From: a virus
Lineage: Duplodnaviria > Heunggongvirae > Uroviricota > Caudoviricetes
Direction: 5' to 3' (one strand)
IMG/VR virus record: IMGVR_UViG_3300006217_000002
Length of the DNA stretch: 64,000 bases
Position numbers and translations under genes: made by a program. Positions 1-64,000 of the stretch are shown in pieces. The stretch's first letter is position 1; the number at the start of each line of letters is the position of its first letter. The notes below the pieces were generated by a model. That model was not told where the DNA came from, made no database searches, and saw only the letters and a program-made list of their open reading frames with translations.

Positions 1-983
1 AGATTAATGAATCTTCCCTGCATCCATACATACATCTGAGTATCATAGTACCTGATTACAAGATCACCAGGTTTCATTTCCTGTACTCCAACTTCTTGCC
101 ATACAAGACCAGGTTTCTTTACATAAATAATACAATCCTGAGTTTCATCAGTCGAGTAGTCGGTCGCTGGTTTTAATGCAAAATAAGTTAAAGTAGGATC
201 TGTAACTTCAGGAAGCTCATCACCATGAGCCAATACATAGTTTGGATTCCAGTTAACAGATTCATATTCAACTAATACAGCTGTATTAGTTCTATCATCA
301 TATTCAATGTTTTTATAATTGAAGAAAGAGTCTCTGATTTCTTTGATCATTTCATCAATTTCTTTCCTACTATATGTTCCAACTTGATGGGCTGTTACAT
401 TATGAGGATTATTGATATCTAAAATGTGTTCATTTAAATCAGATTGATCTGCTTTCTTATTCCAACTCTCCCTTTCATCCATAGTAATATGAACAAACTG
501 ATCTGTTATATGATGATTAAAATCTTGGGCTGGAGCCATACTATTCCATTTATCCCGTTCTTCTTCAGTGATGTGAATATCCTTATCACGCACATGTGCT
601 TCAAAAGTTGCAGCAGAAACTTTTGTATCCATCATTTCTCCTACAGCTCTTTCCGAAGGAACTTTCGAATGAGACCTAGCATTAGGCTCTCTATTAATAG
701 TTTTAATGATTTCAGTCTCACCTACAACGCCATCTATTCCACTCCATGTCATTAATTTACCAGCACCGCCTCCAGAAAGAATTGGCTGCTTTTCTGCAAT
801 AAGTCTATATATGGCATTAATTTCTTCAGTGAGAGTAGTGGAATCATCATCGAAAGTTTTACGAATTGCATCATATACCGTTTTAGGATATGTATAGTCA
901 TAATCATAAACGGGAATTGGTTCTTGCTTTCCATCCAGATAAATTCTGGACTGAACAATTCTTCTTTCTTTCAATCGTCCCAT
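1..983 (-). CDS. Fibre-like virion protein, truncated by the window edge; paralog of 56260..60780; absent from the ORF track
   Basis: Manual translation from ATG at 983 (SD AAGGAG): MGRLKERRIVQSRIYLDGKQEPIPVYDYDYTYPKTVYDAIRKTFDDDSTTLTEEINAIY... aligns with MGHIGNEIVQSRMY...YKYTFPITVYDAVRRSMNDADSTTLTEDIDNIY; also contains HILDINNPHNVTAHQVG. Confidence 0.85.
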   Translation of the reverse strand, partial: MGRLKERRIVQSRIYLDGKQEPIPVYDYDYTYPKTVYDAIRKTFDDDSTTLTEEINAIYRLIAEKQPILSGGGAGKLMTWSGIDGVVGETEIIKTINREPNARSHSKVPSERAVGEMMDTKVSAATFEAHVRDKDIHITEEERDKWNSMAPAQDFNHHITDQFVHITMDERESWNKKADQSDLNEHILDINNPHNVTAHQVGTYSRKEIDEMIKEIRDSFFNYKNIEYDDRTNTAVLVEYESVNWNPNYVLAHGDELPEVTDPTLTYFALKPATDYSTDETQDCIIYVKKPGLVWQEVGVQEMKPGDLVIRYYDTQMYVWMQGRFIN

Positions 984-1044
984 AACATATATTCACTCCT
1001 TTACTTAAGAATAACTTCAAAGATTATTAGGAGGTGGTTCTCTA

Positions 1045-2967
1045 ATGGGAGTTAATGTTGGAGATAGAGTCCAAATAAGAGATGGTGGCATAGATGTTAC
1101 TAACGGCAAGAAAGCAAGAGCAGGATATAGATATGGAGAAGGAGGTCCAGATTTTGCTACAGTAGAAGCTATTGTAGAGAACTGGAATACTGGAGGTAGA
1201 TGGGGTCTACCAAATAGAGTTACTAAAGTAAGATGCTCAAATAGTGGAGTAGTTGTATGGCAAGTCCAGCCTCAAGATATAGCTGGGCAAAAAGTAGATG
1301 CTTCTCAGCCAGCTCCAGTACCTGCAAAACCGGCTCCTCCTCCATCTGTAACTATACCTGGAAAACCTAGAGTTGAACCGTCTAGACCTACTAAAAAATA
1401 TCCTAATTCAGCTATAGGAGCATCAAAGAATCCTTATGCTATTTTAAAAGGATCTGAAGTATGGTCTGAAGATGGTGGTGTAAAAACTCAACAAAATACA
1501 GATCTAAATACAATACCTGATGTCACTTTAGAGAGTTCAAAAGTGACAGACGAAACTGCATTCAGAGGTACAGGAGCATATCCTGTAAGATCATCTTTTA
1601 AAACTATAGATGCAGATGGTAAAATGAATGCAGATCAGATAAAAAAGACAGGAAGCAAAAACGTTTCAATAGACAAGAAAATTCAAGTTTCCACATTTAG
1701 TACAGCATGGGAAGAAACTGATAAGAGAAATGAAATGCTTAATAAAAAGAAAGGGTTAATTCAGAATAGTTATAATTTTCCTTTTTATGTTGGACAGAGC
1801 GGAAATCTTCCTGCAAAATACGATTACAGAATACTTGTTGGTGACCCTAGGTATACTCACGGACCAACATACAATCTTGAAGATAAGTTAATGGAGTTAA
1901 GAACTGAGTTAGGTATTCCTGTTCATGGTAATAATCAAATTGCTAAAGCAATGAAATATTATATGTATAATAGGTATAAAATACCTGACAAAAATCTAGC
2001 TCATAATAAAACCGTAACTCATGTATTCTTTACAAGACCAGATTTAAATTTGTTAAAGCAAGCTGCTCAAGGATATACAGCTAACGAGCAAATTATGAAT
2101 CATACTGAAGCTGCAATGTTATGGAGAAGACATCCAGAATTATTTAAACTTCTATCTGATAGATCTCATTGTGGAGATGAGAATAACTTCAATTTGTTAT
2201 TGTCAAATCAAGTTCAATCTTTTGATATTCAGGATGAAACGTTAACTACTAATAGAGCTGGAAAATCATGGAATGAATATGAAATGCAATATGGTGATGC
2301 TTATTCTGGAAGAACAGCTGGAGAATTTTCATGTGAGTTTCTTGATACATCTGAGTTTGAAATTATTAACTTAATGAAGCTATGGATAACATATATTGAC
2401 AATGTGGCCAGAGGCGCATGGTCTCCATCATATAGTCTGTCTGGAATGAGTAAGACTAATATTAATGCAAGTCATGTATATTCAAAAACTCTTGATTATG
2501 CTTCGTCAGCTTACGTTTTCAAGTGTGGCCCTGATGGGGAAGATGTACTATATTGGTCTAAGTATTATGGAATATTTCCTATTAATACTGGTGCAAATGC
2601 ATTGTCATGGAGTTTAGGAACTCCTATAGGCGATCCTCAGAAACTCAATATAAGATTCGCTTATTGTTATAAAAGAGATATGTCTCCGATTTCGCTTATT
2701 GAGTTTAATAATGCCTCTGGAGTAACAACCGATAATCCTAAATATGAACCTGCATTCAATGTTAATTTAGGTCATACTGGAAGACCTTATGTTGGTGCAC
2801 CTTTCATTGAAATAGATTTAGGATATCCATCTTTAACTTCTAATGATGTTAATAGAACTGGTAAGAGAACTCAGATAAGATTGAAATTTAGGAGAGATAA
2901 TAAACAATCTAGATCTGACTCTATTCTATTTAAGGCAGAAGGAAGATTGAATAAGAATCAATTATAA
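1045..2967 (+). CDS. Virion baseplate / tail-tube-initiator-like protein with N-terminal SH3-like domain and Pro-rich linker
   Basis: 640 aa, SD AGGAGG; C-terminal HVFFTRPDLNL...FSCEFLDT...KLWITYI...YWSKYYGIFP resembles tube-fold baseplate proteins of jumbo myoviruses; next to the wedge gene. Confidence 0.6.
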   Translation: MGVNVGDRVQIRDGGIDVTNGKKARAGYRYGEGGPDFATVEAIVENWNTGGRWGLPNRVTKVRCSNSGVVVWQVQPQDIAGQKVDASQPAPVPAKPAPPPSVTIPGKPRVEPSRPTKKYPNSAIGASKNPYAILKGSEVWSEDGGVKTQQNTDLNTIPDVTLESSKVTDETAFRGTGAYPVRSSFKTIDADGKMNADQIKKTGSKNVSIDKKIQVSTFSTAWEETDKRNEMLNKKKGLIQNSYNFPFYVGQSGNLPAKYDYRILVGDPRYTHGPTYNLEDKLMELRTELGIPVHGNNQIAKAMKYYMYNRYKIPDKNLAHNKTVTHVFFTRPDLNLLKQAAQGYTANEQIMNHTEAAMLWRRHPELFKLLSDRSHCGDENNFNLLLSNQVQSFDIQDETLTTNRAGKSWNEYEMQYGDAYSGRTAGEFSCEFLDTSEFEIINLMKLWITYIDNVARGAWSPSYSLSGMSKTNINASHVYSKTLDYASSAYVFKCGPDGEDVLYWSKYYGIFPINTGANALSWSLGTPIGDPQKLNIRFAYCYKRDMSPISLIEFNNASGVTTDNPKYEPAFNVNLGHTGRPYVGAPFIEIDLGYPSLTSNDVNRTGKRTQIRLKFRRDNKQSRSDSILFKAEGRLNKNQL

Positions 2968-2994
2968 AATAATAAGAAAGGAGTTGAAATATAA

Positions 2995-5928
2995 ATGCTG
3001 GAAAAAATTGGAAATAAAGACGTTGTAGTCCATAATTATACCAGTAATTTTGATGTAAAAGAATTCATCCAGGAAGTGTTAATTCCAAGGGCATTTCCTG
3101 GAATCCCTATGAATAAATTGAATGTCGGATTCAATGGTGTTATTTCAGAATACGTAGGCCAAGCTATAGAAGATTCGCATGCCACTGGAGCATTAATGCT
3201 TAATGAAGCTTTTATAACTAAAGCAATGCTACCTAAATCTATATATGCAGAAGCTTCAGCTTACGACTTGGGATATACTTTTGCTACACCATCTCGTTGT
3301 GATTTCGCACTTCAGTTATCTCTTACAGACGTAATTAGGTATTCAACAAGAGTTCCAAATAGTAGTATCATGAGATATGTATTGGATAAAGATACAAAAC
3401 TTATGCTTGGTGATAGTAATTACAAACTTGATTATGATATCATTATTGATCACATGATGCAAGATGGTAAAAGAATTTTCAAAATTTATTATGATATGAC
3501 AGAAGAAAATTCAATATCAACTGTCACAAGTAAATATATTAAACACCAAGCTACAATTATCGATTGGCTTGTATTATTCTTAAATCTCAGAGAATTTGAC
3601 CGTAAGAAAGATGATGTACCTCTTACAGATAATCTCATCACTACTAATAGTGAAGTTGAATTATCATGGACTGGTCAAATTGCTGGAATTGATTTGGTAT
3701 ATATAAATCCATACGGAGAACGTATGCCAATGAAAATGAAGATTGAGAATACTAAAGCTGACGTAAAACCATTTGTATGGTATCGATTTGAAAACGATAA
3801 TAAAATAGTTTTATCATTCTCATCTAATGATGGATATTGGATGCCTGATTTTAACTCAAAGATTGAATATACTATTTATACATGCAGAGGTTCTGAAGCT
3901 AATTTTGATATGTATAATAGTAAATCTGGTGTACCTGTTCAAAAAACTGGTGAGAGATACTCATACAATGCTAGTACAAAAATGGTAGCATTGTGTTATG
4001 GAGGATCTGTAGGAGGTATTGATAAAGGGGATGTGGAAGATCTTCGCAGTGATGTTATTATTGCAAAAAATACTTGCGGATCCATATCAACAGCATATGA
4101 TCTTCAGTTATGGTATGAACGATATGCGAATAAGTTTAAGTCGAGATCTAAGTTCTTTAAAAGAAGAGATGATCCATCTGGACAGTTGTTCTCGCAGTTC
4201 ATAGCTATTACTAAAGATACCTATATCTATCCATCAAATACATTGACGATATCTGTAGATCAAGATCAATTTGATTTTATTAACTCTAATGCAGATGGCG
4301 TTAATAAGGAATTCATTATAAAAGCTGGGCATTTATGGGAATATGATCAACACTTTATAGAGCAATCAGATATTAGGGTAAACGATGAAGGACATGTTGT
4401 AATGTCTGATAAATACGGAGATCTAGGTTACAGATTTGAAATCGATGATAGAGATCATCTGATGGTAAAAGTTCCAAAAGATACAGATGTTAATTTCTAT
4501 ATCGATGAAAATGGCCACCTTAAAGCTTCATATGACGTAGTAAGAAATAGGGTGAAGATGGTCAAAGGAACAGATGGAATGGCTATGATATCTGACGAAA
4601 CAATTCCTCCAATAACGGAAGAAAGACCATTTATGTTTGTTAACCCGTTCTCCATTAAAATCAATAGAGACCCGTCAGTATCAATGAATTACAATTACTT
4701 GATTAACCATACATCATGGCCTGATGATGTTCCATTGAATAATGATTGCTTCTATCAATTTCAGCTTGCAACATTTTCTATAGAAAGAAGTTTATCTCAT
4801 AAATACAATAACATGTATCACATCGAAGTTATCTGTGTTCCTACAGTTAATTCGACAGCTACTCTTAAATATGTAGAAGGAATAGGAGACGATTTCCCTC
4901 TAGTTGATAACAATATGCGTTTAGTATTGATAATTCAGACTAAAGAGGATGGGGAAACCGGATATATTGAAATGACTCCTAAGGAGATAAGAGAAGCTGG
5001 ATCAATACTGTTTGAAACAGATATCGCAGTACTCGATAATATAAGATCAGATAAGATGATTGAAGTAGATCTTGAAAGAACTAAGAGTATGCATTCTCTG
5101 ATTCTTCGTGGTCCAAGAGCAGGTAAAGTATTTATGGATTCTGAGGAAAGTAGTTTCCACTTTGCAGTAATGATGAAAGACTCAACAGGTAAACTCACAA
5201 CAGGTTTATTTGATGATGAATCATTTAAGAATTATACCATGGCAAATAGATTTGCAAACGATCACAGAGATTTGATATTATATAAACCAATGAATATGAT
5301 GAGATCTGTTATTAAGTTTAATGGAGAGAATGGTGATTATAATATTCAAGCTTCATTAATGTCATTTCTTAAATGGGATATTCCATTTGATGATGAGAAG
5401 ATGGCTTACTTTGTGCAAGCTTTTGCAAATCAATATAAAGCAATGGAACCAGTATTATCTAAGCTTGAAGGAAATGCTTTCTTGGACTTTAAACTGTTTA
5501 ATTCGTATGGCAGGTCAAATAACTACTATATTGGTCCAAAAGATGGATCTACAGTACTGCGTGATTCTGATATTCTTCTCGATGATGTATATGTGAGAAT
5601 TAAGTTAAAGATGGCCGTATATGATAGATCAATGTATGCTCAAACCGCAAATGAAGTAATAAATGAAATAATCTCTTTCTTCAATATGCTGAATGATGGA
5701 GATAAAACAGATGTACATTTATCGAATATTATTCACAATATTGAATGTTACCATCCAAATGTGAAATATCTAAGATTCTTAGGTTTCAATAATTATGATG
5801 CTAACAAACAATCCATATTCGTTAAGTATACAGACGTATCCGAACTTAAAGAAAATGAATTGATGACCCATATCCCTGAAATGATAAGAGTCGATTCAAA
5901 CAGTATTGAAATTACTGAAGAAATCTAA
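2995..5928 (+). CDS. Baseplate wedge protein (T4 gp6-like)
   Basis: 977 aa; N-terminal NEAFITKAMLPKSIY...LGYTFATPS, internal YTIYTCRGSEANF and GGSVGGID motifs typical of gp6/baseplate-J-like wedge proteins. Confidence 0.7.
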   Translation: MLEKIGNKDVVVHNYTSNFDVKEFIQEVLIPRAFPGIPMNKLNVGFNGVISEYVGQAIEDSHATGALMLNEAFITKAMLPKSIYAEASAYDLGYTFATPSRCDFALQLSLTDVIRYSTRVPNSSIMRYVLDKDTKLMLGDSNYKLDYDIIIDHMMQDGKRIFKIYYDMTEENSISTVTSKYIKHQATIIDWLVLFLNLREFDRKKDDVPLTDNLITTNSEVELSWTGQIAGIDLVYINPYGERMPMKMKIENTKADVKPFVWYRFENDNKIVLSFSSNDGYWMPDFNSKIEYTIYTCRGSEANFDMYNSKSGVPVQKTGERYSYNASTKMVALCYGGSVGGIDKGDVEDLRSDVIIAKNTCGSISTAYDLQLWYERYANKFKSRSKFFKRRDDPSGQLFSQFIAITKDTYIYPSNTLTISVDQDQFDFINSNADGVNKEFIIKAGHLWEYDQHFIEQSDIRVNDEGHVVMSDKYGDLGYRFEIDDRDHLMVKVPKDTDVNFYIDENGHLKASYDVVRNRVKMVKGTDGMAMISDETIPPITEERPFMFVNPFSIKINRDPSVSMNYNYLINHTSWPDDVPLNNDCFYQFQLATFSIERSLSHKYNNMYHIEVICVPTVNSTATLKYVEGIGDDFPLVDNNMRLVLIIQTKEDGETGYIEMTPKEIREAGSILFETDIAVLDNIRSDKMIEVDLERTKSMHSLILRGPRAGKVFMDSEESSFHFAVMMKDSTGKLTTGLFDDESFKNYTMANRFANDHRDLILYKPMNMMRSVIKFNGENGDYNIQASLMSFLKWDIPFDDEKMAYFVQAFANQYKAMEPVLSKLEGNAFLDFKLFNSYGRSNNYYIGPKDGSTVLRDSDILLDDVYVRIKLKMAVYDRSMYAQTANEVINEIISFFNMLNDGDKTDVHLSNIIHNIECYHPNVKYLRFLGFNNYDANKQSIFVKYTDVSELKENELMTHIPEMIRVDSNSIEITEEI

Positions 5929-5972
5929 CGGAACCATTTTAGTAAGACAATAAGAATATAGGAGGTATATTT

Positions 5973-7055
5973 ATGGAAGGAGAAACCTTAACTCAATTTT
6001 ATGACAAACTGAAATCACAGCTTGATGGTCCTCAGGGTGGTCAGGTGTCTCCAATGATTAATGTACAGAGAAACCCTGGAGGTTTAGATAAATCTCCTGG
6101 TGCATTAATGTGGAGAAATAAAGCTGCAAATCATGCTGAAGGACTCAAGGACAAATGTAGAAAACATATTCTCGTTGATATGTATTGTAAGATAATTCCT
6201 CTTGATGACGATTATGTATGCGGACATCATAGACAGATGCAAACAGACATTGATAACATGCTTGATCGTAAAGGAATGACAGCTTCACAATATCTCACAT
6301 CTTGTTATGAGTCTACTCATGCTCCTCTTCTTGAGTTCATCTTAAGATCCACTGATAATATTGGTAATAGCTATCTTGAAGATGCTAAAGAAACTCTTAA
6401 AGATGCTCAGGAAAATGATGTGAAATTATCAGAACCTAAGGAACCAAGTATCGAGGATAAGAATGTGGAAGATCAGTTGGTTGATATTACACAGGATTCA
6501 GAATATGAAACATTCATTGATAAGCTTAAACAGAAAACAATCAATAAGATTGTCAATGATGTATCTAAGATAATTTCTGATAAGAAAGAAGAAAAGAAAA
6601 TGACTTTCGATACAACTCCTGGAGTTGATAATCCTACAACTGAATCAACTGTATCTGTTGGAGTAGATTATCTCCAGAAAAATCTGTGGAATGAAAGTGC
6701 TTCTTTATCTCCTGCTGATCAGGAAGGAATGATTGGAATGGCAATCCGTGAAGCTACATTACATCAGTTTGACGTTGTATTTGATCAGCCTGGCAAAACT
6801 TTAAAGGAATTCACATCAATGATTAACTTTGGCAAAGGAGCAGTTATTAATGAATCTGCTATTACTTACTTCAAAGAAAACGCTACTGAAAGGTACGAGC
6901 CTTTGTATAAGGAAGTAGATGGAAATAAGTTTGATATCTCCAATTTCGAGAAAGTAGATTCTAGTGGAAACAAAACTCCTATGTCAGATTCAGAAGCAAA
7001 GTCCGTACTTGATCCTGACGGATACAAAAAATTTCAGGACCAAAAGAAGAAATAA
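5973..7055 (+). CDS. Hypothetical protein, probable internal head protein
   Basis: 360 aa, SD GGAGG; repeated x-x-E-S motifs (CYES, TTES, WNES, INES). Confidence 0.55.
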   Translation: MEGETLTQFYDKLKSQLDGPQGGQVSPMINVQRNPGGLDKSPGALMWRNKAANHAEGLKDKCRKHILVDMYCKIIPLDDDYVCGHHRQMQTDIDNMLDRKGMTASQYLTSCYESTHAPLLEFILRSTDNIGNSYLEDAKETLKDAQENDVKLSEPKEPSIEDKNVEDQLVDITQDSEYETFIDKLKQKTINKIVNDVSKIISDKKEEKKMTFDTTPGVDNPTTESTVSVGVDYLQKNLWNESASLSPADQEGMIGMAIREATLHQFDVVFDQPGKTLKEFTSMINFGKGAVINESAITYFKENATERYEPLYKEVDGNKFDISNFEKVDSSGNKTPMSDSEAKSVLDPDGYKKFQDQKKK

Positions 7056-7066
7056 AATATAACAAT

Positions 7067-7102
7067 GTATATCAGGAGGGGATTATACCCCTCCTGATAT
7101 AC
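7067..7102. terminator. Intrinsic terminator-like hairpin
   Basis: Perfect 15-bp stem gtatatcaggagggg/cccctcctgatatac just after the 7055 stop. Confidence 0.75.
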
Positions 7103-7169
7103 TGAACGTATTTTCTATAAACTATTAACTTAATAATTTATACAATGCTATTTGGAAGAGGTGATATTA

Positions 7170-8945
7170 ATGGCTTCAATGACAGCAGTATTGGTATCAG
7201 AATTGATGCAACTTGAAGGATTACATGGTCAAGATCCTGAAACTGGAGCTGGTGTTCATTCTTCGACTTCATATTTATCAGAATACACAAACAGAATTTT
7301 TGGCGCTCCGTACCAGTTATTAGATTCAGTAGACAGAAGATTTCCTTCTGTCAATGAATATGTAGGAAATGAATACTTGAGAAATTTTCTATTAAACAGT
7401 CCTATCTTGCATATTAAACCAGGATTACCTAAATATACTGGCAAAGAAGAAGGTCTGCTTGATAGTATCAAACAAGTATACATTGATACATCAAGTGGAA
7501 ATATGTCATTTGCTTCTGCTCTATTAGAAGAAATGGCTAGTAGCACTATATTCGGAAAAGGATCACAATTACAAAAAAGAATGTTCGGTTTCCGTGAAAC
7601 TTATTATCAATATATGCAGCATGTAAATTATATGTGTAGATCAATGGCATCATTCATAGGTTTAGTTAATAATACTAAATTTCCTAATGGAACATTTACG
7701 GGTGAATCTTCATCAATGAAACCATTTAAAACTATGAAGTGGGAAAATTACAGGATGCTAAGTAAAACTACAGTTACTACTCCATGGGATCAATTGCAAG
7801 AAATGGGAGGAGCAACATTAGTAGGAGCTGCTGCTGGAAGTGTTGGAGATATTATTGGAGGTCTTGTTACTGGTGTAAAAAAATCTGCAAAAGACACTGC
7901 AAAAGCATTAACTGAAATATTAGTAGGAGGAACTTCCGCTTCAGATGTACTAGGAGATCTTGGATCATCTTTAGCAAGTGATGCTGCTGAGACAGCTGGA
8001 TCTATGTGGAGTGATGTAAAAGGCAATTTCAGCCATGCGCTTAGTACATCAATTACTGACGTCGCAGTTGATAAAGTATCATCTGTACAATTTATGGTAG
8101 AACCAGTTCAGTTCGATGAAACGTTAATTAACAATGTAGAAGATTCTATGATTGAATCTGCTATTGACGCAGTAACAAAAGGAATTGGATCTGAAATAGC
8201 TTTCATTACTGGATCTAATGTTGATCTTGGTCTTGTAGAAGGAATTACTGATTTCCTTGGTAACACTTTAGAGAGTGCAGCAACTATGATACAGGGATTA
8301 GTAGAACCTGTGGCTGGAGGTTTCGCTTCCAATCTTTTCAGTGGTGCTTTAAGATCAATAAAAGGACAAAAAATGATTTATCCAAAAATTTATAAATCGT
8401 CTGAAAGTACAATGAATTATCAGTTCACAATAAACTTGAATTCTCCATATGGTGACCCATATAATTATTATATGAATATCGTGGTTCCTCTAATGCATTT
8501 AATAGCTCTCGCAGCTCCTAGAATGGTTACATCAAATAGTATAACTTCTCCATTCTTAGTACAAGCATTTATTCCTGGAATGTGTACATGTCAGTTAGGA
8601 ATTATTCAGCAAATGAATATAAGTAAAAACCCTTCAACAAAACATGTATCAGTTCATGGATTCCCTCTTGATGTAAAGGTAACATTTACTATTCAAGAAT
8701 TATACAATGCATTATCCATATCTCCAGCAAATGATCCAGCATCATTTTTATTTAATGAAACATTAAATGATTATATGTCTAATCTTGCTGGGTTAATGCC
8801 ATCAGTAGATACTTATACTGAGCAAAGGAAAATAATGTTCCAAAATTTACAGAACTATTTTGAGAGTTCTGAGTACTTGAATGATATTGCAAATAACTTA
8901 TTAACAAAAGTTGAAAATACTTTTAATCCATTTCAAGGAAGATAA
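7170..8945 (+). CDS. Virion structural protein (baseplate-associated)
   Basis: ATG 7170 after GAGGTG; C-terminal GQKMIYPKIYKSSES...INLNSPYGDP...SPFLVQAFIPG...GFPLDVKVTFTIQELY resembles phiKZ/AR9-type baseplate proteins; Ala/Gly/Ser-rich helical middle. Confidence 0.55.
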   Translation: MASMTAVLVSELMQLEGLHGQDPETGAGVHSSTSYLSEYTNRIFGAPYQLLDSVDRRFPSVNEYVGNEYLRNFLLNSPILHIKPGLPKYTGKEEGLLDSIKQVYIDTSSGNMSFASALLEEMASSTIFGKGSQLQKRMFGFRETYYQYMQHVNYMCRSMASFIGLVNNTKFPNGTFTGESSSMKPFKTMKWENYRMLSKTTVTTPWDQLQEMGGATLVGAAAGSVGDIIGGLVTGVKKSAKDTAKALTEILVGGTSASDVLGDLGSSLASDAAETAGSMWSDVKGNFSHALSTSITDVAVDKVSSVQFMVEPVQFDETLINNVEDSMIESAIDAVTKGIGSEIAFITGSNVDLGLVEGITDFLGNTLESAATMIQGLVEPVAGGFASNLFSGALRSIKGQKMIYPKIYKSSESTMNYQFTINLNSPYGDPYNYYMNIVVPLMHLIALAAPRMVTSNSITSPFLVQAFIPGMCTCQLGIIQQMNISKNPSTKHVSVHGFPLDVKVTFTIQELYNALSISPANDPASFLFNETLNDYMSNLAGLMPSVDTYTEQRKIMFQNLQNYFESSEYLNDIANNLLTKVENTFNPFQGR

Positions 8946-8958
8946 ACAAAAATTGGCT

Positions 8959-8997
8959 AATATTAATAGAGCCCCATCGTGGGGCTCTATTAATATT
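8959..8997. terminator. Bidirectional terminator between convergent genes
   Basis: Inverted repeat aatattaatagagcccca/tggggctctattaatatt. Confidence 0.8.
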
Positions 8998-9006
8998 TAT
9001 TTAAGC

Positions 9007-9291
9007 CTAGAAGTCACGTGATTCTTCTAAATGTTCAGTCGCGAATTTCTGAAGCGATTCAATATTATTAGATTTGGATTTCATAATCTCAATAATATTA
9101 GAAATCTCTTCTTGACTCGAGACTATGTATCTCTTATCTGAGCATTTCAGAATGATTAAATTCTGAAGATTAGAGTTATGAATAATTGCTGTATCATGAC
9201 CTAATGTAACTTCCGTTATACCATCATCTTTCATTTCAATTTTTCCAACTCTGTTCATTTTAAATATCCATACAAACTTATGTTGTTCCAT
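9007..9291 (-). CDS. Hypothetical protein
   Basis: 94 aa, SD GGGAGG, last gene of the tmk-thyX operon. Confidence 0.65.
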   Translation of the reverse strand: MEQHKFVWIFKMNRVGKIEMKDDGITEVTLGHDTAIIHNSNLQNLIILKCSDKRYIVSSQEEISNIIEIMKSKSNNIESLQKFATEHLEESRDF

Positions 9292-9526
9292 TGTTATCGA
9301 TCTCCTCCCGTTGCCATTCTATGAATGGGTACATTCTTTGAAGATGCATCGTCTTCCCACATTTAGTACATTTGTGTGGTATTAATGGAGGATTGGTCAT
9401 AAGAGTAGGTGCTTCTCCAGTTGGATCAACAACCATTTCACCATCACCACAAAATTCACAAATATATCTAACACCAATAGGCTTAACAGGAAATGTTTCT
9501 TCATGTTCCTTAGGTTGGTAGCTCAT
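9278..9526 (-). CDS. Small zinc-ribbon protein
   Basis: CEFC...CTKC pairs; SD AAGGAG. Confidence 0.7.
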   Translation of the reverse strand: MSYQPKEHEETFPVKPIGVRYICEFCGDGEMVVDPTGEAPTLMTNPPLIPHKCTKCGKTMHLQRMYPFIEWQREEIDNNGTT

Positions 9527-9540
9527 AGTTTTTATTCTCC

Positions 9541-10665
9541 TTATACAAGATATTTCTGCTGATCTTCAAAGATGATATGATCAGTTGAAATGCAGTCAGC
9601 AAGTAATGGAATTGCAACCTCTCTCATCTGAGGATGTGCATGGCCTTCAGCTCTCATGTCAAAGAAATGTTTCATTTCTCCAAGGCGAGCAGTCATTACA
9701 AGTTCTGCTTTTGTAGAATGACTAAGGACTGATCTCGCCTGCTGAGGTACCCATTTATCTTCTTTGATATTAGTAGTATCAGATGATACAAGGTCTTCAT
9801 AGATATTAGAGCTGTGAATAATTGAATCAAGATAGTCCAAAGTTCTATATGACAGATTGTGAGGGTTAGAAGCCATAAAGTACTGATCTTTCAAATAATC
9901 TTCAAGCATTTCATCACTCAAGAGAACTTCTTTATCATGATCAGATAACCATTCAGGAAGAATGTATGTGCATCCTTTCTTTCCATAGTTGACATACCTT
10001 GTACTTTCCTGAGCCCAACTTGCAGGACGATGACGTACAGCCTCATGAGTTACTCCGCGATCTACAATGAACTTAGTTGTCATGAAATCATGGATAAGAC
10101 GAATGTTCCTAGGCATAGATTTCATCTCACTACGAGAGATAAGTTTTACTCCATCATGCATCTCGAAGTCATTAGGGAAATAGAATCCTTCCGGCATCTT
10201 AGTAATTTCAGAATAATTATCGAGCATGAATTTACAAATATAATGGAAGCAAGAAATAACGCCAGGGTTATTATATGCCGCCGTATCCCATAGATAATTA
10301 ATTGCTGTAGCAGATGCAGAGAGAATGTATTGTTTATCAAGATCATCGCTTCCTTTAATGTTGCTTAATTTTACAAATGATACTGCATTTGCAAAATCAT
10401 AATCGTCACAATGTTCCATCATGATTTCATAGAACTCGTCATAGAAACTCCTAGGTATATAAAATGCAAAGATATAGTGCTCCAACATAGCCCAGTGTTT
10501 ACGATCACGAATGTTGTTCAAATATTTGATACAACTTTCATCTGTAATTTTATCCTCGCTTTTGTAACATACTCTACCGATTTTTTCCAGATGTTTAAGA
10601 ACCTCCATTTTCTCAAACGGTTCAGGAATAGAAAACCTTTCAAATACAGCTTCAATAAATCTCAT
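9541..10665 (-). CDS. thyX: FAD-dependent thymidylate synthase
   Basis: ThyX signature RHRPASWAQESTRY; N-terminal IGRVCYKSE...HWAMLEH; C-terminal HFFDMR...AHPQMR. Confidence 0.93.
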   Translation of the reverse strand: MRFIEAVFERFSIPEPFEKMEVLKHLEKIGRVCYKSEDKITDESCIKYLNNIRDRKHWAMLEHYIFAFYIPRSFYDEFYEIMMEHCDDYDFANAVSFVKLSNIKGSDDLDKQYILSASATAINYLWDTAAYNNPGVISCFHYICKFMLDNYSEITKMPEGFYFPNDFEMHDGVKLISRSEMKSMPRNIRLIHDFMTTKFIVDRGVTHEAVRHRPASWAQESTRYVNYGKKGCTYILPEWLSDHDKEVLLSDEMLEDYLKDQYFMASNPHNLSYRTLDYLDSIIHSSNIYEDLVSSDTTNIKEDKWVPQQARSVLSHSTKAELVMTARLGEMKHFFDMRAEGHAHPQMREVAIPLLADCISTDHIIFEDQQKYLV

Positions 10666-10667
10666 TG

Positions 10668-10904
10668 TTACTTCCTCCTTATTTTAGATTGAATATATTG
10701 TGGGTTCTGATGGCGATATAATATTCTCATACATTGAATATACATGTCGTCATCGATATATCTCAAATCATGTAAATCTACATGAATTTGACTCTTAGAC
10801 ATTAAGAACTCTTTAGCTATATCCCTTATACTGTCATTAGGATGATCCAATAGCCATTGACCGACTTCACGTTTACGTTTTCTTATTTTGTATGCGTCAT
10901 TCAT
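10668..10904 (-). CDS. spoIIID: SpoIIID-like sporulation transcription regulator (HTH)
   Basis: SIRDIAKEFLMSKSQIHVDLHDLRYID...ILYRH matches the SpoIIID pattern TVRxIAKEFGVSKSTVHKDLTERLxxIN...ILxxH. Confidence 0.8.
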   Translation of the reverse strand: MNDAYKIRKRKREVGQWLLDHPNDSIRDIAKEFLMSKSQIHVDLHDLRYIDDDMYIQCMRILYRHQNPQYIQSKIRRK

Positions 10905-10906
10905 AG

Positions 10907-11599
10907 CTATTCCTCCTGTATAGTTACACCTAATACAGATTCAATTATCCTTTTAATATGGCTAAAAAGTACGTCAGGATCGAGAGTTCCATCAACTATC
11001 TTAATATTCTCTCCTCCATTGTTAATAAGATAATCAATTCCGTATCTGTAAGATTCACGAATCTTACAGAGCTTCTCTGTATTTTCATATACAGTTACAG
11101 CAGAATCTTCTCTAGCAGCATGAATTCTATCCAATGCAACCTTAGGAGGAGTATCAATATATATAGTGACATCCGGTCGTAAGAGATCCATATTGATCTT
11201 ATTACGATAAACGATATCAAGTAGTGCCGGCTGATATTTGTCGGTCCTAATATACTGATATGTATCATATGCAAGCGAAGATAGATAATATCTATCGCTT
11301 AAAACATGAATTCCTTCATTCAAAATATTCAACATGCCATCTTCTTCATTGGTTATGTGATCCAATCTATCAGCAGCATATAGCATGTTTATTACTCTTT
11401 CATCACATTTCCGCTTTCCAGAAAGATAAAGATTTCTTAATAACTTTCCAATAGGGTTGTCTGTACATTCTCTTGTTACATGAACATGGAAGTCATTATG
11501 AGTTAACAACTTCTCAATCTTTTTAACTTGAGTAGTTTTCCCACTCCCATCAATTCCTTCAATAACTATAAATTTACCACGCTCCATTTTTAATACCAT
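10907..11599 (-). CDS. tmk: Thymidylate (dTMP) kinase
   Basis: P-loop FIVIEGIDGSGKTTQ; LYAADR; SDRYYLSSLAY; PDVTIYID. Confidence 0.93.
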   Translation of the reverse strand: MVLKMERGKFIVIEGIDGSGKTTQVKKIEKLLTHNDFHVHVTRECTDNPIGKLLRNLYLSGKRKCDERVINMLYAADRLDHITNEEDGMLNILNEGIHVLSDRYYLSSLAYDTYQYIRTDKYQPALLDIVYRNKINMDLLRPDVTIYIDTPPKVALDRIHAAREDSAVTVYENTEKLCKIRESYRYGIDYLINNGGENIKIVDGTLDPDVLFSHIKRIIESVLGVTIQEE

Positions 11600-11694
11600 C
11601 CTTTCTTGTTTAAATATTTTTAGATACAGAGTTTTATCTACTCTATATAATTAATACTAACTTTATAAATGAATATTTTCAACGATACTCAGAA

Positions 11695-11704
11695 ATAATA
11701 TATA
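11695..11704 (-). promoter_or_regulatory. Putative early promoter motif TATATATTAT
   Basis: Recurrent motif, about 95 bp upstream of the tmk operon. Confidence 0.55.
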
Positions 11705-11728
11705 AATAACTAAGAGAGGTGAAATCAA

Positions 11729-14026
11729 ATGGCTGGTAGAACAGTACTTCCTAGTGGGGAAGAATTACAGGTAACACCTGAAGAAATACTGAGATATATA
11801 AACCCTGATGGCCTGAGACAATTGCTTCGACAAGAAAGATTGAGATGGAATCTTAAAACTAATAAGGATGTTGATTATTACGATAATACTCGTTTAAGCA
11901 AACATTCTGGAGAAGCTCATAATGAAGGATTGTATCAGAGATTAGAAATAAGGACGTTTCCTGATAACGGAGCAAATGCTGGATATACCGGTATTAATAA
12001 TGATAGCGGATTATTCGGTCTTCCTCATAATGTCGAATTATGGGATAAATCTATATCAGAAGAATCACTGAAAGAAATAGTAAATAGAACTACAATAGGT
12101 TCTCTTGCTAAAATTCCTGGTAAAAGTGGTTATGGTCTTGATGATAATGGCAAGATGACTACTGATACAGATAATAGAATTGCTTTAATCTTATTCGATC
12201 CTGAAGATGGAAGAGCTTATTTATTATCGAATGATGATCCGAATTATGTAAATAATGAAACTAGATCAGTAGATCAAAGGATTCCTGAACGTGCTGTAGC
12301 AAGAATTGGAGATATACCAACACGAATGGCACAGCTTGAAAATGATTTTGACATGGTAGCTGATCCTGACTATGTTCATACCGATAACAACTTCACAAAC
12401 TCAAACCGTTTTATTCTTGATAATATTGATGATAGAACGTTTGTTTATCCCGAGATTGCTCGTGATAAAAATGGTGGAGATTTTATCGAGAATTATCGTG
12501 TTGGATTAAATGGCGAACCAGACTATGACGAATGTGATGGTTTGCTTACACCTAATTCACAACCTGATTTAGGTGTCAATCCTGATCTTGGTAAGTATGG
12601 AGATAGATTTGGAGAAGCAATATCTTCATATAATAAAAACATTAATTTCTCTGGAGTAAATCATCGAAAAGGTTATCTTCCTGGAATATTCAGATCATTA
12701 GAAGAATTGGAGCGAGTGGATTTGATTGATCAAACTATGACTCCAAGAACTCATCAAGATACACCTGGAGCTAAGAGACCTAATAATTATTACATCTTTG
12801 ATGGGAAATGGTCTCCTAATTGGTTTGATAGAATTATGTATAATGATTCTTATCTTGCTCAATCTCTTAACCCAAGCAATATGGAATTAAACGTGCCTGA
12901 TGTTGAGCCGACCCCTTTTGGAAAATTAGATCAAAGCGAAGATAAGTTTAACATGGGAAAATTATATCAGTGGAGATACAATAGAGTTACGCTTAAATAT
13001 CTATCTGAAGATATCACATGTAGTATTGTAGAATCAGGTGAGCAATATAGAGTTGGAGATATTTTAAGATGGAGCTTCGCTGATGATAGTTTTGTGTTTG
13101 AAGTTACGATGGTGGGAGCTAATGGGCAAATTCAAAGAGGTGAATTTAAACCTGAAGCAAATAGAGTATATGAGCAGGATCCATCTACACATGGTGTTGG
13201 GGTTCCATTTGCTAATACAAGCGGAGTAGGTCATGGAGCTAAGATTGCTATCAACTCAAAGGTTACAATTGAAACTCATGCATCTCAGATAAAAAATAAT
13301 TTGTATGCATATGTGGATATAACACCTACAGTTAGATCTGATAATTCACTTCCGTGGAGTGATACTAAATCGTCAGATGATCAAGATGGTAAAGTGGTTG
13401 TAAGATCTACAGCTGCTGGTCCTGCTTATTCTGGAATTAATTCTGGTAGAGGAGGTCCTGCTCCGGATGAATTAACTTCTGATACTGTATTCTATGAGCA
13501 TGGAGGAAATGCAACAGCTGGTGTTCACGTACATTTATTTAGATACGTAATTGATACTGAAAATCCGACATGGGTTATTAGAAATGGAATTCAGATATTT
13601 ACTGGTAGATGGGTTGATCAAGGTCCTATGGGTATTGAAAGACCTTGTGATATTAAAGCATTATTATTCTCTAATCCTGATACGAATAACTTCAATAACT
13701 ATTATAAGTTCTTAATGGATACTATGTTTGATACAATGAATCGTAATCCTGATACAGTTATTACTAATGATAAGAATTCTATTACGAATGCATATATTCA
13801 TTATGATCAAGAGGATCCTGAACCTGATCAGAAATTCTATCAATGGAAGATTAATCCTGAGACATCACAAGTTAGCAAAGTAGATATAACTGAAAAAGTT
13901 CTATATATTAACCTTGCTACTGGAATTACTTTTGTATATAATCAGTCATTCAAGAATGATCCGAAATATGGTTATGGTATGAGAGCTCCTGGATGGGTTG
14001 CTATTGCAGGCGCAGTTTCAAAATAA
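11729..14026 (+). CDS. Hypothetical protein, probable virion (tail/baseplate-associated) protein
   Basis: 765 aa; YVHTDNNFT and GEQYRVGDIL motifs seen in fibre and structural proteins; Gly/Asn/Asp-rich. Confidence 0.5.
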   Translation: MAGRTVLPSGEELQVTPEEILRYINPDGLRQLLRQERLRWNLKTNKDVDYYDNTRLSKHSGEAHNEGLYQRLEIRTFPDNGANAGYTGINNDSGLFGLPHNVELWDKSISEESLKEIVNRTTIGSLAKIPGKSGYGLDDNGKMTTDTDNRIALILFDPEDGRAYLLSNDDPNYVNNETRSVDQRIPERAVARIGDIPTRMAQLENDFDMVADPDYVHTDNNFTNSNRFILDNIDDRTFVYPEIARDKNGGDFIENYRVGLNGEPDYDECDGLLTPNSQPDLGVNPDLGKYGDRFGEAISSYNKNINFSGVNHRKGYLPGIFRSLEELERVDLIDQTMTPRTHQDTPGAKRPNNYYIFDGKWSPNWFDRIMYNDSYLAQSLNPSNMELNVPDVEPTPFGKLDQSEDKFNMGKLYQWRYNRVTLKYLSEDITCSIVESGEQYRVGDILRWSFADDSFVFEVTMVGANGQIQRGEFKPEANRVYEQDPSTHGVGVPFANTSGVGHGAKIAINSKVTIETHASQIKNNLYAYVDITPTVRSDNSLPWSDTKSSDDQDGKVVVRSTAAGPAYSGINSGRGGPAPDELTSDTVFYEHGGNATAGVHVHLFRYVIDTENPTWVIRNGIQIFTGRWVDQGPMGIERPCDIKALLFSNPDTNNFNNYYKFLMDTMFDTMNRNPDTVITNDKNSITNAYIHYDQEDPEPDQKFYQWKINPETSQVSKVDITEKVLYINLATGITFVYNQSFKNDPKYGYGMRAPGWVAIAGAVSK

Positions 14027-14028
14027 AA

Positions 14029-14061
14029 AATAATGGGGAGCTGTTAGAGCTCCCCATTATT
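14029..14061. terminator. Bidirectional terminator
   Basis: aataatggggagct/agctccccattatt between convergent genes. Confidence 0.8.
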
Positions 14062-14081
14062 ATAATTTCTTTTTTCTCTTC

Positions 14082-14366
14082 TTAAGATTCTTCAATTACT
14101 GAATCTAAAATATCGATATCTTCAATTTGACATATATGTTCATTGAAATATTTCTTTAACTCCGTATTTCCTTCATCCATATATTCATATGGAGCCATGA
14201 ATTTAAATGTCTGATTGATGTTTTCTGTTAGCGGAATAAGTACTTCAACTTCAACATATCGTTGGTTATCACCAACAACACTTTCTGTGAAATACTGAGA
14301 AATCTTATTTCTATATTTAGCTGCCTTATTTTCAGCAACTCGCCATTCTATTTCACTTGCTCCCAT
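14082..14366 (-). CDS. Hypothetical protein
   Basis: 94 aa, SD GGAGG. Confidence 0.65.
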   Translation of the reverse strand: MGASEIEWRVAENKAAKYRNKISQYFTESVVGDNQRYVEVEVLIPLTENINQTFKFMAPYEYMDEGNTELKKYFNEHICQIEDIDILDSVIEES

Positions 14367-14368
14367 TT

Positions 14369-14854
14369 TTATACCTCCAGATTTATCATTTTTGATTTGA
14401 TTGCATAAAATCTTCTATTAAAACATGAATGAATTTTTATTGTATATTTATCTTTTTTAAACTTTAATGCATTGATATCAACCAAATGTTTTATAACTGT
14501 ATTTCTACTATATCCTTCTATTTCTTTTGATAAAATTCTATCTAGAGCTTTACCTCTTATACACAAGCATTCATTGTATATTACGCAATCATGTTTACTG
14601 TCATCAAATAATTGCAAGGATGGAGCAATTTTAAAATCTCCTAGTTTATATAAGAGAGTTATTAATCCGAGATAATTATTATTAATACAAATAATCATTA
14701 TTTTTGAATGTGCTGACATATGCATTGTTAATACATTCATACCTAAAATCATTCCAGATTTGAAATTAGTTGCGTTTTCAAAAGATGATGATTTAATTAA
14801 TTTATCCAATTGATCTTTATCTTTTACACATATTACATTTTTAATAATAATCAA
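14369..14854 (-). CDS. Hypothetical protein (very AT-rich)
   Basis: 161-aa ORF; TTG start overlaps the stop of the upstream mini-ORF. Confidence 0.55.
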   Translation of the reverse strand: MIIIKNVICVKDKDQLDKLIKSSSFENATNFKSGMILGMNVLTMHMSAHSKIMIICINNNYLGLITLLYKLGDFKIAPSLQLFDDSKHDCVIYNECLCIRGKALDRILSKEIEGYSRNTVIKHLVDINALKFKKDKYTIKIHSCFNRRFYAIKSKMINLEV

Positions 14855-14943
14855 TCCTCCTCATTTATATCAGTATTTTCTTCAAGAGCAATATCTGTAT
14901 CGTTGTAGTCTCTATCGCCTACAGAATATTCGTTCTCATCCAC
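14851..14943 (-). CDS. 30-aa highly acidic peptide (below the ORF-track cutoff)
   Basis: SD AAGGAGG, GTG start: MDENEYSVGDRDYNDTDIALEENTDINEED; early-type motif at 15010-15019 upstream. Confidence 0.55.
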   Translation of the reverse strand: MDENEYSVGDRDYNDTDIALEENTDINEED

Positions 14944-15046
14944 GCAAGTTCCTCCTTCCCATAGAGTTGTAGCAGAATGGGAAATATTATCCTCTATTCT
15001 CTTATAATGATAATATATGAATAAGTATTGTTAATATACTATATAG

Positions 15047-15232
15047 TCATGTATTACTTTTAGGAGAATAATTAGAATGAATGATTTTATTAATCTTTCT
15101 TTCTATTTTTGATATACGAACTGTTCTAACAATAACTGTGATTACGAGGATAAAAAATAATACGAGAAGAAGCAACTTTATACAATCACATATACACATG
15201 TTTCCGAATAGTTCACAAATATCTATCATCAT
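15047..15232 (-). CDS. Small membrane protein
   Basis: Hydrophobic LLLLVLFFILVITVIV followed by a basic tail; SD AAGGAG. Confidence 0.6.
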   Translation of the reverse strand: MMIDICELFGNMCICDCIKLLLLVLFFILVITVIVRTVRISKIERKINKIIHSNYSPKSNT

Positions 15233-15290
15233 AATCTCATCTCCTTTACTATATAATATTTTATCTTCTAGTCATAATATTAAACACATA

Positions 15291-15324
15291 TACAATAGGA
15301 TCCCATTAATGGGATCCTATTGTA
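15291..15324. terminator. Terminator hairpin after the 1086-aa gene
   Basis: tacaataggatcccat/atgggatcctattgta palindrome. Confidence 0.75.
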
Positions 15325-15331
15325 TCTATCA

Positions 15332-18300
15332 CTACTCGTCTTTCTTAGGTTCATCTTCTATTGGTCCGTTTAGTATATCACCTTTTTGGATCATCATCTG
15401 AATATAAGTATCAAAAGTATCACTTAATACTTCCTTAAGTTGAATCTCTCCATTTGAATCTTCAGCTCGATACACCTTTTTGTCTTTGATATTGAACACT
15501 CTAAGATCTTTTGGAGTAGCAGCAAATATGAGCATTTCGTCAAGATGTTTGTTATTAGCATTTAATTTTCGTAATTCCGCCACCTGGAAAAATGTTAAAT
15601 CTCCGGCTAGTACACATAACATAGGATTAGCAAGACGATAGAAATATCTCATCTCATGTGGAACGAATGGATACGAATCATGAAATGCATCCTTATCAAA
15701 TATACTACCGAATGTATTTCTAGAATTATATTCTTTGCTCCATTCGATAAATGCAATATATAACTTCTTACGTCTCACTCCATTTTTATCCGACTCTGCT
15801 CTATCTGCTTGTTTTGGTAATGATTCTTTTTTTGGCTCAGGGTTTTCTTCCTTTACTTCTTCTTCGTTAGGAGTTTCGTTACCAACTTCGTTATTCTGAT
15901 CACTATTACCTGAAGTATCTGTCCCTGCATCTTTTTCATCCTCACTTTCTTTATTAGTAATTTTATCATCGCTTTCCGATTGTTCATCTACAACGTTGTT
16001 ATCCAATTCAGGAGGTGAGTCTATCTCTTCATCGAGAACATTTTTTTCTTCCACAGTATCAAGTTCAGGAGGATCTTCAATATCAGCTTCTGTGAAAACT
16101 TTTCCTTGAGGTATCACTCGTTCACAAAGAACTTCAGTTCTCCAGCTTTGATTTTCCATACTTGAATATGCACTTGACTCAAATGATTTCCTGAATTCTT
16201 CATCATTCATAAATTGCTGTATCCAGTCGAATCCTTCCTTAATAGCTTGACCTTTGTCAAATAGTCGATCATCTTCCAATCTCCACGATTCAACATATTC
16301 TCCTAAACTCATTCCACATCTGTAATTAGAATGAGTAGCAAATACAATTCCATCATACTTATGTGAATTGATATCATTGTCATCGTTATAGACTTCTAAT
16401 ACAGCGTCTTTAATTTCATTCACACTATTGTATGGTCCATGAATACCAGATTGATCCTCCCAAGCATTCTCAAACCACCAAAATTTGAATGGACCTTTTG
16501 CTGCATTTTCTTCATTAAATGGAGCTTTCCAGTCAGCAGATAATTTGGCTTCCTTAGCAGCAGTTCTGAACCACGTAAGAGTATGAGAGTTACCTCCTAT
16601 AGGATTATCTTTACTGAACTCAACGAAGAAAATTTGTCCATTTATGATTCCAAGTGAATGAAATATAAATGCTTCAAATAATGCCTGATCATGGCAATTA
16701 CCTTTCTTTTCTACGTATACTTCTGATGGAAGTTTCAATTTCCATCCAGTGATAGTTTTATCGTACGAAATATTCTTATGCATCCATTCGTAAATTTCTT
16801 CTGGTGTATGTCCAATCTCATTTAATGTACTTGAGTTAAGTACAATTGCTTCATTAGACATAACACTTTCATTGAATGATTCATTTGCTGATTGGTTAGT
16901 ACTAAGAAACATATCATATTGAGAAGATAAACCATTATCAACTTTAGATTGACTTTCCTGTGAAATTTCAAAACCATGACTTTTATAGGTCTTTAATGCT
17001 ATCTCATTATCCATCTGAACTGATAATGCATCTACTCCATGATCGATTGCATAATCAAGTAATTGATGACTAAGTCCATATCCATTATAAGCATAAGCGA
17101 CATCCATTCCAGAAATCCATTTATGACCATCATCTTTATTGGGAACTTTGTCATATGTTATAGAACAAACATAGTTTCCTTGATCATCAACCCAGAGTAA
17201 ACACTCATCATCATATTTAGGATCATCATCTCTCATATATGAAATAAGTTTACCTTGATCAGCAAATTTCTTCGTGAGTTCCTTTGTTATTTTCATCATT
17301 GTGAAATCTGAAAGAGACTTAGTTCCTTTTGGTTTGAAATTTTCATCAACATTACTCTTCAGAACCTTGAAGTAGTCACTTTCATCAAACAGATTTATCC
17401 TCATACTCTCAAATATGTGTTGCTGAATAAAATGGAAATTTTCTGCAATTCTTTCATTGTAAACATTGTCGCGTTTCATAGTGTTGATTTCTTTTACAGT
17501 ATCACGATGAAACTGTTCAGCTTTAAAACCAATCTTTTTAGCTGCTTCAATATTTTCCTCTCTATCATCAAAGAAGATACATGTATGAGGATTTAACTTA
17601 AATCTATCAATAAGAAGTTGATAAATTTTAGGATCAGGTTTTTGACATCCAACATCATATGAAACTAATCCCCCATCAAATTGATCAAGATATTTAAATT
17701 TTCCTTTCTGCTTCATAAGTTCGAATCCACTTTTATGCCAATTGGAAAGATAATATAATTTGTATCCTTTATTTTTCAGCTCCTTGATCATGGAATCAGT
17801 ATAATCATATGCATCTCCAGATAATGCTAATATTTCAAAAATATCATCTGAATATTGTTTAATATCATCCGTAAGAAAAGATTGATATAATTTCTTAGCA
17901 TTGAAAATTGATGCAGTTTCATAATCCTCCAATTTGTCATAATAAGATTTTACAAAACAATCAAGCTGAGTCTCATTAAATTTATTATGATATTTCTTCT
18001 TGATTAATTCTTTTCCGCCTTTCGGTTCACTTAAAACAGAGCCTATATCGAATATAACTGTATCAACTCCATCGAAATCAAATCTTTCTGTGAACTTCTT
18101 TGTTTTAGTATCTTGGAAATAAAGTTCACCATGATGCCATACTGGCTCAATACTCAATTCTCTGAAATGTTTATTAAGATGAGCAACTATTTGTTTATTT
18201 TCTGGAGTATGATTTACAAGAACTCCCTGATTTCTAGCACATATGTATGCTGATCTTAATCCAGGTATAGATACGACTAACTGACCATTCTTGATAACGT

Positions 18301-18592
18301 GATGCGGATACTTACATCCAGATCTGCTAAATGGAGTACGACCATATGGACTATTTTTAATATCTTTTACAGGAGCTACTGCATATGCTTCTTTAAGAAA
18401 ACCAGGCCAATCACAGTAATCGCCAGATTTAATAGCAGCTTCTAAATCCTTAGGATTTGTAGGAATATCTCCTTTACAATACATTGCATCAAGAAGTTGA
18501 TCATATAGTTTAGCTCCAGGGTCTTTCCATTTACCTTTAATTATAGCTGCTTTTCTGCTATTATTAATTTTCAACACAATTAATTTTCCCAT
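15332..18592 (-). CDS. Multidomain protein: N-terminal domain + HAD phosphatase + GNAT acetyltransferase + transglutaminase-like domain + acidic linker + C-terminal domain
   Basis: HAD motifs FDIGSVL / LSNW / KPDPKIY / FFDDREEN; GNAT YNGYGLSHQLL...NEIALKTYKSHGF; TGase-like KKGNCHDQA...SHT...WFE. Confidence 0.8.
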   Translation of the reverse strand: MGKLIVLKINNSRKAAIIKGKWKDPGAKLYDQLLDAMYCKGDIPTNPKDLEAAIKSGDYCDWPGFLKEAYAVAPVKDIKNSPYGRTPFSRSGCKYPHHVIKNGQLVVSIPGLRSAYICARNQGVLVNHTPENKQIVAHLNKHFRELSIEPVWHHGELYFQDTKTKKFTERFDFDGVDTVIFDIGSVLSEPKGGKELIKKKYHNKFNETQLDCFVKSYYDKLEDYETASIFNAKKLYQSFLTDDIKQYSDDIFEILALSGDAYDYTDSMIKELKNKGYKLYYLSNWHKSGFELMKQKGKFKYLDQFDGGLVSYDVGCQKPDPKIYQLLIDRFKLNPHTCIFFDDREENIEAAKKIGFKAEQFHRDTVKEINTMKRDNVYNERIAENFHFIQQHIFESMRINLFDESDYFKVLKSNVDENFKPKGTKSLSDFTMMKITKELTKKFADQGKLISYMRDDDPKYDDECLLWVDDQGNYVCSITYDKVPNKDDGHKWISGMDVAYAYNGYGLSHQLLDYAIDHGVDALSVQMDNEIALKTYKSHGFEISQESQSKVDNGLSSQYDMFLSTNQSANESFNESVMSNEAIVLNSSTLNEIGHTPEEIYEWMHKNISYDKTITGWKLKLPSEVYVEKKGNCHDQALFEAFIFHSLGIINGQIFFVEFSKDNPIGGNSHTLTWFRTAAKEAKLSADWKAPFNEENAAKGPFKFWWFENAWEDQSGIHGPYNSVNEIKDAVLEVYNDDNDINSHKYDGIVFATHSNYRCGMSLGEYVESWRLEDDRLFDKGQAIKEGFDWIQQFMNDEEFRKSFESSAYSSMENQSWRTEVLCERVIPQGKVFTEADIEDPPELDTVEEKNVLDEEIDSPPELDNNVVDEQSESDDKITNKESEDEKDAGTDTSGNSDQNNEVGNETPNEEEVKEENPEPKKESLPKQADRAESDKNGVRRKKLYIAFIEWSKEYNSRNTFGSIFDKDAFHDSYPFVPHEMRYFYRLANPMLCVLAGDLTFFQVAELRKLNANNKHLDEMLIFAATPKDLRVFNIKDKKVYRAEDSNGEIQLKEVLSDTFDTYIQMMIQKGDILNGPIEDEPKKDE

Positions 18593-18808
18593 CTTACAAT
18601 CTCCTTTACTATAAAATTACAGGATGTTATTATCAGGTAACTTTTATTATTTCATTATAATAAAAATATATAATTTATGAATTCTGCAATACCATATATT
18701 AATCCTAGAAAGATTAATTAAAATGATTTAAATTGTCAAATTAATTAGTCTTTGAAATTGTGGGTTATATAAGTCATGATTACGTAACACCTCCCTAAAA
18801 TTGTTGAT

Positions 18809-18852
18809 ACAGAATGGCGGTTGGCCCTTAAATGGGCTGGCTGCTGTTTTGT
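18809..18852 (+). other. G-U-rich 19-bp RNA hairpin upstream of the helicase gene
   Basis: acagaatggcggttggccc / gggctggctgctgttttgt pairs fully only with 7 G-U wobbles on the + strand. Confidence 0.6.
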
Positions 18853-18919
18853 CTATTATTTGAACTTTTTGGCAAACGGGATTATAACAAGAAAGCATTC
18901 ATAATAGAGGTGATCAAAA

Positions 18920-20386
18920 ATGATTATAACAAAGGAAAGAACCAGACTAATCTTTACTGAATATACGCCATTAGAAAAAAAGAAAATAGAAGATCTAGTG
19001 GCTAGTCTTGATAATGTATTTTTATATCAAGATCCTGACGATAAAATGATAGGTCTTCCTACAGGAATGGAAAAAACTATAAAACAGCTTTTTCATAAAG
19101 CTAAATTTATAGACCATTCTAATAGCTATTGGGAATACGAAAGAATTACTCCAGTAGAACACAATGCTCAACCTAGAAACCAATTACAAATCGATTTCAT
19201 AAAGTTTGTATTAGATCACGCCAAGAAACGTGAGAAACTTGCAGGTATCTTATCCCCTGGAACGGGAAAAACATTTATGGCATGTTATTCAGCAATCAAA
19301 GTTGGTTTACGAACATTGATCATAGTTCCTACATCTGGAATCAAAAAACAATGGGGAGAAACACTAACTGGCATGTTTAACGTTGATCCGTCAAGAGTTA
19401 AACTTGTGAATTCGCCAAAAGATTTTATCAATGTAAAGGAAGATTTCGTTGTTGTATCACAAGCATCATTATCAGTACTAAATAAAACATATGATCTTGA
19501 AAAGATTATGCAAAATAATAAATTCGGTATTAAAGTAATCGATGAAGTACAGATGTGGTTTCATAATATTATCAAAGTAGATGCTAATTCTAATATAGCT
19601 CATAATTGGTATCTTACAGGAACATTTGGAAGATCAGGAGATACAGAGAATAAATTATATCAAGAAATGTTTGGAGATTTAGCTATATTTAGAGAGGAAC
19701 AAAAGAAGGCTACTATATTCAATAGAAAACCTGGTAATGTATACGGAATGAAACCTCATATGCATGTAAGTATGATGTGGACTAAATCAGGATTATCTCC
19801 TGAAGAAATCAAAGCAGTAACATCATCAATGAGGTATAGTGAACGTGAAGGAAAATGGATAAGATATGGAATAAGCATTCCTGCATATACAGAATTAGTT
19901 ATTCCTCCAGATGGTACAATGACTAGATTCCTAAAAAATGTTCTTAAAACTGTAGAAATAGCTCAGAATGAAGTTAAGTATGGAAAAATGCTTATTCTAT
20001 CTCCTACAATTGTATCAGTTAATATCATAGCAGGTTATGTAGAAAAAATGTATCCAAAACTTAAGATAGGAACTATTAATTCTCATAATAGCGCTGCTGA
20101 AAATGATAGAGTAAAAGCTGAATGTGATATATTAGTATCTACAGTAAAATCGTGTGGTACTGGATTTGATGTAAAAGATTTATCTAAACTTGTAGTAGCA
20201 GAACAGTTTAAATCTTGGATATTAGCAGATCAAGTATCAGGAAGATTGAGAAGAAGACCAGATGGGAAAGACACTTATATGTGGGATATTGTAGATTCCC
20301 AGATTCCTCAGTTAAGAGCATGGGCTAATGCACGAGCAGACGTACTTAAAAGAAAAGCTAAATCATTTAAAGTAATAGACATGTAA
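18920..20386 (+). CDS. SF2 DExD/H-like helicase (UvsW/Res-III-like)
   Basis: Walker A SPGTGKT, LIIVPT, Walker B IDEVQ, LTGT, GTGFD, QVSGRLRR. Confidence 0.88.
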   Translation: MIITKERTRLIFTEYTPLEKKKIEDLVASLDNVFLYQDPDDKMIGLPTGMEKTIKQLFHKAKFIDHSNSYWEYERITPVEHNAQPRNQLQIDFIKFVLDHAKKREKLAGILSPGTGKTFMACYSAIKVGLRTLIIVPTSGIKKQWGETLTGMFNVDPSRVKLVNSPKDFINVKEDFVVVSQASLSVLNKTYDLEKIMQNNKFGIKVIDEVQMWFHNIIKVDANSNIAHNWYLTGTFGRSGDTENKLYQEMFGDLAIFREEQKKATIFNRKPGNVYGMKPHMHVSMMWTKSGLSPEEIKAVTSSMRYSEREGKWIRYGISIPAYTELVIPPDGTMTRFLKNVLKTVEIAQNEVKYGKMLILSPTIVSVNIIAGYVEKMYPKLKIGTINSHNSAAENDRVKAECDILVSTVKSCGTGFDVKDLSKLVVAEQFKSWILADQVSGRLRRRPDGKDTYMWDIVDSQIPQLRAWANARADVLKRKAKSFKVIDM

Positions 20387-20420
20387 TAAAGTATGGGGTG
20401 AATATCACCCCATACTTTAT
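20386..20420. terminator. Bidirectional terminator
   Basis: ataaagtatggggtga/tcaccccatactttat. Confidence 0.8.
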
Positions 20421-20428
20421 ATTGACAT

Positions 20429-20833
20429 TTAAAATCCGAATAAAATGAAATATATAATCCATGATCCAATAATCTGGATTAAATGAGATACTTGATCCTG
20501 TATTAAATTTATACATAATTTATTTGCTTTCATATCATCTACAATAGAATGGATAATCCCATTAAATAATATTATAACTATACTTAATATCCATCCAATA
20601 TTAGATCTTGTAGATGTGATATTATGTAATAATAATGGGATTTGAATAGCAAATGACCACGAAAATCCATGTACTAATAATACAGCAATATAGTCGTACT
20701 TATACGAATCTTTATATTGCGGATGGTTTAACCACCATGTCTTTTGTTTCATATTTGCAATTGTATCTCCTTGATGGAAATCAAGAATGCAATGGATAAA
20801 TATCATTGCAAATAATAAAATAATTTTAAACAT
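20429..20833 (-). CDS. DUF3307-like membrane protein
   Basis: HCILDF...HGFSW...HSIVDDMK...QDQVSHLIQI pattern with TM helices. Confidence 0.75.
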   Translation of the reverse strand: MFKIILLFAMIFIHCILDFHQGDTIANMKQKTWWLNHPQYKDSYKYDYIAVLLVHGFSWSFAIQIPLLLHNITSTRSNIGWILSIVIILFNGIIHSIVDDMKANKLCINLIQDQVSHLIQIIGSWIIYFILFGF

Positions 20834-20881
20834 AAATTGAACCTCCCTTAACGATATTCATTTATAACAATATTAATATTG

Positions 20882-21112
20882 TTAGTCATAATAAATATTT
20901 AAAGTTCTGATAGGAACTTGTTTGTTTGGAGACTCTTTATTATATTTTATACCAAACGTAGAATTTACATTCTTAATGTTTCTATGTTCTTTAAGCCATT
21001 TTCTTGCGAGCTCAATCATTTGATTAAATGTAGCTTTACATTCATTTCCATTACCATCCGTAAATGTTTGGCCTTCCTCAAATGTTTCACATTTTCTTTT
21101 AATCTCAGCCAT
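20882..21112 (-). CDS. Hypothetical protein
   Basis: 76 aa, SD AAAGGA. Confidence 0.6.
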   Translation of the reverse strand: MAEIKRKCETFEEGQTFTDGNGNECKATFNQMIELARKWLKEHRNIKNVNSTFGIKYNKESPNKQVPIRTLNIYYD

Positions 21113-21171
21113 AATATTACCGTCCTTTCTTAAAAATTAAAATAATTTACTGTATTTTATTATAAAGTAAT

Positions 21172-21181
21172 TATATATTCT
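21172..21181 (+). promoter_or_regulatory. Putative early promoter motif TATATATTCT
   Basis: Heads the small-orphan cluster 21227-25016. Confidence 0.55.
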
Positions 21182-21226
21182 ATAAATGTATCAGTACATA
21201 AAATATATTTAAGGAGGTATATTGTT

Positions 21227-21490
21227 ATGAATCAACAAACTCAAGATACCACAAATAAACCCATTATGCATATTAAAGTTTCTGAGAAACTTGGATATAT
21301 TAATGGGAAAAGACTTACACAAACTTTGCAAAAGTTTTATTCAGATAAGTTTGTATTAATTACCACTGGGAAATCAGTGGAGTTGACTGCGGATAACATG
21401 GTAGTTATTGATGTACATGAAGATACCAACATTGATGATTTCATTTGCAAAATCGAAAACTTTTACAACAAAACAACTCAGGAGGTATAA
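21227..21490 (+). CDS. Hypothetical protein
   Basis: 87 aa, SD AAGGAGGT. Confidence 0.7.
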   Translation: MNQQTQDTTNKPIMHIKVSEKLGYINGKRLTQTLQKFYSDKFVLITTGKSVELTADNMVVIDVHEDTNIDDFICKIENFYNKTTQEV

Positions 21491-21492
21491 TA

Positions 21493-22509
21493 ATGAAACA
21501 AAAATTGTATGTAACTGTAAGAGAGTCTGCTGGGTTTCTGTTTATGATGGAGATTGAAAGCGCATTATACGAAAAATTCGAAGATTTCAATGTTGTAATT
21601 GAAAATGACATAAGTGATTATAGCATTAAAAATGTAATCTCTGTTAATATGGATAATCTCGGAACAGCTGAAACAGCAGATATTTTAAAGCGATTAGCAG
21701 AATTTTCAAAAGCATTCAATGTGGTAATAATTACAGGAGAACAGAAAACAGGCGTTACTGCTGTAGGGTTTGACAAAGATATCCTGACTGATGACTTAAA
21801 AGAATTCTTCAATAATAGTCACGGAATTGTAAAAACAATCGAGCTTACATGTAGATGGTGCCCTGAACAATATGATTGTTTCGATGAATATGGTAATCAA
21901 GTTGCATATCTGAGATTGAGACATGGAGTATTTACTGTCGAGTGTCCTGATTGTGGAATCGGAACTTCTACATGTGTATATGAAAATTGGGAAGACATTA
22001 CCGGAGATGGAGACTTTGGAAGCGACGAGGAAAGAATTAGTCAGTTGGAATGTGCATTTAATGCTATTGACTATTATTATTCTCACACTGTAAAAACCAT
22101 ACGCAGAATTGCATCTGAGTCTGAAGATGAAGATTACAAATATGAGAAGATCGATTCTGAGTATACTGATCAGGAAATGATGGAAACATTATACGCATAT
22201 CAGAAATCTAATTTCATGCCGGATGAAGTTCTTTCTATTAGACATAAAGGGCCTGCTATTGGATACAAAGAAGCTGTAAAGAAAGTACTCAGAGAACATC
22301 GTCTGATTAGGCACAATATGTTTCCTGAAGAAAATGGTGCTGATGGTCTTAATGAAGAACACATCGAACACGAGTTAGAATTTTTCAAAACGACAATCGA
22401 TGGGCTTGGAGGTCAAATCAAAACAATCAATTGGTTGTTTAATAAGAACTTTAAAGACTTTGAAACTATATTCAGGGAATATGCTACTAAGGGTACTAAT
22501 AGTCTATAA
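21493..22509 (+). CDS. Hypothetical protein (central CxxCPEQYD...YLRLRHG...CPDC domain)
   Basis: Start moved to ATG 21493 after AGGAGGT. Confidence 0.7.
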   Translation: MKQKLYVTVRESAGFLFMMEIESALYEKFEDFNVVIENDISDYSIKNVISVNMDNLGTAETADILKRLAEFSKAFNVVIITGEQKTGVTAVGFDKDILTDDLKEFFNNSHGIVKTIELTCRWCPEQYDCFDEYGNQVAYLRLRHGVFTVECPDCGIGTSTCVYENWEDITGDGDFGSDEERISQLECAFNAIDYYYSHTVKTIRRIASESEDEDYKYEKIDSEYTDQEMMETLYAYQKSNFMPDEVLSIRHKGPAIGYKEAVKKVLREHRLIRHNMFPEENGADGLNEEHIEHELEFFKTTIDGLGGQIKTINWLFNKNFKDFETIFREYATKGTNSL

Positions 22510-22515
22510 TAATTA

Positions 22516-22555
22516 AAAATAATATATAGGGAGATATCTCCCTATATATTATTTT
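22516..22555. terminator. Palindromic hairpin whose arms contain the early promoter motif
   Basis: aaaataatatatagggaga/tctccctatatattatttt. Confidence 0.65.
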
Positions 22556-22575
22556 ATATAAGGAGGAATAATTTT

Positions 22576-23028
22576 ATGAATATATTAAATGAAGAAACTA
22601 TAAAGATTCTTAAAGATATTAGAAATTATATCAAAGATCATTATCCAGATAGCTGCATAGCCCATAATCAAGAAAAAGAAGGAGAAGAACTTCTGGAGGA
22701 ATGTTCAGATTTTTTCAAATATGAGATCCTTGGATTTTGTGGTTGCGGAATGAATTCACTTTGTGTCGAAAGTGTGGTCAATTATTTAAGTATAGTAAAG
22801 GTACAGTGTGAATTAAATTTTAAAACTGAAAAATTATATCAAGAAAAATTTGGTATAAACGACGTATACTCAAATGGATTGATATTATATATGGCATATG
22901 ATCTTGATGATAGGGAACTGACTGAACATGGATCGAACATAAGCGGTGCTTGGTTGACTACATTAGGAGATATATGTTTATATGTATTCGATCTATTATT
23001 GAAGGAGGAAATAAATGGTGAGGGATAG
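22576..23028 (+). CDS. Hypothetical protein (GFCGCG ... EHGSNI..AWLT family)
   Basis: 150 aa, SD AAGGAGG. Confidence 0.7.
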   Translation: MNILNEETIKILKDIRNYIKDHYPDSCIAHNQEKEGEELLEECSDFFKYEILGFCGCGMNSLCVESVVNYLSIVKVQCELNFKTEKLYQEKFGINDVYSNGLILYMAYDLDDRELTEHGSNISGAWLTTLGDICLYVFDLLLKEEINGEG

Positions 23029-23296
23029 AGATATTTTTGTCAACGATATAAAAGTAGGTGATTGGGTATATCTTACAAAAAGAATTGAAGAATATCAGAA
23101 GAATCCAATTGACATGTGTAAAGATGCTCCATCACAACCATTCAAAACAAAGGTAAGAAATATCGTTCATACTAAAAATGGTAAGACATTATATCAAGTT
23201 AACAGATGTCATTTTAGTGACAAAGATATTGGAGTCAGTGTCTTTAAAAATTATGATGATGCCAGAGATAATTTGAAAAAGGAAAGAGGTTTATAA
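23015..23296 (+). CDS. Hypothetical protein
   Basis: 93 aa, SD AAGGAGG. Confidence 0.65.
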   Translation: MVRDRDIFVNDIKVGDWVYLTKRIEEYQKNPIDMCKDAPSQPFKTKVRNIVHTKNGKTLYQVNRCHFSDKDIGVSVFKNYDDARDNLKKERGL

Positions 23297-23298
23297 TA

Positions 23299-23826
23299 AT
23301 GAGAATTGATTTAGATATAAGATTATATACTGATGGGGATTTTTCTTTCGGAGATGTATCAAAACTGATCGATAGAGAATCTCCTGAGTACGATTCTATA
23401 TATGTTGGATATGCTGCTGTAAATGAAGATTATTATATACTAATCCGATCTGTTATTTCAGGGAATGATGATGAAGTTTGCTTGAAAGCTTTAGAAAATA
23501 TCTTTGATAACATATCCAACAATTTACGTGCAAAAGATTATGTAAAGAAATATATCGAAGATATTATAGATCCTATTAGAAATCATATTGTATACTGTAA
23601 GGGAAATATGGAATATAATGATGTGTTGTCAGGAAATTATGAAGGAAATATTCATATATCAATTAATAATAATAAATCTCCTTGTGAATATGAATGGGAC
23701 GTAACAGAAGAAATGCTAAAAGAGTTAGAAGAGAATGTTGTTTTGAAAGGGCACAGAGAAATCTCCAAAACTCTAGAAATACAAGCTCATGAAATATTTT
23801 CACAAGGGGAGGGGAATGGAAGATGA
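23299..23826 (+). CDS. Hypothetical protein
   Basis: 175 aa, closely spaced in the operon. Confidence 0.65.
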   Translation: MRIDLDIRLYTDGDFSFGDVSKLIDRESPEYDSIYVGYAAVNEDYYILIRSVISGNDDEVCLKALENIFDNISNNLRAKDYVKKYIEDIIDPIRNHIVYCKGNMEYNDVLSGNYEGNIHISINNNKSPCEYEWDVTEEMLKELEENVVLKGHREISKTLEIQAHEIFSQGEGNGR

Positions 23827-23963
23827 TATTATATCCTGACTGCGATTATTATCGTGAGAAAAGAGATGATGAATTTGCATCAATAGATGAGTGCGAAAGT
23901 TGTTATCGTTATGATATATGCAAAACTGCATATGATAAGCAGCAAAAGGAGGAAAATAAATAA
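23823..23963 (+). CDS. 46-aa four-Cys peptide (not in the ORF track)
   Basis: MILYPDCDYYREKRDDEFASIDECESCYRYDICKTAYDKQQKEENK; ATGA overlap upstream and TAATG overlap downstream. Confidence 0.65.
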   Translation: MILYPDCDYYREKRDDEFASIDECESCYRYDICKTAYDKQQKEENK

Positions 23964-24580
23964 TGGATTTAGGAGCATATGGACAAATTGAATATCTAAA
24001 AAGCATAGCAGAAGCTAATAATATCGATATCCCAAGATTGAGGGGATATCGATTAATGAAAAATGAAAGTATGGTATCAAAAGATCAAATTGATGAAATG
24101 ATGAAAGATTGTGAAATTGATATCGCCGAATGGTTATGTGAGACAGAACCTCCGTTTGATAACAGATGTAATTGCAGATGTTGGTGTGAAGAGACCGATA
24201 ATGTCAAAAGATATTATCTTATTCTGAATCCAAAACGGCATGAAGAAGGAGAAAGAGAATACATAGGTATTCGTTGGGATAGAATTCATGGAAAGAAACG
24301 AAAGATCTTGAAATTTGAAATTAAGAAACAGAAGAAAAGAATTCAACAGCAATATGATGTATTCAATAAATATGTAGGCAGAGAAGACGTGCTTTATATC
24401 CATTCAAGGATGGGAGGAGATAATTGGAAGTGTTTTAAGAATAAACACGAGTTGATATCTCAACCATGGTTCTTGGAAAGAGTTGATGATTCTTTCGATA
24501 ATACTTATTGTGACTTCTATGCAAAAATTGACTTGAATAAATCTGTACATGGAGGTAATGATGAAAAATTGGATAAGTGA
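23963..24580 (+). CDS. Hypothetical protein
   Basis: 205 aa; MDLGAY...IPRLRGYRLM...HSRMGG...DSFDNTYCDFYAKI. Confidence 0.7.
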   Translation: MDLGAYGQIEYLKSIAEANNIDIPRLRGYRLMKNESMVSKDQIDEMMKDCEIDIAEWLCETEPPFDNRCNCRCWCEETDNVKRYYLILNPKRHEEGEREYIGIRWDRIHGKKRKILKFEIKKQKKRIQQQYDVFNKYVGREDVLYIHSRMGGDNWKCFKNKHELISQPWFLERVDDSFDNTYCDFYAKIDLNKSVHGGNDEKLDK

Positions 24581-24704
24581 AAATAGCAAAGAGTATTATA
24601 GTGGAATTCCTAATAATGATGAAATTATGGATATCATAGGAAGAATATCTCTTGCAATATTTGCAGTTCTCGCTATTGTATTTATTATTGGAATGATGTT
24701 ATAG
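24561..24704 (+). CDS. 47-aa membrane peptide (not in the ORF track)
   Basis: SD GGAGGT; C-terminal ISLAIFAVLAIVFIIGMML; fills the operon gap. Confidence 0.55.
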   Translation: MKNWISENSKEYYSGIPNNDEIMDIIGRISLAIFAVLAIVFIIGMML

Positions 24705-24716
24705 GAGGTGATTACA

Positions 24717-25016
24717 ATGGATGAAAATATGCAGTTGCTTACGACATGTAAACAAGCTGTCATGAAAATGGAATCAGCAATGTCTGATATCAATGAGATA
24801 AAAGAATCAGAATTGCTAACAGAAGATGAAAAACATGTATTCGACAATATGATAGAAACAACTGGAGACATGATGGCGGTTATCGTGAATATGGTATCTG
24901 AAAAATCAGGTGTAAGTGAAGAAGACTTTATGAGCGAACAGATTACTCCTGAAGAAATATCGGAATATCCTGATGTAAATAAATCTGAAGATATTCTCAA
25001 TGAGCCAATAGAATAA
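24717..25016 (+). CDS. Acidic hypothetical protein
   Basis: SD AGGAGGTG, ATG 24717. Confidence 0.65.
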   Translation: MDENMQLLTTCKQAVMKMESAMSDINEIKESELLTEDEKHVFDNMIETTGDMMAVIVNMVSEKSGVSEEDFMSEQITPEEISEYPDVNKSEDILNEPIE

Positions 25017-25033
25017 AAAATAAGTAATTAAGA

Positions 25034-25058
25034 AGAGGGAGCTTTTTGAGCTCCCTCT
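25034..25058. terminator. Bidirectional terminator
   Basis: agagggagct/agctccctct between convergent genes. Confidence 0.7.
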
Positions 25059-25067
25059 AATTTCTTT

Positions 25068-26501
25068 TTATCGACAATAGGTTTCTCTGATCTTATCAAG
25101 CAATGCTTGTACAGCAACCGGTTTAATATTTAATCTTTCATTGAGCTGAGACTTTACAAACGGAATCAAGTCAGAAGAAATTCCTACTTTTTCTTTTCCT
25201 CTTGTATTGATAGCTCTCATAAGATCTAATCCGTTTGATATATTTCTTTTTGTAGAAACGTCATATATTGTCCGAAGAGCTTCTACACTTTTAACGTACT
25301 TATGATTAGATTTAATAGGTTGCATTACAATACTACCAGCATTTCTTTCCTTTATACCAAACAGCCCAAATAGACCATAGTAAATTGAGTTACCTATAGC
25401 CTTGTAATATGTCGATTCCTTCATCGGATGGTGTCCTTTGAAATTCTTTTTGTAATTCCTATACATTCCTCTTGCTCTGATATCGTTAGTTACAATATTA
25501 GACATATATGAGATTACTTTTAGCATTTCATCATTATTAATAATCTCGTCATTCAACGGGTTATTTTCAATACTGACTGTAACATCACCATCCAATTCAG
25601 ATATATCTTTAGCAAACCTTGATTTATATCTAGACACTGTAGTTGCTTTAATTCCGAAAGCTTCAGCTGTTTTATCAATTCCATTCGTTTCAAGATATGC
25701 TAAAAATTCCTTCTTTCTGAATATATCCCACATAGGCTTAGACCCGTCAAGATCATCATCACAATTATATCCTTTCAGATCTATTCCTTTAATTTTTATA
25801 TGATGATATTTGTATCTATCAGTATGGAAGAAATCGTCTATGTTAAGATCTCTACATAAGGAATCAACAAACATCGGCATATCAATTTCATCAGCATCAA
25901 TAGATCTATCTGCACAATATTTATCAAATATATCTCTGATGTCTGATATAGGAATCTCAACTTCTGAATTAGATACAACTATATTTTCTTCTATGAAAGC
26001 TTTTATAACTTCCTTGCTGTCGATACTACAAAGTTTAGGTTTGTTATATTCCTTGCTATATATATCATCTATTTTCTTAGCTACAACCTCCTCTCCATGA
26101 TTTCTTAAATAAGAGGATATAGAAGGATTTGTTAATGTCAGCATTGATAAATCAAGATCTAACATAACGTCATCAGGTAACGTACATATGTACTTGTCTA
26201 ACATCTTAGGATGAGCAGGAAATATTTTTCTAGGCTGTGCATATGTAGTAGTGACGCTGAATACATGTTTTAGATCAATTCTAATATCAGTTTCATACCT
26301 TTTATGAGATGAGCATGGAATAACCAATATCGAGTGCTGATCAATAGTTTCGCTATCTTGTATTATGATAGCATATCTGTTAAATCTCAGAGTCATTTCA
26401 CCGACTTCTATGTCTTTTCTTCTGTTATCCTTCTTCTCTCCGTAAATTGGATCAGTCCACCTCCAGACTTGCCCTCTTATGAATCTCATTGTAGTCTCCA
26501 T
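25068..26501 (-). CDS. PemK/MazF-like domain fused to putative winged-helix and HTH domains
   Basis: RGQVW...NRYAIIIQ...ILVIPCSS...LDKYICTLPDDVMLDLD fits the PemK fold; later GIDKTAEAFGIKATTVSRYKSRF is an HTH. Confidence 0.65.
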   Translation of the reverse strand: METTMRFIRGQVWRWTDPIYGEKKDNRRKDIEVGEMTLRFNRYAIIIQDSETIDQHSILVIPCSSHKRYETDIRIDLKHVFSVTTTYAQPRKIFPAHPKMLDKYICTLPDDVMLDLDLSMLTLTNPSISSYLRNHGEEVVAKKIDDIYSKEYNKPKLCSIDSKEVIKAFIEENIVVSNSEVEIPISDIRDIFDKYCADRSIDADEIDMPMFVDSLCRDLNIDDFFHTDRYKYHHIKIKGIDLKGYNCDDDLDGSKPMWDIFRKKEFLAYLETNGIDKTAEAFGIKATTVSRYKSRFAKDISELDGDVTVSIENNPLNDEIINNDEMLKVISYMSNIVTNDIRARGMYRNYKKNFKGHHPMKESTYYKAIGNSIYYGLFGLFGIKERNAGSIVMQPIKSNHKYVKSVEALRTIYDVSTKRNISNGLDLMRAINTRGKEKVGISSDLIPFVKSQLNERLNIKPVAVQALLDKIRETYCR

Positions 26502-26517
26502 GTTAGTAACTCTCCTT

Positions 26518-26859
26518 TCAATAATAATCGCCTACATTATCTTTTACAAATCCTTTCATATATTCTTTAGGAGGTTCCTTCCATGCTACAACATTAATAG
26601 TTCTATCACATAATCCAATAGTTTTAAGAAGTTTATCATTCTTCTTGGTTTCATTGTTGTATCCATAAACATCGTAATCATCAAAGATAGTTTGTCTTCT
26701 ATTATCTTTGAACCTCCCTACTGTAGGATACCAGTATAGATCCATAACATATCGCTGCTGTCCAGGTACTTCTACAGTACAAATATAATTTCCCTTAGTT
26801 TTAGGCTTTATTTTAGGAAATGGTCTCCACATATTAAAGATTCTTCTTAAATTAAACAT
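26518..26859 (-). CDS. Hypothetical protein (DUF551-like)
   Basis: Start moved to ATG 26859 after AAAGGAG; WRPFPKIKP..GNYICTV...VVAWKEPPKEY. Confidence 0.65.
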   Translation of the reverse strand: MFNLRRIFNMWRPFPKIKPKTKGNYICTVEVPGQQRYVMDLYWYPTVGRFKDNRRQTIFDDYDVYGYNNETKKNDKLLKTIGLCDRTINVVAWKEPPKEYMKGFVKDNVGDYY

Positions 26860-27283
26860 CAATGTCTCCTTTCTTTGTATATGATGATAATAAATAAATC
26901 TTCTTACATATTTCTTTAATTTTTCTGATAAATCTCTTAAAGATATTTTCTTTCTTGGATTTATCTGTAAATAAATCAGAACTAGGAAATGTCCATATAT
27001 TACCATAATGATTGATTTCTCCCAAATATATAACTCTTCTCCTATCATCTGAAGGAATATCGGATATAACAGTCCCTGATTCAGTTTCATGTATGTGAAG
27101 ATTAGTTTGTTTAAATACAGGACACCTATATGGGGAACATTGATTTGATTTGAGAGGACAAATTTTACAATGTTCATATGAACCTTCAAACCAATGGCCT
27201 CCTATTAAAGGCACTGTGTTATTTTTATATGCATCACCATCTGTAATTTTTTGATCATTCCATTTCCAATTATTTTCGTTCAT
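26852..27283 (-). CDS. Hypothetical protein
   Basis: 143 aa, SD AAGGAG; CKICP..CSPYRC. Confidence 0.65.
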   Translation of the reverse strand: MNENNWKWNDQKITDGDAYKNNTVPLIGGHWFEGSYEHCKICPLKSNQCSPYRCPVFKQTNLHIHETESGTVISDIPSDDRRRVIYLGEINHYGNIWTFPSSDLFTDKSKKENIFKRFIRKIKEICKKIYLLSSYTKKGDIDV

Positions 27284-27294
27284 TATATTCTCCT

Positions 27295-29040
27295 TTAATA
27301 TTCATCTAAGTCTACAAACTCTGACTGCTTAATAGTTTGCAATCTTGGAACCGCGTTTGCCTTTTCTTTATCAATAATATCAATATCTGATACTAGACTC
27401 TGAAGCGATAATACTTTATCAATATTAATATCATCAATTAGACGTAATCCATTTTTCTTTGAGAACGGATGAGCTAAATATGTGTACTTAGCAAACTCAG
27501 ATTCTGACGAATCAATACGTCTTCTTTTAACTACTTCGAGTTCCATATATCTATCATCTGTTCCAGGTTTATATGCAATATTTGTCATAGCTACAAAATC
27601 AGAAGTTTCAATTACTTCCCACGCATCTCCAGTATGTTCTCTACCTACATTCTTAAGACCATCTCCTTTTCCTTGTCTTACAGCATTATCAAGAACAGCA
27701 GCTCCTGCTCTATTCATTTGATGAGCAGTTACTACTGGGATATCCTCTCGTACTGCTAATGCTTTAAGTTCGTTAATAATTCTATTTAATTCCAGCTTTA
27801 CATTATCAGCTGCTGGTGTTGCTGGTTCAATACGTTTGATATAGTCAAATACTAATGTACATACTTCCATATTTTCATCTCTAAGATCAGAGATAATTGT
27901 AAACAGGTCATCAGTATTAATCTCTCTATATGAGAAATATTTAATGACTAGCTCGATATTACTTTTATTGCTTTCATCCGGCTCCTTAATAAGATCTGCT
28001 AATGTTCTTTCATTAGTATCCAAATCAGTAACAACTACATCATCTTTCAATATTCTTGTTATACCTAATTCATTACAAAGAATATCTGTTGCCTCATCTA
28101 CAGAATAGTTAGTAATAGGATCATCGAATGTCATATTCCAAATCCTTTCAATCGTTTCTGTAAATGAGTTTTCCATAGTTATATATAGAACACACGATCT
28201 CATACCAGGAGTTCTTGGTTGGTAATCTGGGTTATACTTTCTTATATCAAGAGCAGTCTTTAAAAGGATTAATGATTTACCAGATCCTGGCGCCCCTATA
28301 TAAGTATACAATCTTCCATTCATGTAAGCTGGAGATAATAAAGTATTCCATCTTCTTATTCCAACTTTAAACATGTTATTTGAAACACTTAATGATTCAA
28401 TAGTAGAACTTAAAGCTTCTTTAACTGAATCAATATCTGCAGTATTAAATGTCACTTTATTGGCTACTAAATTTGTGTTATGTTTAATATCCAATAGACT
28501 TTGAGATATCATAAATAATCTTTCCAATATGACTCTAAAAGCTCCTGAATCATTTAGATCGATATCTTCTAATAAAGTAATATATTCATCTCTTACTGCA
28601 CCTACGAATCCTAACTGTAAAGCTTCAGCTATTAGATCAAATATCATTTTAGCTTCTGGAGGAGTGACGATATTAGGATCGTTTATACATTCTTCGATGA
28701 CACTATTTTTTATATTATCAAAATCAGGTTGTCTTTTAGCCATCTCAATGATAATATCTGGGGATACAACTCCAGAAAGCCATTCTTTTGATATATAGCT
28801 TATACACCATATGAATGAAAGAAGTTCCTGATGATTCTGATATTTCTTTAAATCTAGATTAGCAAATAATCTATTTATGTTCTTAACTGATTTGAATGTC
28901 CTGAATCCAGAATGTTCCATAGTGAGTATCTTGAGTATGGACTTCAGAATAGGTCTTTTATAAAACACGCTTATCTTATCAAATTTGATCTCGTTTGTTT
29001 TCGGAAGCGTTGTTATTTTTTTCTTACTACTTTTTGGCAT
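27295..29040 (-). CDS. dnaB: DnaB-like replicative helicase
   Basis: Walker A GAPGSGKS, YITMEN, VFDYI, LKALA...IPVVTAHQMNR. Confidence 0.88.
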   Translation of the reverse strand: MPKSSKKKITTLPKTNEIKFDKISVFYKRPILKSILKILTMEHSGFRTFKSVKNINRLFANLDLKKYQNHQELLSFIWCISYISKEWLSGVVSPDIIIEMAKRQPDFDNIKNSVIEECINDPNIVTPPEAKMIFDLIAEALQLGFVGAVRDEYITLLEDIDLNDSGAFRVILERLFMISQSLLDIKHNTNLVANKVTFNTADIDSVKEALSSTIESLSVSNNMFKVGIRRWNTLLSPAYMNGRLYTYIGAPGSGKSLILLKTALDIRKYNPDYQPRTPGMRSCVLYITMENSFTETIERIWNMTFDDPITNYSVDEATDILCNELGITRILKDDVVVTDLDTNERTLADLIKEPDESNKSNIELVIKYFSYREINTDDLFTIISDLRDENMEVCTLVFDYIKRIEPATPAADNVKLELNRIINELKALAVREDIPVVTAHQMNRAGAAVLDNAVRQGKGDGLKNVGREHTGDAWEVIETSDFVAMTNIAYKPGTDDRYMELEVVKRRRIDSSESEFAKYTYLAHPFSKKNGLRLIDDINIDKVLSLQSLVSDIDIIDKEKANAVPRLQTIKQSEFVDLDEY

Positions 29041-29110
29041 ATAAAATGACTCCTTTCCTTCACCAAGTAATAATTTGCATCAAATTAATCATATTTAGAA
29101 AAGAGGTTGA

Positions 29111-31135
29111 GTGTTTATGAAAGATATAAAAAGTCTTTACAACGAAGCGAGAAAAACTGGTAATGCATCAGATATTTCCGCATATCAAGAAGCAATTCAG
29201 ACTTATCTTGAGTGCAACCCCTATGGTTATATTTCAAACCTAGAATATATCATTACATCTGATATTGGGGCTAGTACTCTAAAAAAGTTTGTAGAAACAA
29301 ATGGTTTACCAATTTCTTGCTATGATAATGTTATGGAAGTGCTTGAAAAAGCAATCCATAAATGTGATATCTCAGGAAAAGACAGTTCATATTTCAAAGA
29401 GGCTGCTGACTGGTTATCTAACTATCGCAGGAAATATTTGAATTGCTTTATGATGTATGAATATTATACAGAAGAAGTAGATCCTAGATATGTTGAAACA
29501 TATTATGGTTTTAACGAATCTGGTATTCCTGGAAGAAAACTAGTGGCAGGAATGATTGATTCCTTTGGAGAGTCTGCTGTAGCAGATGCGTTAATTACAT
29601 CAAATACCATCGGGTCAGAATCTACAGCGATATTGCATGACTATTGTACGAATAAATACGCCGGTAATAAGATGATGTTCGAGTGGTTGGCAGTAACACT
29701 TAATGATTTATTTATTAAAAACTATGCAGAATCAGTAACAAGTAGTATTACCGATAATTCGCTATCACGAAAAGTAGCTGATAGTAAATCCGAAAAATGT
29801 AAAGTATATAGAGAATCTGTTATTTGTAATACTGATGCTGTATATGAATATTCCGAAGAAGAAATTGAAAATATTAAATCATTAATTGAGTTCAAAGAAT
29901 ATCAGTTAACTTGGGCAGATGAAATGACTGAAAGTAATATCATGGATATTCAGCATGAGATTTATGATTTATATGAAGAATTAGCTTCTGTCATATCAGA
30001 ATCAGACGCTGATCTTGTAGATATGCTTCCTGGAACTCCTGTAAAAGAAGGGGCTCCTTGGATAGTAAATACAAGGAACAAGAAAACTGGATCATCCCCT
30101 ACCTATATAGGTAGAAATCACGATATGGCTAAATACGGAGAAGATGATGATTCTGGAGAAGTTGTTAAATCTGATAATCCTGATATGAGCATGGATGATT
30201 ATAAACGTCCATCTGCTGGGGGTACTTCATCTCTTGATACTAATGATTTAGATGATGAAGAAAATAATTCATCTGAAGATAAATCAAGTAAAACTAATGA
30301 TAATACAAGCGGTGTTCAGAATTATTATTATTATACATACAATAATTCATTGAATAAAAATAGTAATTCTTTCAATAGGGATAATAGCTCTAAAGATGAT
30401 CATTCTATTCATAAATCATCTTATGATTCTTCTACTGGAAAACATGTTAATTCTCATAACAACAATGTAGAAGAAGTTAATAATAAAGAAGAAAAAGATT
30501 TTGAAGGATTAAAAGAATCTTCTCTTCCTTGGGAACTTAATATCGGTTTTGAAATCAAATCTATCAACGAAGCAGTAGGTGATGCTGATGATAACAAACC
30601 TGAATCAGATCATCCTATTAAAGATATTCTTACAGATATTGATAGAGCAACTGTAAAGAAGCAGCAACAGGCTAAGAAGAAAGTTCAGGATATTCAGAAT
30701 GTTGGTAGAGCTGCTATGAAACCTGTTAATAGAACTAAAGAGTGGATTGGAAACATGATAGGCAAGTGGAAGGATGCTGACGAAACTAATATCAAAGAGA
30801 AGATGGCCGATCCTCATGCTAGAAGTAATTTATTCACTGCTATTAAGAAATCTATTACAGCTGGATCTCTTCTCAAAGCAGGCCTACTTCTTAATCCTGT
30901 ATTTTTGTTTTTAACAGTTACTAGAGGTATCGGTAAAAACAAGAGAGAATTCAGAATCCGTAATGAAATGATAGGAGAAATCAAGACTGAAATTTCCATC
31001 ATTGATGAGAAGATTAAAGATGCTGATTCTAAAGGAGATAACAAAGCTAAGTATCAATTAATGCGTTTTAAAAACGAATTAAATAAGAAGCTGTTGAGAG
31101 TCGGTGGAGGTAAAAGATGGGCTAAGCTCATATAA
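29111..31135 (+). CDS. Probable head-associated protein upstream of the capsid gene
   Basis: 674 aa; many x-x-E-S/A motifs, low-complexity N/S/D linker, basic helical C-terminus. Confidence 0.55.
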   Translation: MFMKDIKSLYNEARKTGNASDISAYQEAIQTYLECNPYGYISNLEYIITSDIGASTLKKFVETNGLPISCYDNVMEVLEKAIHKCDISGKDSSYFKEAADWLSNYRRKYLNCFMMYEYYTEEVDPRYVETYYGFNESGIPGRKLVAGMIDSFGESAVADALITSNTIGSESTAILHDYCTNKYAGNKMMFEWLAVTLNDLFIKNYAESVTSSITDNSLSRKVADSKSEKCKVYRESVICNTDAVYEYSEEEIENIKSLIEFKEYQLTWADEMTESNIMDIQHEIYDLYEELASVISESDADLVDMLPGTPVKEGAPWIVNTRNKKTGSSPTYIGRNHDMAKYGEDDDSGEVVKSDNPDMSMDDYKRPSAGGTSSLDTNDLDDEENNSSEDKSSKTNDNTSGVQNYYYYTYNNSLNKNSNSFNRDNSSKDDHSIHKSSYDSSTGKHVNSHNNNVEEVNNKEEKDFEGLKESSLPWELNIGFEIKSINEAVGDADDNKPESDHPIKDILTDIDRATVKKQQQAKKKVQDIQNVGRAAMKPVNRTKEWIGNMIGKWKDADETNIKEKMADPHARSNLFTAIKKSITAGSLLKAGLLLNPVFLFLTVTRGIGKNKREFRIRNEMIGEIKTEISIIDEKIKDADSKGDNKAKYQLMRFKNELNKKLLRVGGGKRWAKLI

Positions 31136-31175
31136 CCTTTAATATACAAATATCAAAGAAAGGAGGTTATTCCAT

Positions 31176-31790
31176 ATGGAAATGGATACAAAGAGTATTA
31201 ATTTTTTTACTCGATATTTATCTGAAGCTCCTGATGAAACTCCACCAGATGTAGCTGCAGCTCAAGAAGATTCAGGAACACCTGATGTACCTGAAAATGG
31301 ACCAGACATTGATGCTGGACCTCCAGATATGTCAGATGATATAGGTGAAGAAACAACAGATGATGGACCACCAGATCTTGATGATAATTTTGATAGTGGA
31401 TTTGGTGGAGATGATACAAGTGATGAAGATAATCAGGAAGGAGAAGGATCTGATCCTGAAAAAGTTGATCTTGGTCTTGATGAAAAGGTATCAGCTATTA
31501 TGAATCAGCAACTATATCAGCGTTTTTTAAATCTGATTAGTTCCATCGCTAATCAATTAACGATGATTAAAAATAATAATGATATCTTATATACATTATC
31601 TGAAGACACATTGGAAACTGAATCTTCATTGAAGAAGCTGGATGAAAACATTCGTTTATACATTAAATACAACTTCGTTAATGAGAACTACAGTAAGAAC
31701 CTACTATTCTTTAACAAATGCTTGAATTTGTTAAAGTTACTTAATGACGCTTTCGATAAGAATATTCGGAAGGGAATAAAGGACTTGTAG
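31176..31790 (+). CDS. Acidic head protein, scaffold/core-like
   Basis: YLSE-A followed by D/P/G-rich repeats (D.GPPD) and a coiled C-terminus; immediately precedes the capsid gene. Confidence 0.55.
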   Translation: MEMDTKSINFFTRYLSEAPDETPPDVAAAQEDSGTPDVPENGPDIDAGPPDMSDDIGEETTDDGPPDLDDNFDSGFGGDDTSDEDNQEGEGSDPEKVDLGLDEKVSAIMNQQLYQRFLNLISSIANQLTMIKNNNDILYTLSEDTLETESSLKKLDENIRLYIKYNFVNENYSKNLLFFNKCLNLLKLLNDAFDKNIRKGIKDL

Positions 31791-31791
31791 T

Positions 31792-31803
31792 AACCATTAT
31801 GTA
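31792..31803 (+). promoter_or_regulatory. Putative late promoter AAC-N7-TA
   Basis: AACCATTATGTA upstream of the capsid gene; same spacing at other late genes. Confidence 0.45.
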
Positions 31804-31872
31804 AAATACTGCATACTCAAGACTTTATGAGTAACTAAGTAAAAAATCTATAGAAAAGGAGATTGAATCATT

Positions 31873-33726
31873 ATGAATGGAAACAAAGTTAGCTGGTTTT
31901 ATGAATCAGCAAGCGAACGCGAAAGAAGTGGCTACACACCTAGCAAGAGTTCCTTCGGCGTTTATATTGGTGAAGGAATGAAAACATTCGATGAGCATTT
32001 CGAAGATCTGTACAATCAATACAAAGAAAGTCAGGGCATTGATATTAAACGTGATATCAATGGTATGATTGGTGACAGGACTTTCATGGAAAACTATAAA
32101 ACAGACCTTATGGCTCCTGTATTGGAAGGCTTCCAGGAAATGTCACCTAATGATCCTCATATCCAGAGTATCATTGAGAATGTTAACAGGTTCTGGGATA
32201 CTAAGGTAAAGACTTTCTCTGAGTCTGCTTCTATGCTCGGATTCCTTCCTATTTCCACACTGGAATTCCCTGTACTGGTTAAACAGTTCTTCAGTTCTAT
32301 TCTTAAGGATATTATTGAAGTTGAAACCACCAAGACTCCAAGTATCACGAAGCATGTTCGTACAACTTATCTGGTTGATAATCAGACCGGAGATGAGTAT
32401 GAATATCCTAAGTGTATGTTTGATGGCACATGGGAGAAGGTATTCGATGCTTCTAAGGGTCTGAAAATTCCTGAGAACGTTGTTCCTCTTACCAATGGTC
32501 GTCTATGGAAGCATGATATTATCGCAATGGCTGGCGGTGTTGCTGGTATCGATAGAATGAGCTTCCAGTTCAAGATTATTGCTATTCAGGCTTCTGTTGG
32601 TGGCAAGGATGAGGTCATTCCGCTGCGTGGAAATGGTATCACCGTTGAGTTCTCCACTAATGGTACTCTTGTTAATGGTGATCTGAACTTTGATTACAAT
32701 GGAACTTTAATTGACGATGTACTTGGAGGTCAGGTTGACTTCAAGAATGGTACGATTACAATTGCTTCTGCATCCGGTCAGGTTACTGGTGTAGTATTTA
32801 GCGGTTATCTTTCTAATGAGAAGAATCTGCGTCATGTATCCGTAAGAGAGAAGAGAGACATTCTGAAGTTCCAGATCGAAGATGGCCCTCGTTGGAATAT
32901 GCCGTTCTCTATCGAAGAGATCGAAGATGCTGCAGCTCTGCTTGATATTAATTACTACAATCGTATGGTTGATGAAATCGTTCGTACACAGGAAATGCAG
33001 GAGTGCATGACTGTTATTAAGTTCCTGAACGATGAATTCATGAAGTTCAATGGAGTAGAAACAGATACATTTAAGCTTGAGAGTGTTGCTCAGACATATA
33101 AGGTAGATCTGGATCCTGCATCTATGACACCTAACTTCGCTGGCGATCCTTACAAGTTCATGAGTACTGCAATTCAGTTCCGTCTGAAAGGTATTATTCA
33201 TCAGCTTATGGATATGACCAAGTTGGATGATATGTCCTTCATTATCGTTGGTAACCCGATGGCTTGCCAGCTGATCAATGAATTCGTTCAGTGGAAATCT
33301 CAGACTGGTTCTACCATCGGTGGTATCAGTGTAAACAACAGCTATGGCTTTGCAACAGATCTTGGTGCAAATATCCGTGTTGTAGCTACTAACCTGTATG
33401 ATGCATACACTGTTGATAAGGTTGATGATACAGGCGATCGTGAGCTTATCCTCCACATCTATGGTTATCCTACAGATGCAGAACATGTCAGCCAGCGTCA
33501 CCTTAAGTATACATCTCACCTGTTCACAAGTCAGAGCCAGACTGCATATCAGTCCACTCAGGCCCCTGGTGGTGCATACAACATCGTTACAGCAACAAGC
33601 CGCTTCAAGACTATCTCTGTTCAGGGCATTCAGGCTAGACTCGTTATGCTTAATAGTGATCGTGTATATGGTCCGGCTCCTAAGAGACCTCCTGTACTTG
33701 GTGCACCTTGGCAGGCTGCTGCGTAA
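31873..33726 (+). CDS. Major capsid protein precursor
   Basis: 617 aa; strong highly-expressed codon bias; Glu-rich N-terminal propeptide ending FSE-SA; AR9/phiKZ-like layout (SIEEIEDAAALLDINY, IIVGNP); followed by a strong terminator. Confidence 0.8.
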   Translation: MNGNKVSWFYESASERERSGYTPSKSSFGVYIGEGMKTFDEHFEDLYNQYKESQGIDIKRDINGMIGDRTFMENYKTDLMAPVLEGFQEMSPNDPHIQSIIENVNRFWDTKVKTFSESASMLGFLPISTLEFPVLVKQFFSSILKDIIEVETTKTPSITKHVRTTYLVDNQTGDEYEYPKCMFDGTWEKVFDASKGLKIPENVVPLTNGRLWKHDIIAMAGGVAGIDRMSFQFKIIAIQASVGGKDEVIPLRGNGITVEFSTNGTLVNGDLNFDYNGTLIDDVLGGQVDFKNGTITIASASGQVTGVVFSGYLSNEKNLRHVSVREKRDILKFQIEDGPRWNMPFSIEEIEDAAALLDINYYNRMVDEIVRTQEMQECMTVIKFLNDEFMKFNGVETDTFKLESVAQTYKVDLDPASMTPNFAGDPYKFMSTAIQFRLKGIIHQLMDMTKLDDMSFIIVGNPMACQLINEFVQWKSQTGSTIGGISVNNSYGFATDLGANIRVVATNLYDAYTVDKVDDTGDRELILHIYGYPTDAEHVSQRHLKYTSHLFTSQSQTAYQSTQAPGGAYNIVTATSRFKTISVQGIQARLVMLNSDRVYGPAPKRPPVLGAPWQAAA

Positions 33727-33757
33727 TGTAACTGTAAATCAACAAAATTAACATAAG

Positions 33758-33790
33758 TAAGTAGGTGAGGGATAATCCCTCACCTACTTA
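33758..33790 (+). terminator. Terminator after the capsid gene
   Basis: taagtaggtgaggga/tccctcacctactta then a T-rich tail. Confidence 0.8.
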
Positions 33791-33855
33791 TCTTTGTTTT
33801 AGTTTACTAGTTTATAATGTCATTAAAGAATCTATAGTAAAGGAGATAGATAAAT

Positions 33856-36126
33856 ATGGGAAGAATTAAAAGTAAAAAACAAGTTCGAGATGGTTTTTTA
33901 GGTGATCTCCCTGAATCAGTTCAGAATAGAGTTATGGCCGTTCATAAACTAGTAGTTGAAACAACAAATTCAGTTATGAAAAATAAAAACTACGAGGACA
34001 TAATCCATACTCAATGGGCAAAATCTATGTTAGATGAATTTCTAACTATGCCAGCTGATAAAAAACAAACTGGATCAGTTAGAGTATATAAACAAGGAAA
34101 ACGTTTCTCTTGTATGATACAGTTAACTGGTCATGTCACAAATGATAGAAACGATATTGATCATGAGTTATTCCATGATATGATTAGAAATATCCATGTT
34201 TCTATGAGATCTAAAGTAAGAAGAAAATTCGATATGACTCTTACATGTGAATCAGAACACGGAGAACATTTCGAAGGATTCGATGTATGGACCAAGCAAA
34301 AAGAAGCGAAGGAAATATGGGAACTCTTCAGCGATAAGACTACTAAAGATATCAGAGAGTTTAAAGAATCAGCAGACAATGACAGTGATAAAGAAGTAAT
34401 AATTGTAGAGTTTTCTGATCTTCCTGGTGGCATTCAAAAATTTGTGGAACATACAAAATCGCAGATTGTTGAATGTATCAATGAGTATGCACAAAAAAAT
34501 AGATATAATGCTTTATATGGAACTAAAACAGTGTATAAGAATTTTTTAAATAATGTATCTGGTAAATTACCAACATCTGTAACAATTGGAGATACTTATT
34601 TAAGAAGGAATTCTGATTATACGCATGAAGGAAGTATTGTTGTTACACCAGAACCAAATTCTACAATCACATCAGAATATTATGAATACATGAATTCTTT
34701 GGAAAATGAATTATTGATGGAAGTGTTTGAATCAGTTAATGAGAAAGTATCTCAAATTGATTTCACAAAAAAATTAGTTCTTACAGAGAATTCTATAGGA
34801 AAATATTTTGAGTTATATCTAACTCCTGAATATGCACAAAAACTATTTGAGTATTTTGAAGAAAGAGATGTTTGCAATGAAACTATTATAGCTGAAAGCA
34901 GCAAGAATGAATCGATTCCTGAATACAATACTGATATGACTGAAGCAGAGGCAAAACGTACTCTTCGTACATTATCTCAGGAAATGATTAATGGTATGAA
35001 GAATGATAAGAATTATAAGGTGACACAATACAAGGCTAATATTTATGCCAATATTATCACTAAGAATCTATTACCTAGATGGGCTAAAGGTTTTAGAAAG
35101 TTCTCCATCACTTTAGATTCATATCAATCATTCTTCACATTCGAGTTCAAAGTTCCCAACATGACTCAGGATTTTGTTTCTCGCTTCATTGAAGGAAGAG
35201 AATCTCTTAATGGATTCATTCATAGAAATTCTGAGATCAAGGTTAAAATGTCTCCGAGGATATTCCATACGATGGAAAATCCTGATGACGCATTTAATTT
35301 CTTCAAGAGTGCTATTAAGTATTATAACGAAGGAATCTTAAAAGCTGGAGACAAATTGATGGCTTCTGCTATGAAGATGAATAGAGAGATGAAACACTTG
35401 GTATCAACTACTAAATTGTCTGGTATTGTTACAATGCCTATGCAATTACTATTCGTATTTGATGATGTCAAGATGAGTAACAAAGATACATTCAAAGTAT
35501 CTCAGGAAGATATCAATGCAGTTAACTCGTTCATCAAAGGAATTTATACAAAATATGCATCTCCTGAAAAAGAAAAGAAACAGATAGTTGATGACGTAAA
35601 AGACATGGTTAAAGCTTTAAGAGAATATTGTGAGAATGATTTTAATATCACTCAGATATCTTTATTTCCCGAAGCGTTGGAAGAATACTTTGATGGTAAG
35701 ATGCAGCCTATTCTTGAATCATTTAACAGGTCATGGATATATGAACATCTTGACATGGACTGGGTAAATAAACAAAAGAATCCTCAAACTAAATATCTTC
35801 AGGAAAAGTTTGGAGTTAAGAAACTTAAGAAGATCCCTACCGATCTTGTAGCATACATCACTATTGAGACTGAATGTATTAAAGATTCAAACGATAAGAT
35901 GATGATTGCATCCTATTGTTTAGGGAAGATTGAAATTGTAGAATGGTATATTGAACTCCTTGAAGTAGGAAGTAAAAAATATATTGTACCTCATACAAAA
36001 CCTTATCTTGATTCAGTAAGAACTCAACTACTTGCATGCTACAAAAAAATTATGGAAACTCCGATTCCAAAATCAACCGACCGTCCATTGATTGACATTA
36101 AATATCCTTTAGGATATGAGGGATAA
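33856..36126 (+). CDS. Probable head/virion protein
   Basis: 756 aa; FKES, VFES, IAES, ILES motifs; ends IKYPLGYEG. Confidence 0.55.
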   Translation: MGRIKSKKQVRDGFLGDLPESVQNRVMAVHKLVVETTNSVMKNKNYEDIIHTQWAKSMLDEFLTMPADKKQTGSVRVYKQGKRFSCMIQLTGHVTNDRNDIDHELFHDMIRNIHVSMRSKVRRKFDMTLTCESEHGEHFEGFDVWTKQKEAKEIWELFSDKTTKDIREFKESADNDSDKEVIIVEFSDLPGGIQKFVEHTKSQIVECINEYAQKNRYNALYGTKTVYKNFLNNVSGKLPTSVTIGDTYLRRNSDYTHEGSIVVTPEPNSTITSEYYEYMNSLENELLMEVFESVNEKVSQIDFTKKLVLTENSIGKYFELYLTPEYAQKLFEYFEERDVCNETIIAESSKNESIPEYNTDMTEAEAKRTLRTLSQEMINGMKNDKNYKVTQYKANIYANIITKNLLPRWAKGFRKFSITLDSYQSFFTFEFKVPNMTQDFVSRFIEGRESLNGFIHRNSEIKVKMSPRIFHTMENPDDAFNFFKSAIKYYNEGILKAGDKLMASAMKMNREMKHLVSTTKLSGIVTMPMQLLFVFDDVKMSNKDTFKVSQEDINAVNSFIKGIYTKYASPEKEKKQIVDDVKDMVKALREYCENDFNITQISLFPEALEEYFDGKMQPILESFNRSWIYEHLDMDWVNKQKNPQTKYLQEKFGVKKLKKIPTDLVAYITIETECIKDSNDKMMIASYCLGKIEIVEWYIELLEVGSKKYIVPHTKPYLDSVRTQLLACYKKIMETPIPKSTDRPLIDIKYPLGYEG

Positions 36127-36139
36127 AAATATCCCTGAA

Positions 36140-36171
36140 GAAGGGGAGGGGGTACCGACCCCCTTTCTTTC
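36140..36171 (+). terminator. Terminator hairpin with G-U pairs
   Basis: gaaggggagggggt/accccctttctttc after the 36126 stop. Confidence 0.65.
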
Positions 36172-36182
36172 GTTATTCCAAA

Positions 36183-36278
36183 ATGATTTAAATAATATGC
36201 TTAAAACTCAGATTTATGAATTTCCGTGTATCATTCATAAGTATTTCTCTGCAGTTTTTAAGTATATTATTTATTCAT
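36183..36278. other. Long imperfect AT-rich inverted repeat in an ORF-free spacer
   Basis: aaataatatgcttaaaact-caga...ttatgaat / attcataa...tctgc-agtttttaagtatattattt. Confidence 0.55.
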
Positions 36279-36406
36279 CTAACTGTTAGTCATCTCTAAG
36301 TTATAATTTTTATATCTCCTTTCTGGGTAATTATCCCCTTTTCATTACATTTATAATATATAAAAAAGATATACTAAAATACGATATTGAAACAATCAAA
36401 TATATT

Positions 36407-36440
36407 AAAAAGAGGAGTGGGATTTCCCACTCCTCTTTTA
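36407..36440 (-). terminator. Terminator of the DHH/deaminase operon
   Basis: aaaagaggagtggga/tcccactcctctttt. Confidence 0.8.
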
Positions 36441-36448
36441 CAATATCA

Positions 36449-36709
36449 TTACAAATCGGCTGTAATCTCATGGAATAATTTACCAGAAGCTATATCTTTA
36501 ATAACAGGAACAGGCAAATTATAATATTCTGCTATTTCATTTGTAGAAGATTGTCCATACCTCACTTTTACATAGATGGTACGAATTCTACCTCTAGTAA
36601 GTTCATCATCAACTATTCCGTCAATCAAACGTTTTAACTCATCAGGATTTTCCAGATAATACATAATATCATTTCCTTCAAAGTTATGAGCTTTATTTCT
36701 ATTTCTCAT
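36449..36709 (-). CDS. Small HTH-like protein
   Basis: TNEIAEYYNLPVPVIKDIASGKLF; SD AAGGAGG. Confidence 0.6.
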   Translation of the reverse strand: MRNRNKAHNFEGNDIMYYLENPDELKRLIDGIVDDELTRGRIRTIYVKVRYGQSSTNEIAEYYNLPVPVIKDIASGKLFHEITADL

Positions 36710-36745
36710 AAATCCTCCTTAAAATATAAATTAGGAAGGGAGTCC

Positions 36746-37186
36746 TTAGTGGACCCCCCCCCATTTTCTTAATCGCTCATGTGCATAACCATCATCAGTA
36801 GAATAGTATATATTTCTAATACCTTTCTCCTTTATGTATTGCATACATGCATTACACGGTCTGGTCATGCCATATGTTCCATCTTTCTTAACTCTAACCA
36901 CGTATATAGAAACTTGTCTCCAATCGATATCTCTGAGAGTAATATGTTTAATTGCAGTTATCTCAGCATGGATCTTATGAGGGCTTTCCTTATTATCAGA
37001 AAACTCTCTGAATTTATTATACTTCTTCTGGACAGGATCAGTTTTATCCTGATTATATCCTTCTGCAATTATGTTTCCTTTATATATAACTACACATCCA
37101 GTCATATTCTTTTTATTTTTATACGTGGAAAGAACTGCGGCTTTAGCAGCCTGATGAAAATAATACATATCTTTCTTAGTAATCAT
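36746..37186 (-). CDS. Zinc-dependent cytidine/dCMP deaminase family protein
   Basis: HAE and RPCNAC motifs; GCVVI...IIAEGYN. Confidence 0.88.
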   Translation of the reverse strand: MITKKDMYYFHQAAKAAVLSTYKNKKNMTGCVVIYKGNIIAEGYNQDKTDPVQKKYNKFREFSDNKESPHKIHAEITAIKHITLRDIDWRQVSIYVVRVKKDGTYGMTRPCNACMQYIKEKGIRNIYYSTDDGYAHERLRKWGGVH

Positions 37187-38184
37187 TCATTCAACGCTTT
37201 CATTATGATAGTCATAATTTCCTCGACGTATTCATCCTTCAAAGGAGCTCCAGCAGCCTTAGGATGACCACCACCCCCAATAGGAACCGCAAGTGTAGCA
37301 CCTGTATCAATATCATCCCTTACAGTACGGAACGAAAACTCTGCTCTTCTTCCAAGCATAAAAGCACTAAAGATATCAAAGTCCTTATACTTACTTAAGA
37401 ACTGATGTGACAACTCTGAAATATTAGCACCTTTGGATCCAAGAATAAATGCTGTCTTAAATCCTCTAAGATCAAACTGATACACATCATCAGGAGTAAT
37501 GGAATCAATAACTGCCTGTTCAGCTTCAAGCCTTGCGCTAACAAATTCCATATCCGTATCAGTTATAAGATCACTTGCTTCTTTATTGGAAAGAAGATTT
37601 ACATATCTATTACAGAATCTCTCCATACCAAGCATGAAGAATAATGTCTGCAACTTCTTCGCTTCAATATCTCCGGTTTCTTTCCATTCATATGTATCGT
37701 ATGAACGTACCTTGTCAACGAATGTTCCGATAAGAAACTGATTATAGTCATCCTTAAGGATTTCAAAGGAACCAGGAGCATCAACTTCTATACTATTAAA
37801 ATACTGCCAAAGAAGAGAAGTTCCAGACTGCTGAATACCCATATCATTTTCCGGAATGATCACAGCGTTCTCAATGATTTGCTGAGCAGGGAAATTAGTG
37901 CGATGATGATCAAAGATACGAACTGTGTCAAATCCCTGTTTAAGAGAATTAAGAGTTTCATTATGAGCAACAATGTCAGCGAATATAATTTCAGTTTCTC
38001 TACTGAGACCGACAGTTTTAGCATTGAGAAGTGCCTGACACACATCTTCATCCACAGTCGAGTTGCCGCAGTTAATTACTGTATAATCTTTTCCTTTCTC
38101 TTCAGTCATATGAGCGAGTTCATAGATTATACGACAACCTGCTCCATCAAGGTCATCGTGCGTGAATAAGATACTTTTCATCAT
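37183..38184 (-). CDS. DHH/DHHA1 phosphoesterase (oligoribonuclease NrnB-like)
   Basis: THDDLDG, FADI, FDHH, SFRT, GGGGHPKAAG. Confidence 0.9.
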   Translation of the reverse strand: MMKSILFTHDDLDGAGCRIIYELAHMTEEKGKDYTVINCGNSTVDEDVCQALLNAKTVGLSRETEIIFADIVAHNETLNSLKQGFDTVRIFDHHRTNFPAQQIIENAVIIPENDMGIQQSGTSLLWQYFNSIEVDAPGSFEILKDDYNQFLIGTFVDKVRSYDTYEWKETGDIEAKKLQTLFFMLGMERFCNRYVNLLSNKEASDLITDTDMEFVSARLEAEQAVIDSITPDDVYQFDLRGFKTAFILGSKGANISELSHQFLSKYKDFDIFSAFMLGRRAEFSFRTVRDDIDTGATLAVPIGGGGHPKAAGAPLKDEYVEEIMTIIMKALNE

Positions 38185-38247
38185 TTTAAATTCTCCTTTC
38201 GTTATTTGAAAATAAGGCTATATAACTTTTATGTTTGATTCATAGTA

Positions 38248-38257
38248 AGAATATATC
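38248..38257 (-). promoter_or_regulatory. Putative early promoter motif GATATATTCT
   Basis: Upstream of the DHH operon. Confidence 0.45.
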
Positions 38258-38326
38258 ATTTATAGACAAATTTATACGAACCCAAACAATAAATTTTATA
38301 TTAATAGAGAAAGGAGAGAAAATAAC

Positions 38327-40480
38327 GTGTCTGATATAAAAAAGATCAATGGGAAGTATTATGATTTTGATCCAAAGAACAAATCTTTCCTAGTAACTGC
38401 AAATGAACTCAGAGTACTTGGTATAAAAAATTATTATTTTATGCTAAGAATTGATAACCCTAGAGTTGCAGATATAGATCCATTTAAAAAAGATATTACA
38501 AAACAAGAAGTAGCAGCTCTTATGAGGGAATTCATGGGTAATGTCTGGAGCTTCATGAGAATGGCTGTTAGAGTAAGAACTGACGCTGGTGTCGTTCCGT
38601 ATACATTGCATCGCGGATTATGTGCTGTTACATGGTGCTTTGAACGTCATCAAGACAATTGTATTTGTGAGCCTCGTCAGACTTATAAGACTACTGGTAC
38701 TATAGCAGGTCCTATTCAATGGGCATTCCAGTTATCAGAAAACTTACATATGCATTTCTTTGGTAAGGAAACTGATAACACAAAACGAAACCTTGCACAT
38801 CTTAAAAGTGATATTGAACTTCTTCCAGAATGGTTACAATTTAGACGCTATATTGATGATCAAGGTAAAATGAAAAAGACTAGAGCAGCTACAGAGATTC
38901 TTGAAAATAAGCTGAGGAATAATGATTTAGCTATTCATCCGAAACCTACATCTTTATCCCACGCTCAAGGCCTTGGTCGTGGTGGCTCTGGTGCTATTCT
39001 ATATTTTGACGAGATTGAACATACTCCATTCTTTGGAGAGATCATGTCTAACTCTGCTCCTTTGTTTAAGACAGCATCAGAAAACGCTGCTTTAGCTAAT
39101 AAACCATATTGTCGTTTGATGTCTTGTACTCCTGGTAACTTAGATACCCGTGAAGGTCGTGAATCTCTTCCGATTATAAAATCTATGATTCCATGGACTG
39201 AAAAGATTTATGATATGACTGAAGAAGAGCTCAAAGAATATAAGGCAGTATATAAAGAAGAATATCATAACTCTGAAGAGAAAAAGGAAAGAGAAGTAAT
39301 CGATGTTTTCTATATAGAATATCAATATTATCAAGTTAGGAAAACATATGATTGGGTAATGGAACAGTATAAACTTTCTGGTGATAAGATGGCTATTAGA
39401 CGTGAAATCTTATTACAGAGACTTAGAGGTTCCAACGCTTCTCCTATTAGTCCAGAGGATATCGAATATTTTATTTCAAATATGAAGAGACCTGTAAATG
39501 ACTTCTTGATTTGTAACAAATGGAAGTTCATTCTATATGAGCATGGAGCAAGTTATGAAGGAGGAATTCCTAAAGATCTTGATGAAAATATTCCTTATCT
39601 TGTAGGAATAGATCCAGCTGGCGGTGGAGGTGGAGATAACTTTGCTATTACAATTGTAAATCCATATAATTTACAAATTGCTGCAGAGTTTAAGTCTCCA
39701 TATATAAGTGGACCTGCTGCTGTAAAAATGCTAATTGAATTAGTAGTAGATCATATTCCTAAAGCTGTTCTTATTCCAGAGAAAAATAGTATGGGAATTT
39801 ATCTTATTCAAATGCTTCTCGAAACAGAAATTCGAGACAATATATATTGGAGCGAAAAAGAAAATCAGCTTGAAAAGATGACAGAAGATAGTGAAGAAGA
39901 TAATGAATTAAAAGCACTTGCAGTTGAGTATAAGAAATATGGTACATATCTAACTAAGAAGGTTAGAGATGCTATGTTAGAATTATTATTCCAACATATT
40001 GCGGAGTGTAAGCAACTGTTAACAACCGAGTATCTTGTAAATGATATGTGTAAATTAATAAGAACATCTACTGGTAGAATTGAAGCAGATAAAGGTGAAC
40101 ATGATGACTGTTTATTCTCATATTTGCATGCAATTTATATTTATCATACAGGAGATAATCTTGAAACATTTGGAGTTAGTAAAGTATTCAATCCATTATT
40201 GAAAAATATTGATCTTGATAATTATAAAGATCAAACTGCTAATGAATCTGCTAAATTTATTCAGGGGATATTTAATCCTCAACAAAGATCATATGACGAT
40301 ATTGTTATGGAAGATGCAGCAAGAGTGGAAGCTCAAACAAAGGAATTAGTAGAACGATTTAGTTTTATTCATGATGGGGTATACTCTAAAAATAGAAATA
40401 AAAATAATTCTAATCCATATGATGATACTACATCTATTGGAGTGGGGTTCTTTGATACTATTAATGGAATATTTGATTAG
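38327..40480 (+). CDS. terL: Terminase large subunit
   Basis: PRQTYKTT (Walker A-like), GRGG..ILYFDE (Walker B), SCTPG, nuclease LVGIDPAGG..DNFA, EKNSMG, HDD. Confidence 0.88.
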   Translation: MSDIKKINGKYYDFDPKNKSFLVTANELRVLGIKNYYFMLRIDNPRVADIDPFKKDITKQEVAALMREFMGNVWSFMRMAVRVRTDAGVVPYTLHRGLCAVTWCFERHQDNCICEPRQTYKTTGTIAGPIQWAFQLSENLHMHFFGKETDNTKRNLAHLKSDIELLPEWLQFRRYIDDQGKMKKTRAATEILENKLRNNDLAIHPKPTSLSHAQGLGRGGSGAILYFDEIEHTPFFGEIMSNSAPLFKTASENAALANKPYCRLMSCTPGNLDTREGRESLPIIKSMIPWTEKIYDMTEEELKEYKAVYKEEYHNSEEKKEREVIDVFYIEYQYYQVRKTYDWVMEQYKLSGDKMAIRREILLQRLRGSNASPISPEDIEYFISNMKRPVNDFLICNKWKFILYEHGASYEGGIPKDLDENIPYLVGIDPAGGGGGDNFAITIVNPYNLQIAAEFKSPYISGPAAVKMLIELVVDHIPKAVLIPEKNSMGIYLIQMLLETEIRDNIYWSEKENQLEKMTEDSEEDNELKALAVEYKKYGTYLTKKVRDAMLELLFQHIAECKQLLTTEYLVNDMCKLIRTSTGRIEADKGEHDDCLFSYLHAIYIYHTGDNLETFGVSKVFNPLLKNIDLDNYKDQTANESAKFIQGIFNPQQRSYDDIVMEDAARVEAQTKELVERFSFIHDGVYSKNRNKNNSNPYDDTTSIGVGFFDTINGIFD

Positions 40481-40495
40481 GAAGGAGAATTTTCT

Positions 40496-41209
40496 ATGGG
40501 AGTATTATATGCCAAAGATGGTAAAATTTTTTGTAATGAATATATGGAACTATACATTCCTATGCTTTATTTTAATAAAGGGATAGCTATAAATAAAGGA
40601 GCTTCAGTTGAAACATTTGGTATCCTTTATACAAAAGCTTTTCCTAATGGAACTGAAGGAGAGATGAAATTGTTCAATCTTCCAGTTGTAACTAATTTCA
40701 TGGTTTATGATTCCAAAAATGAAACTATTCATATCAATGGTAAAGCTATGGATGTTTTAACTCTTCAATATCTGAAGGATTCATATATTGTACACCAAAC
40801 TGTAACCAAGGGTAGAGAGGTAGCAAATACGTTTCTTGATTCTATGCTATCCGGGAAATTGCCTAGTACTTTGAATTATGCCAAAATAATTGACATTTGG
40901 TGGAGGAATCTTGAAATATCAGGGATTTCTTATAAAGTACCTTCTAAGATTTATGAAATGATTATTGCCAATATATACAGAAATCCGTCTAATATGAAAC
41001 AGAGATATGGGCAGCATTACGGAAAACAATCTAATCCTACTGGATATGATTATAAAACAGAAAATGTCCGTATGGTTGTAAAAGACCTATCTACGTTCAG
41101 CGGTATGGTATTTGAAGATATCGGAATGATGATATCAAATGGTATTAATAACTCTATAGAAGGCGTGGAAGAACCTGTATCTCCATTAGAGAAGATCATC
41201 CATTACTGA
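40496..41209 (+). CDS. Conserved-looking hypothetical protein between terminase and sheath
   Basis: 237 aa, SD AAGGAG; ends SPLEKII. Confidence 0.65.
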   Translation: MGVLYAKDGKIFCNEYMELYIPMLYFNKGIAINKGASVETFGILYTKAFPNGTEGEMKLFNLPVVTNFMVYDSKNETIHINGKAMDVLTLQYLKDSYIVHQTVTKGREVANTFLDSMLSGKLPSTLNYAKIIDIWWRNLEISGISYKVPSKIYEMIIANIYRNPSNMKQRYGQHYGKQSNPTGYDYKTENVRMVVKDLSTFSGMVFEDIGMMISNGINNSIEGVEEPVSPLEKIIHY

Positions 41210-41224
41210 TGTTAACCGTGTAGT

Positions 41225-41236
41225 AACACTCTATTA
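41225..41236 (+). promoter_or_regulatory. Putative late promoter AACA-N6-TA
   Basis: AACACTCTATTA upstream of the tail sheath gene; exact AR9-type spacing. Confidence 0.5.
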
Positions 41237-41299
41237 AGAAGTGTTAATTAGGTTTAATTCAAAGAAACACAAAATTTATAGAAAAGGAGTGTAGAAAGT

Positions 41300-43789
41300 A
41301 TGGATGATTATACCCTTCAGATTATACCGTACTATGCTCATCCACATGTGCATACGGTAATTACTGATGATACCTACTATGATGAAACGGTTGCTGATCG
41401 TGCATCACTGGATGATCTTCCTTTTGCTACTTGTGTAGTAACTGGTGCAGATCAGGGTATCGACAACACATTCGTCCGTATCAGTAATGCAAAGACTAAA
41501 GAAAAAATCTTTGGTAAAGGAAATTACAAGAAATACGGTCAGTCCTCAATTCAGGCAGATGCTCTGTTCAATGGCAGTACAAATGTTTGGTTCTGTCGTG
41601 TACTTCCTGACAATGCAACTTATGCAAACATGATCCTTTTGGCTCATTATAGAAAAGGAGCAATTCTGGATGACAAAGCTCAGGAAACTGGTAAGTCCAG
41701 ATTGGAGATTAAATTCTCTACTGCATATGCTGCTAAACCGTACCTAACAGAAGGAGCACTTGATGATGAATCCATCAGAGCAGTATGTGATAGCTTTACA
41801 TCTGATAAGCCTGATCCTAAAACCGGATACATGACAGTTCCTATCTGTTATATCCGTTCTATTGGTAGAGGTAAATATGGTAATAACTATTCTCTCTTTA
41901 TCAATAGAGACATCGATTCTGAGAAAGAGTACAATCTTAAGATGTACAAATTCTCCCTTATCGATAACACCTTAGCTACAAAGATTACAAATGAATTCTC
42001 TGGTTCCCTCTATCAGACAACCAGATATGAAATGAGTACACTGATCAGTGATGTACTTGATCAGTTCTCTATTGGATCTTGTCCTATTTATATTTATCCA
42101 TTTGAGGATAACTTCCAGAAGATCTATGATTTCTATAAGACAATTGTTGCACTGAATGCCGAGTACGTTGCTAACTCTGGAAATAGTAGCGCAGATGATG
42201 TTGATGAACTTAAGATTGCTGAATCAATCATCGAAGATTCTTTCGATCCGCTGTTCGGTTATCAGCTTAATACTCGTACTAATCTGAAGATTCCTTATTA
42301 CAGGAATTATACAGAGAAGGCTACAGGAGCTTATATTGCTCCAGATATCGTAGTTCCTAATACATCCGGTGCAGCTAAGCCTATGAACATGATGGATTGG
42401 AATACATGCTATATTGGAGCGAAAGTTCTCGTAACTGCTGATCCTCTTAACGATGGATATAGATGGCTGTATACAGTAGAGAATATCGATACTGAAACAG
42501 GAAATATCACATATGATGAGGGTGTAGAAGCTGCTATTGATGATGATCAGTATGACGGAGTCAACGTTACAAAATCCTCTGGTATTATATTTGCCGGCGG
42601 TCATGATGGAGATTTCGAAGAGATTAGTGTCGATGGTGTAACAAGAGCTCCTAGCGAAGCAGAGATGAAACTTCTTCTGTCTCGTGAGTACGTTAAAGCA
42701 TTCCGTGGAGCTAAGGATAGAAAGATCTTATCTCCGGCGAGAGTTAATCTAGACTTCATGTTTGATGCTAACTACAATATGACATCTGATTCTACACTTA
42801 ATATCGATGATAGTATTGCAAGCTTGTATAATAATTCTACGGTATTAACTGATTCAGATTATCAGGCATTGACAGTACTTGTGAAGTCTGGAGTTTCATT
42901 CAATTTCAGTGACCTTAACGTTAAGGCTGCTATGTATGATCTTAACCAGTTCAGAAATAAGAATGGTATGACTATTTCTTCTGATCTCGGAGCTGGATGT
43001 TCTCTATATCTTGACTGCGGTCTTGTCGGTATTAAGAATCTCGGAGTTAACTATGAGCTCATGGATATTATCAACATGATGGAAGATTTTACAGGTAGAG
43101 CTACTTCCATAGATCTTGGTTGGTATAGTATCTATGATCCGGTTACAAGAAAGAAGATTAAAGTTACAGCTACTTATTTCTTGGCTAAGAATCTTGTTCC
43201 ACATATCATTCGCGAAGGTTTAAACAAACCTTTTGTTTATAAGCATGCACAGTTAACTGCAATTCAACGTTCTTCAACGTTGACTGTAACTGGAAATATG
43301 ATCAGAGATTCTTTCCGTCCTACAATTGATCTCATCGATTGGGATGTGAAGGAGAAGCTGTTTAAATCAAGAATCAATTACTACATCACAAGTGAAGAAG
43401 GACGTATTGTTCAGCGTGCAGTACAGAATACTCGTCAGCTTGATGCTTCTGCATTACTTGAAGAGAATAACGTACGTGTATTAAATACACTGAAGAAGAG
43501 TCTTGAAGCTGCTTGTCAAGGATATCTATATGACTGGAATGAGCCGGAAGTTCGTAAAGGATTTACCGATACTCAGATGGAAATATATCGTCCTTGGATC
43601 GGTACAATGGTACAGGATATCGATATTAAATTCGAGGCTAATGAATGGGAACAGGAACGTATGATTATGCACTGCTACTGCATTGTTAAGTTCCGTGATA
43701 TTATTAAACGTATTATTCTCGAGATTGGTATCCAACGTCCTGATTACTCAACAACTGCAACTGAATCTACAGCGGGAGGTGAGGATTAA
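41300..43789 (+). CDS. Contractile tail sheath protein
   Basis: 829 aa; FGKGNYKKYGQ, VWFCRVLPDNATYAN, GRGKYGN, FAGGHDG, SALLEENNVRVL; directly upstream of the tube gene. Confidence 0.88.
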   Translation: MDDYTLQIIPYYAHPHVHTVITDDTYYDETVADRASLDDLPFATCVVTGADQGIDNTFVRISNAKTKEKIFGKGNYKKYGQSSIQADALFNGSTNVWFCRVLPDNATYANMILLAHYRKGAILDDKAQETGKSRLEIKFSTAYAAKPYLTEGALDDESIRAVCDSFTSDKPDPKTGYMTVPICYIRSIGRGKYGNNYSLFINRDIDSEKEYNLKMYKFSLIDNTLATKITNEFSGSLYQTTRYEMSTLISDVLDQFSIGSCPIYIYPFEDNFQKIYDFYKTIVALNAEYVANSGNSSADDVDELKIAESIIEDSFDPLFGYQLNTRTNLKIPYYRNYTEKATGAYIAPDIVVPNTSGAAKPMNMMDWNTCYIGAKVLVTADPLNDGYRWLYTVENIDTETGNITYDEGVEAAIDDDQYDGVNVTKSSGIIFAGGHDGDFEEISVDGVTRAPSEAEMKLLLSREYVKAFRGAKDRKILSPARVNLDFMFDANYNMTSDSTLNIDDSIASLYNNSTVLTDSDYQALTVLVKSGVSFNFSDLNVKAAMYDLNQFRNKNGMTISSDLGAGCSLYLDCGLVGIKNLGVNYELMDIINMMEDFTGRATSIDLGWYSIYDPVTRKKIKVTATYFLAKNLVPHIIREGLNKPFVYKHAQLTAIQRSSTLTVTGNMIRDSFRPTIDLIDWDVKEKLFKSRINYYITSEEGRIVQRAVQNTRQLDASALLEENNVRVLNTLKKSLEAACQGYLYDWNEPEVRKGFTDTQMEIYRPWIGTMVQDIDIKFEANEWEQERMIMHCYCIVKFRDIIKRIILEIGIQRPDYSTTATESTAGGED

Positions 43790-44868
43790 TGGCTATTGGT
43801 AGTGTAATTACAGCTCAAACAGGTGGTCGTCAATTCGATGCTCCTGATTTGACGAAATATAGTATGTTCGTCGGCGGTACTAACGCAACACATCATGCAT
43901 TGCGTAACTATTCTCCAATGCTTAATGGATTTGGTCGATTATTTATGGTAAGACCTCCTAAAGCTATTGCAACGATGTTCGGCGGTGGTGCTGCTGGAAT
44001 GTATAGTTCCAATTCTCTATTTATTCAGTTCAAGCATATGCTTGAGTATATGAATAGATCAGTAACAGGTTTCGGAGAGAAAACTCTTGATGTAGCTGGA
44101 ACTCCTATTCAAGGTGGTTTCGCTGGAAGACAGTTCAATACTCCTACAGTAACCAAAGAAACAACTAACGAGATTACAATTGGACTATATGAAATGGTAG
44201 GCGCTCCTGTATACACAGTTATCGATGGATGGATGAATGCTATCGGTGATGAGAACTCTGGTCTTGCCACTTATGGTGGTTGGATCAATGGCGGTGTTGG
44301 AGCAGATGGCAAAGGTAAACGTCTTTATAGAAGAGCAGGAGAAAGTGCAGAAGGTATTGATTTTAACGAGGCTAATCATACAGCCGAGTTTATCTATGTA
44401 ATGCATGATCGTTCTGGTGCTCAGGTTGAACGTGCTGTTATGCTGGCTGACTGTTATCCTAAGGGAATTAATGAAGGAGCAATCCTCAATATGGATGCAG
44501 GAGGTTCTCACGATAACGTAACATATGATGTTCAGTTCAACTGTGTCGTATATCGTTCACCTATTATCAATGCAATTGCAAACGATCTGCTTAAACAATA
44601 TCGTATTGTATCTAACTCATTGAACTTCAATCCTGAGCTTGGTGATGCAGTATATGCTACTGGAGATTCTTCTAAGTTCGCAAGATCTCTTGGTCCTGTT
44701 CCTACTGATAGTGCTACTGGTACTAACATTGGTAACATGCCTGCGTTCTATGTATCTACTGAACCTAAGACTGTTACTATCCAGGATGGAAACATGAGTG
44801 AAGCTAAACTCTCTGGTCAGGTTGGTCATAGAGCTGAATCTAGCTGGGATGGTTTTTCTGAGACTTAA
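43789..44868 (+). CDS. Tail tube protein
   Basis: TAATG overlap with sheath; EITIGLYEMVGAPV...WMNAIGD.NSGLATY, ERAVMLADCYP. Confidence 0.8.
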   Translation: MAIGSVITAQTGGRQFDAPDLTKYSMFVGGTNATHHALRNYSPMLNGFGRLFMVRPPKAIATMFGGGAAGMYSSNSLFIQFKHMLEYMNRSVTGFGEKTLDVAGTPIQGGFAGRQFNTPTVTKETTNEITIGLYEMVGAPVYTVIDGWMNAIGDENSGLATYGGWINGGVGADGKGKRLYRRAGESAEGIDFNEANHTAEFIYVMHDRSGAQVERAVMLADCYPKGINEGAILNMDAGGSHDNVTYDVQFNCVVYRSPIINAIANDLLKQYRIVSNSLNFNPELGDAVYATGDSSKFARSLGPVPTDSATGTNIGNMPAFYVSTEPKTVTIQDGNMSEAKLSGQVGHRAESSWDGFSET

Positions 44869-44887
44869 AGAATGAAATAACATAAAT

Positions 44888-44918
44888 ATCATGGAGGAGC
44901 ATTATGCTCCTCCATGAT
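44888..44918 (+). terminator. Terminator after the tube gene
   Basis: atcatggaggagcat/atgctcctccatgat. Confidence 0.75.
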
Positions 44919-45026
44919 TAATTACTCCTAAAAATATATTTATATATTTTAACCTCAACATCACAAACAAATACTTTTTAAGGAACGCATGTGATTATTA
45001 AAACATAATCAGTTAGGAGGAATTAT

Positions 45027-47381
45027 ATGTTTAGAGAAAAGTATAATCTTATTTATGAGCTTCAGAAAAAGAATGAAGAGCTCAAAGGTAAGAAAAAGTT
45101 ATCATTAATCGGACAAGGTGATTTTGCTGGTGGTAATAATGTAATGAGAGGTACGATGAACATTAAACACCATACTCAGCATCTTACTATTGATAAACCT
45201 GAATTTCCATTTGTTTATGATGGAAAAGAAAATGTAACTGGTGAGCATTCTTCATATCACAATGTAGCTGATAAGCCATACCAAGTAATAGAAATATGTA
45301 AGAAATATGATGAACTAATGAAAGGTCGATCATATTTCAGCCTCTATTTCTTATACTGTAAAGAAGACGATTCATATATTGTAATCGAAAGAAAAGAAGT
45401 AGAAAACTTAACAGAAAACTTTGGCTTCGATTATAATAATGACTATCTTGATTCTCTAGAGGTAGGGGAAGAAATTCCCAAAGGTACTATGATCAATACA
45501 TCCACATCATATGATGAATATGGAAATGTTGGAATAGGTGTTAACGGTCGTATCATTCATGGTATTCATCCAGCAGTTCAAGATGACGCAATCATTATTT
45601 CTAAATCATTTGCTAAACGAATGATCAGTAATAATATAACTACTAAGACAATACCGATTGGTGAGAGTACTATTCTATTGAATAAGTATGGTAGGGACGG
45701 CGAATATCAAGGTCTTCCTAATATTGGAGATATTATCACAGACAACATTATCTGTGCAACCAGACCAATTAAAGAAAACAGAATGTTCTCTGATCTTAGA
45801 GATATCTCTCTAAAACATATTAATGATCAATTGGATCAAGTATTCTATGGAAGTGGTGAAGTTGTAGATATCAATGTGTATTGTAACAATCCTGATATCA
45901 AAGTTAATAAAGTAAATAAACAATTGATCCGATATTACAACGATGCTAAGTGGTTCTATACTAAAGTGTATAAGATCTGTAATAAGATCATTAAATCTGG
46001 ATCTAAGAACATCGATAGAGAAATCTATAGATGGAAACGTAAAGCAATGAACTATCTTGATACTCAGGCTCTATGGGCATTTAATGACAATGTCTTTAGT
46101 AACATCATGGTAGAAATTATTATGCGTAAGAAAGAACCAATCATCGTTGGAAGAAAGATTGTAGGAAGGCATGGTAATAAAACTGTAAGCTGCTCTATTT
46201 GGGATGATGAAGAGATGCCATATCTTACTACAGAAAGTTATAAAGACGAGTATGGAGTAGTTCACGCTAAAGGTGTACGTGAAAGAGTAGATATGATTGC
46301 TAATCCATTAGCAATTGTTAATCGTACGATTGCAATGGTTATGGAAGAGGGTAGTTGCACATTTATTCTTGATAGAGTAAGAAAACATGCAGCTACACTT
46401 GATTCTATTGAGAAACAAAAAGATTTCATGTTTGATGTATTGAGGATCCTCAATCCTAAACAAACGAAAGATATAGAAAAGTTATACGAATCTTTATCAG
46501 AAAGAGAAAAGAAAAATTTCATCAATGATTGCATTTCAATTGATCAGAATGGATTACTCATAACGAATAATGGTCTATATATGAGATGGGAGCCTTTTAA
46601 TGATGAATGGTCATTAAGAGATGCTATTATTGAAATATATGAAAAGTATGGAGATATAATTAAACCATATCATGTATTTATGCCTAAGCCTAAATGGGGT
46701 CGTGACATTTATATCGGAGATGATTGTGTTGGATATCAGTATACAATGCTGTTAAAACAATCTGGCGAAAAAGGATTCTCCGTTCGTTCAGCAGGAGCTA
46801 TATCTGATGAGTCTTTACCTGAAAAGAGCCACGAGAACAAGATTGGAAAAAATTGGCATAGTGAAAAGCCTATACGTTTCGGCGAGTACGAAAGTCCTAA
46901 TTTCATGATCGTAACAAATCCTGAGGACTTTGCACTTATCAGTGCATTATACAGAACATCCGTTGACGGGAGAAGATTCATGTATGAAGCTATTCTGTCA
47001 GAAGATGGAGAATATAATATTCCTGATAACTTCACTTCTCGTAGTTCTGAGATACTTCAAGTATATTTAAAATCACTTGGAGTAAGAATGGAAACTATTA
47101 TTGACGAAAGTGAATACGTAGGAGAAGCAGAACATATTGATCAGGAAGTTCAGTTTGACATCGGCAAGGTATCAATATTCTGCACTATGGACGAAATGTA
47201 TTATCTAACAAAGATGCATAAAGTATATCAGAAATATATGAAAAAGCATCCTGGAAATATAGATGACCTTGATGAAGTATGGGAATACATTCTAGATAAT
47301 CTTCCTTTCAAAAAGAAAGAACTAACTGATAGGATTATAGATCTATTTAAAGATAATCTGGAAGCATTCTCAACATTCTAA
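45027..47381 (+). CDS. Phage multisubunit RNA polymerase beta subunit, C-terminal part
   Basis: QDDAIIISKSFA, GRKIVGRHGNK, DMIANPL..VNR, FSVRS.G, PIRFGEYE correspond to conserved RpoB C-terminal motifs; split beta is typical of phiKZ/AR9-like phages. Confidence 0.9.
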   Translation: MFREKYNLIYELQKKNEELKGKKKLSLIGQGDFAGGNNVMRGTMNIKHHTQHLTIDKPEFPFVYDGKENVTGEHSSYHNVADKPYQVIEICKKYDELMKGRSYFSLYFLYCKEDDSYIVIERKEVENLTENFGFDYNNDYLDSLEVGEEIPKGTMINTSTSYDEYGNVGIGVNGRIIHGIHPAVQDDAIIISKSFAKRMISNNITTKTIPIGESTILLNKYGRDGEYQGLPNIGDIITDNIICATRPIKENRMFSDLRDISLKHINDQLDQVFYGSGEVVDINVYCNNPDIKVNKVNKQLIRYYNDAKWFYTKVYKICNKIIKSGSKNIDREIYRWKRKAMNYLDTQALWAFNDNVFSNIMVEIIMRKKEPIIVGRKIVGRHGNKTVSCSIWDDEEMPYLTTESYKDEYGVVHAKGVRERVDMIANPLAIVNRTIAMVMEEGSCTFILDRVRKHAATLDSIEKQKDFMFDVLRILNPKQTKDIEKLYESLSEREKKNFINDCISIDQNGLLITNNGLYMRWEPFNDEWSLRDAIIEIYEKYGDIIKPYHVFMPKPKWGRDIYIGDDCVGYQYTMLLKQSGEKGFSVRSAGAISDESLPEKSHENKIGKNWHSEKPIRFGEYESPNFMIVTNPEDFALISALYRTSVDGRRFMYEAILSEDGEYNIPDNFTSRSSEILQVYLKSLGVRMETIIDESEYVGEAEHIDQEVQFDIGKVSIFCTMDEMYYLTKMHKVYQKYMKKHPGNIDDLDEVWEYILDNLPFKKKELTDRIIDLFKDNLEAFSTF

Positions 47382-47395
47382 AGGAGGACAAGTTC

Positions 47396-47875
47396 ATGGA
47401 TATTAACCCTGTATGTGCATGCATAGTGATAACGTGTATAGTAATATGTATTGCACTCATTTGTTGGTCAGCACGCATGTATATAAATTACATGGTTGCA
47501 CAAAAACGTCTTGAAGAATTACGAATAAAATATCGTGAAATGGAATTACAAAATAAAGAGATAGAAAGAACTCAAAAGGATCAATCGATTGAGTATTCCC
47601 GAAATTTGATGAAGTATTTAAGGGAATTCATTGGTCAGATAACAGTAATCAAATTCAAGGCATTTATTGACAGTCATAAAATGGACAAGATTACAGAGAT
47701 TAATATTAAAAAGTTAATTGATGATATTGCTACTACAACTAATAAATCCATAAATCGATCTAACATTTTATTCGATAACACTATAATCACTGAAGAGTTT
47801 TATGAATCATATGTTATCGAAACTACTATTATATTAGTAAAAGAAATGTTGGAGAAACTTGAAAATGAAGAATAA
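47396..47875 (+). CDS. Membrane-anchored hypothetical protein
   Basis: N-terminal Cys-rich TM helix plus coiled coil. Confidence 0.65.
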   Translation: MDINPVCACIVITCIVICIALICWSARMYINYMVAQKRLEELRIKYREMELQNKEIERTQKDQSIEYSRNLMKYLREFIGQITVIKFKAFIDSHKMDKITEINIKKLIDDIATTTNKSINRSNILFDNTIITEEFYESYVIETTIILVKEMLEKLENEE

Positions 47876-47895
47876 AATAAAGGAGGATATAAACA

Positions 47896-48915
47896 ATGAA
47901 TGAAGAAACAAAAGTAACAACAAATCTTGAGGAGACATCAGTTGAAGAAGTCAAAGAAGAATCTGTGGCTATCAAAGATTCCGATAATCCTGTAGATGAG
48001 ATATCCAGTCAGAAAATCAGAATGATGATGAATCAAGCACAGTCAATGGTTGCTACAATGAGATCTATATGGGAAAGCGACATGAAGGAATATAGCGTTA
48101 AAGAATCTCATATGAAAGAACTTCATCAGTGGAATGAACAACATCGTACTCCAATGCCTGAAGGATTGACAGAGTCAGAGAAAGAAGAATGGGATATCTT
48201 TAATGGTCTTGATAGTATCACCGAAAAAGAAGTTGTTAGAATCTTCGGAGAAGAACATCCAATCATCGGTGTTACTCATGATGTAACTATTGATAGAATT
48301 AAAACCGTCAATGGTGACTTCTTCGCGTGGTTATCTTGTATGAAAGAATACAGACAGATCCATGATGCATATTTAATGTTACTGGAGAAAGAGGAAGAGA
48401 AGAACATCGAACAGCTTCGTATCGTCGCAGAAAATGAAGAAGATCCTGAAAAGAGAACAAAGTTACTTTCTGATATTGATACATATTATCACACTAAATA
48501 TCTTGATTTCTTAGCAGATCCAATGGAGAAGAGAGATCTGGAGAGACTTGCGAAAGCATTTGTAGATGAAAAGAAGATTCAGTATTGGATTAATAGATGC
48601 AGAGATAAGCTTAAACAGCTCAAAATTTCTTCCAACTTTATTCTTGAGGTCTCCCAGTTCGAGAAGAGATTTCTCGAAGAAAAATATCACAAGTGCAGCA
48701 ACATTCTCCTTTTATACTTCATGCAGACGATCATATATTGTGATACATATGACAAGAAAGATGTTAACAGAACAAAGTCAGTATGTATGGTATTCGCTCT
48801 TGATAATTGCATCAGAAATCAGTGGGAAGAAGATAAGAAGGAACGTATCATGAATAATGTAAGAGCGTTCTGTGATCAGATTATCGATATGCTTCCGGAT
48901 CCTAAGACTGAATAG
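47896..48915 (+). CDS. Hypothetical helical acidic protein
   Basis: 339 aa, SD AGGAGG. Confidence 0.7.
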   Translation: MNEETKVTTNLEETSVEEVKEESVAIKDSDNPVDEISSQKIRMMMNQAQSMVATMRSIWESDMKEYSVKESHMKELHQWNEQHRTPMPEGLTESEKEEWDIFNGLDSITEKEVVRIFGEEHPIIGVTHDVTIDRIKTVNGDFFAWLSCMKEYRQIHDAYLMLLEKEEEKNIEQLRIVAENEEDPEKRTKLLSDIDTYYHTKYLDFLADPMEKRDLERLAKAFVDEKKIQYWINRCRDKLKQLKISSNFILEVSQFEKRFLEEKYHKCSNILLLYFMQTIIYCDTYDKKDVNRTKSVCMVFALDNCIRNQWEEDKKERIMNNVRAFCDQIIDMLPDPKTE

Positions 48916-48935
48916 AATAGACATAAAGAGTATTG

Positions 48936-48973
48936 ATAAAGAGTGGCCTTGATTGGCCACTCTTTATTTTTTT
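48936..48973 (+). terminator. Intrinsic terminator
   Basis: ataaagagtggcc/ggccactctttat plus T-run. Confidence 0.85.
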
Positions 48974-48996
48974 ATCGTATATCTACTTTAGTCTAA

Positions 48997-49006
48997 TATA
49001 TATTAT
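48997..49006 (+). promoter_or_regulatory. Putative early promoter motif TATATATTAT
   Basis: Just after a terminator, heading the 49067-50665 orphan cluster. Confidence 0.55.
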
Positions 49007-49066
49007 AAAAGTATAGAGGTACTAGATAAAACATATAAAATTTACATACTTAAGGAGGAATTTATC

Positions 49067-49279
49067 ATGACTAAATTCGAACAGGTTGGAGTTAATTACC
49101 AGATGGAAGCCGTATCAATCGAGGATGCAAGAAAATCATTCAGCTGGAGTTGTAAGTGCTGCTGTAACAGAGGGATGAAGATCAACTGTGACCGCTGTGC
49201 AATATCGCAGGCACATCTTCAAACTATTGCTATTATGAATGTCATTCATAATAGCAATAGTGATAAGAAGAAAAGCTGA
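49067..49279 (+). CDS. Small Cys-rich protein
   Basis: SCKCCC...CDRC...H; SD AAGGAGG. Confidence 0.7.
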   Translation: MTKFEQVGVNYQMEAVSIEDARKSFSWSCKCCCNRGMKINCDRCAISQAHLQTIAIMNVIHNSNSDKKKS

Positions 49280-49346
49280 ATACATAAATGGGGGGGGGTA
49301 AATAGAAAACCCTCCATCCCATTAATTTTTATAAAGGAGAATTATT

Positions 49347-49943
49347 ATGGATTCAAAAACATTAAAAAGAATTGATGATTTGATTGAAAAGTCTTTTCAG
49401 TTCTGGTATGATTTAAGAGCAAAATATGGTTTAGGAGAATATTCAATTTCTGTAACATTCTATCCATTCACCTATATAGCAGAACTAAGTGAAGATATGG
49501 CAAATTCATTATGTAAAGGCAATTCAAGATGTAGAACTATTTTATCTGCACATTATGACGAAGATGATAATATTATAAAGAGTATTGACTGTGGAGTATA
49601 TTGGAGTTATGAAGATTTATACAGATTATTGATAGAATGTGAATTGGATTACTATAGAGCGTTCGAATCAGTAAAATTTACTCTTAGACATGAGATGGGT
49701 CATATATTGGATTACAAAAATAGATTTATTGGTAAAAATATTGAAGAATGGATAAATCACAGTTCTGGTTGTGAACAGGCTGAAACATTGATACCTAAAC
49801 TTAGAAAGAATGCCAGCTACATGAAAAGAATGAGATGGTATTTGATGTTCAATTCTCTTCCATGTGAAAGACAAGCTAATGAACTTGTTGGTATTACTGA
49901 ACAAGATATTATCGATGACTTTAAACGAACTCATAGAAAGTAG
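49347..49943 (+). CDS. Putative zincin metallopeptidase
   Basis: LRHEMGH (HExxH) and downstream ERQAN. Confidence 0.7.
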   Translation: MDSKTLKRIDDLIEKSFQFWYDLRAKYGLGEYSISVTFYPFTYIAELSEDMANSLCKGNSRCRTILSAHYDEDDNIIKSIDCGVYWSYEDLYRLLIECELDYYRAFESVKFTLRHEMGHILDYKNRFIGKNIEEWINHSSGCEQAETLIPKLRKNASYMKRMRWYLMFNSLPCERQANELVGITEQDIIDDFKRTHRK

Positions 49944-49951
49944 GTGTAATA

Positions 49952-50449
49952 ATGGAATCTAAATATGCAATAGATATTACTCATGATTCAAGTGATCTTA
50001 TTGTAACAGAGGGTTCTTCTGCAGTAGGTAAAATAGCTATTATAGGACATGGGAAAAGACCAATGGATATGCAGAGTATTTTTGAAGCTATGAATAAAAG
50101 TTTATTTGAAAAATTTATGAAGAACGTTGAATCTATTGAAGAGATGCATCGTGATAACATGAAGATTTTAATGTCTGAAAATACAAAAGATAGAATAATA
50201 GAATATGCAGAAGAAATATCTGCTAATATAGAAGAATACTTGCCATATATACTGACCATTGATGGTATGCGTGATAATGAAGTAGTGTTAGGGATTCAAT
50301 CTGAGAGTCTATTTAATAACTCTTTACCTAATCTCGTACCTGATGATGAGAAAACAGTATACGGTTTGGATGATAATTATCATGTTCACCATTGCGGTAA
50401 ATATACTAAAAAACGTAAATGGAAAAATAAAAAGAAAAGGAGAAAATGA
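49952..50449 (+). CDS. Hypothetical protein
   Basis: 165 aa, basic C-terminal tail. Confidence 0.6.
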   Translation: MESKYAIDITHDSSDLIVTEGSSAVGKIAIIGHGKRPMDMQSIFEAMNKSLFEKFMKNVESIEEMHRDNMKILMSENTKDRIIEYAEEISANIEEYLPYILTIDGMRDNEVVLGIQSESLFNNSLPNLVPDDEKTVYGLDDNYHVHHCGKYTKKRKWKNKKKRRK

Positions 50450-50452
50450 AAA

Positions 50453-50665
50453 ATGGGTATAAATAAAATTATTGATGTCAAAACCATTGAAACTTATTTC
50501 TATGATGTGGAGGTTAAAATTAGAGAATTGCTGCAGGAAAATACCGGTAAGAAAAATTTCAAAATAGAAAATATATTCACGGCTTCTATGCAAGTAAGGA
50601 AAAGAACTGAAGAGCTGTTTCAGAACTCAGTAGAAGAAAAGATAAAAAAAAGGCTATGTTTATAA
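50453..50665 (+). CDS. Hypothetical protein
   Basis: 70 aa, SD AAGGAG. Confidence 0.55.
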   Translation: MGINKIIDVKTIETYFYDVEVKIRELLQENTGKKNFKIENIFTASMQVRKRTEELFQNSVEEKIKKRLCL

Positions 50666-50695
50666 TAGTATATTCATATGAAATATAAACAACAT

Positions 50696-50729
50696 GAAAG
50701 AATGGGAGCATAGCTGCTCCCATTCTTTC
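50696..50729 (+). terminator. Terminator hairpin
   Basis: gaaagaatgggagca/tgctcccattctttc. Confidence 0.8.
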
Positions 50730-50781
50730 TTGACTTCATTATAATATTTAATAATATTTATTGACGAAAGGAGACATAGTT

Positions 50782-51993
50782 ATGGGTAATTTAATTTTTG
50801 ATGAAAAAACTCTATATGATGGAAATATATTCAAGTTTGAAGAAAGATTAAAAACTCATGTAAACAAATATATTGAAAACGGTGCCATATTAACACAATA
50901 TTTTTCACAAGATGAAAATTCTACAACTGTTGATAGGGGTACTAAAAATATAGATGAGTTATTTGGGAATAAATCTCCATTAAGATTCAATATGATAGAT
51001 GATTTCCCTCTATATGGGTTTGGTCAAGCGAATCCAGAAAATAATGATGAAATGCAAATAGAAGATTTTGATATAGAGGGAGATTGTGTAATTCTTCCAT
51101 CTACTATAGTTCCAAAACCAATGGATTTTTTTATTATTAAACACTTAAAGATGTTAGCTATATTTGAAGTAAAAAGTGTATCTTACGACAGTATGAAAGT
51201 TGAAGGGTACTATAAAATTCAATATAGGTTACATTCAACATCTGATGAAACTATTCAGAAACTTAAAAGACAAGTAATAAACAATTATCATACTGATTTG
51301 AATATGGTGGGAACAGATTTCAACCCCATCATAAAAGAAGACGACTTTATTCTTAGAGGAAAAATTGTTCAAATGGTTAACAAAATGATCCAGGCTTATA
51401 GAGCATTATTTTACAATTCTCGTCATAATTGTTTTTTGTTTAATGATCCTAAAACTGGAGACATATGGTTTGATATGTGTGGAAACGAATTCATGTCTAA
51501 ATTTAGTATTATGAATTTCCACAATTCAAATTCAGTAATCGTTTTAAGTAAAAAAGTAGATGAGAGCCGATCTATGATTATGTATAACAATTCAGTTTAT
51601 AATTGGATCGAGTTAGGGGCTCCTGCTAGAATGATTCAAAAATTTTATTTTTTACTTAATAACTCTGATCATTATTTATATTCTTCATTTAATCGATGGG
51701 GAGATGAAGTAATGATAATGCAACCTATATCAATATCCGAAGATGATATGAAACTTCAAAAATATTCATTTTTTGATGATGATCAATTCACTTCATTTTT
51801 GGATCATACAAATGAGCCGTCTTCTGAATATGAAAAGCTAATTTGGAAGTTTATAAATAAAAAAGATTTATCTATACATGATGTATCTCTATACACTGGT
51901 GATGCTCTATTGTCATCAGTTAATCATATAGATATCTTTCTATATACACCAATTATCATTTACATCATAAGGCATATCCTTGATATAAAGTAG
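50782..51993 (+). CDS. Virion structural protein (possible head-completion/neck protein)
   Basis: ATG 50782 after AAAGGAG; STTVDRG...SPLRFNMIDDFPLYG...ILPSTIVPKPMDFF resembles jumbo-phage structural proteins. Confidence 0.5.
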   Translation: MGNLIFDEKTLYDGNIFKFEERLKTHVNKYIENGAILTQYFSQDENSTTVDRGTKNIDELFGNKSPLRFNMIDDFPLYGFGQANPENNDEMQIEDFDIEGDCVILPSTIVPKPMDFFIIKHLKMLAIFEVKSVSYDSMKVEGYYKIQYRLHSTSDETIQKLKRQVINNYHTDLNMVGTDFNPIIKEDDFILRGKIVQMVNKMIQAYRALFYNSRHNCFLFNDPKTGDIWFDMCGNEFMSKFSIMNFHNSNSVIVLSKKVDESRSMIMYNNSVYNWIELGAPARMIQKFYFLLNNSDHYLYSSFNRWGDEVMIMQPISISEDDMKLQKYSFFDDDQFTSFLDHTNEPSSEYEKLIWKFINKKDLSIHDVSLYTGDALLSSVNHIDIFLYTPIIIYIIRHILDIK

Positions 51994-51995
51994 GG

Positions 51996-52007
51996 AACAA
52001 AACTGTA
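51996..52007 (+). promoter_or_regulatory. Putative late promoter AACA-N6-TA
   Basis: AACAAAACTGTA upstream of 52058. Confidence 0.5.
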
Positions 52008-52057
52008 AAATACTGATAAGTATTAAATAAAATAATAGTGTAGAAAGGAGTATTATT

Positions 52058-53587
52058 ATGCATAATCATATCTGTGATTGCACAAGACCACCTGCAGAAC
52101 TTCATACAAATGCATTTATTGATATAAATGGATTTCCGTATTTGGTGGCTGATTATCTCGATAGACGTCAATTCAAACAGATTGACAGATCTATGATTAA
52201 TAGTTCTATCGAAGTTGATCAAAGTGAGTCTATGAGAGCAATTTTCGATATCAATGTAGATGATATTGGAAAAAGGGCTGATGGGTCTCTTGATATTGCT
52301 GGTAATAATACTAAACAAGTTAATCTCGTTGAGATGATCAATCGTAACTTCAGCAGATTACAAAACAGGCTTGATGTTTTGAGAAAAGGTATTGTTATAC
52401 GTATTAATTACCGCGTAGAGAATCATCGTACTGGCCAGACTATTAAGACTATGAATGAAAGTTTTAGAATTCCCATGGGCAACTATTTCTTAGATGTAAA
52501 TCCTAAGAATGTTAATGACAATGGGATCGTAGTCAATTATTCTGGATCAAGTGTATCTTCTATAAACACGTTTACTCATGGAACAGATAAGATGATATTT
52601 AGAATTACTAATATCGAATTATTCTATGAATGTGTTAAAAATGGTCCATGCAGACCTGTAGGAAAAGAGATGTATGTTGGTCATCCAATGAAACTTATGT
52701 ACGATACATTTGGAGACGAATTTTGTATGCATCAATATCAGCAGAATATTGCTGGGCAAAGCGATCCATTTTTCTACGGTAATGAACCTGTAGAGAGTAT
52801 TTGCCCTCCGTCATGGTTAATGTTTAATCATTTTTATCATTTCGATAATAATGGTAAAGACATTATTATTCATAATGATGAGGTGTATGATAGAAATATT
52901 CAGACTCATCTTGTTCCATGCGGAACTGTATTCGTTAACAGAGCAATAGTCATTAATCCATGTCAAAGAATTATTTTCAAATTCTGTGTTTGGAAGAATG
53001 ATACTACGGTAGTAAATGATTCAACTATGATTGCATCTGCTTTAAGGGCATCTGTAAGAGATCCATATTATGATGGACCGTCTCAGATATATCCATCTGA
53101 TGAAATCATTGATTGTAGACCTGGTCATAATCACGGTCATGATCATTACCCTGATATGGAAGCATTAATGAGAATAATTAATAGCGGTAAAGAAATGGAT
53201 TATAATCAGAATGCTGCGATTAATCAGATGAACGAATTACTTGTTGAGCTAAAAAATACTTTAGCTGAACTTAAAGGAGACGGAAATGAAGGAGAAGATG
53301 TACCTACTATTCCAACTCTCCCTGAAGCTCCTACAGATAAACCTTGTAAACCTCCTCATCACCACCACGATCCCATGGAGAAAATTTTCTGTATGATTAA
53401 ATCATTACAGGATCAGATTAATGAGATCAAAGGTGATAAACCTGAAGATCCAGATAATCCTCCATCTGACGATGGATGTAATTGTGGAGACAAATACAAA
53501 CCAATGCAGCCAGAGGATATCAAAGATGTTGTTAATGATGCAATGGATGAGACAGATCCTGATAAAAATGGAGAAGACGGAATATAA
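52058..53587 (+). CDS. Hypothetical, probable virion protein with His/Pro/Cys-rich C-terminal linker
   Basis: 509 aa; C-terminal PMQPEDIKDVVNDAMDETDP motif shared with the downstream paralogs. Confidence 0.6.
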   Translation: MHNHICDCTRPPAELHTNAFIDINGFPYLVADYLDRRQFKQIDRSMINSSIEVDQSESMRAIFDINVDDIGKRADGSLDIAGNNTKQVNLVEMINRNFSRLQNRLDVLRKGIVIRINYRVENHRTGQTIKTMNESFRIPMGNYFLDVNPKNVNDNGIVVNYSGSSVSSINTFTHGTDKMIFRITNIELFYECVKNGPCRPVGKEMYVGHPMKLMYDTFGDEFCMHQYQQNIAGQSDPFFYGNEPVESICPPSWLMFNHFYHFDNNGKDIIIHNDEVYDRNIQTHLVPCGTVFVNRAIVINPCQRIIFKFCVWKNDTTVVNDSTMIASALRASVRDPYYDGPSQIYPSDEIIDCRPGHNHGHDHYPDMEALMRIINSGKEMDYNQNAAINQMNELLVELKNTLAELKGDGNEGEDVPTIPTLPEAPTDKPCKPPHHHHDPMEKIFCMIKSLQDQINEIKGDKPEDPDNPPSDDGCNCGDKYKPMQPEDIKDVVNDAMDETDPDKNGEDGI

Positions 53588-53672
53588 GAATACATTACCT
53601 AATATTAAGTGGAACACCGATTTTATTGTCGGATGATTTAAATAAAAAATATTAATGAAGGAGGAAAATAAT

Positions 53673-54131
53673 ATGGCTGAACAGAATGTTCCTGTTACAG
53701 AGGAAATGATGGTATTAACCAAAGATGGGGTCAAAATTCTTGTAGCTGACATCCTTAGCGCTGTTAATAACCGTATTCAGGGACGTATCGTTGACGAGGT
53801 ATCTGAAACTTCAGATGGCAATCATGTTCCTAGCGCAACTACGGTATATAATGCCGTAAAGAATGTTATCAACATCAAGTATCTTGTTATTACTGATGGA
53901 GATATCAATAAAGCTACGATTACCCCTGAAGAAAAGACTTTGTATGTAGTTCGTAAATCAGCAGATGCAACTGATGGTATTCCTTACATCTATATTCAGG
54001 ATGTTGGCTTTATTGCTGTTTGCGGGGTTAACTCCGTTACTGTTGGTGATGGTAATGTGGTTGCTATGCCGGAAGAGGTTATTAAAGCTGCTGTAGCTGA
54101 AGCTGTAACTAACACGGATCCTGGAATCTGA
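53673..54131 (+). CDS. Small fibre/decoration-like protein, paralog 1
   Basis: ATG 53673 after AAGGAGG; LTKDGVKILVADILSAVNNRIQGRIV...SDGNHVPSATTVY. Confidence 0.7.
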   Translation: MAEQNVPVTEEMMVLTKDGVKILVADILSAVNNRIQGRIVDEVSETSDGNHVPSATTVYNAVKNVINIKYLVITDGDINKATITPEEKTLYVVRKSADATDGIPYIYIQDVGFIAVCGVNSVTVGDGNVVAMPEEVIKAAVAEAVTNTDPGI

Positions 54132-54168
54132 AATTAAAATCATAAAATAATGAAAGGAGAATATAACA

Positions 54169-54780
54169 ATGCCTGAAACTAAGAAAACTTATGAGTTCCT
54201 TGATCGTCAGGGTGTACTTGATCTTGCCGAGCAGATTCTTACTAGTGTTAACAATCGTATTACTGAACGTATTGTTCAGACTATCGATAACACTAGTGAT
54301 GCAGTTCATGTTCCTAGTGCTGCAGCTGTATATTCAGCAATCAGTGCAATCAAGGCTACAAAAATCATTCCTTATACAGGTAATATTAATGATATCACTG
54401 ATCCTGAACTTAATGCAATTTATCTTCAGAGAGATGATGAATCTGATGTTACCTGGACAATGTATGTATATGGTTCCGTAGAGACTACTACACCTCCTGA
54501 GGAAGATGGTGGAGAACCAACTGTAACATTCGTTAATCAGTGGATCTCTATTGGAACAACTGATCTTACACTTGACAACTATTGGTCTAAGTCTGAAACA
54601 GATATTGCTGCTCTCAAGACCGCTCTTGGTATTGATGATATTGCAACTTCTGTAGCTGATAAGGTAGGTGCAGATCAGATGGTTGCATTTACGACAGAAG
54701 ATATTACATCTATCGTAACGCAGGCATATACCAACACTGAGATTCTTAATCCTAGTACAAACGAGGATGAAAATCAGTAA
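54169..54780 (+). CDS. Small fibre/decoration-like protein, paralog 2
   Basis: FLDRQGVLDLAEQILTSVNNRITERIV...SDAVHVPSAAAVY...IYLQRD..TWTMYVY...WISIG...YWSK. Confidence 0.75.
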   Translation: MPETKKTYEFLDRQGVLDLAEQILTSVNNRITERIVQTIDNTSDAVHVPSAAAVYSAISAIKATKIIPYTGNINDITDPELNAIYLQRDDESDVTWTMYVYGSVETTTPPEEDGGEPTVTFVNQWISIGTTDLTLDNYWSKSETDIAALKTALGIDDIATSVADKVGADQMVAFTTEDITSIVTQAYTNTEILNPSTNEDENQ

Positions 54781-54866
54781 TCAACCAGAGAAATAGTTAA
54801 CGGAGGGATTTATACAAATTATCCCTCCGCACAAAATATCAAATAAAGAGAAAAGGAGATTTTAAT

Positions 54867-55454
54867 ATGGCTATCACAAAATATCAGTTTCTTGATGAAG
54901 TAGGTATCCAGAATCTTGCGCAGGAATTGCTTGGTAAGGTGAATGTAAGAATTTCTGAGCGTATCGTTAACGAACTTAATGCTTCCAGTGATGATGATCA
55001 CGTGCTTTCTGCACAGAAGCTGTTCGAGATCCTTGGTGGTGTTGGAGAAGAGTCTATTGCAACTCAGATCGCTGGTCTTAAGACTGATCTTACAACTCTT
55101 GATGGTAAGGTTGACGGTCTTACTCACCTTAGCATTGAGCTTGTAGTTGGTGATCTTAATACAGAAGTTACTGAGCCTAGTACTTCTGTTATGTACTTCC
55201 ATAAGGATAGTGACGATGACAAGACCTGGGATATCTATATCTATCGTGTTGTTAATGATACTCCTACCTGGATCGTAGTTGGTGATACATCTGTTGATCT
55301 GGTTGACTACTGGAAGAAGACAGATACGGAAGCTATGCGCGAAGCTCTTAACATCCATGATGTTGAAGCTCTGCCTGCTGCTACAATTACGGCTAAGGTA
55401 CAGGCTGCTTTCGAAGCAACTAATCCGTTCACTCCTACTGAGCCTGCAGAGTAA
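54867..55454 (+). CDS. Small fibre/decoration-like protein, paralog 3 (highly-expressed codon bias)
   Basis: FLDEVGIQNLAQELLGKVNVRISERIV...SDDDHVLSA...TWDIYIY...WIVVG...DLVDYWKK. Confidence 0.75.
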   Translation: MAITKYQFLDEVGIQNLAQELLGKVNVRISERIVNELNASSDDDHVLSAQKLFEILGGVGEESIATQIAGLKTDLTTLDGKVDGLTHLSIELVVGDLNTEVTEPSTSVMYFHKDSDDDKTWDIYIYRVVNDTPTWIVVGDTSVDLVDYWKKTDTEAMREALNIHDVEALPAATITAKVQAAFEATNPFTPTEPAE

Positions 55455-55478
55455 GATACAAATATTAAAAACATAACA

Positions 55479-55514
55479 TATATGGAAGGGCCCATCTCCG
55501 GGCCCTTCCATATA
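55479..55514. terminator. Bidirectional terminator
   Basis: tatatggaagggccc/gggcccttccatata between convergent paralogs. Confidence 0.8.
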
Positions 55515-55530
55515 ATTTGTATTTATTTTA

Positions 55531-56121
55531 TTATTCTGGCCTATGTTTATTAAATATCACATTTACTCTCCCGTTAATATATGCACTTGTAAGTGGAATA
55601 TATTCCACTTCTTCTGATACTCCAAGATATTCTTTAAGCTCATCTATCTGATCTTTTTTCCAATAGCCAACTAAATCAGGCTCCGTATTTCCTATACACA
55701 CCCAATGAGTTCCATCATATTCATTTTCAGAGTATATATACATTTTCCAAGTTTTAGCAAATACATTATTTCTTTGAAGATATAATGTATGAGTATTTGG
55801 CGACGTTACAGTATTAATTTGACCAGTAACCATTGCGGTTTCTAAATGATCTTTATCACTGTACTTATCAATCTTAAGTTTTATTGAGTCAAAATAACTC
55901 TTTAGAGCATCTAAGCTTTCTTTGGGTGTATCATATCCATTTAATATATTTTTGAGAGTTTTATATACTGCAGCTGCAGTCGGAATATGATATTCATCTG
56001 AATATGAATTTACTTCTGTCACAGTTCTTTCTTTAAAATTGGAATCAGAAACTTCTAATAGTATATTAAACATTTCCTGAGTTCCATAGTCATCAAGAAA
56101 TCTATGCATTTCGTTTGCCAT
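55531..56121 (-). CDS. Small fibre/decoration-like protein, paralog 4 (inverted)
   Basis: FLDDYGTQEM...ERTV...SDEYHIPTAAAVY...LYLQRN..KTWKMYIY...WVCIG...DLVGYWKK. Confidence 0.75.
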   Translation of the reverse strand: MANEMHRFLDDYGTQEMFNILLEVSDSNFKERTVTEVNSYSDEYHIPTAAAVYKTLKNILNGYDTPKESLDALKSYFDSIKLKIDKYSDKDHLETAMVTGQINTVTSPNTHTLYLQRNNVFAKTWKMYIYSENEYDGTHWVCIGNTEPDLVGYWKKDQIDELKEYLGVSEEVEYIPLTSAYINGRVNVIFNKHRPE

Positions 56122-56259
56122 TTTATATTACCTCCTTCAACTTTATATGGTGACATGTCCAGAACATTAAATTCTAGTTGTGAATGTATAATAGTTAAGA
56201 GTACATGATCAAACCCTTCTTTAAAGTTATCATAAATTAAATATGTAAGGAGTGATATT

Positions 56260-59200
56260 ATGGGACATATAGGAAATGAAATTGTTCAATCTCGCATGTA
56301 TCAAGATCCTAATCCACCTGCTCCTCCTAGTAAAAATTATAAGTATACGTTTCCGATAACTGTATACGATGCAGTAAGAAGAAGTATGAATGATGCTGAT
56401 AGTACTACTCTTACTGAAGACATTGATAATATTTATAAGGAGTTGAGATCAAAACAATCGATGATTCCATCGCTTCCTGCTAACTATTTAGTTACCTATG
56501 GAGGCAGGGCTGGTGCTATAGGTTCTATTAAAATAACTGAATCTATTTCATGGGATCCTGAGAAGTGGAGTAATAATCTTATTCCTACAGAGAAAGCTGT
56601 AGGAGATTTATTATTCAGATATGGAATATTAGATAGAGATCCTGATAAGCCTTCAGAAGAATTAAAGAAAATTATCTGGAGTGATATTGTTGGGAGACCT
56701 ACTATCTATGATTGTCTTGGAAATGATAAAGAGGGATTGATTAATCAGGAAGCACTAACAAAAATCATCAAAGAGATTCAATCAGATATATCAAAAAGTA
56801 ATACAAATTGGCTTGAAAAATTCTCTCAAATTTCATTAGACTTAAAAGATCACATTGATAGAACTGATAATCCTCATAATGTAACATTAGAACAATTAGG
56901 AGCTGCTTCTAAGAGCATTCTTGATAATCATCTGAATAATTTTAATAATCCTCATAATGTAACATTAGAACAATTAGGAATACCTAATGTAGATAATACA
57001 TCTGATAAAGATAAACCTATATCAGATGCTACACAAGAAGCTATAGACCGCCTAGCTTCTATGATAGATGGTCTATCTGGTAGTATGGGATTAATGAACT
57101 TCGTAACAAGAATTGAGTATAATCAGCGTACTGGTAGGCTTGATGCTATATATACAGACGGATCAAGACTCGGTGTTACAATCGTAACAGATGGTCTCGT
57201 TGATGAGATTCAATTTGATGAGAAGAAACATATTTTGAAAGTAATCGAGCTGAATGGTAAAGTTACGAAGATTCCACTTGATGTTCTATATAATAAGTAT
57301 ATTGGATCAGAAGGAACTCATATTATTGTAGAAATTGATGAGGATAATGTAGTTAAAGCTACTATCATTCCCAAGAGTATCACATCAGATGAGATAGCAG
57401 ATAAATCTATCAAAACAAATGTAATTGCCAATGAAGCAGTTACAGGGGATAAGATCAAAGATTGTACGATTACTACTATCAAATATGCTAATCATAGTGT
57501 TACATCTGAGAAGATTGCTAAAGGTGGAGTAGAAGAAGTAAATATCAAAGATAGAGCTGTAACTGGAGAGAAGTTATTCACTTCCACTGTTGATAATAGA
57601 GTATTAGCAGTAAGGACAGGAAGCACGAATCCTCAATGGACTCAGATAGTTGGTGAAATGATTGCTAGAGAAGTTATTGGAACTAGACATATCATCGATG
57701 AATCTATAACTGAAGAAAAGTTAAATGAGTACGCTGTGACAGAATCTCGTATTCATGATAATGCAGTTACCACTCGTAAGATTCAAGATCTTGGAGTAAC
57801 TACCGAAAAGATTGCCGATGATGCTGTAACTACCGAAAAGATTGCAGAAGATATTCTTCTAAGAGGTATTCCTAGAATGACTGGAAGACCTGATATCACT
57901 GCAGAAGACAATGAGCTCGTAGATGCAAGATGGGTTAGAGAAATATTAGACAAAAATGCAGTTACAGATAAAAACATTGGTAGAAGAGTTGTTAACGGCA
58001 GACATCTTTTTTCTTCTAAAATAAAAAATAGAGCTCTTATTGTCACAGAGGTTGACGGAGATTCTTATTGGGGTCAGATAAATCATGAAATGATAGAAGA
58101 TGAAGCAGTAGAAACACCTAATATCAAAGATTTAGCTATTACTTCTGAGAAGATTAAAGACTATGCTATTATTTCTAGGCATATTGGTATAGACTCTGTA
58201 AGCACAGTTCATATTCAGAATGGGGCAATTCAGTCTGAAAAGATTTATACATCTGAAGAAGCCAATAGAGTATTAGCTGCTGTAACAGAAAATGGACACC
58301 CGTTATATACTCAAGTGACAAACCCAATGATTGCAAAAGATGCAGTTGGAACAGAGAAGATAGCTGATCAATCTATAACACTATCAAAGTTTGCTAGACG
58401 CGAAGCTGAAGGAAATACTGTATTAGCTTTTCTATTACAAGATCATGATCCTGTATGGACGAAAATTATAACAGAATTAATCGCCAAAGGTGCTGTAACA
58501 AGTTCTAAACTGTATCCAAGTGAAAATCCTAATATGGTATTAGCAGTAAGAGATCCCAATACATCAGCTTACTATATGAAAATAAATGGTGAGATGATGG
58601 AGAATAATATTATTGAAGAACGTCATCTTACTGATGATGCTATTAAAGGAATGCATATAGCTGACAAGTCTATTGAAGCTAGACATATGGGTGATGAATC
58701 AGTAGATAACAATGCTCTTGCAACAGGTTCCGTAGATGGAAGAGCATTATTCAAAACTCATAGAAGTTGGCAAGTACTTGCAGTTAAAGGGAATCCTCAT
58801 GCTGATGCTGAATGGACCCAAGTAACAACTGATATGATAGAAAGATTAGCTATTACTCCTGATAAATTATTTACTTCAAGTTTCGATCATAGGGTATTAG
58901 CAGTTGAAAAGGGTGGAGAAGAACCAAAATACGTGCTGCTTACTGGCGACTATATCAGAGACAGAAGTATCCAATCAGAAAAATTAATTGAAAACATCAA
59001 TCTATATGGTCACCCTACTATCGGAGATCATCCGAGTGATATTTCAGATGATCATACTATAGCTGATACTTTCTGGGTAAATAAGGTAATTAAGGCAGCT
59101 CTAGAAGATTATACACCTACAGGATCAATTTTAAACATTCCTGATCATAGTGTAACTGGTGAGAAATTATTCACCACAGATGAAGCTCCAAGAGTACTTG

Positions 59201-60780
59201 GTGTTGATACTCCTAATGGTACTCCCAAGTATCTTCAGATCGTAACTGAAATGATCAGAAATGCTGCAGTTACAAATAATAAGATTGAGAGAGATATCAA
59301 TTTACTTGGATCTCCTTCAATTGAAGTAAGACCAGGACCTACTTATTCTGATAAGAATGGATTCGGACATAAGATTCCTGATTGTCAATGGGTACTTGAT
59401 AGAATTTTAGATAAACAAAAAGATTTTTATGACGAATTAAAAGAAAAAATCTGTTGCTTAAGAGATATTGATCCAATAAAAGTTCGTCATGACCAGATTA
59501 TTGTATCTCCAATAGAAAGTGAAAAGATTCCATTAATGTCTGAAGCTGTTATTAATGGAACTAGAATTCCTGTTGGTGATACTGAAGCAATCGATATCGA
59601 TGGAGAAACATTCGAATCAATTCCATATCACAGGATCAGAGATATCATTATGAACAATGCTGAACCTCATGAATCTAAAATAATCAGAATAGGTGACAAT
59701 ACAGTTGAACCTATTCAATATTATAGAATCAATGGTTTAGTAAATGGAACAGTAGATCCTATTCTCAGTGGAGATGGTTTCGAAATTGATAATGAAATGC
59801 TAAATGGTCAAATCTGTGGTTATAATTGTCAAGACTGGAATTCTAAATCATTCATGGTACCTATTGCATCACGTATAGTTAGACAGCTGATAAATGGTAC
59901 AGCTGAAGCCGTTTCAACCAAATCAATAGAAGTATACGGAAAAACTATTGAACCTATTCCATTTAGTACTATACAGGATATTAGTTCTGGAAGAATCAAT
60001 ATAACACATGGATTTGAGCCTGTAGATATTAATGGAGAAACACTTGAACCGATTCCTATTGATCGTTTGCGTGGATTGATAATGGGAACAATTAATCCTT
60101 TAGCAGCAAATCCTCTTGATGTAACTGAATATGAAGAAGAATTGGAAAAAGAAACTGAACTTAAACCAGGAGTAATCATTACAGAATATCTTCAGGATAG
60201 AGCTGTTACAGGAAGTAAATTATTCACAACGTCAGATCCTGATTGTATACTTGGAGTTCTTGAAGGAAATTCTGATCCAGTATGGACTAAGGTTAACTCC
60301 AATATGCTTGAAAATAGATCTGTTGATGGGACTAAGTTATTTACTTCAACAGAGAATGATAGAATACTTGGAGTATTAAATGCTGGAGATGATCCTATGT
60401 GGATACAGATTAACGAGAATATGCTTGCTGATGGATGTGTTGATACTCGTCATATTAGAGACAATGCTATTACTACATCTAAGATTGTTGATTATGCAAT
60501 AACAGCTGTGAAGTTAGCTAGAGAAAAGATGATCGAAACTATTCACTTATTCGATTACGCTGTAACAAATCGTAAGATTGCTGATTTAGCTATAACCAAT
60601 GCTAAAATTGAAAATCATACAATCGAAGGTATCAAGTTGGCAAGGCGTACAGAAATCCCTGCATACACTTATGTAGAAGAACATAGGGATTACGAAAAGA
60701 GAGCTCTTCGTAACACGATCTTATCTCCTAGAACTCCTGTTGGAGGACATAATGGAGATATATGGCTACAATTTGCATAA
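56260..60780 (+). CDS. Giant repeat-rich tail/virion fibre protein
   Basis: 1506 aa; NPHNVTLEQLG x2, NVDNTSDKDKPIS, many 10-aa I.D.AVT.EK repeats, VTG.KLFTS..RVLAV..P.WT modules, terminal GG.NGDIWLQF. Confidence 0.8.
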   Translation: MGHIGNEIVQSRMYQDPNPPAPPSKNYKYTFPITVYDAVRRSMNDADSTTLTEDIDNIYKELRSKQSMIPSLPANYLVTYGGRAGAIGSIKITESISWDPEKWSNNLIPTEKAVGDLLFRYGILDRDPDKPSEELKKIIWSDIVGRPTIYDCLGNDKEGLINQEALTKIIKEIQSDISKSNTNWLEKFSQISLDLKDHIDRTDNPHNVTLEQLGAASKSILDNHLNNFNNPHNVTLEQLGIPNVDNTSDKDKPISDATQEAIDRLASMIDGLSGSMGLMNFVTRIEYNQRTGRLDAIYTDGSRLGVTIVTDGLVDEIQFDEKKHILKVIELNGKVTKIPLDVLYNKYIGSEGTHIIVEIDEDNVVKATIIPKSITSDEIADKSIKTNVIANEAVTGDKIKDCTITTIKYANHSVTSEKIAKGGVEEVNIKDRAVTGEKLFTSTVDNRVLAVRTGSTNPQWTQIVGEMIAREVIGTRHIIDESITEEKLNEYAVTESRIHDNAVTTRKIQDLGVTTEKIADDAVTTEKIAEDILLRGIPRMTGRPDITAEDNELVDARWVREILDKNAVTDKNIGRRVVNGRHLFSSKIKNRALIVTEVDGDSYWGQINHEMIEDEAVETPNIKDLAITSEKIKDYAIISRHIGIDSVSTVHIQNGAIQSEKIYTSEEANRVLAAVTENGHPLYTQVTNPMIAKDAVGTEKIADQSITLSKFARREAEGNTVLAFLLQDHDPVWTKIITELIAKGAVTSSKLYPSENPNMVLAVRDPNTSAYYMKINGEMMENNIIEERHLTDDAIKGMHIADKSIEARHMGDESVDNNALATGSVDGRALFKTHRSWQVLAVKGNPHADAEWTQVTTDMIERLAITPDKLFTSSFDHRVLAVEKGGEEPKYVLLTGDYIRDRSIQSEKLIENINLYGHPTIGDHPSDISDDHTIADTFWVNKVIKAALEDYTPTGSILNIPDHSVTGEKLFTTDEAPRVLGVDTPNGTPKYLQIVTEMIRNAAVTNNKIERDINLLGSPSIEVRPGPTYSDKNGFGHKIPDCQWVLDRILDKQKDFYDELKEKICCLRDIDPIKVRHDQIIVSPIESEKIPLMSEAVINGTRIPVGDTEAIDIDGETFESIPYHRIRDIIMNNAEPHESKIIRIGDNTVEPIQYYRINGLVNGTVDPILSGDGFEIDNEMLNGQICGYNCQDWNSKSFMVPIASRIVRQLINGTAEAVSTKSIEVYGKTIEPIPFSTIQDISSGRINITHGFEPVDINGETLEPIPIDRLRGLIMGTINPLAANPLDVTEYEEELEKETELKPGVIITEYLQDRAVTGSKLFTTSDPDCILGVLEGNSDPVWTKVNSNMLENRSVDGTKLFTSTENDRILGVLNAGDDPMWIQINENMLADGCVDTRHIRDNAITTSKIVDYAITAVKLAREKMIETIHLFDYAVTNRKIADLAITNAKIENHTIEGIKLARRTEIPAYTYVEEHRDYEKRALRNTILSPRTPVGGHNGDIWLQFA
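56867..56979 (+). repeat. Exact 35-bp direct repeat, 78-bp period, in frame
   Basis: ataatcctcataatgtaacattagaacaattagga at 56867 and 56945. Confidence 0.85.
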
Positions 60781-60796
60781 TAAAGGAGGGATGATA

Positions 60797-61225
60797 ATGA
60801 TATTAGAATTTATTGATAAATCTCAAATCGAAGTTCTAACTATCTTTGGAGGTCCTTCTCTTGTAAAAGGTGTAATGCGTGATACACTACGAATTGAGGT
60901 TGACCCTAATAAGGTCAACCTCAATGACTTAAAAGAAATATTCGAAAATAAGTATAAGTGTTTAAGATTATTCACGTACGACACTGATGAAGGAGAAAAT
61001 GTAAAAACTGAGATAGGCGAAGGATATTGTGTATTTGTATCTTGTAAAACTGAGAAGAGAGAAAAGATTCATTTCCCTGGAAAAATTATGCCTACGGAAT
61101 ATGAAGATATCAATATAGTTACTACGGCGCAGTACACATATGATGAATGGCAAGAAGTACTGCATAAACTTGAAACCTCTGATAATGAAGAGGAGGTAAT
61201 GTTATGGCGATATCTACACGAATAA
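60797..61225 (+). CDS. Hypothetical protein (possible fibre-associated chaperone)
   Basis: SD AAGGAGG; directly downstream of the fibre gene. Confidence 0.6.
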   Translation: MILEFIDKSQIEVLTIFGGPSLVKGVMRDTLRIEVDPNKVNLNDLKEIFENKYKCLRLFTYDTDEGENVKTEIGEGYCVFVSCKTEKREKIHFPGKIMPTEYEDINIVTTAQYTYDEWQEVLHKLETSDNEEEVMLWRYLHE

Positions 61226-62001
61226 ATGGAGTATTCAGAGATAATGAATCAGAATCAGCAAGAATCAATGGAGTATGGAGAGATACAAATCACTGGGTAA
61301 GAATCAATGGAGTATGGAGAGAAGTATCCGGAGGCAATAATATAACAGAATCTGATATAGTTGGATTCAGATTAGTTTATGTTTTAAATAAACATAAACT
61401 TCATCCAGATTATCCCCATCTAAAATATAATCCAAAAATTCCTTATATTGCTGATCTAGCTGGAGAAAATGTTGGAGTAATGGATATGACATTCAAAAGT
61501 ATAGTATTTGAGTTTAATAGAGATGAATATAAAGAGGAAGGAATTATTATGTTTGAAGGAACTCTATATGCTGTACTAAAGAATGGAAATGTTGTAAATA
61601 TTAGTGGAATAGACAATGACTCTTCATTAGTAAAAAATGTTCGTCTTTATAATAAGACGAAGAGTCTAGATATAACTATGAGGGGATATTCAATGTATGA
61701 GCTTCACGGAAGATTCATGGATGGTTGGAATAACTTTTTTACCAAGAAGAAATTCATGATGATGAATAATCTCCCAGGAGGTCCAGATGATAGACATGTA
61801 AATCTTATTCATTTAGAACATTTTCTACCAGTAGAAGAAAGAGAGGAAACGTATTCTTCAATAGCATCTATAGGTATAGCTCGAGATATGTCTTCCCCAG
61901 ATAATAATATGATAGGAAGTAAAGGAACGCTCGACCATACTCTGCAAGAGATTTATGTAAATGGAGTACAGAAACCATTTGTAATTGAAATATATCAATA
62001 A
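61204..62001 (+). CDS. Fibre-associated protein with three N-terminal RINGV(W/F)R repeats
   Basis: 13-aa periodic repeats; exact 24-bp repeat at 61260 and 61299. Confidence 0.65.
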   Translation: MAISTRINGVFRDNESESARINGVWRDTNHWVRINGVWREVSGGNNITESDIVGFRLVYVLNKHKLHPDYPHLKYNPKIPYIADLAGENVGVMDMTFKSIVFEFNRDEYKEEGIIMFEGTLYAVLKNGNVVNISGIDNDSSLVKNVRLYNKTKSLDITMRGYSMYELHGRFMDGWNNFFTKKKFMMMNNLPGGPDDRHVNLIHLEHFLPVEEREETYSSIASIGIARDMSSPDNNMIGSKGTLDHTLQEIYVNGVQKPFVIEIYQ

Positions 62002-62002
62002 A

Positions 62003-62030
62003 TAGAGAGGGGTTTTAAAACCCCTCTCTA
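62003..62030. terminator. Terminator hairpin
   Basis: tagagaggggtttt/aaaacccctctcta. Confidence 0.75.
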
Positions 62031-62091
62031 AGTTTATATATTCTGGAACTAAGATAGAAATGATATTTATAAAATTAGAGGAGGTAAACTA

Positions 62092-62994
62092 ATGTCAAGA
62101 AAAATAGTATTAGCGATAGACTTTAATAACGTAGTCTTTGCTTCTTATTACGGACAGCATTTAATTAATTCTAAAGGGGTTAATGTTAATGCAGTAAAGG
62201 GATTCTTTTATAAATTAAAATCTTTGATGGATGTTTTTAATCCTGATTACATAGTTTTAGCTAATGACTTGAGCAGAGAGAAAACATTCAGAAGAAAGAT
62301 TTATAAACCGTATAAAGCACAAAGAAAGCCCGTAGATGAAGATATTATAAAACAAATGTCATATATCAGTACATTAGTTTCATTATTAGGATATCCGATG
62401 ATTAATGACGAAAAATATGAAGCTGATGATATATTGGGAATGATATCAAGAATGGCAGAAGATCAAGGAATGGATACCGTCATCATTTCATCTGATAAAG
62501 ATCTATATCAATTAATAACAGATCATGTATATGTAATGTCTCCGCGTAATAGCGAAATCATTGATTCATATTGGTTAAAAAATAATTATAAATTAACTCC
62601 TGATCAATGGATAGAATTAAAAATGTTACAAGGAGATAGATCTGATAATATACCAGGAGTTCCAGGAATAGGAGAAGTTACAGCATTACAATTAATGCAA
62701 GATTATCATTCTATAGATGATATTTACCAAAATCTTAAATCATTAAAGCCTAAAGTTAAAGAGGCATTGATTAATTCAAAAAATGATATGGAATTGATGA
62801 GAAAATTAGTAACTATAATAACAGACTATTCTTTGATAGGATTAACTCCGAATATGTTGAAACTAACTGAAGCATATCCTAAAGAAATATATCTGATGTT
62901 AAATGATCTGGAAATATATTCATTATTAAATTTATTCCAGTATGAAATTATTCCATATAATAGAGGAGATAGTAATAATGCAAACAAGAGTTAA
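62092..62994 (+). CDS. 5'-3' exonuclease / flap endonuclease (T4 RNase H / PolI N-terminal family)
   Basis: IDFN, FRRKIYKPYKAQR, YEADD, ISSDKDLYQL, GDRSDNIPGVPGIGEVTA. Confidence 0.93.
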   Translation: MSRKIVLAIDFNNVVFASYYGQHLINSKGVNVNAVKGFFYKLKSLMDVFNPDYIVLANDLSREKTFRRKIYKPYKAQRKPVDEDIIKQMSYISTLVSLLGYPMINDEKYEADDILGMISRMAEDQGMDTVIISSDKDLYQLITDHVYVMSPRNSEIIDSYWLKNNYKLTPDQWIELKMLQGDRSDNIPGVPGIGEVTALQLMQDYHSIDDIYQNLKSLKPKVKEALINSKNDMELMRKLVTIITDYSLIGLTPNMLKLTEAYPKEIYLMLNDLEIYSLLNLFQYEIIPYNRGDSNNANKS

Positions 62995-63142
62995 AGTAAT
63001 AACAAATTCTCAGTTAATAGAAAGAGATATTAATGAAGCTTTATATAATCTTGGAGATGTGAATATTAAAGATATAAAATTATATAAGAATGGAGTATTA
63101 TTCACAATTCTCATCATATATGAAACTTCGACAGAATCTTAA
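62978..63142 (+). CDS. Small hypothetical protein
   Basis: ATG 62978 after GAGGAG; 54 aa. Confidence 0.55.
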   Translation: MQTRVKVITNSQLIERDINEALYNLGDVNIKDIKLYKNGVLFTILIIYETSTES

Positions 63143-63164
63143 AACTGAAAGGAGATGAATATCT

Positions 63165-64000
63165 ATGGCTATAAAAGGATTTATGGAATCTTCGTTGGCA
63201 TCATCGGAAGTGTTCAAGGGGATTAACGATAATACAAAAGGAGTTAAAGTAACAGATAAAGCTCTTAATCTTATTAAGACAGCTAAGCATCTTACTAATG
63301 AAGATATTGAAACTGCATATATTTCAGTAAGACAGATAAGTGATAGTTTAACAAGAGAAGCTATGAGAGCATTTGATGAAGAGAGAACTGTACTGATCTA
63401 CAATAACGTAGCATCTCTATCAGTAACTCAAACGTTGCCATTTATAACATATAAGACTGCTAAAGGATATGTAACATTCATATTTGTTGATAAATATGTT
63501 ACAATGTCAAGGGACGGAGTATTAAATATGCAGGCTCCTATATTAAGGGATCTTTTAATAGGTGCCGTTATTGCAAATGGAATTAAAAGAAACTACAGCA
63601 TGTTATCAACAAATCAGTTTCTCCAGAAAATTCTTACTGAAATATATACAAAATTCTTCACAAGAGTCATCAATAGGGAATATTCGATTGGAGCAGATAA
63701 AATAGTATTTGACACAATTCAATACTGGATAAATAGATTTTTCCTTGAGAATATTTTCGGAGCTGCAGATACTCCTGAAAATATAGAACGCATCGCTACA
63801 GCTCACTTTAAGTATATTGATGAAATGAAAGCTGCCGAAATCAAAAAGAGATATGAAGAAGTTTCTCCATCAAAGATAAGCGAACTTCTCAATCTTTTAT
63901 CTGAAGCTTCTCCGAGAATGCGAAATATCAACCTTGGAAGGTTTATATCTAACTGGGTTAATTATTATTACATTCCATCAATGTTAGCTATTGATAATAT
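63165..64000 (+). CDS. Hypothetical probable virion protein, truncated by the right edge (not in the ORF track)
   Basis: SD AAAGGAG; MAIKGFMESSLASSEVFKGINDNTKG... appears open to the window end; N-terminal FME-S motif. Confidence 0.7.
   Translation, partial: MAIKGFMESSLASSEVFKGINDNTKGVKVTDKALNLIKTAKHLTNEDIETAYISVRQISDSLTREAMRAFDEERTVLIYNNVASLSVTQTLPFITYKTAKGYVTFIFVDKYVTMSRDGVLNMQAPILRDLLIGAVIANGIKRNYSMLSTNQFLQKILTEIYTKFFTRVINREYSIGADKIVFDTIQYWINRFFLENIFGAADTPENIERIATAHFKYIDEMKAAEIKKRYEEVSPSKISELLNLLSEASPRMRNINLGRFISNWVNYYYIPSMLAIDN

Follow-up and report, generated by a model that had tools for sequence, protein, structure and literature searches.

A multi-enzyme protein of gut jumbo phages with conserved ends, exchangeable enzyme cassettes and a possible place in the phage head

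Previous work has described polyvalent proteins of phages and conjugative elements, in which unrelated domains lie on one polypeptide in shuffled combinations, and has proposed that they travel with the DNA and are split into their domains, released by an embedded peptidase (Iyer, Burroughs, Anand, de Souza and Aravind 2017, PMC5512222). In phage T4, the proteins IPI-III and Alt are packaged in the head, ejected, fast-evolving and directed at the host, and the T4 address is an N-terminal peptide of ~10 residues that is removed at L/I-x-E (PMC9026906). The jumbo myoviruses phiKZ, 201phi2-1 and SPN3US, which have a multisubunit RNAP and a T4-like protease, carry dozens of internal head proteins, with long propeptides that are cut in several pieces (PMC10052503, PMC5694885). 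The proteases T4 gp21 (family S77, with Asp disfavored at P1), phiKZ gp175 and SPN3US gp245 all cleave after Glu (PMC9026906, PMC10052503), and gp175 and gp245 recognize x-x-E and favor Ser at P1′ (PMC10052503, PMC5694885). Known substrates of the giant-phage proteases lose N-terminal propeptides, and ~80% of the SPN3US head proteins are uncut (PMC10052503).

Here we describe P0001, a gene of a giant (jumbo) mouse-gut phage. A sequence-only reading had proposed that its product is a carrier that loads swappable enzymes into the head, where the maturation protease would free them.

Conserved end modules frame swappable enzyme cassettes

The P0001 gene is an open frame without stops at positions 15332–18592 (minus strand, as are all its parts given below) of the window, i.e., the whole 64-kb stretch of DNA that was analyzed, and it encodes a modular protein of 1086 amino acids. 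A terminator-like 16-bp hairpin (15290–15325, minus strand) lies directly after the stop codon, and the gene is a stand-alone, monocistronic unit. The open reading frame is real and its make-up is as was first observed: two non-enzymatic ends enclose HAD, GNAT and Cys-His transglutaminase-like (TGase-like) domains, all three with Pfam matches above cut-off and where the sequence-only reading had placed them.

The HAD phosphatase-like cassette (residues 172–365; 17498–18079) matches Pfam over residues 176–357 (E = 2.5e-17, 64.3 bits vs a cut-off of 26.4). Its motif I, F-D-I-G-S-V, has the nucleophile Asp with Gly at Asp+2, which presumably resembles the YihX-like variant. This cassette is inserted between the N-module and a junction element that are normally adjacent, and the element is shifted to residue 378. 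The GNAT acetyltransferase cassette with its conserved leader (residues 412–560; 16913–17359), delimited like the TGase-like cassette by Pfam and conservation, matches over residues 457–549 (E = 2.4e-6, 28.2 bits vs 20.7), and its acetyl-CoA loop (x-x-G-x-G/A) is N-G-Y-G-L, conserved among homologs. The transglutaminase/papain-like Cys-His cassette (residues 585–782; 16247–16840) matches DUF553 and Transglut_core within residues 595–663 (E = 3.5e-5 and 8.3e-5; 23.7 bits vs 20.5 and 23.3 vs 23, respectively), and at least 90% of 73 homologs retain the Cys of GNCHDQ and the His of HT. Catalytic residues are conserved in both the GNAT and the TGase-like cassettes.

A homolog search found 262 relatives. 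The family belongs to a clade of gut jumbo phages of ~270–290 kb, which have contractile tails, encode a multisubunit RNAP as well as a prohead protease of the T4 type, and carry one copy of the gene in each complete genome. Among 120 listed homologs the N-module (~1–160) is present in 109 and the C-module (~926–1080) in 110, and between them lie TGase-like (~75), GNAT (~30–40) and HAD (9) cassettes; NUDIX, P-loop kinase and SET cassettes also occur in the family middles. The TGase-like cassette is the commonest, found in ~60% of members and missing from ~40%. Some members are split-gene forms, which the sequence-only reading did not foresee, nor did it foresee the C-terminal SUKH module and the acidic PPxLD linker described below. 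Its expectation that homologs would keep the termini and vary the internal enzymes was borne out by more than 200 homologs, and constant N- and C-modules are shown to frame swappable cassettes. We put at about an even chance the further suggestion that P0001 is a fast-evolving, single-copy "cargo" protein of this clade. Whether or not the protein is packaged, its family stands as a clear, large and undescribed case of cassette shuffling between conserved termini.

The terminal modules and the linkers

The N-module, or "KYPHH" module (residues 1–160; 18113–18592), was delimited by family alignment and AF2; its model (pLDDT 91.8) indicates a folded domain, and it has no match to a known fold. 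Residues N11, W22, P25, E68, Y70, C93, P96, H97, H98, H138, H142 and E145 are invariant in the family alignment; KYPHH itself lies at residues 94–98 and an H-x3-H at 138–142. The module aligns with residues 203–309 of a 554-aa protein encoded directly after a portal gene (hhalign 99.8%, E = 2.5e-30), and it is a homolog of the middle domain of the YonD_N-type (PF27290) head-morphogenesis proteins of SPbeta-like gut and Bacillus siphophages; the genes of these proteins stand between those for portal and capsid. The sequence-only reading had likened the motif to a domain fused to head-maturation proteins, and this was correct. L023, L024, Enterocloster phage PMBT24 and Thomasclavelia phage TR-TP1 each encode, between portal and capsid, a protein with the arrangement of YonD_N, KYPHH and acidic coiled coil, and at least 498 protein clusters have this arrangement; outside the P0001 family, KYPHH was found only in this head-maturation protein of ~100-kb SPβ-like phages. 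The YonD_N part, putatively a protease, matches proteins of Bacillus phages Thrax3 and Thrax5 that are annotated as prohead protease, and a KYPHH fold search also gave a Mu-like_Pro cluster (TM 0.51). A very common but uncharacterised domain of ~100-kb gut siphophages is thereby given a context.

The YonD_N-type proteins also resemble P0001 in having an acidic stretch downstream of KYPHH and an E-N-F motif at its C-terminal edge. They differ in size (~500–600 aa) and in their place in the head operon, their KYPHH is preceded or followed by the putative protease domain on one side and by a scaffold-like coiled-coil tail on the other, and they have no enzyme cassettes, SUKH domain or Cys93. KYPHH is the one domain that P0001 has in common with them; P0001 lacks a YonD_N part, and its gene is not in the head operon.

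The junction element (residues 378–411; 17360–17461) reads I-x-E-N-F-x-x-I-x-x-x-I-x-E ... N-L-F-D-E-S and holds the candidate sites I-F-E↓S and F-D-E↓S. A second, weaker copy of its helix is at residues 783–814 (16151–16246). The two similar helices pointed out earlier are indeed there, but this ~30-aa element is not a general separator, for it is present once only in 178 of the 185 proteins with the element; the expectation that linkers would persist therefore held only in part.

The acidic low-complexity linker (residues 836–925; 15818–16087), with two D-P-P-E-L-D motifs (16058–16072 and 16001–16015), is the strain-variable part of P0001. Across the family, 77 of 82 PPx[LMI]D matches fall in this pre-C linker, and in genome G001 repeated PPx[LMI]D in acidic context occurs in only one other protein, which is scaffold-like and adjoins the capsid gene. 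In the window the scaffold-like acidic protein (31176–31790, plus strand) has PP[DE][MLI] repeats like those of the family linker, and an [FY]-x-E↓A-P site.

The C-module (residues 926–1080; 15353–15817; delimited by alignment, AF2 and Foldseek) has ~50 invariant columns in the family alignment and is conserved equally with the capsid protein (64–81% vs 68–77%). The top Foldseek matches of its model are all SUKH proteins (3d5p, Knr4, YobK 2prv, Syd 3ffv, FBXO3 and 2icg; probability 0.63–1.0, TM 0.45–0.62, best E = 1.3e-3), and its predicted fold is SUKH (SMI1/KNR4-like); searches of Pfam, including the SMI1_KNR4 families (E up to 10), and of PDB sequences gave no match. The fold is that of the SUKH superfamily (SMI1/KNR4, YobK, Syd, FBXO3), but this module is extremely conserved, while immunity-type SUKH proteins diversify, and it has no toxin gene beside it but forms the last part of a multi-enzyme protein of a phage. 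Complex prediction with custom alignments as input scored 0.43 for the SUKH domain with the scaffold-like protein (runs 0.57, 0.43 and 0.43) and 0.00 for the best of three controls; the runs agreed in at least 68% of contacts and the partner pLDDT was at least 59. Of 80 solved complexes, 58 came up to the mark used, as did 2 of 110 mismatched pairs; at scores of 0.60 or less, only 7 of the 80 did so, together with both passing mismatches. This prediction weakly suggests that the two proteins may pair.

Candidate protease sites in P0001 and in head proteins

The major capsid protein (31873–33726, plus strand) has a conserved F-Y-E↓S-A-S at ~residue 11 and F-S-E↓S-A-S at ~residue 117, and [FY]-x-E↓S-A-[SA] is conserved at two capsid-protein places in 5 of 5 phages. 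The candidate motif [FY]-x-E↓[SA] was defined from these two sites. A Glu-specific prohead protease of the T4 type is present in the lineage: Peptidase_S77 (T4 gp21-type) was found in all four complete relatives (E = 5e-8 to 2e-6), and its gene was not found within the window. A head-module protein (29111–31135, plus strand) has 11 Phi-x-E-[SA] vs 2.7 expected, 9 of them in its first 300 residues, and a second head-module open reading frame has 7 vs 2.3 expected. Among the open reading frames of G001 most enriched in the motif are the gene upstream of the capsid gene, the neighbor of the protease and a homolog of an "internal head protein"; the P0001-family gene ranks sixth of 230.

The motifs that the sequence-only reading quoted for P0001 are all present (KFTE 166–169, IFES 393–396, FDES 402–405, ANES/FNES 569–576, IKEG 784–787, SFES 803–806 and FTEA 833–836), but their registers are mixed, SFES having its aromatic residue at P2, not P3. 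Candidate F-N-E↓S (residues 573–576; 16865–16876) lies in the GNAT-to-TGase linker, in a context cluster that recurs in homologs, and F-T-E↓A (residues 833–836; 16085–16096) lies at the start of the acidic linker, where the V-F-T-E↓A context is among the commonest site clusters of the family. The first candidate outside the N-module is at residue 395/404, and a strict site, Y-V-E↓S at 768, falls inside the TGase-like module. In P0001 alone the Phi-x-E-[SA] excess is not significant (7 vs 3.4 expected, p ~0.07).

Across 147 family members there are 347 [FY]-x-E-[SA] vs 95 expected (3.6-fold), in the variable middles, where control motifs gave 58–113 (permuted, same composition), 82 (Asp at P1) and 74 (Thr/Gly at P1′). 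Kinship of the members inflates the raw counts, but the ratios and de-duplicated counts hold, with 170 sites vs 43–59 once homologous contexts are collapsed. Homology breakpoints are 2.4 times as dense at the sites as on average, with most control motifs at 0.8–1.9 and the control [FY]-x-E-[KR] nearly equal at 2.36; the positions of the sites are not conserved across the family. These counts support a specific, family-wide enrichment of a capsid-like putative site motif at cassette boundaries.

Possible roles and comparison with known systems

We see about an even chance that P0001 is packaged in the head, where the maturation protease would divide it into its enzymes. The protein would be built into the prohead, and its loading address would be the KYPHH domain, the acidic PPxLD linker together with SUKH, or both. 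A Glu-specific prohead protease would then cut [FY]-x-E↓[SA] in the linkers that join the cassettes (candidates in P0001: E404, E575 and E835), and the freed enzymes would be ejected with the DNA and would act early on host small molecules or proteins. Modularity, the head link of KYPHH, the S77 protease and the family-wide sites favor this interpretation, first put forward from the sequence alone, and the stand-alone gene with its neighbors, the non-significant excess in P0001, the strict site inside the TGase-like module, the lack of positional conservation of the sites and the mostly single-copy helix weaken it. We know of no precedent for a prohead protease cutting between enzyme domains.

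We propose only tentatively that this is a dedicated cargo-loading system, in which a KYPHH module taken over from head-maturation proteins and an acidic PPxLD linker with SUKH, which would dock on the scaffold-like core protein, would bring a string of exchangeable enzymes inside the prohead, and the capsid-maturation protease would double as a polyprotein processor at [FY]-x-E↓[SA] between cassettes. If true, phages would have an equivalent of the polyprotein processing of RNA viruses, as well as a natural chassis for protein delivery that could be re-programmed, and the prohead protease would not only trim propeptides but also cut up a multi-enzyme precursor. KYPHH on the one hand and PPxLD plus SUKH on the other would be new addresses or anchors by which proteins are loaded into large capsids, the P0001-family gene would be a catalogue of the first-injected enzymes of each phage (TGase-like, GNAT, NUDIX, HAD, kinase, SET), and engineering would gain a route to loading foreign proteins into phage capsids.

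It is rather unlikely, in our view, that P0001 is instead a cytoplasmic multi-enzyme protein for host takeover or anti-defence, made after infection and never packaged, whose end modules bind a host or phage partner. For example, SUKH, best known from immunity proteins, might neutralize a host toxin or nuclease as those do, and the motif excess might come from linker composition or another protease. The stand-alone gene would suit this role, as would its neighbors, which are helicase, Tmk and ThyX (replication and nucleotide metabolism) in conserved synteny, with no head genes among them; the upstream region is AT-rich and has a 10/12 sigma-70-like match at 18654–18681, and P0001 matches no known virion or internal-head PHROGs. 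However, sigma-70-like matches are no commoner than in shuffled sequence (25 vs 30.4), and the position of the gene is weak evidence because jumbo phage genes are typically scattered. A protein that is never packaged would also leave unexplained why KYPHH is found elsewhere only in head-maturation proteins, why the motif excess is register- and residue-specific (E over D, S/A over T/G), fits the sites of the capsid protein and singles out head proteins across the genome, and why PPxLD repeats recur in the scaffold-like protein.

Less probable still is a packaged or delivered polyvalent protein in which any processing would be the work of its own Cys-His transglutaminase/papain-like domain and not of the prohead protease. 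That cassette is the commonest and keeps its Cys and His, in keeping with the embedded peptidases proposed for polyvalent proteins (PMC5512222), but ~40% of members do without it, the enriched motif is that of capsid and head proteins, an unexpected target for a cargo-borne peptidase, and Pfam assigns the domain to transglutaminase-like families, not to a characterised processing peptidase. A mainly structural or assembly role in the head interior (inner-body or core-like), with the enzymes as secondary or inactive passengers, would agree with the capsid-like conservation of the C-module, the single copy per genome and the scaffold-like acidic linker, but is very improbable given the conserved TGase-like and GNAT catalytic residues, a cassette turnover typical of conflict rather than structural proteins, and the split forms.

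Returning to the reading of P0001 as packaged and cut, we count T4 IPI-III and Alt as similar to it, with packaging conjectural for P0001, and the protease of its lineage belongs to the same family as gp21. P0001 has no short N-terminal capsid-targeting peptide of the T4 type ending in a protease site, which speaks against the cargo reading; it begins with a folded 160-residue domain, and its candidate motif has an aromatic residue at P3, unlike L/I-x-E. To our knowledge, cuts between enzyme domains, where the P0001 candidates lie, are not known in T4. The clade of P0001 is like phiKZ, 201phi2-1 and SPN3US in being made up of jumbo phages with a multisubunit RNAP and, in the four complete relatives, a T4-like protease, and the P1′ Ser preferred by gp175 and gp245 is a likeness to the P0001 candidate site. 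The motif of the phiKZ/SPN3US type is A/S/G-x-E, in contrast to [FY]-x-E in this family, the P0001 candidates would separate enzyme cassettes rather than remove propeptides, and P0001 has no sequence homology to the ejection or inner-body proteins of the three phages.

There is also a likeness to the polyvalent proteins. P0001 is a phage protein with at least two disparate domains, in combinations that vary among its homologs, and GNAT, NUDIX and kinase domains are common to both families (PMC5512222). The polyvalent hub domains (zincin MPTase, ArdC-N, ART, SNF2, N6A-MTase, DdrB-ParB and MuF) are absent from P0001 by Pfam and PHROGs, as is a portal domain by Pfam. The KYPHH and SUKH anchors are not described in PMC5512222, which mentions neither SUKH nor transglutaminase, and release would be by the prohead protease in trans rather than by an embedded peptidase. 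We judge P0001 to be a variant of the polyvalent, head-packaged effector proteins, one that may itself travel in the head.

Constant ends and shuffled enzyme cassettes in the P0001 family

P0001, a modular protein of 1086 open codons in the ORF reading of the window (15332–18592, minus strand), carries three enzyme cassettes between an N-terminal KYPHH module and a C-terminal module. In particular, Pfam finds a HAD domain at residues 176–357 (E 2.5e-17), a GNAT domain at residues 457–549 (E 2.4e-6) and a transglutaminase (TGase)-like Cys-His domain at residues 595–663 (E 3.5e-5), all over the curated cut-offs, and PHROGs concurs on the first two. The places that an earlier sequence-only reading had assigned to these three domains, and every motif it cited, are confirmed by Pfam and the sequence. 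The cassettes look catalytically competent. No paralog of P0001 was found within the window.

A homolog search of 5.8 billion proteins gave 262 P0001 homologs, and 120 listed homologs were mapped onto P0001. The N-module (residues 1–~150) is present in 109 of the 120 and the C-module (residues 924–1080) in 110, whereas HAD occurs in 9, GNAT in about 30–40 and the TGase-like module in about 75; NUDIX, P-loop kinase and SET domains occur in other family members, as do long family-less stretches. The same earlier reading had suggested looking for homologs that keep their ends while the middle varies, and this is the pattern that the counts show.

Four complete relatives (270–292 kb) each have exactly one N-module and one C-module. 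The family locus of one of them, G003, consists of two adjacent ORFs (locus L008, 2785–10561), the first encoding the N-module and cassettes (1098 aa) and the second running from the TGase to the C-module (1485 aa), and that of a second, G002, consists of three overlapping ORFs (locus L007, 5441–10540), for which a frameshift, a misassembly or a genuine split may account. Since the locus is divided among ORFs in both genomes, the N- and C-modules can function on different polypeptides. Firmly shown are the KYPHH and SUKH ends, the shuffling of the enzyme cassettes and the single gene per genome. We also note that, when mouse-gut samples are compared, the most variable part of the gene is the linker encoded at 15856–16169 (minus strand; P0001 residues ~808–912), where a diverged 95-nt patch (16073–16169) and several small indels (15856–15973) occur.

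The terminal modules and their homologs

The C-module has ~50 invariant columns in the alignment and a predicted structure with pLDDT >90 over model residues ~40–180. It has no Pfam match, and the best PDB matches of its model are all SUKH proteins, namely BF1740 (SMI1/KNR4 family), yeast Knr4, YobK, Syd and the FBXO3 SUKH domain, with probabilities up to 1.0 and TM values of 0.45–0.62. Its identity between phages is 64–81%, compared with 68–77% for the capsid proteins, which ranks it with the best-conserved proteins in the clade.

The fold of the N-module is also confidently predicted (pLDDT 91.8), and it found no match by Foldseek against the PDB at E up to 0.001 and no credible match in an HMM search against the PDB; the best hit of a wide VIA comparison (Z 4.7) was to the C-terminal part of GrpE and covered residues 109–175 only. 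Its invariant residues (N11, W22, P25, E68, Y70, K-Y-P-H97-H98 and H138-x3-H142-x2-E145) suggest a metal or active site. A Zn-finger formed by C93/H97/H98/H138/H142 was considered and is weakened by YonD-type homologs that have no Cys93.

An exhaustive profile search with the N-module gave 313 cluster representatives, the distant ones being proteins of ~480–630 aa with the module in mid-protein. One of these, from a 75-kb gut phage (hhalign 99.8%, E 2.5e-30), is encoded directly 3′ of the portal gene. From N- to C-terminus, the distant proteins have a YonD_N domain (PF27290) in which Asp/His/Ser/Glu are invariant, then the KYPHH domain, an acidic region and a coiled-coil tail. The YonD_N-KYPHH architecture occurs in at least 498 clusters, and in every context examined its gene lies between the portal and capsid genes of SPbeta-type head operons, also in the isolates Enterocloster phage PMBT24 and Thomasclavelia phage TR-TP1. 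In both of these isolates, which are siphophages, the head operon includes a ferritin-like gene between the portal and YonD_N-KYPHH genes (PMBT24 locus L025, 5217–5717; TR-TP1 locus L026, 4455–4970).

The hhalign match and the portal-capsid gene position bear out the suggestion of the sequence-only reading that the KYPHH motif resembles a domain fused to head-maturation proteins. The YonD_N part matches proteins of Bacillus phages Thrax3 and Thrax5 that are annotated “prohead protease,” and one Mu-like_Pro (Mu gpI) cluster is also among the matches of an ESM Atlas fold search. YonD_N had no Pfam or PDB sequence match as a protease, and the support for such a role is limited to the Thrax annotation match and the look-alike clusters YonD_N/DUF2213; functional or proteomic data on DUF2213, YonD, PMBT24 or TR-TP1 were not found in the literature. 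This homology of the N-module to apparent head-maturation proteins connects P0001 with the prohead more than any other evidence does, though only indirectly.

Candidate protease sites and linker repeats

A T4 gp21-type Peptidase_S77 is encoded by each of the four complete relatives (E 5e-8 to 2e-6, three over the cut-off), in G001 by the ORF 155448–156308. Cleavage by proteases of this lineage is C-terminal to Glu, at L/I-x-E for that of T4, with Asp at P1 blocking processing (PMC9026906), and at A-x-E with Ser at P1′ for that of SPN3US (PMC10052503). The capsid protein of all five phages has a conserved [FY]-x-E-S-A-[SA] at about residues 11 and 117, and the sequence-only reading had placed similar sites at the P0001 junctions. 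In P0001 taken alone, the seven loose Phi-x-E-[SA] matches vs 3.4 expected are not a significant excess (p about 0.07). The highest enrichment in the window is that of two head-module ORFs without family matches, a 674-aa ORF upstream of the capsid gene (29111–31135, plus strand; 11 vs 2.7 expected, 9 of them in the first 300 residues) and a 756-aa ORF downstream of it (33856–36126, plus strand; 7 vs 2.3 expected). The homolog of the former in the complete relative G001 is 1043 aa long, with a ~300-aa insertion.

At the family level, the excess is far stronger. The variable middles of 147 members contain 347 strict [FY]-x-E-[SA] matches against 95 ± 10 expected, and the controls gave 58–113 (same-composition permutations), 82 (Asp at P1) and 74 (Thr/Gly at P1′); with homologous contexts collapsed, 170 clusters remain vs 43–59. 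Within 12 residues of these sites, homology breakpoints are 2.4 times as dense as on average (median 2.2), against 0.8–1.9 for most control motifs and 1.5 for any Glu; one control, [FY]-x-E-[KR], comes close at 2.36. P0001 itself has four strict candidate sites, with the predicted cut after Glu; F-D-E-S at residue 404, F-N-E-S at 575 and F-T-E-A at 835 lie in linkers, and Y-V-E-S at 768 is inside the TGase module. Among the 230 ORFs of G001, motif enrichment is highest in the ORF upstream of the capsid gene, the neighbor of the protease and a homolog of “internal head proteins” that has three sites within its first 90 residues; the family gene ranks sixth, and its four sites flank the TGase-like cassette. 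These specific, well-controlled family-level motif statistics support the putative cleavage of P0001-family proteins by the prohead protease.

A helix element of ~30 aa (I-E-x-N-F-x-x-I-x-x-x-I-x-E-x-T-G-I-N-L-F...) usually directly follows the N-module; in P0001 the HAD cassette separates the two, and a weaker second copy follows the TGase-like module. The sequence-only reading was right that two P0001 linkers share such a helix, but the element is single-copy in 178 of 185 proteins and is therefore rejected as a general separator between cassettes.

The linker before the C-module has [DE]-x-P-P-[SED]-[LMI]-[DPE] repeats, and 77 of 82 family matches fall in this zone, which makes up 17% of the residues. 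In G001, repeated copies in an acidic context are otherwise confined to the scaffold-like protein encoded beside the capsid gene; in the window this protein has 204 aa (31176–31790, plus strand) and is encoded between the head-module ORF and the capsid gene. Three to four PP[DE][MLI] repeats are kept in its acidic N-half in all five phages. Near residue 17 it has a conserved [FY]-x-E-A-P site (candidate cut after Glu), and its helical C-half shows strong conservation. The predicted complex of the SUKH module with this protein scored 0.43 (best of three controls, 0.00). Of 80 solved complexes, 58 reach the mark, only 7 of them with scores of 0.60 or less; of 110 mismatched pairs, 2 reach it, both with scores in that lower range. 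The runs, with own alignments as input, had at least 68% contact agreement and partner pLDDT of at least 59, and the model lends weak support to such a pairing.

Genome setting and possible packaging

The window is part of a large contractile-tailed phage, and its genes include those for a tail sheath, a tube-like protein, the major capsid protein and the large terminase; public runs from at least 11 studies show the phage in mouse gut. Two helicases, ThyX, Tmk and a multisubunit-RNAP beta-like protein (45027–47381, plus strand; phrog_3295 E 1.3e-75, Pfam Rpb2 domain 6) are also encoded, and the last of these places the phage among the RNAP-encoding jumbo phages. The product of the gene at 25068–26501 (minus strand; 477 aa) weakly matches PemK/MazF-like, nSTAND NTPase and HTH families, and the gene may be toxin-like or defence-like.

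The neighbors of P0001, in conserved synteny, are a divergent helicase, a 765-aa ORF (11729–14026, plus strand), Tmk and ThyX. The 765-aa ORF has no Pfam or PHROG match, is 67–73% identical in the relatives, in which it is still placed convergent to the family gene, and its product is a conserved core protein. The P0001 gene is a stand-alone unit, and a terminator-like hairpin lies immediately 3′ of its stop codon. Two further hairpins were seen, a perfect 14-bp-stem bidirectional terminator-like one at 14029–14061, between the 765-aa ORF and small minus-strand genes, and a 19-pair one at 18809–18852, between the family gene and the helicase.

K-mer enrichment in the upstream regions of the window gave only Shine-Dalgarno and AT-rich words. 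Footprinting gave TAACCAT-N3-GTAAAA 5′ of the capsid gene and GATTAATATAWRGTA 5′ of the family gene, which recur in the window no more than by chance (9 vs 6.5 and 6 vs 3.4, respectively). A genome-wide promoter scan of G001 gave nothing beyond a diffuse TATAT[TA]A word whose flanks and spacing are undefined, and a sigma-70 scan found 25 promoter-like sites vs 30.4 in shuffles. The “early-type motif” noted earlier at 18663, a 10/12 match, has no demonstrable meaning. Contigs of 21–34 kb from two metatranscriptomic runs span the whole 19-kb stretch evenly, as DNA would, and they are uninformative on expression because contigs cannot rank genes.

The predicted association of P0001 with the head is supported by the homology of its N-module and by the linear motif that it shares with the scaffold-like protein. 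Against packaging are the gene’s stand-alone arrangement with its own terminator-like hairpin and its conserved synteny with the helicase, 765-aa ORF, Tmk and ThyX genes, and also the fact that known giant-phage protease substrates lose N-terminal propeptides while most head proteins are uncut (PMC10052503). We consider the chances evenly balanced that P0001 would be both packaged in the head and diced there.

A further point against the model is that we found no description in the literature of a prohead protease dicing an enzyme polyprotein between its domains; Iyer et al. drew the polyprotein analogy but credited release to embedded peptidases (PMC5512222). Relative to this literature, the P0001 family, with its packaging predicted from sequence, is a new variant of the polyvalent, head-packaged effector proteins.
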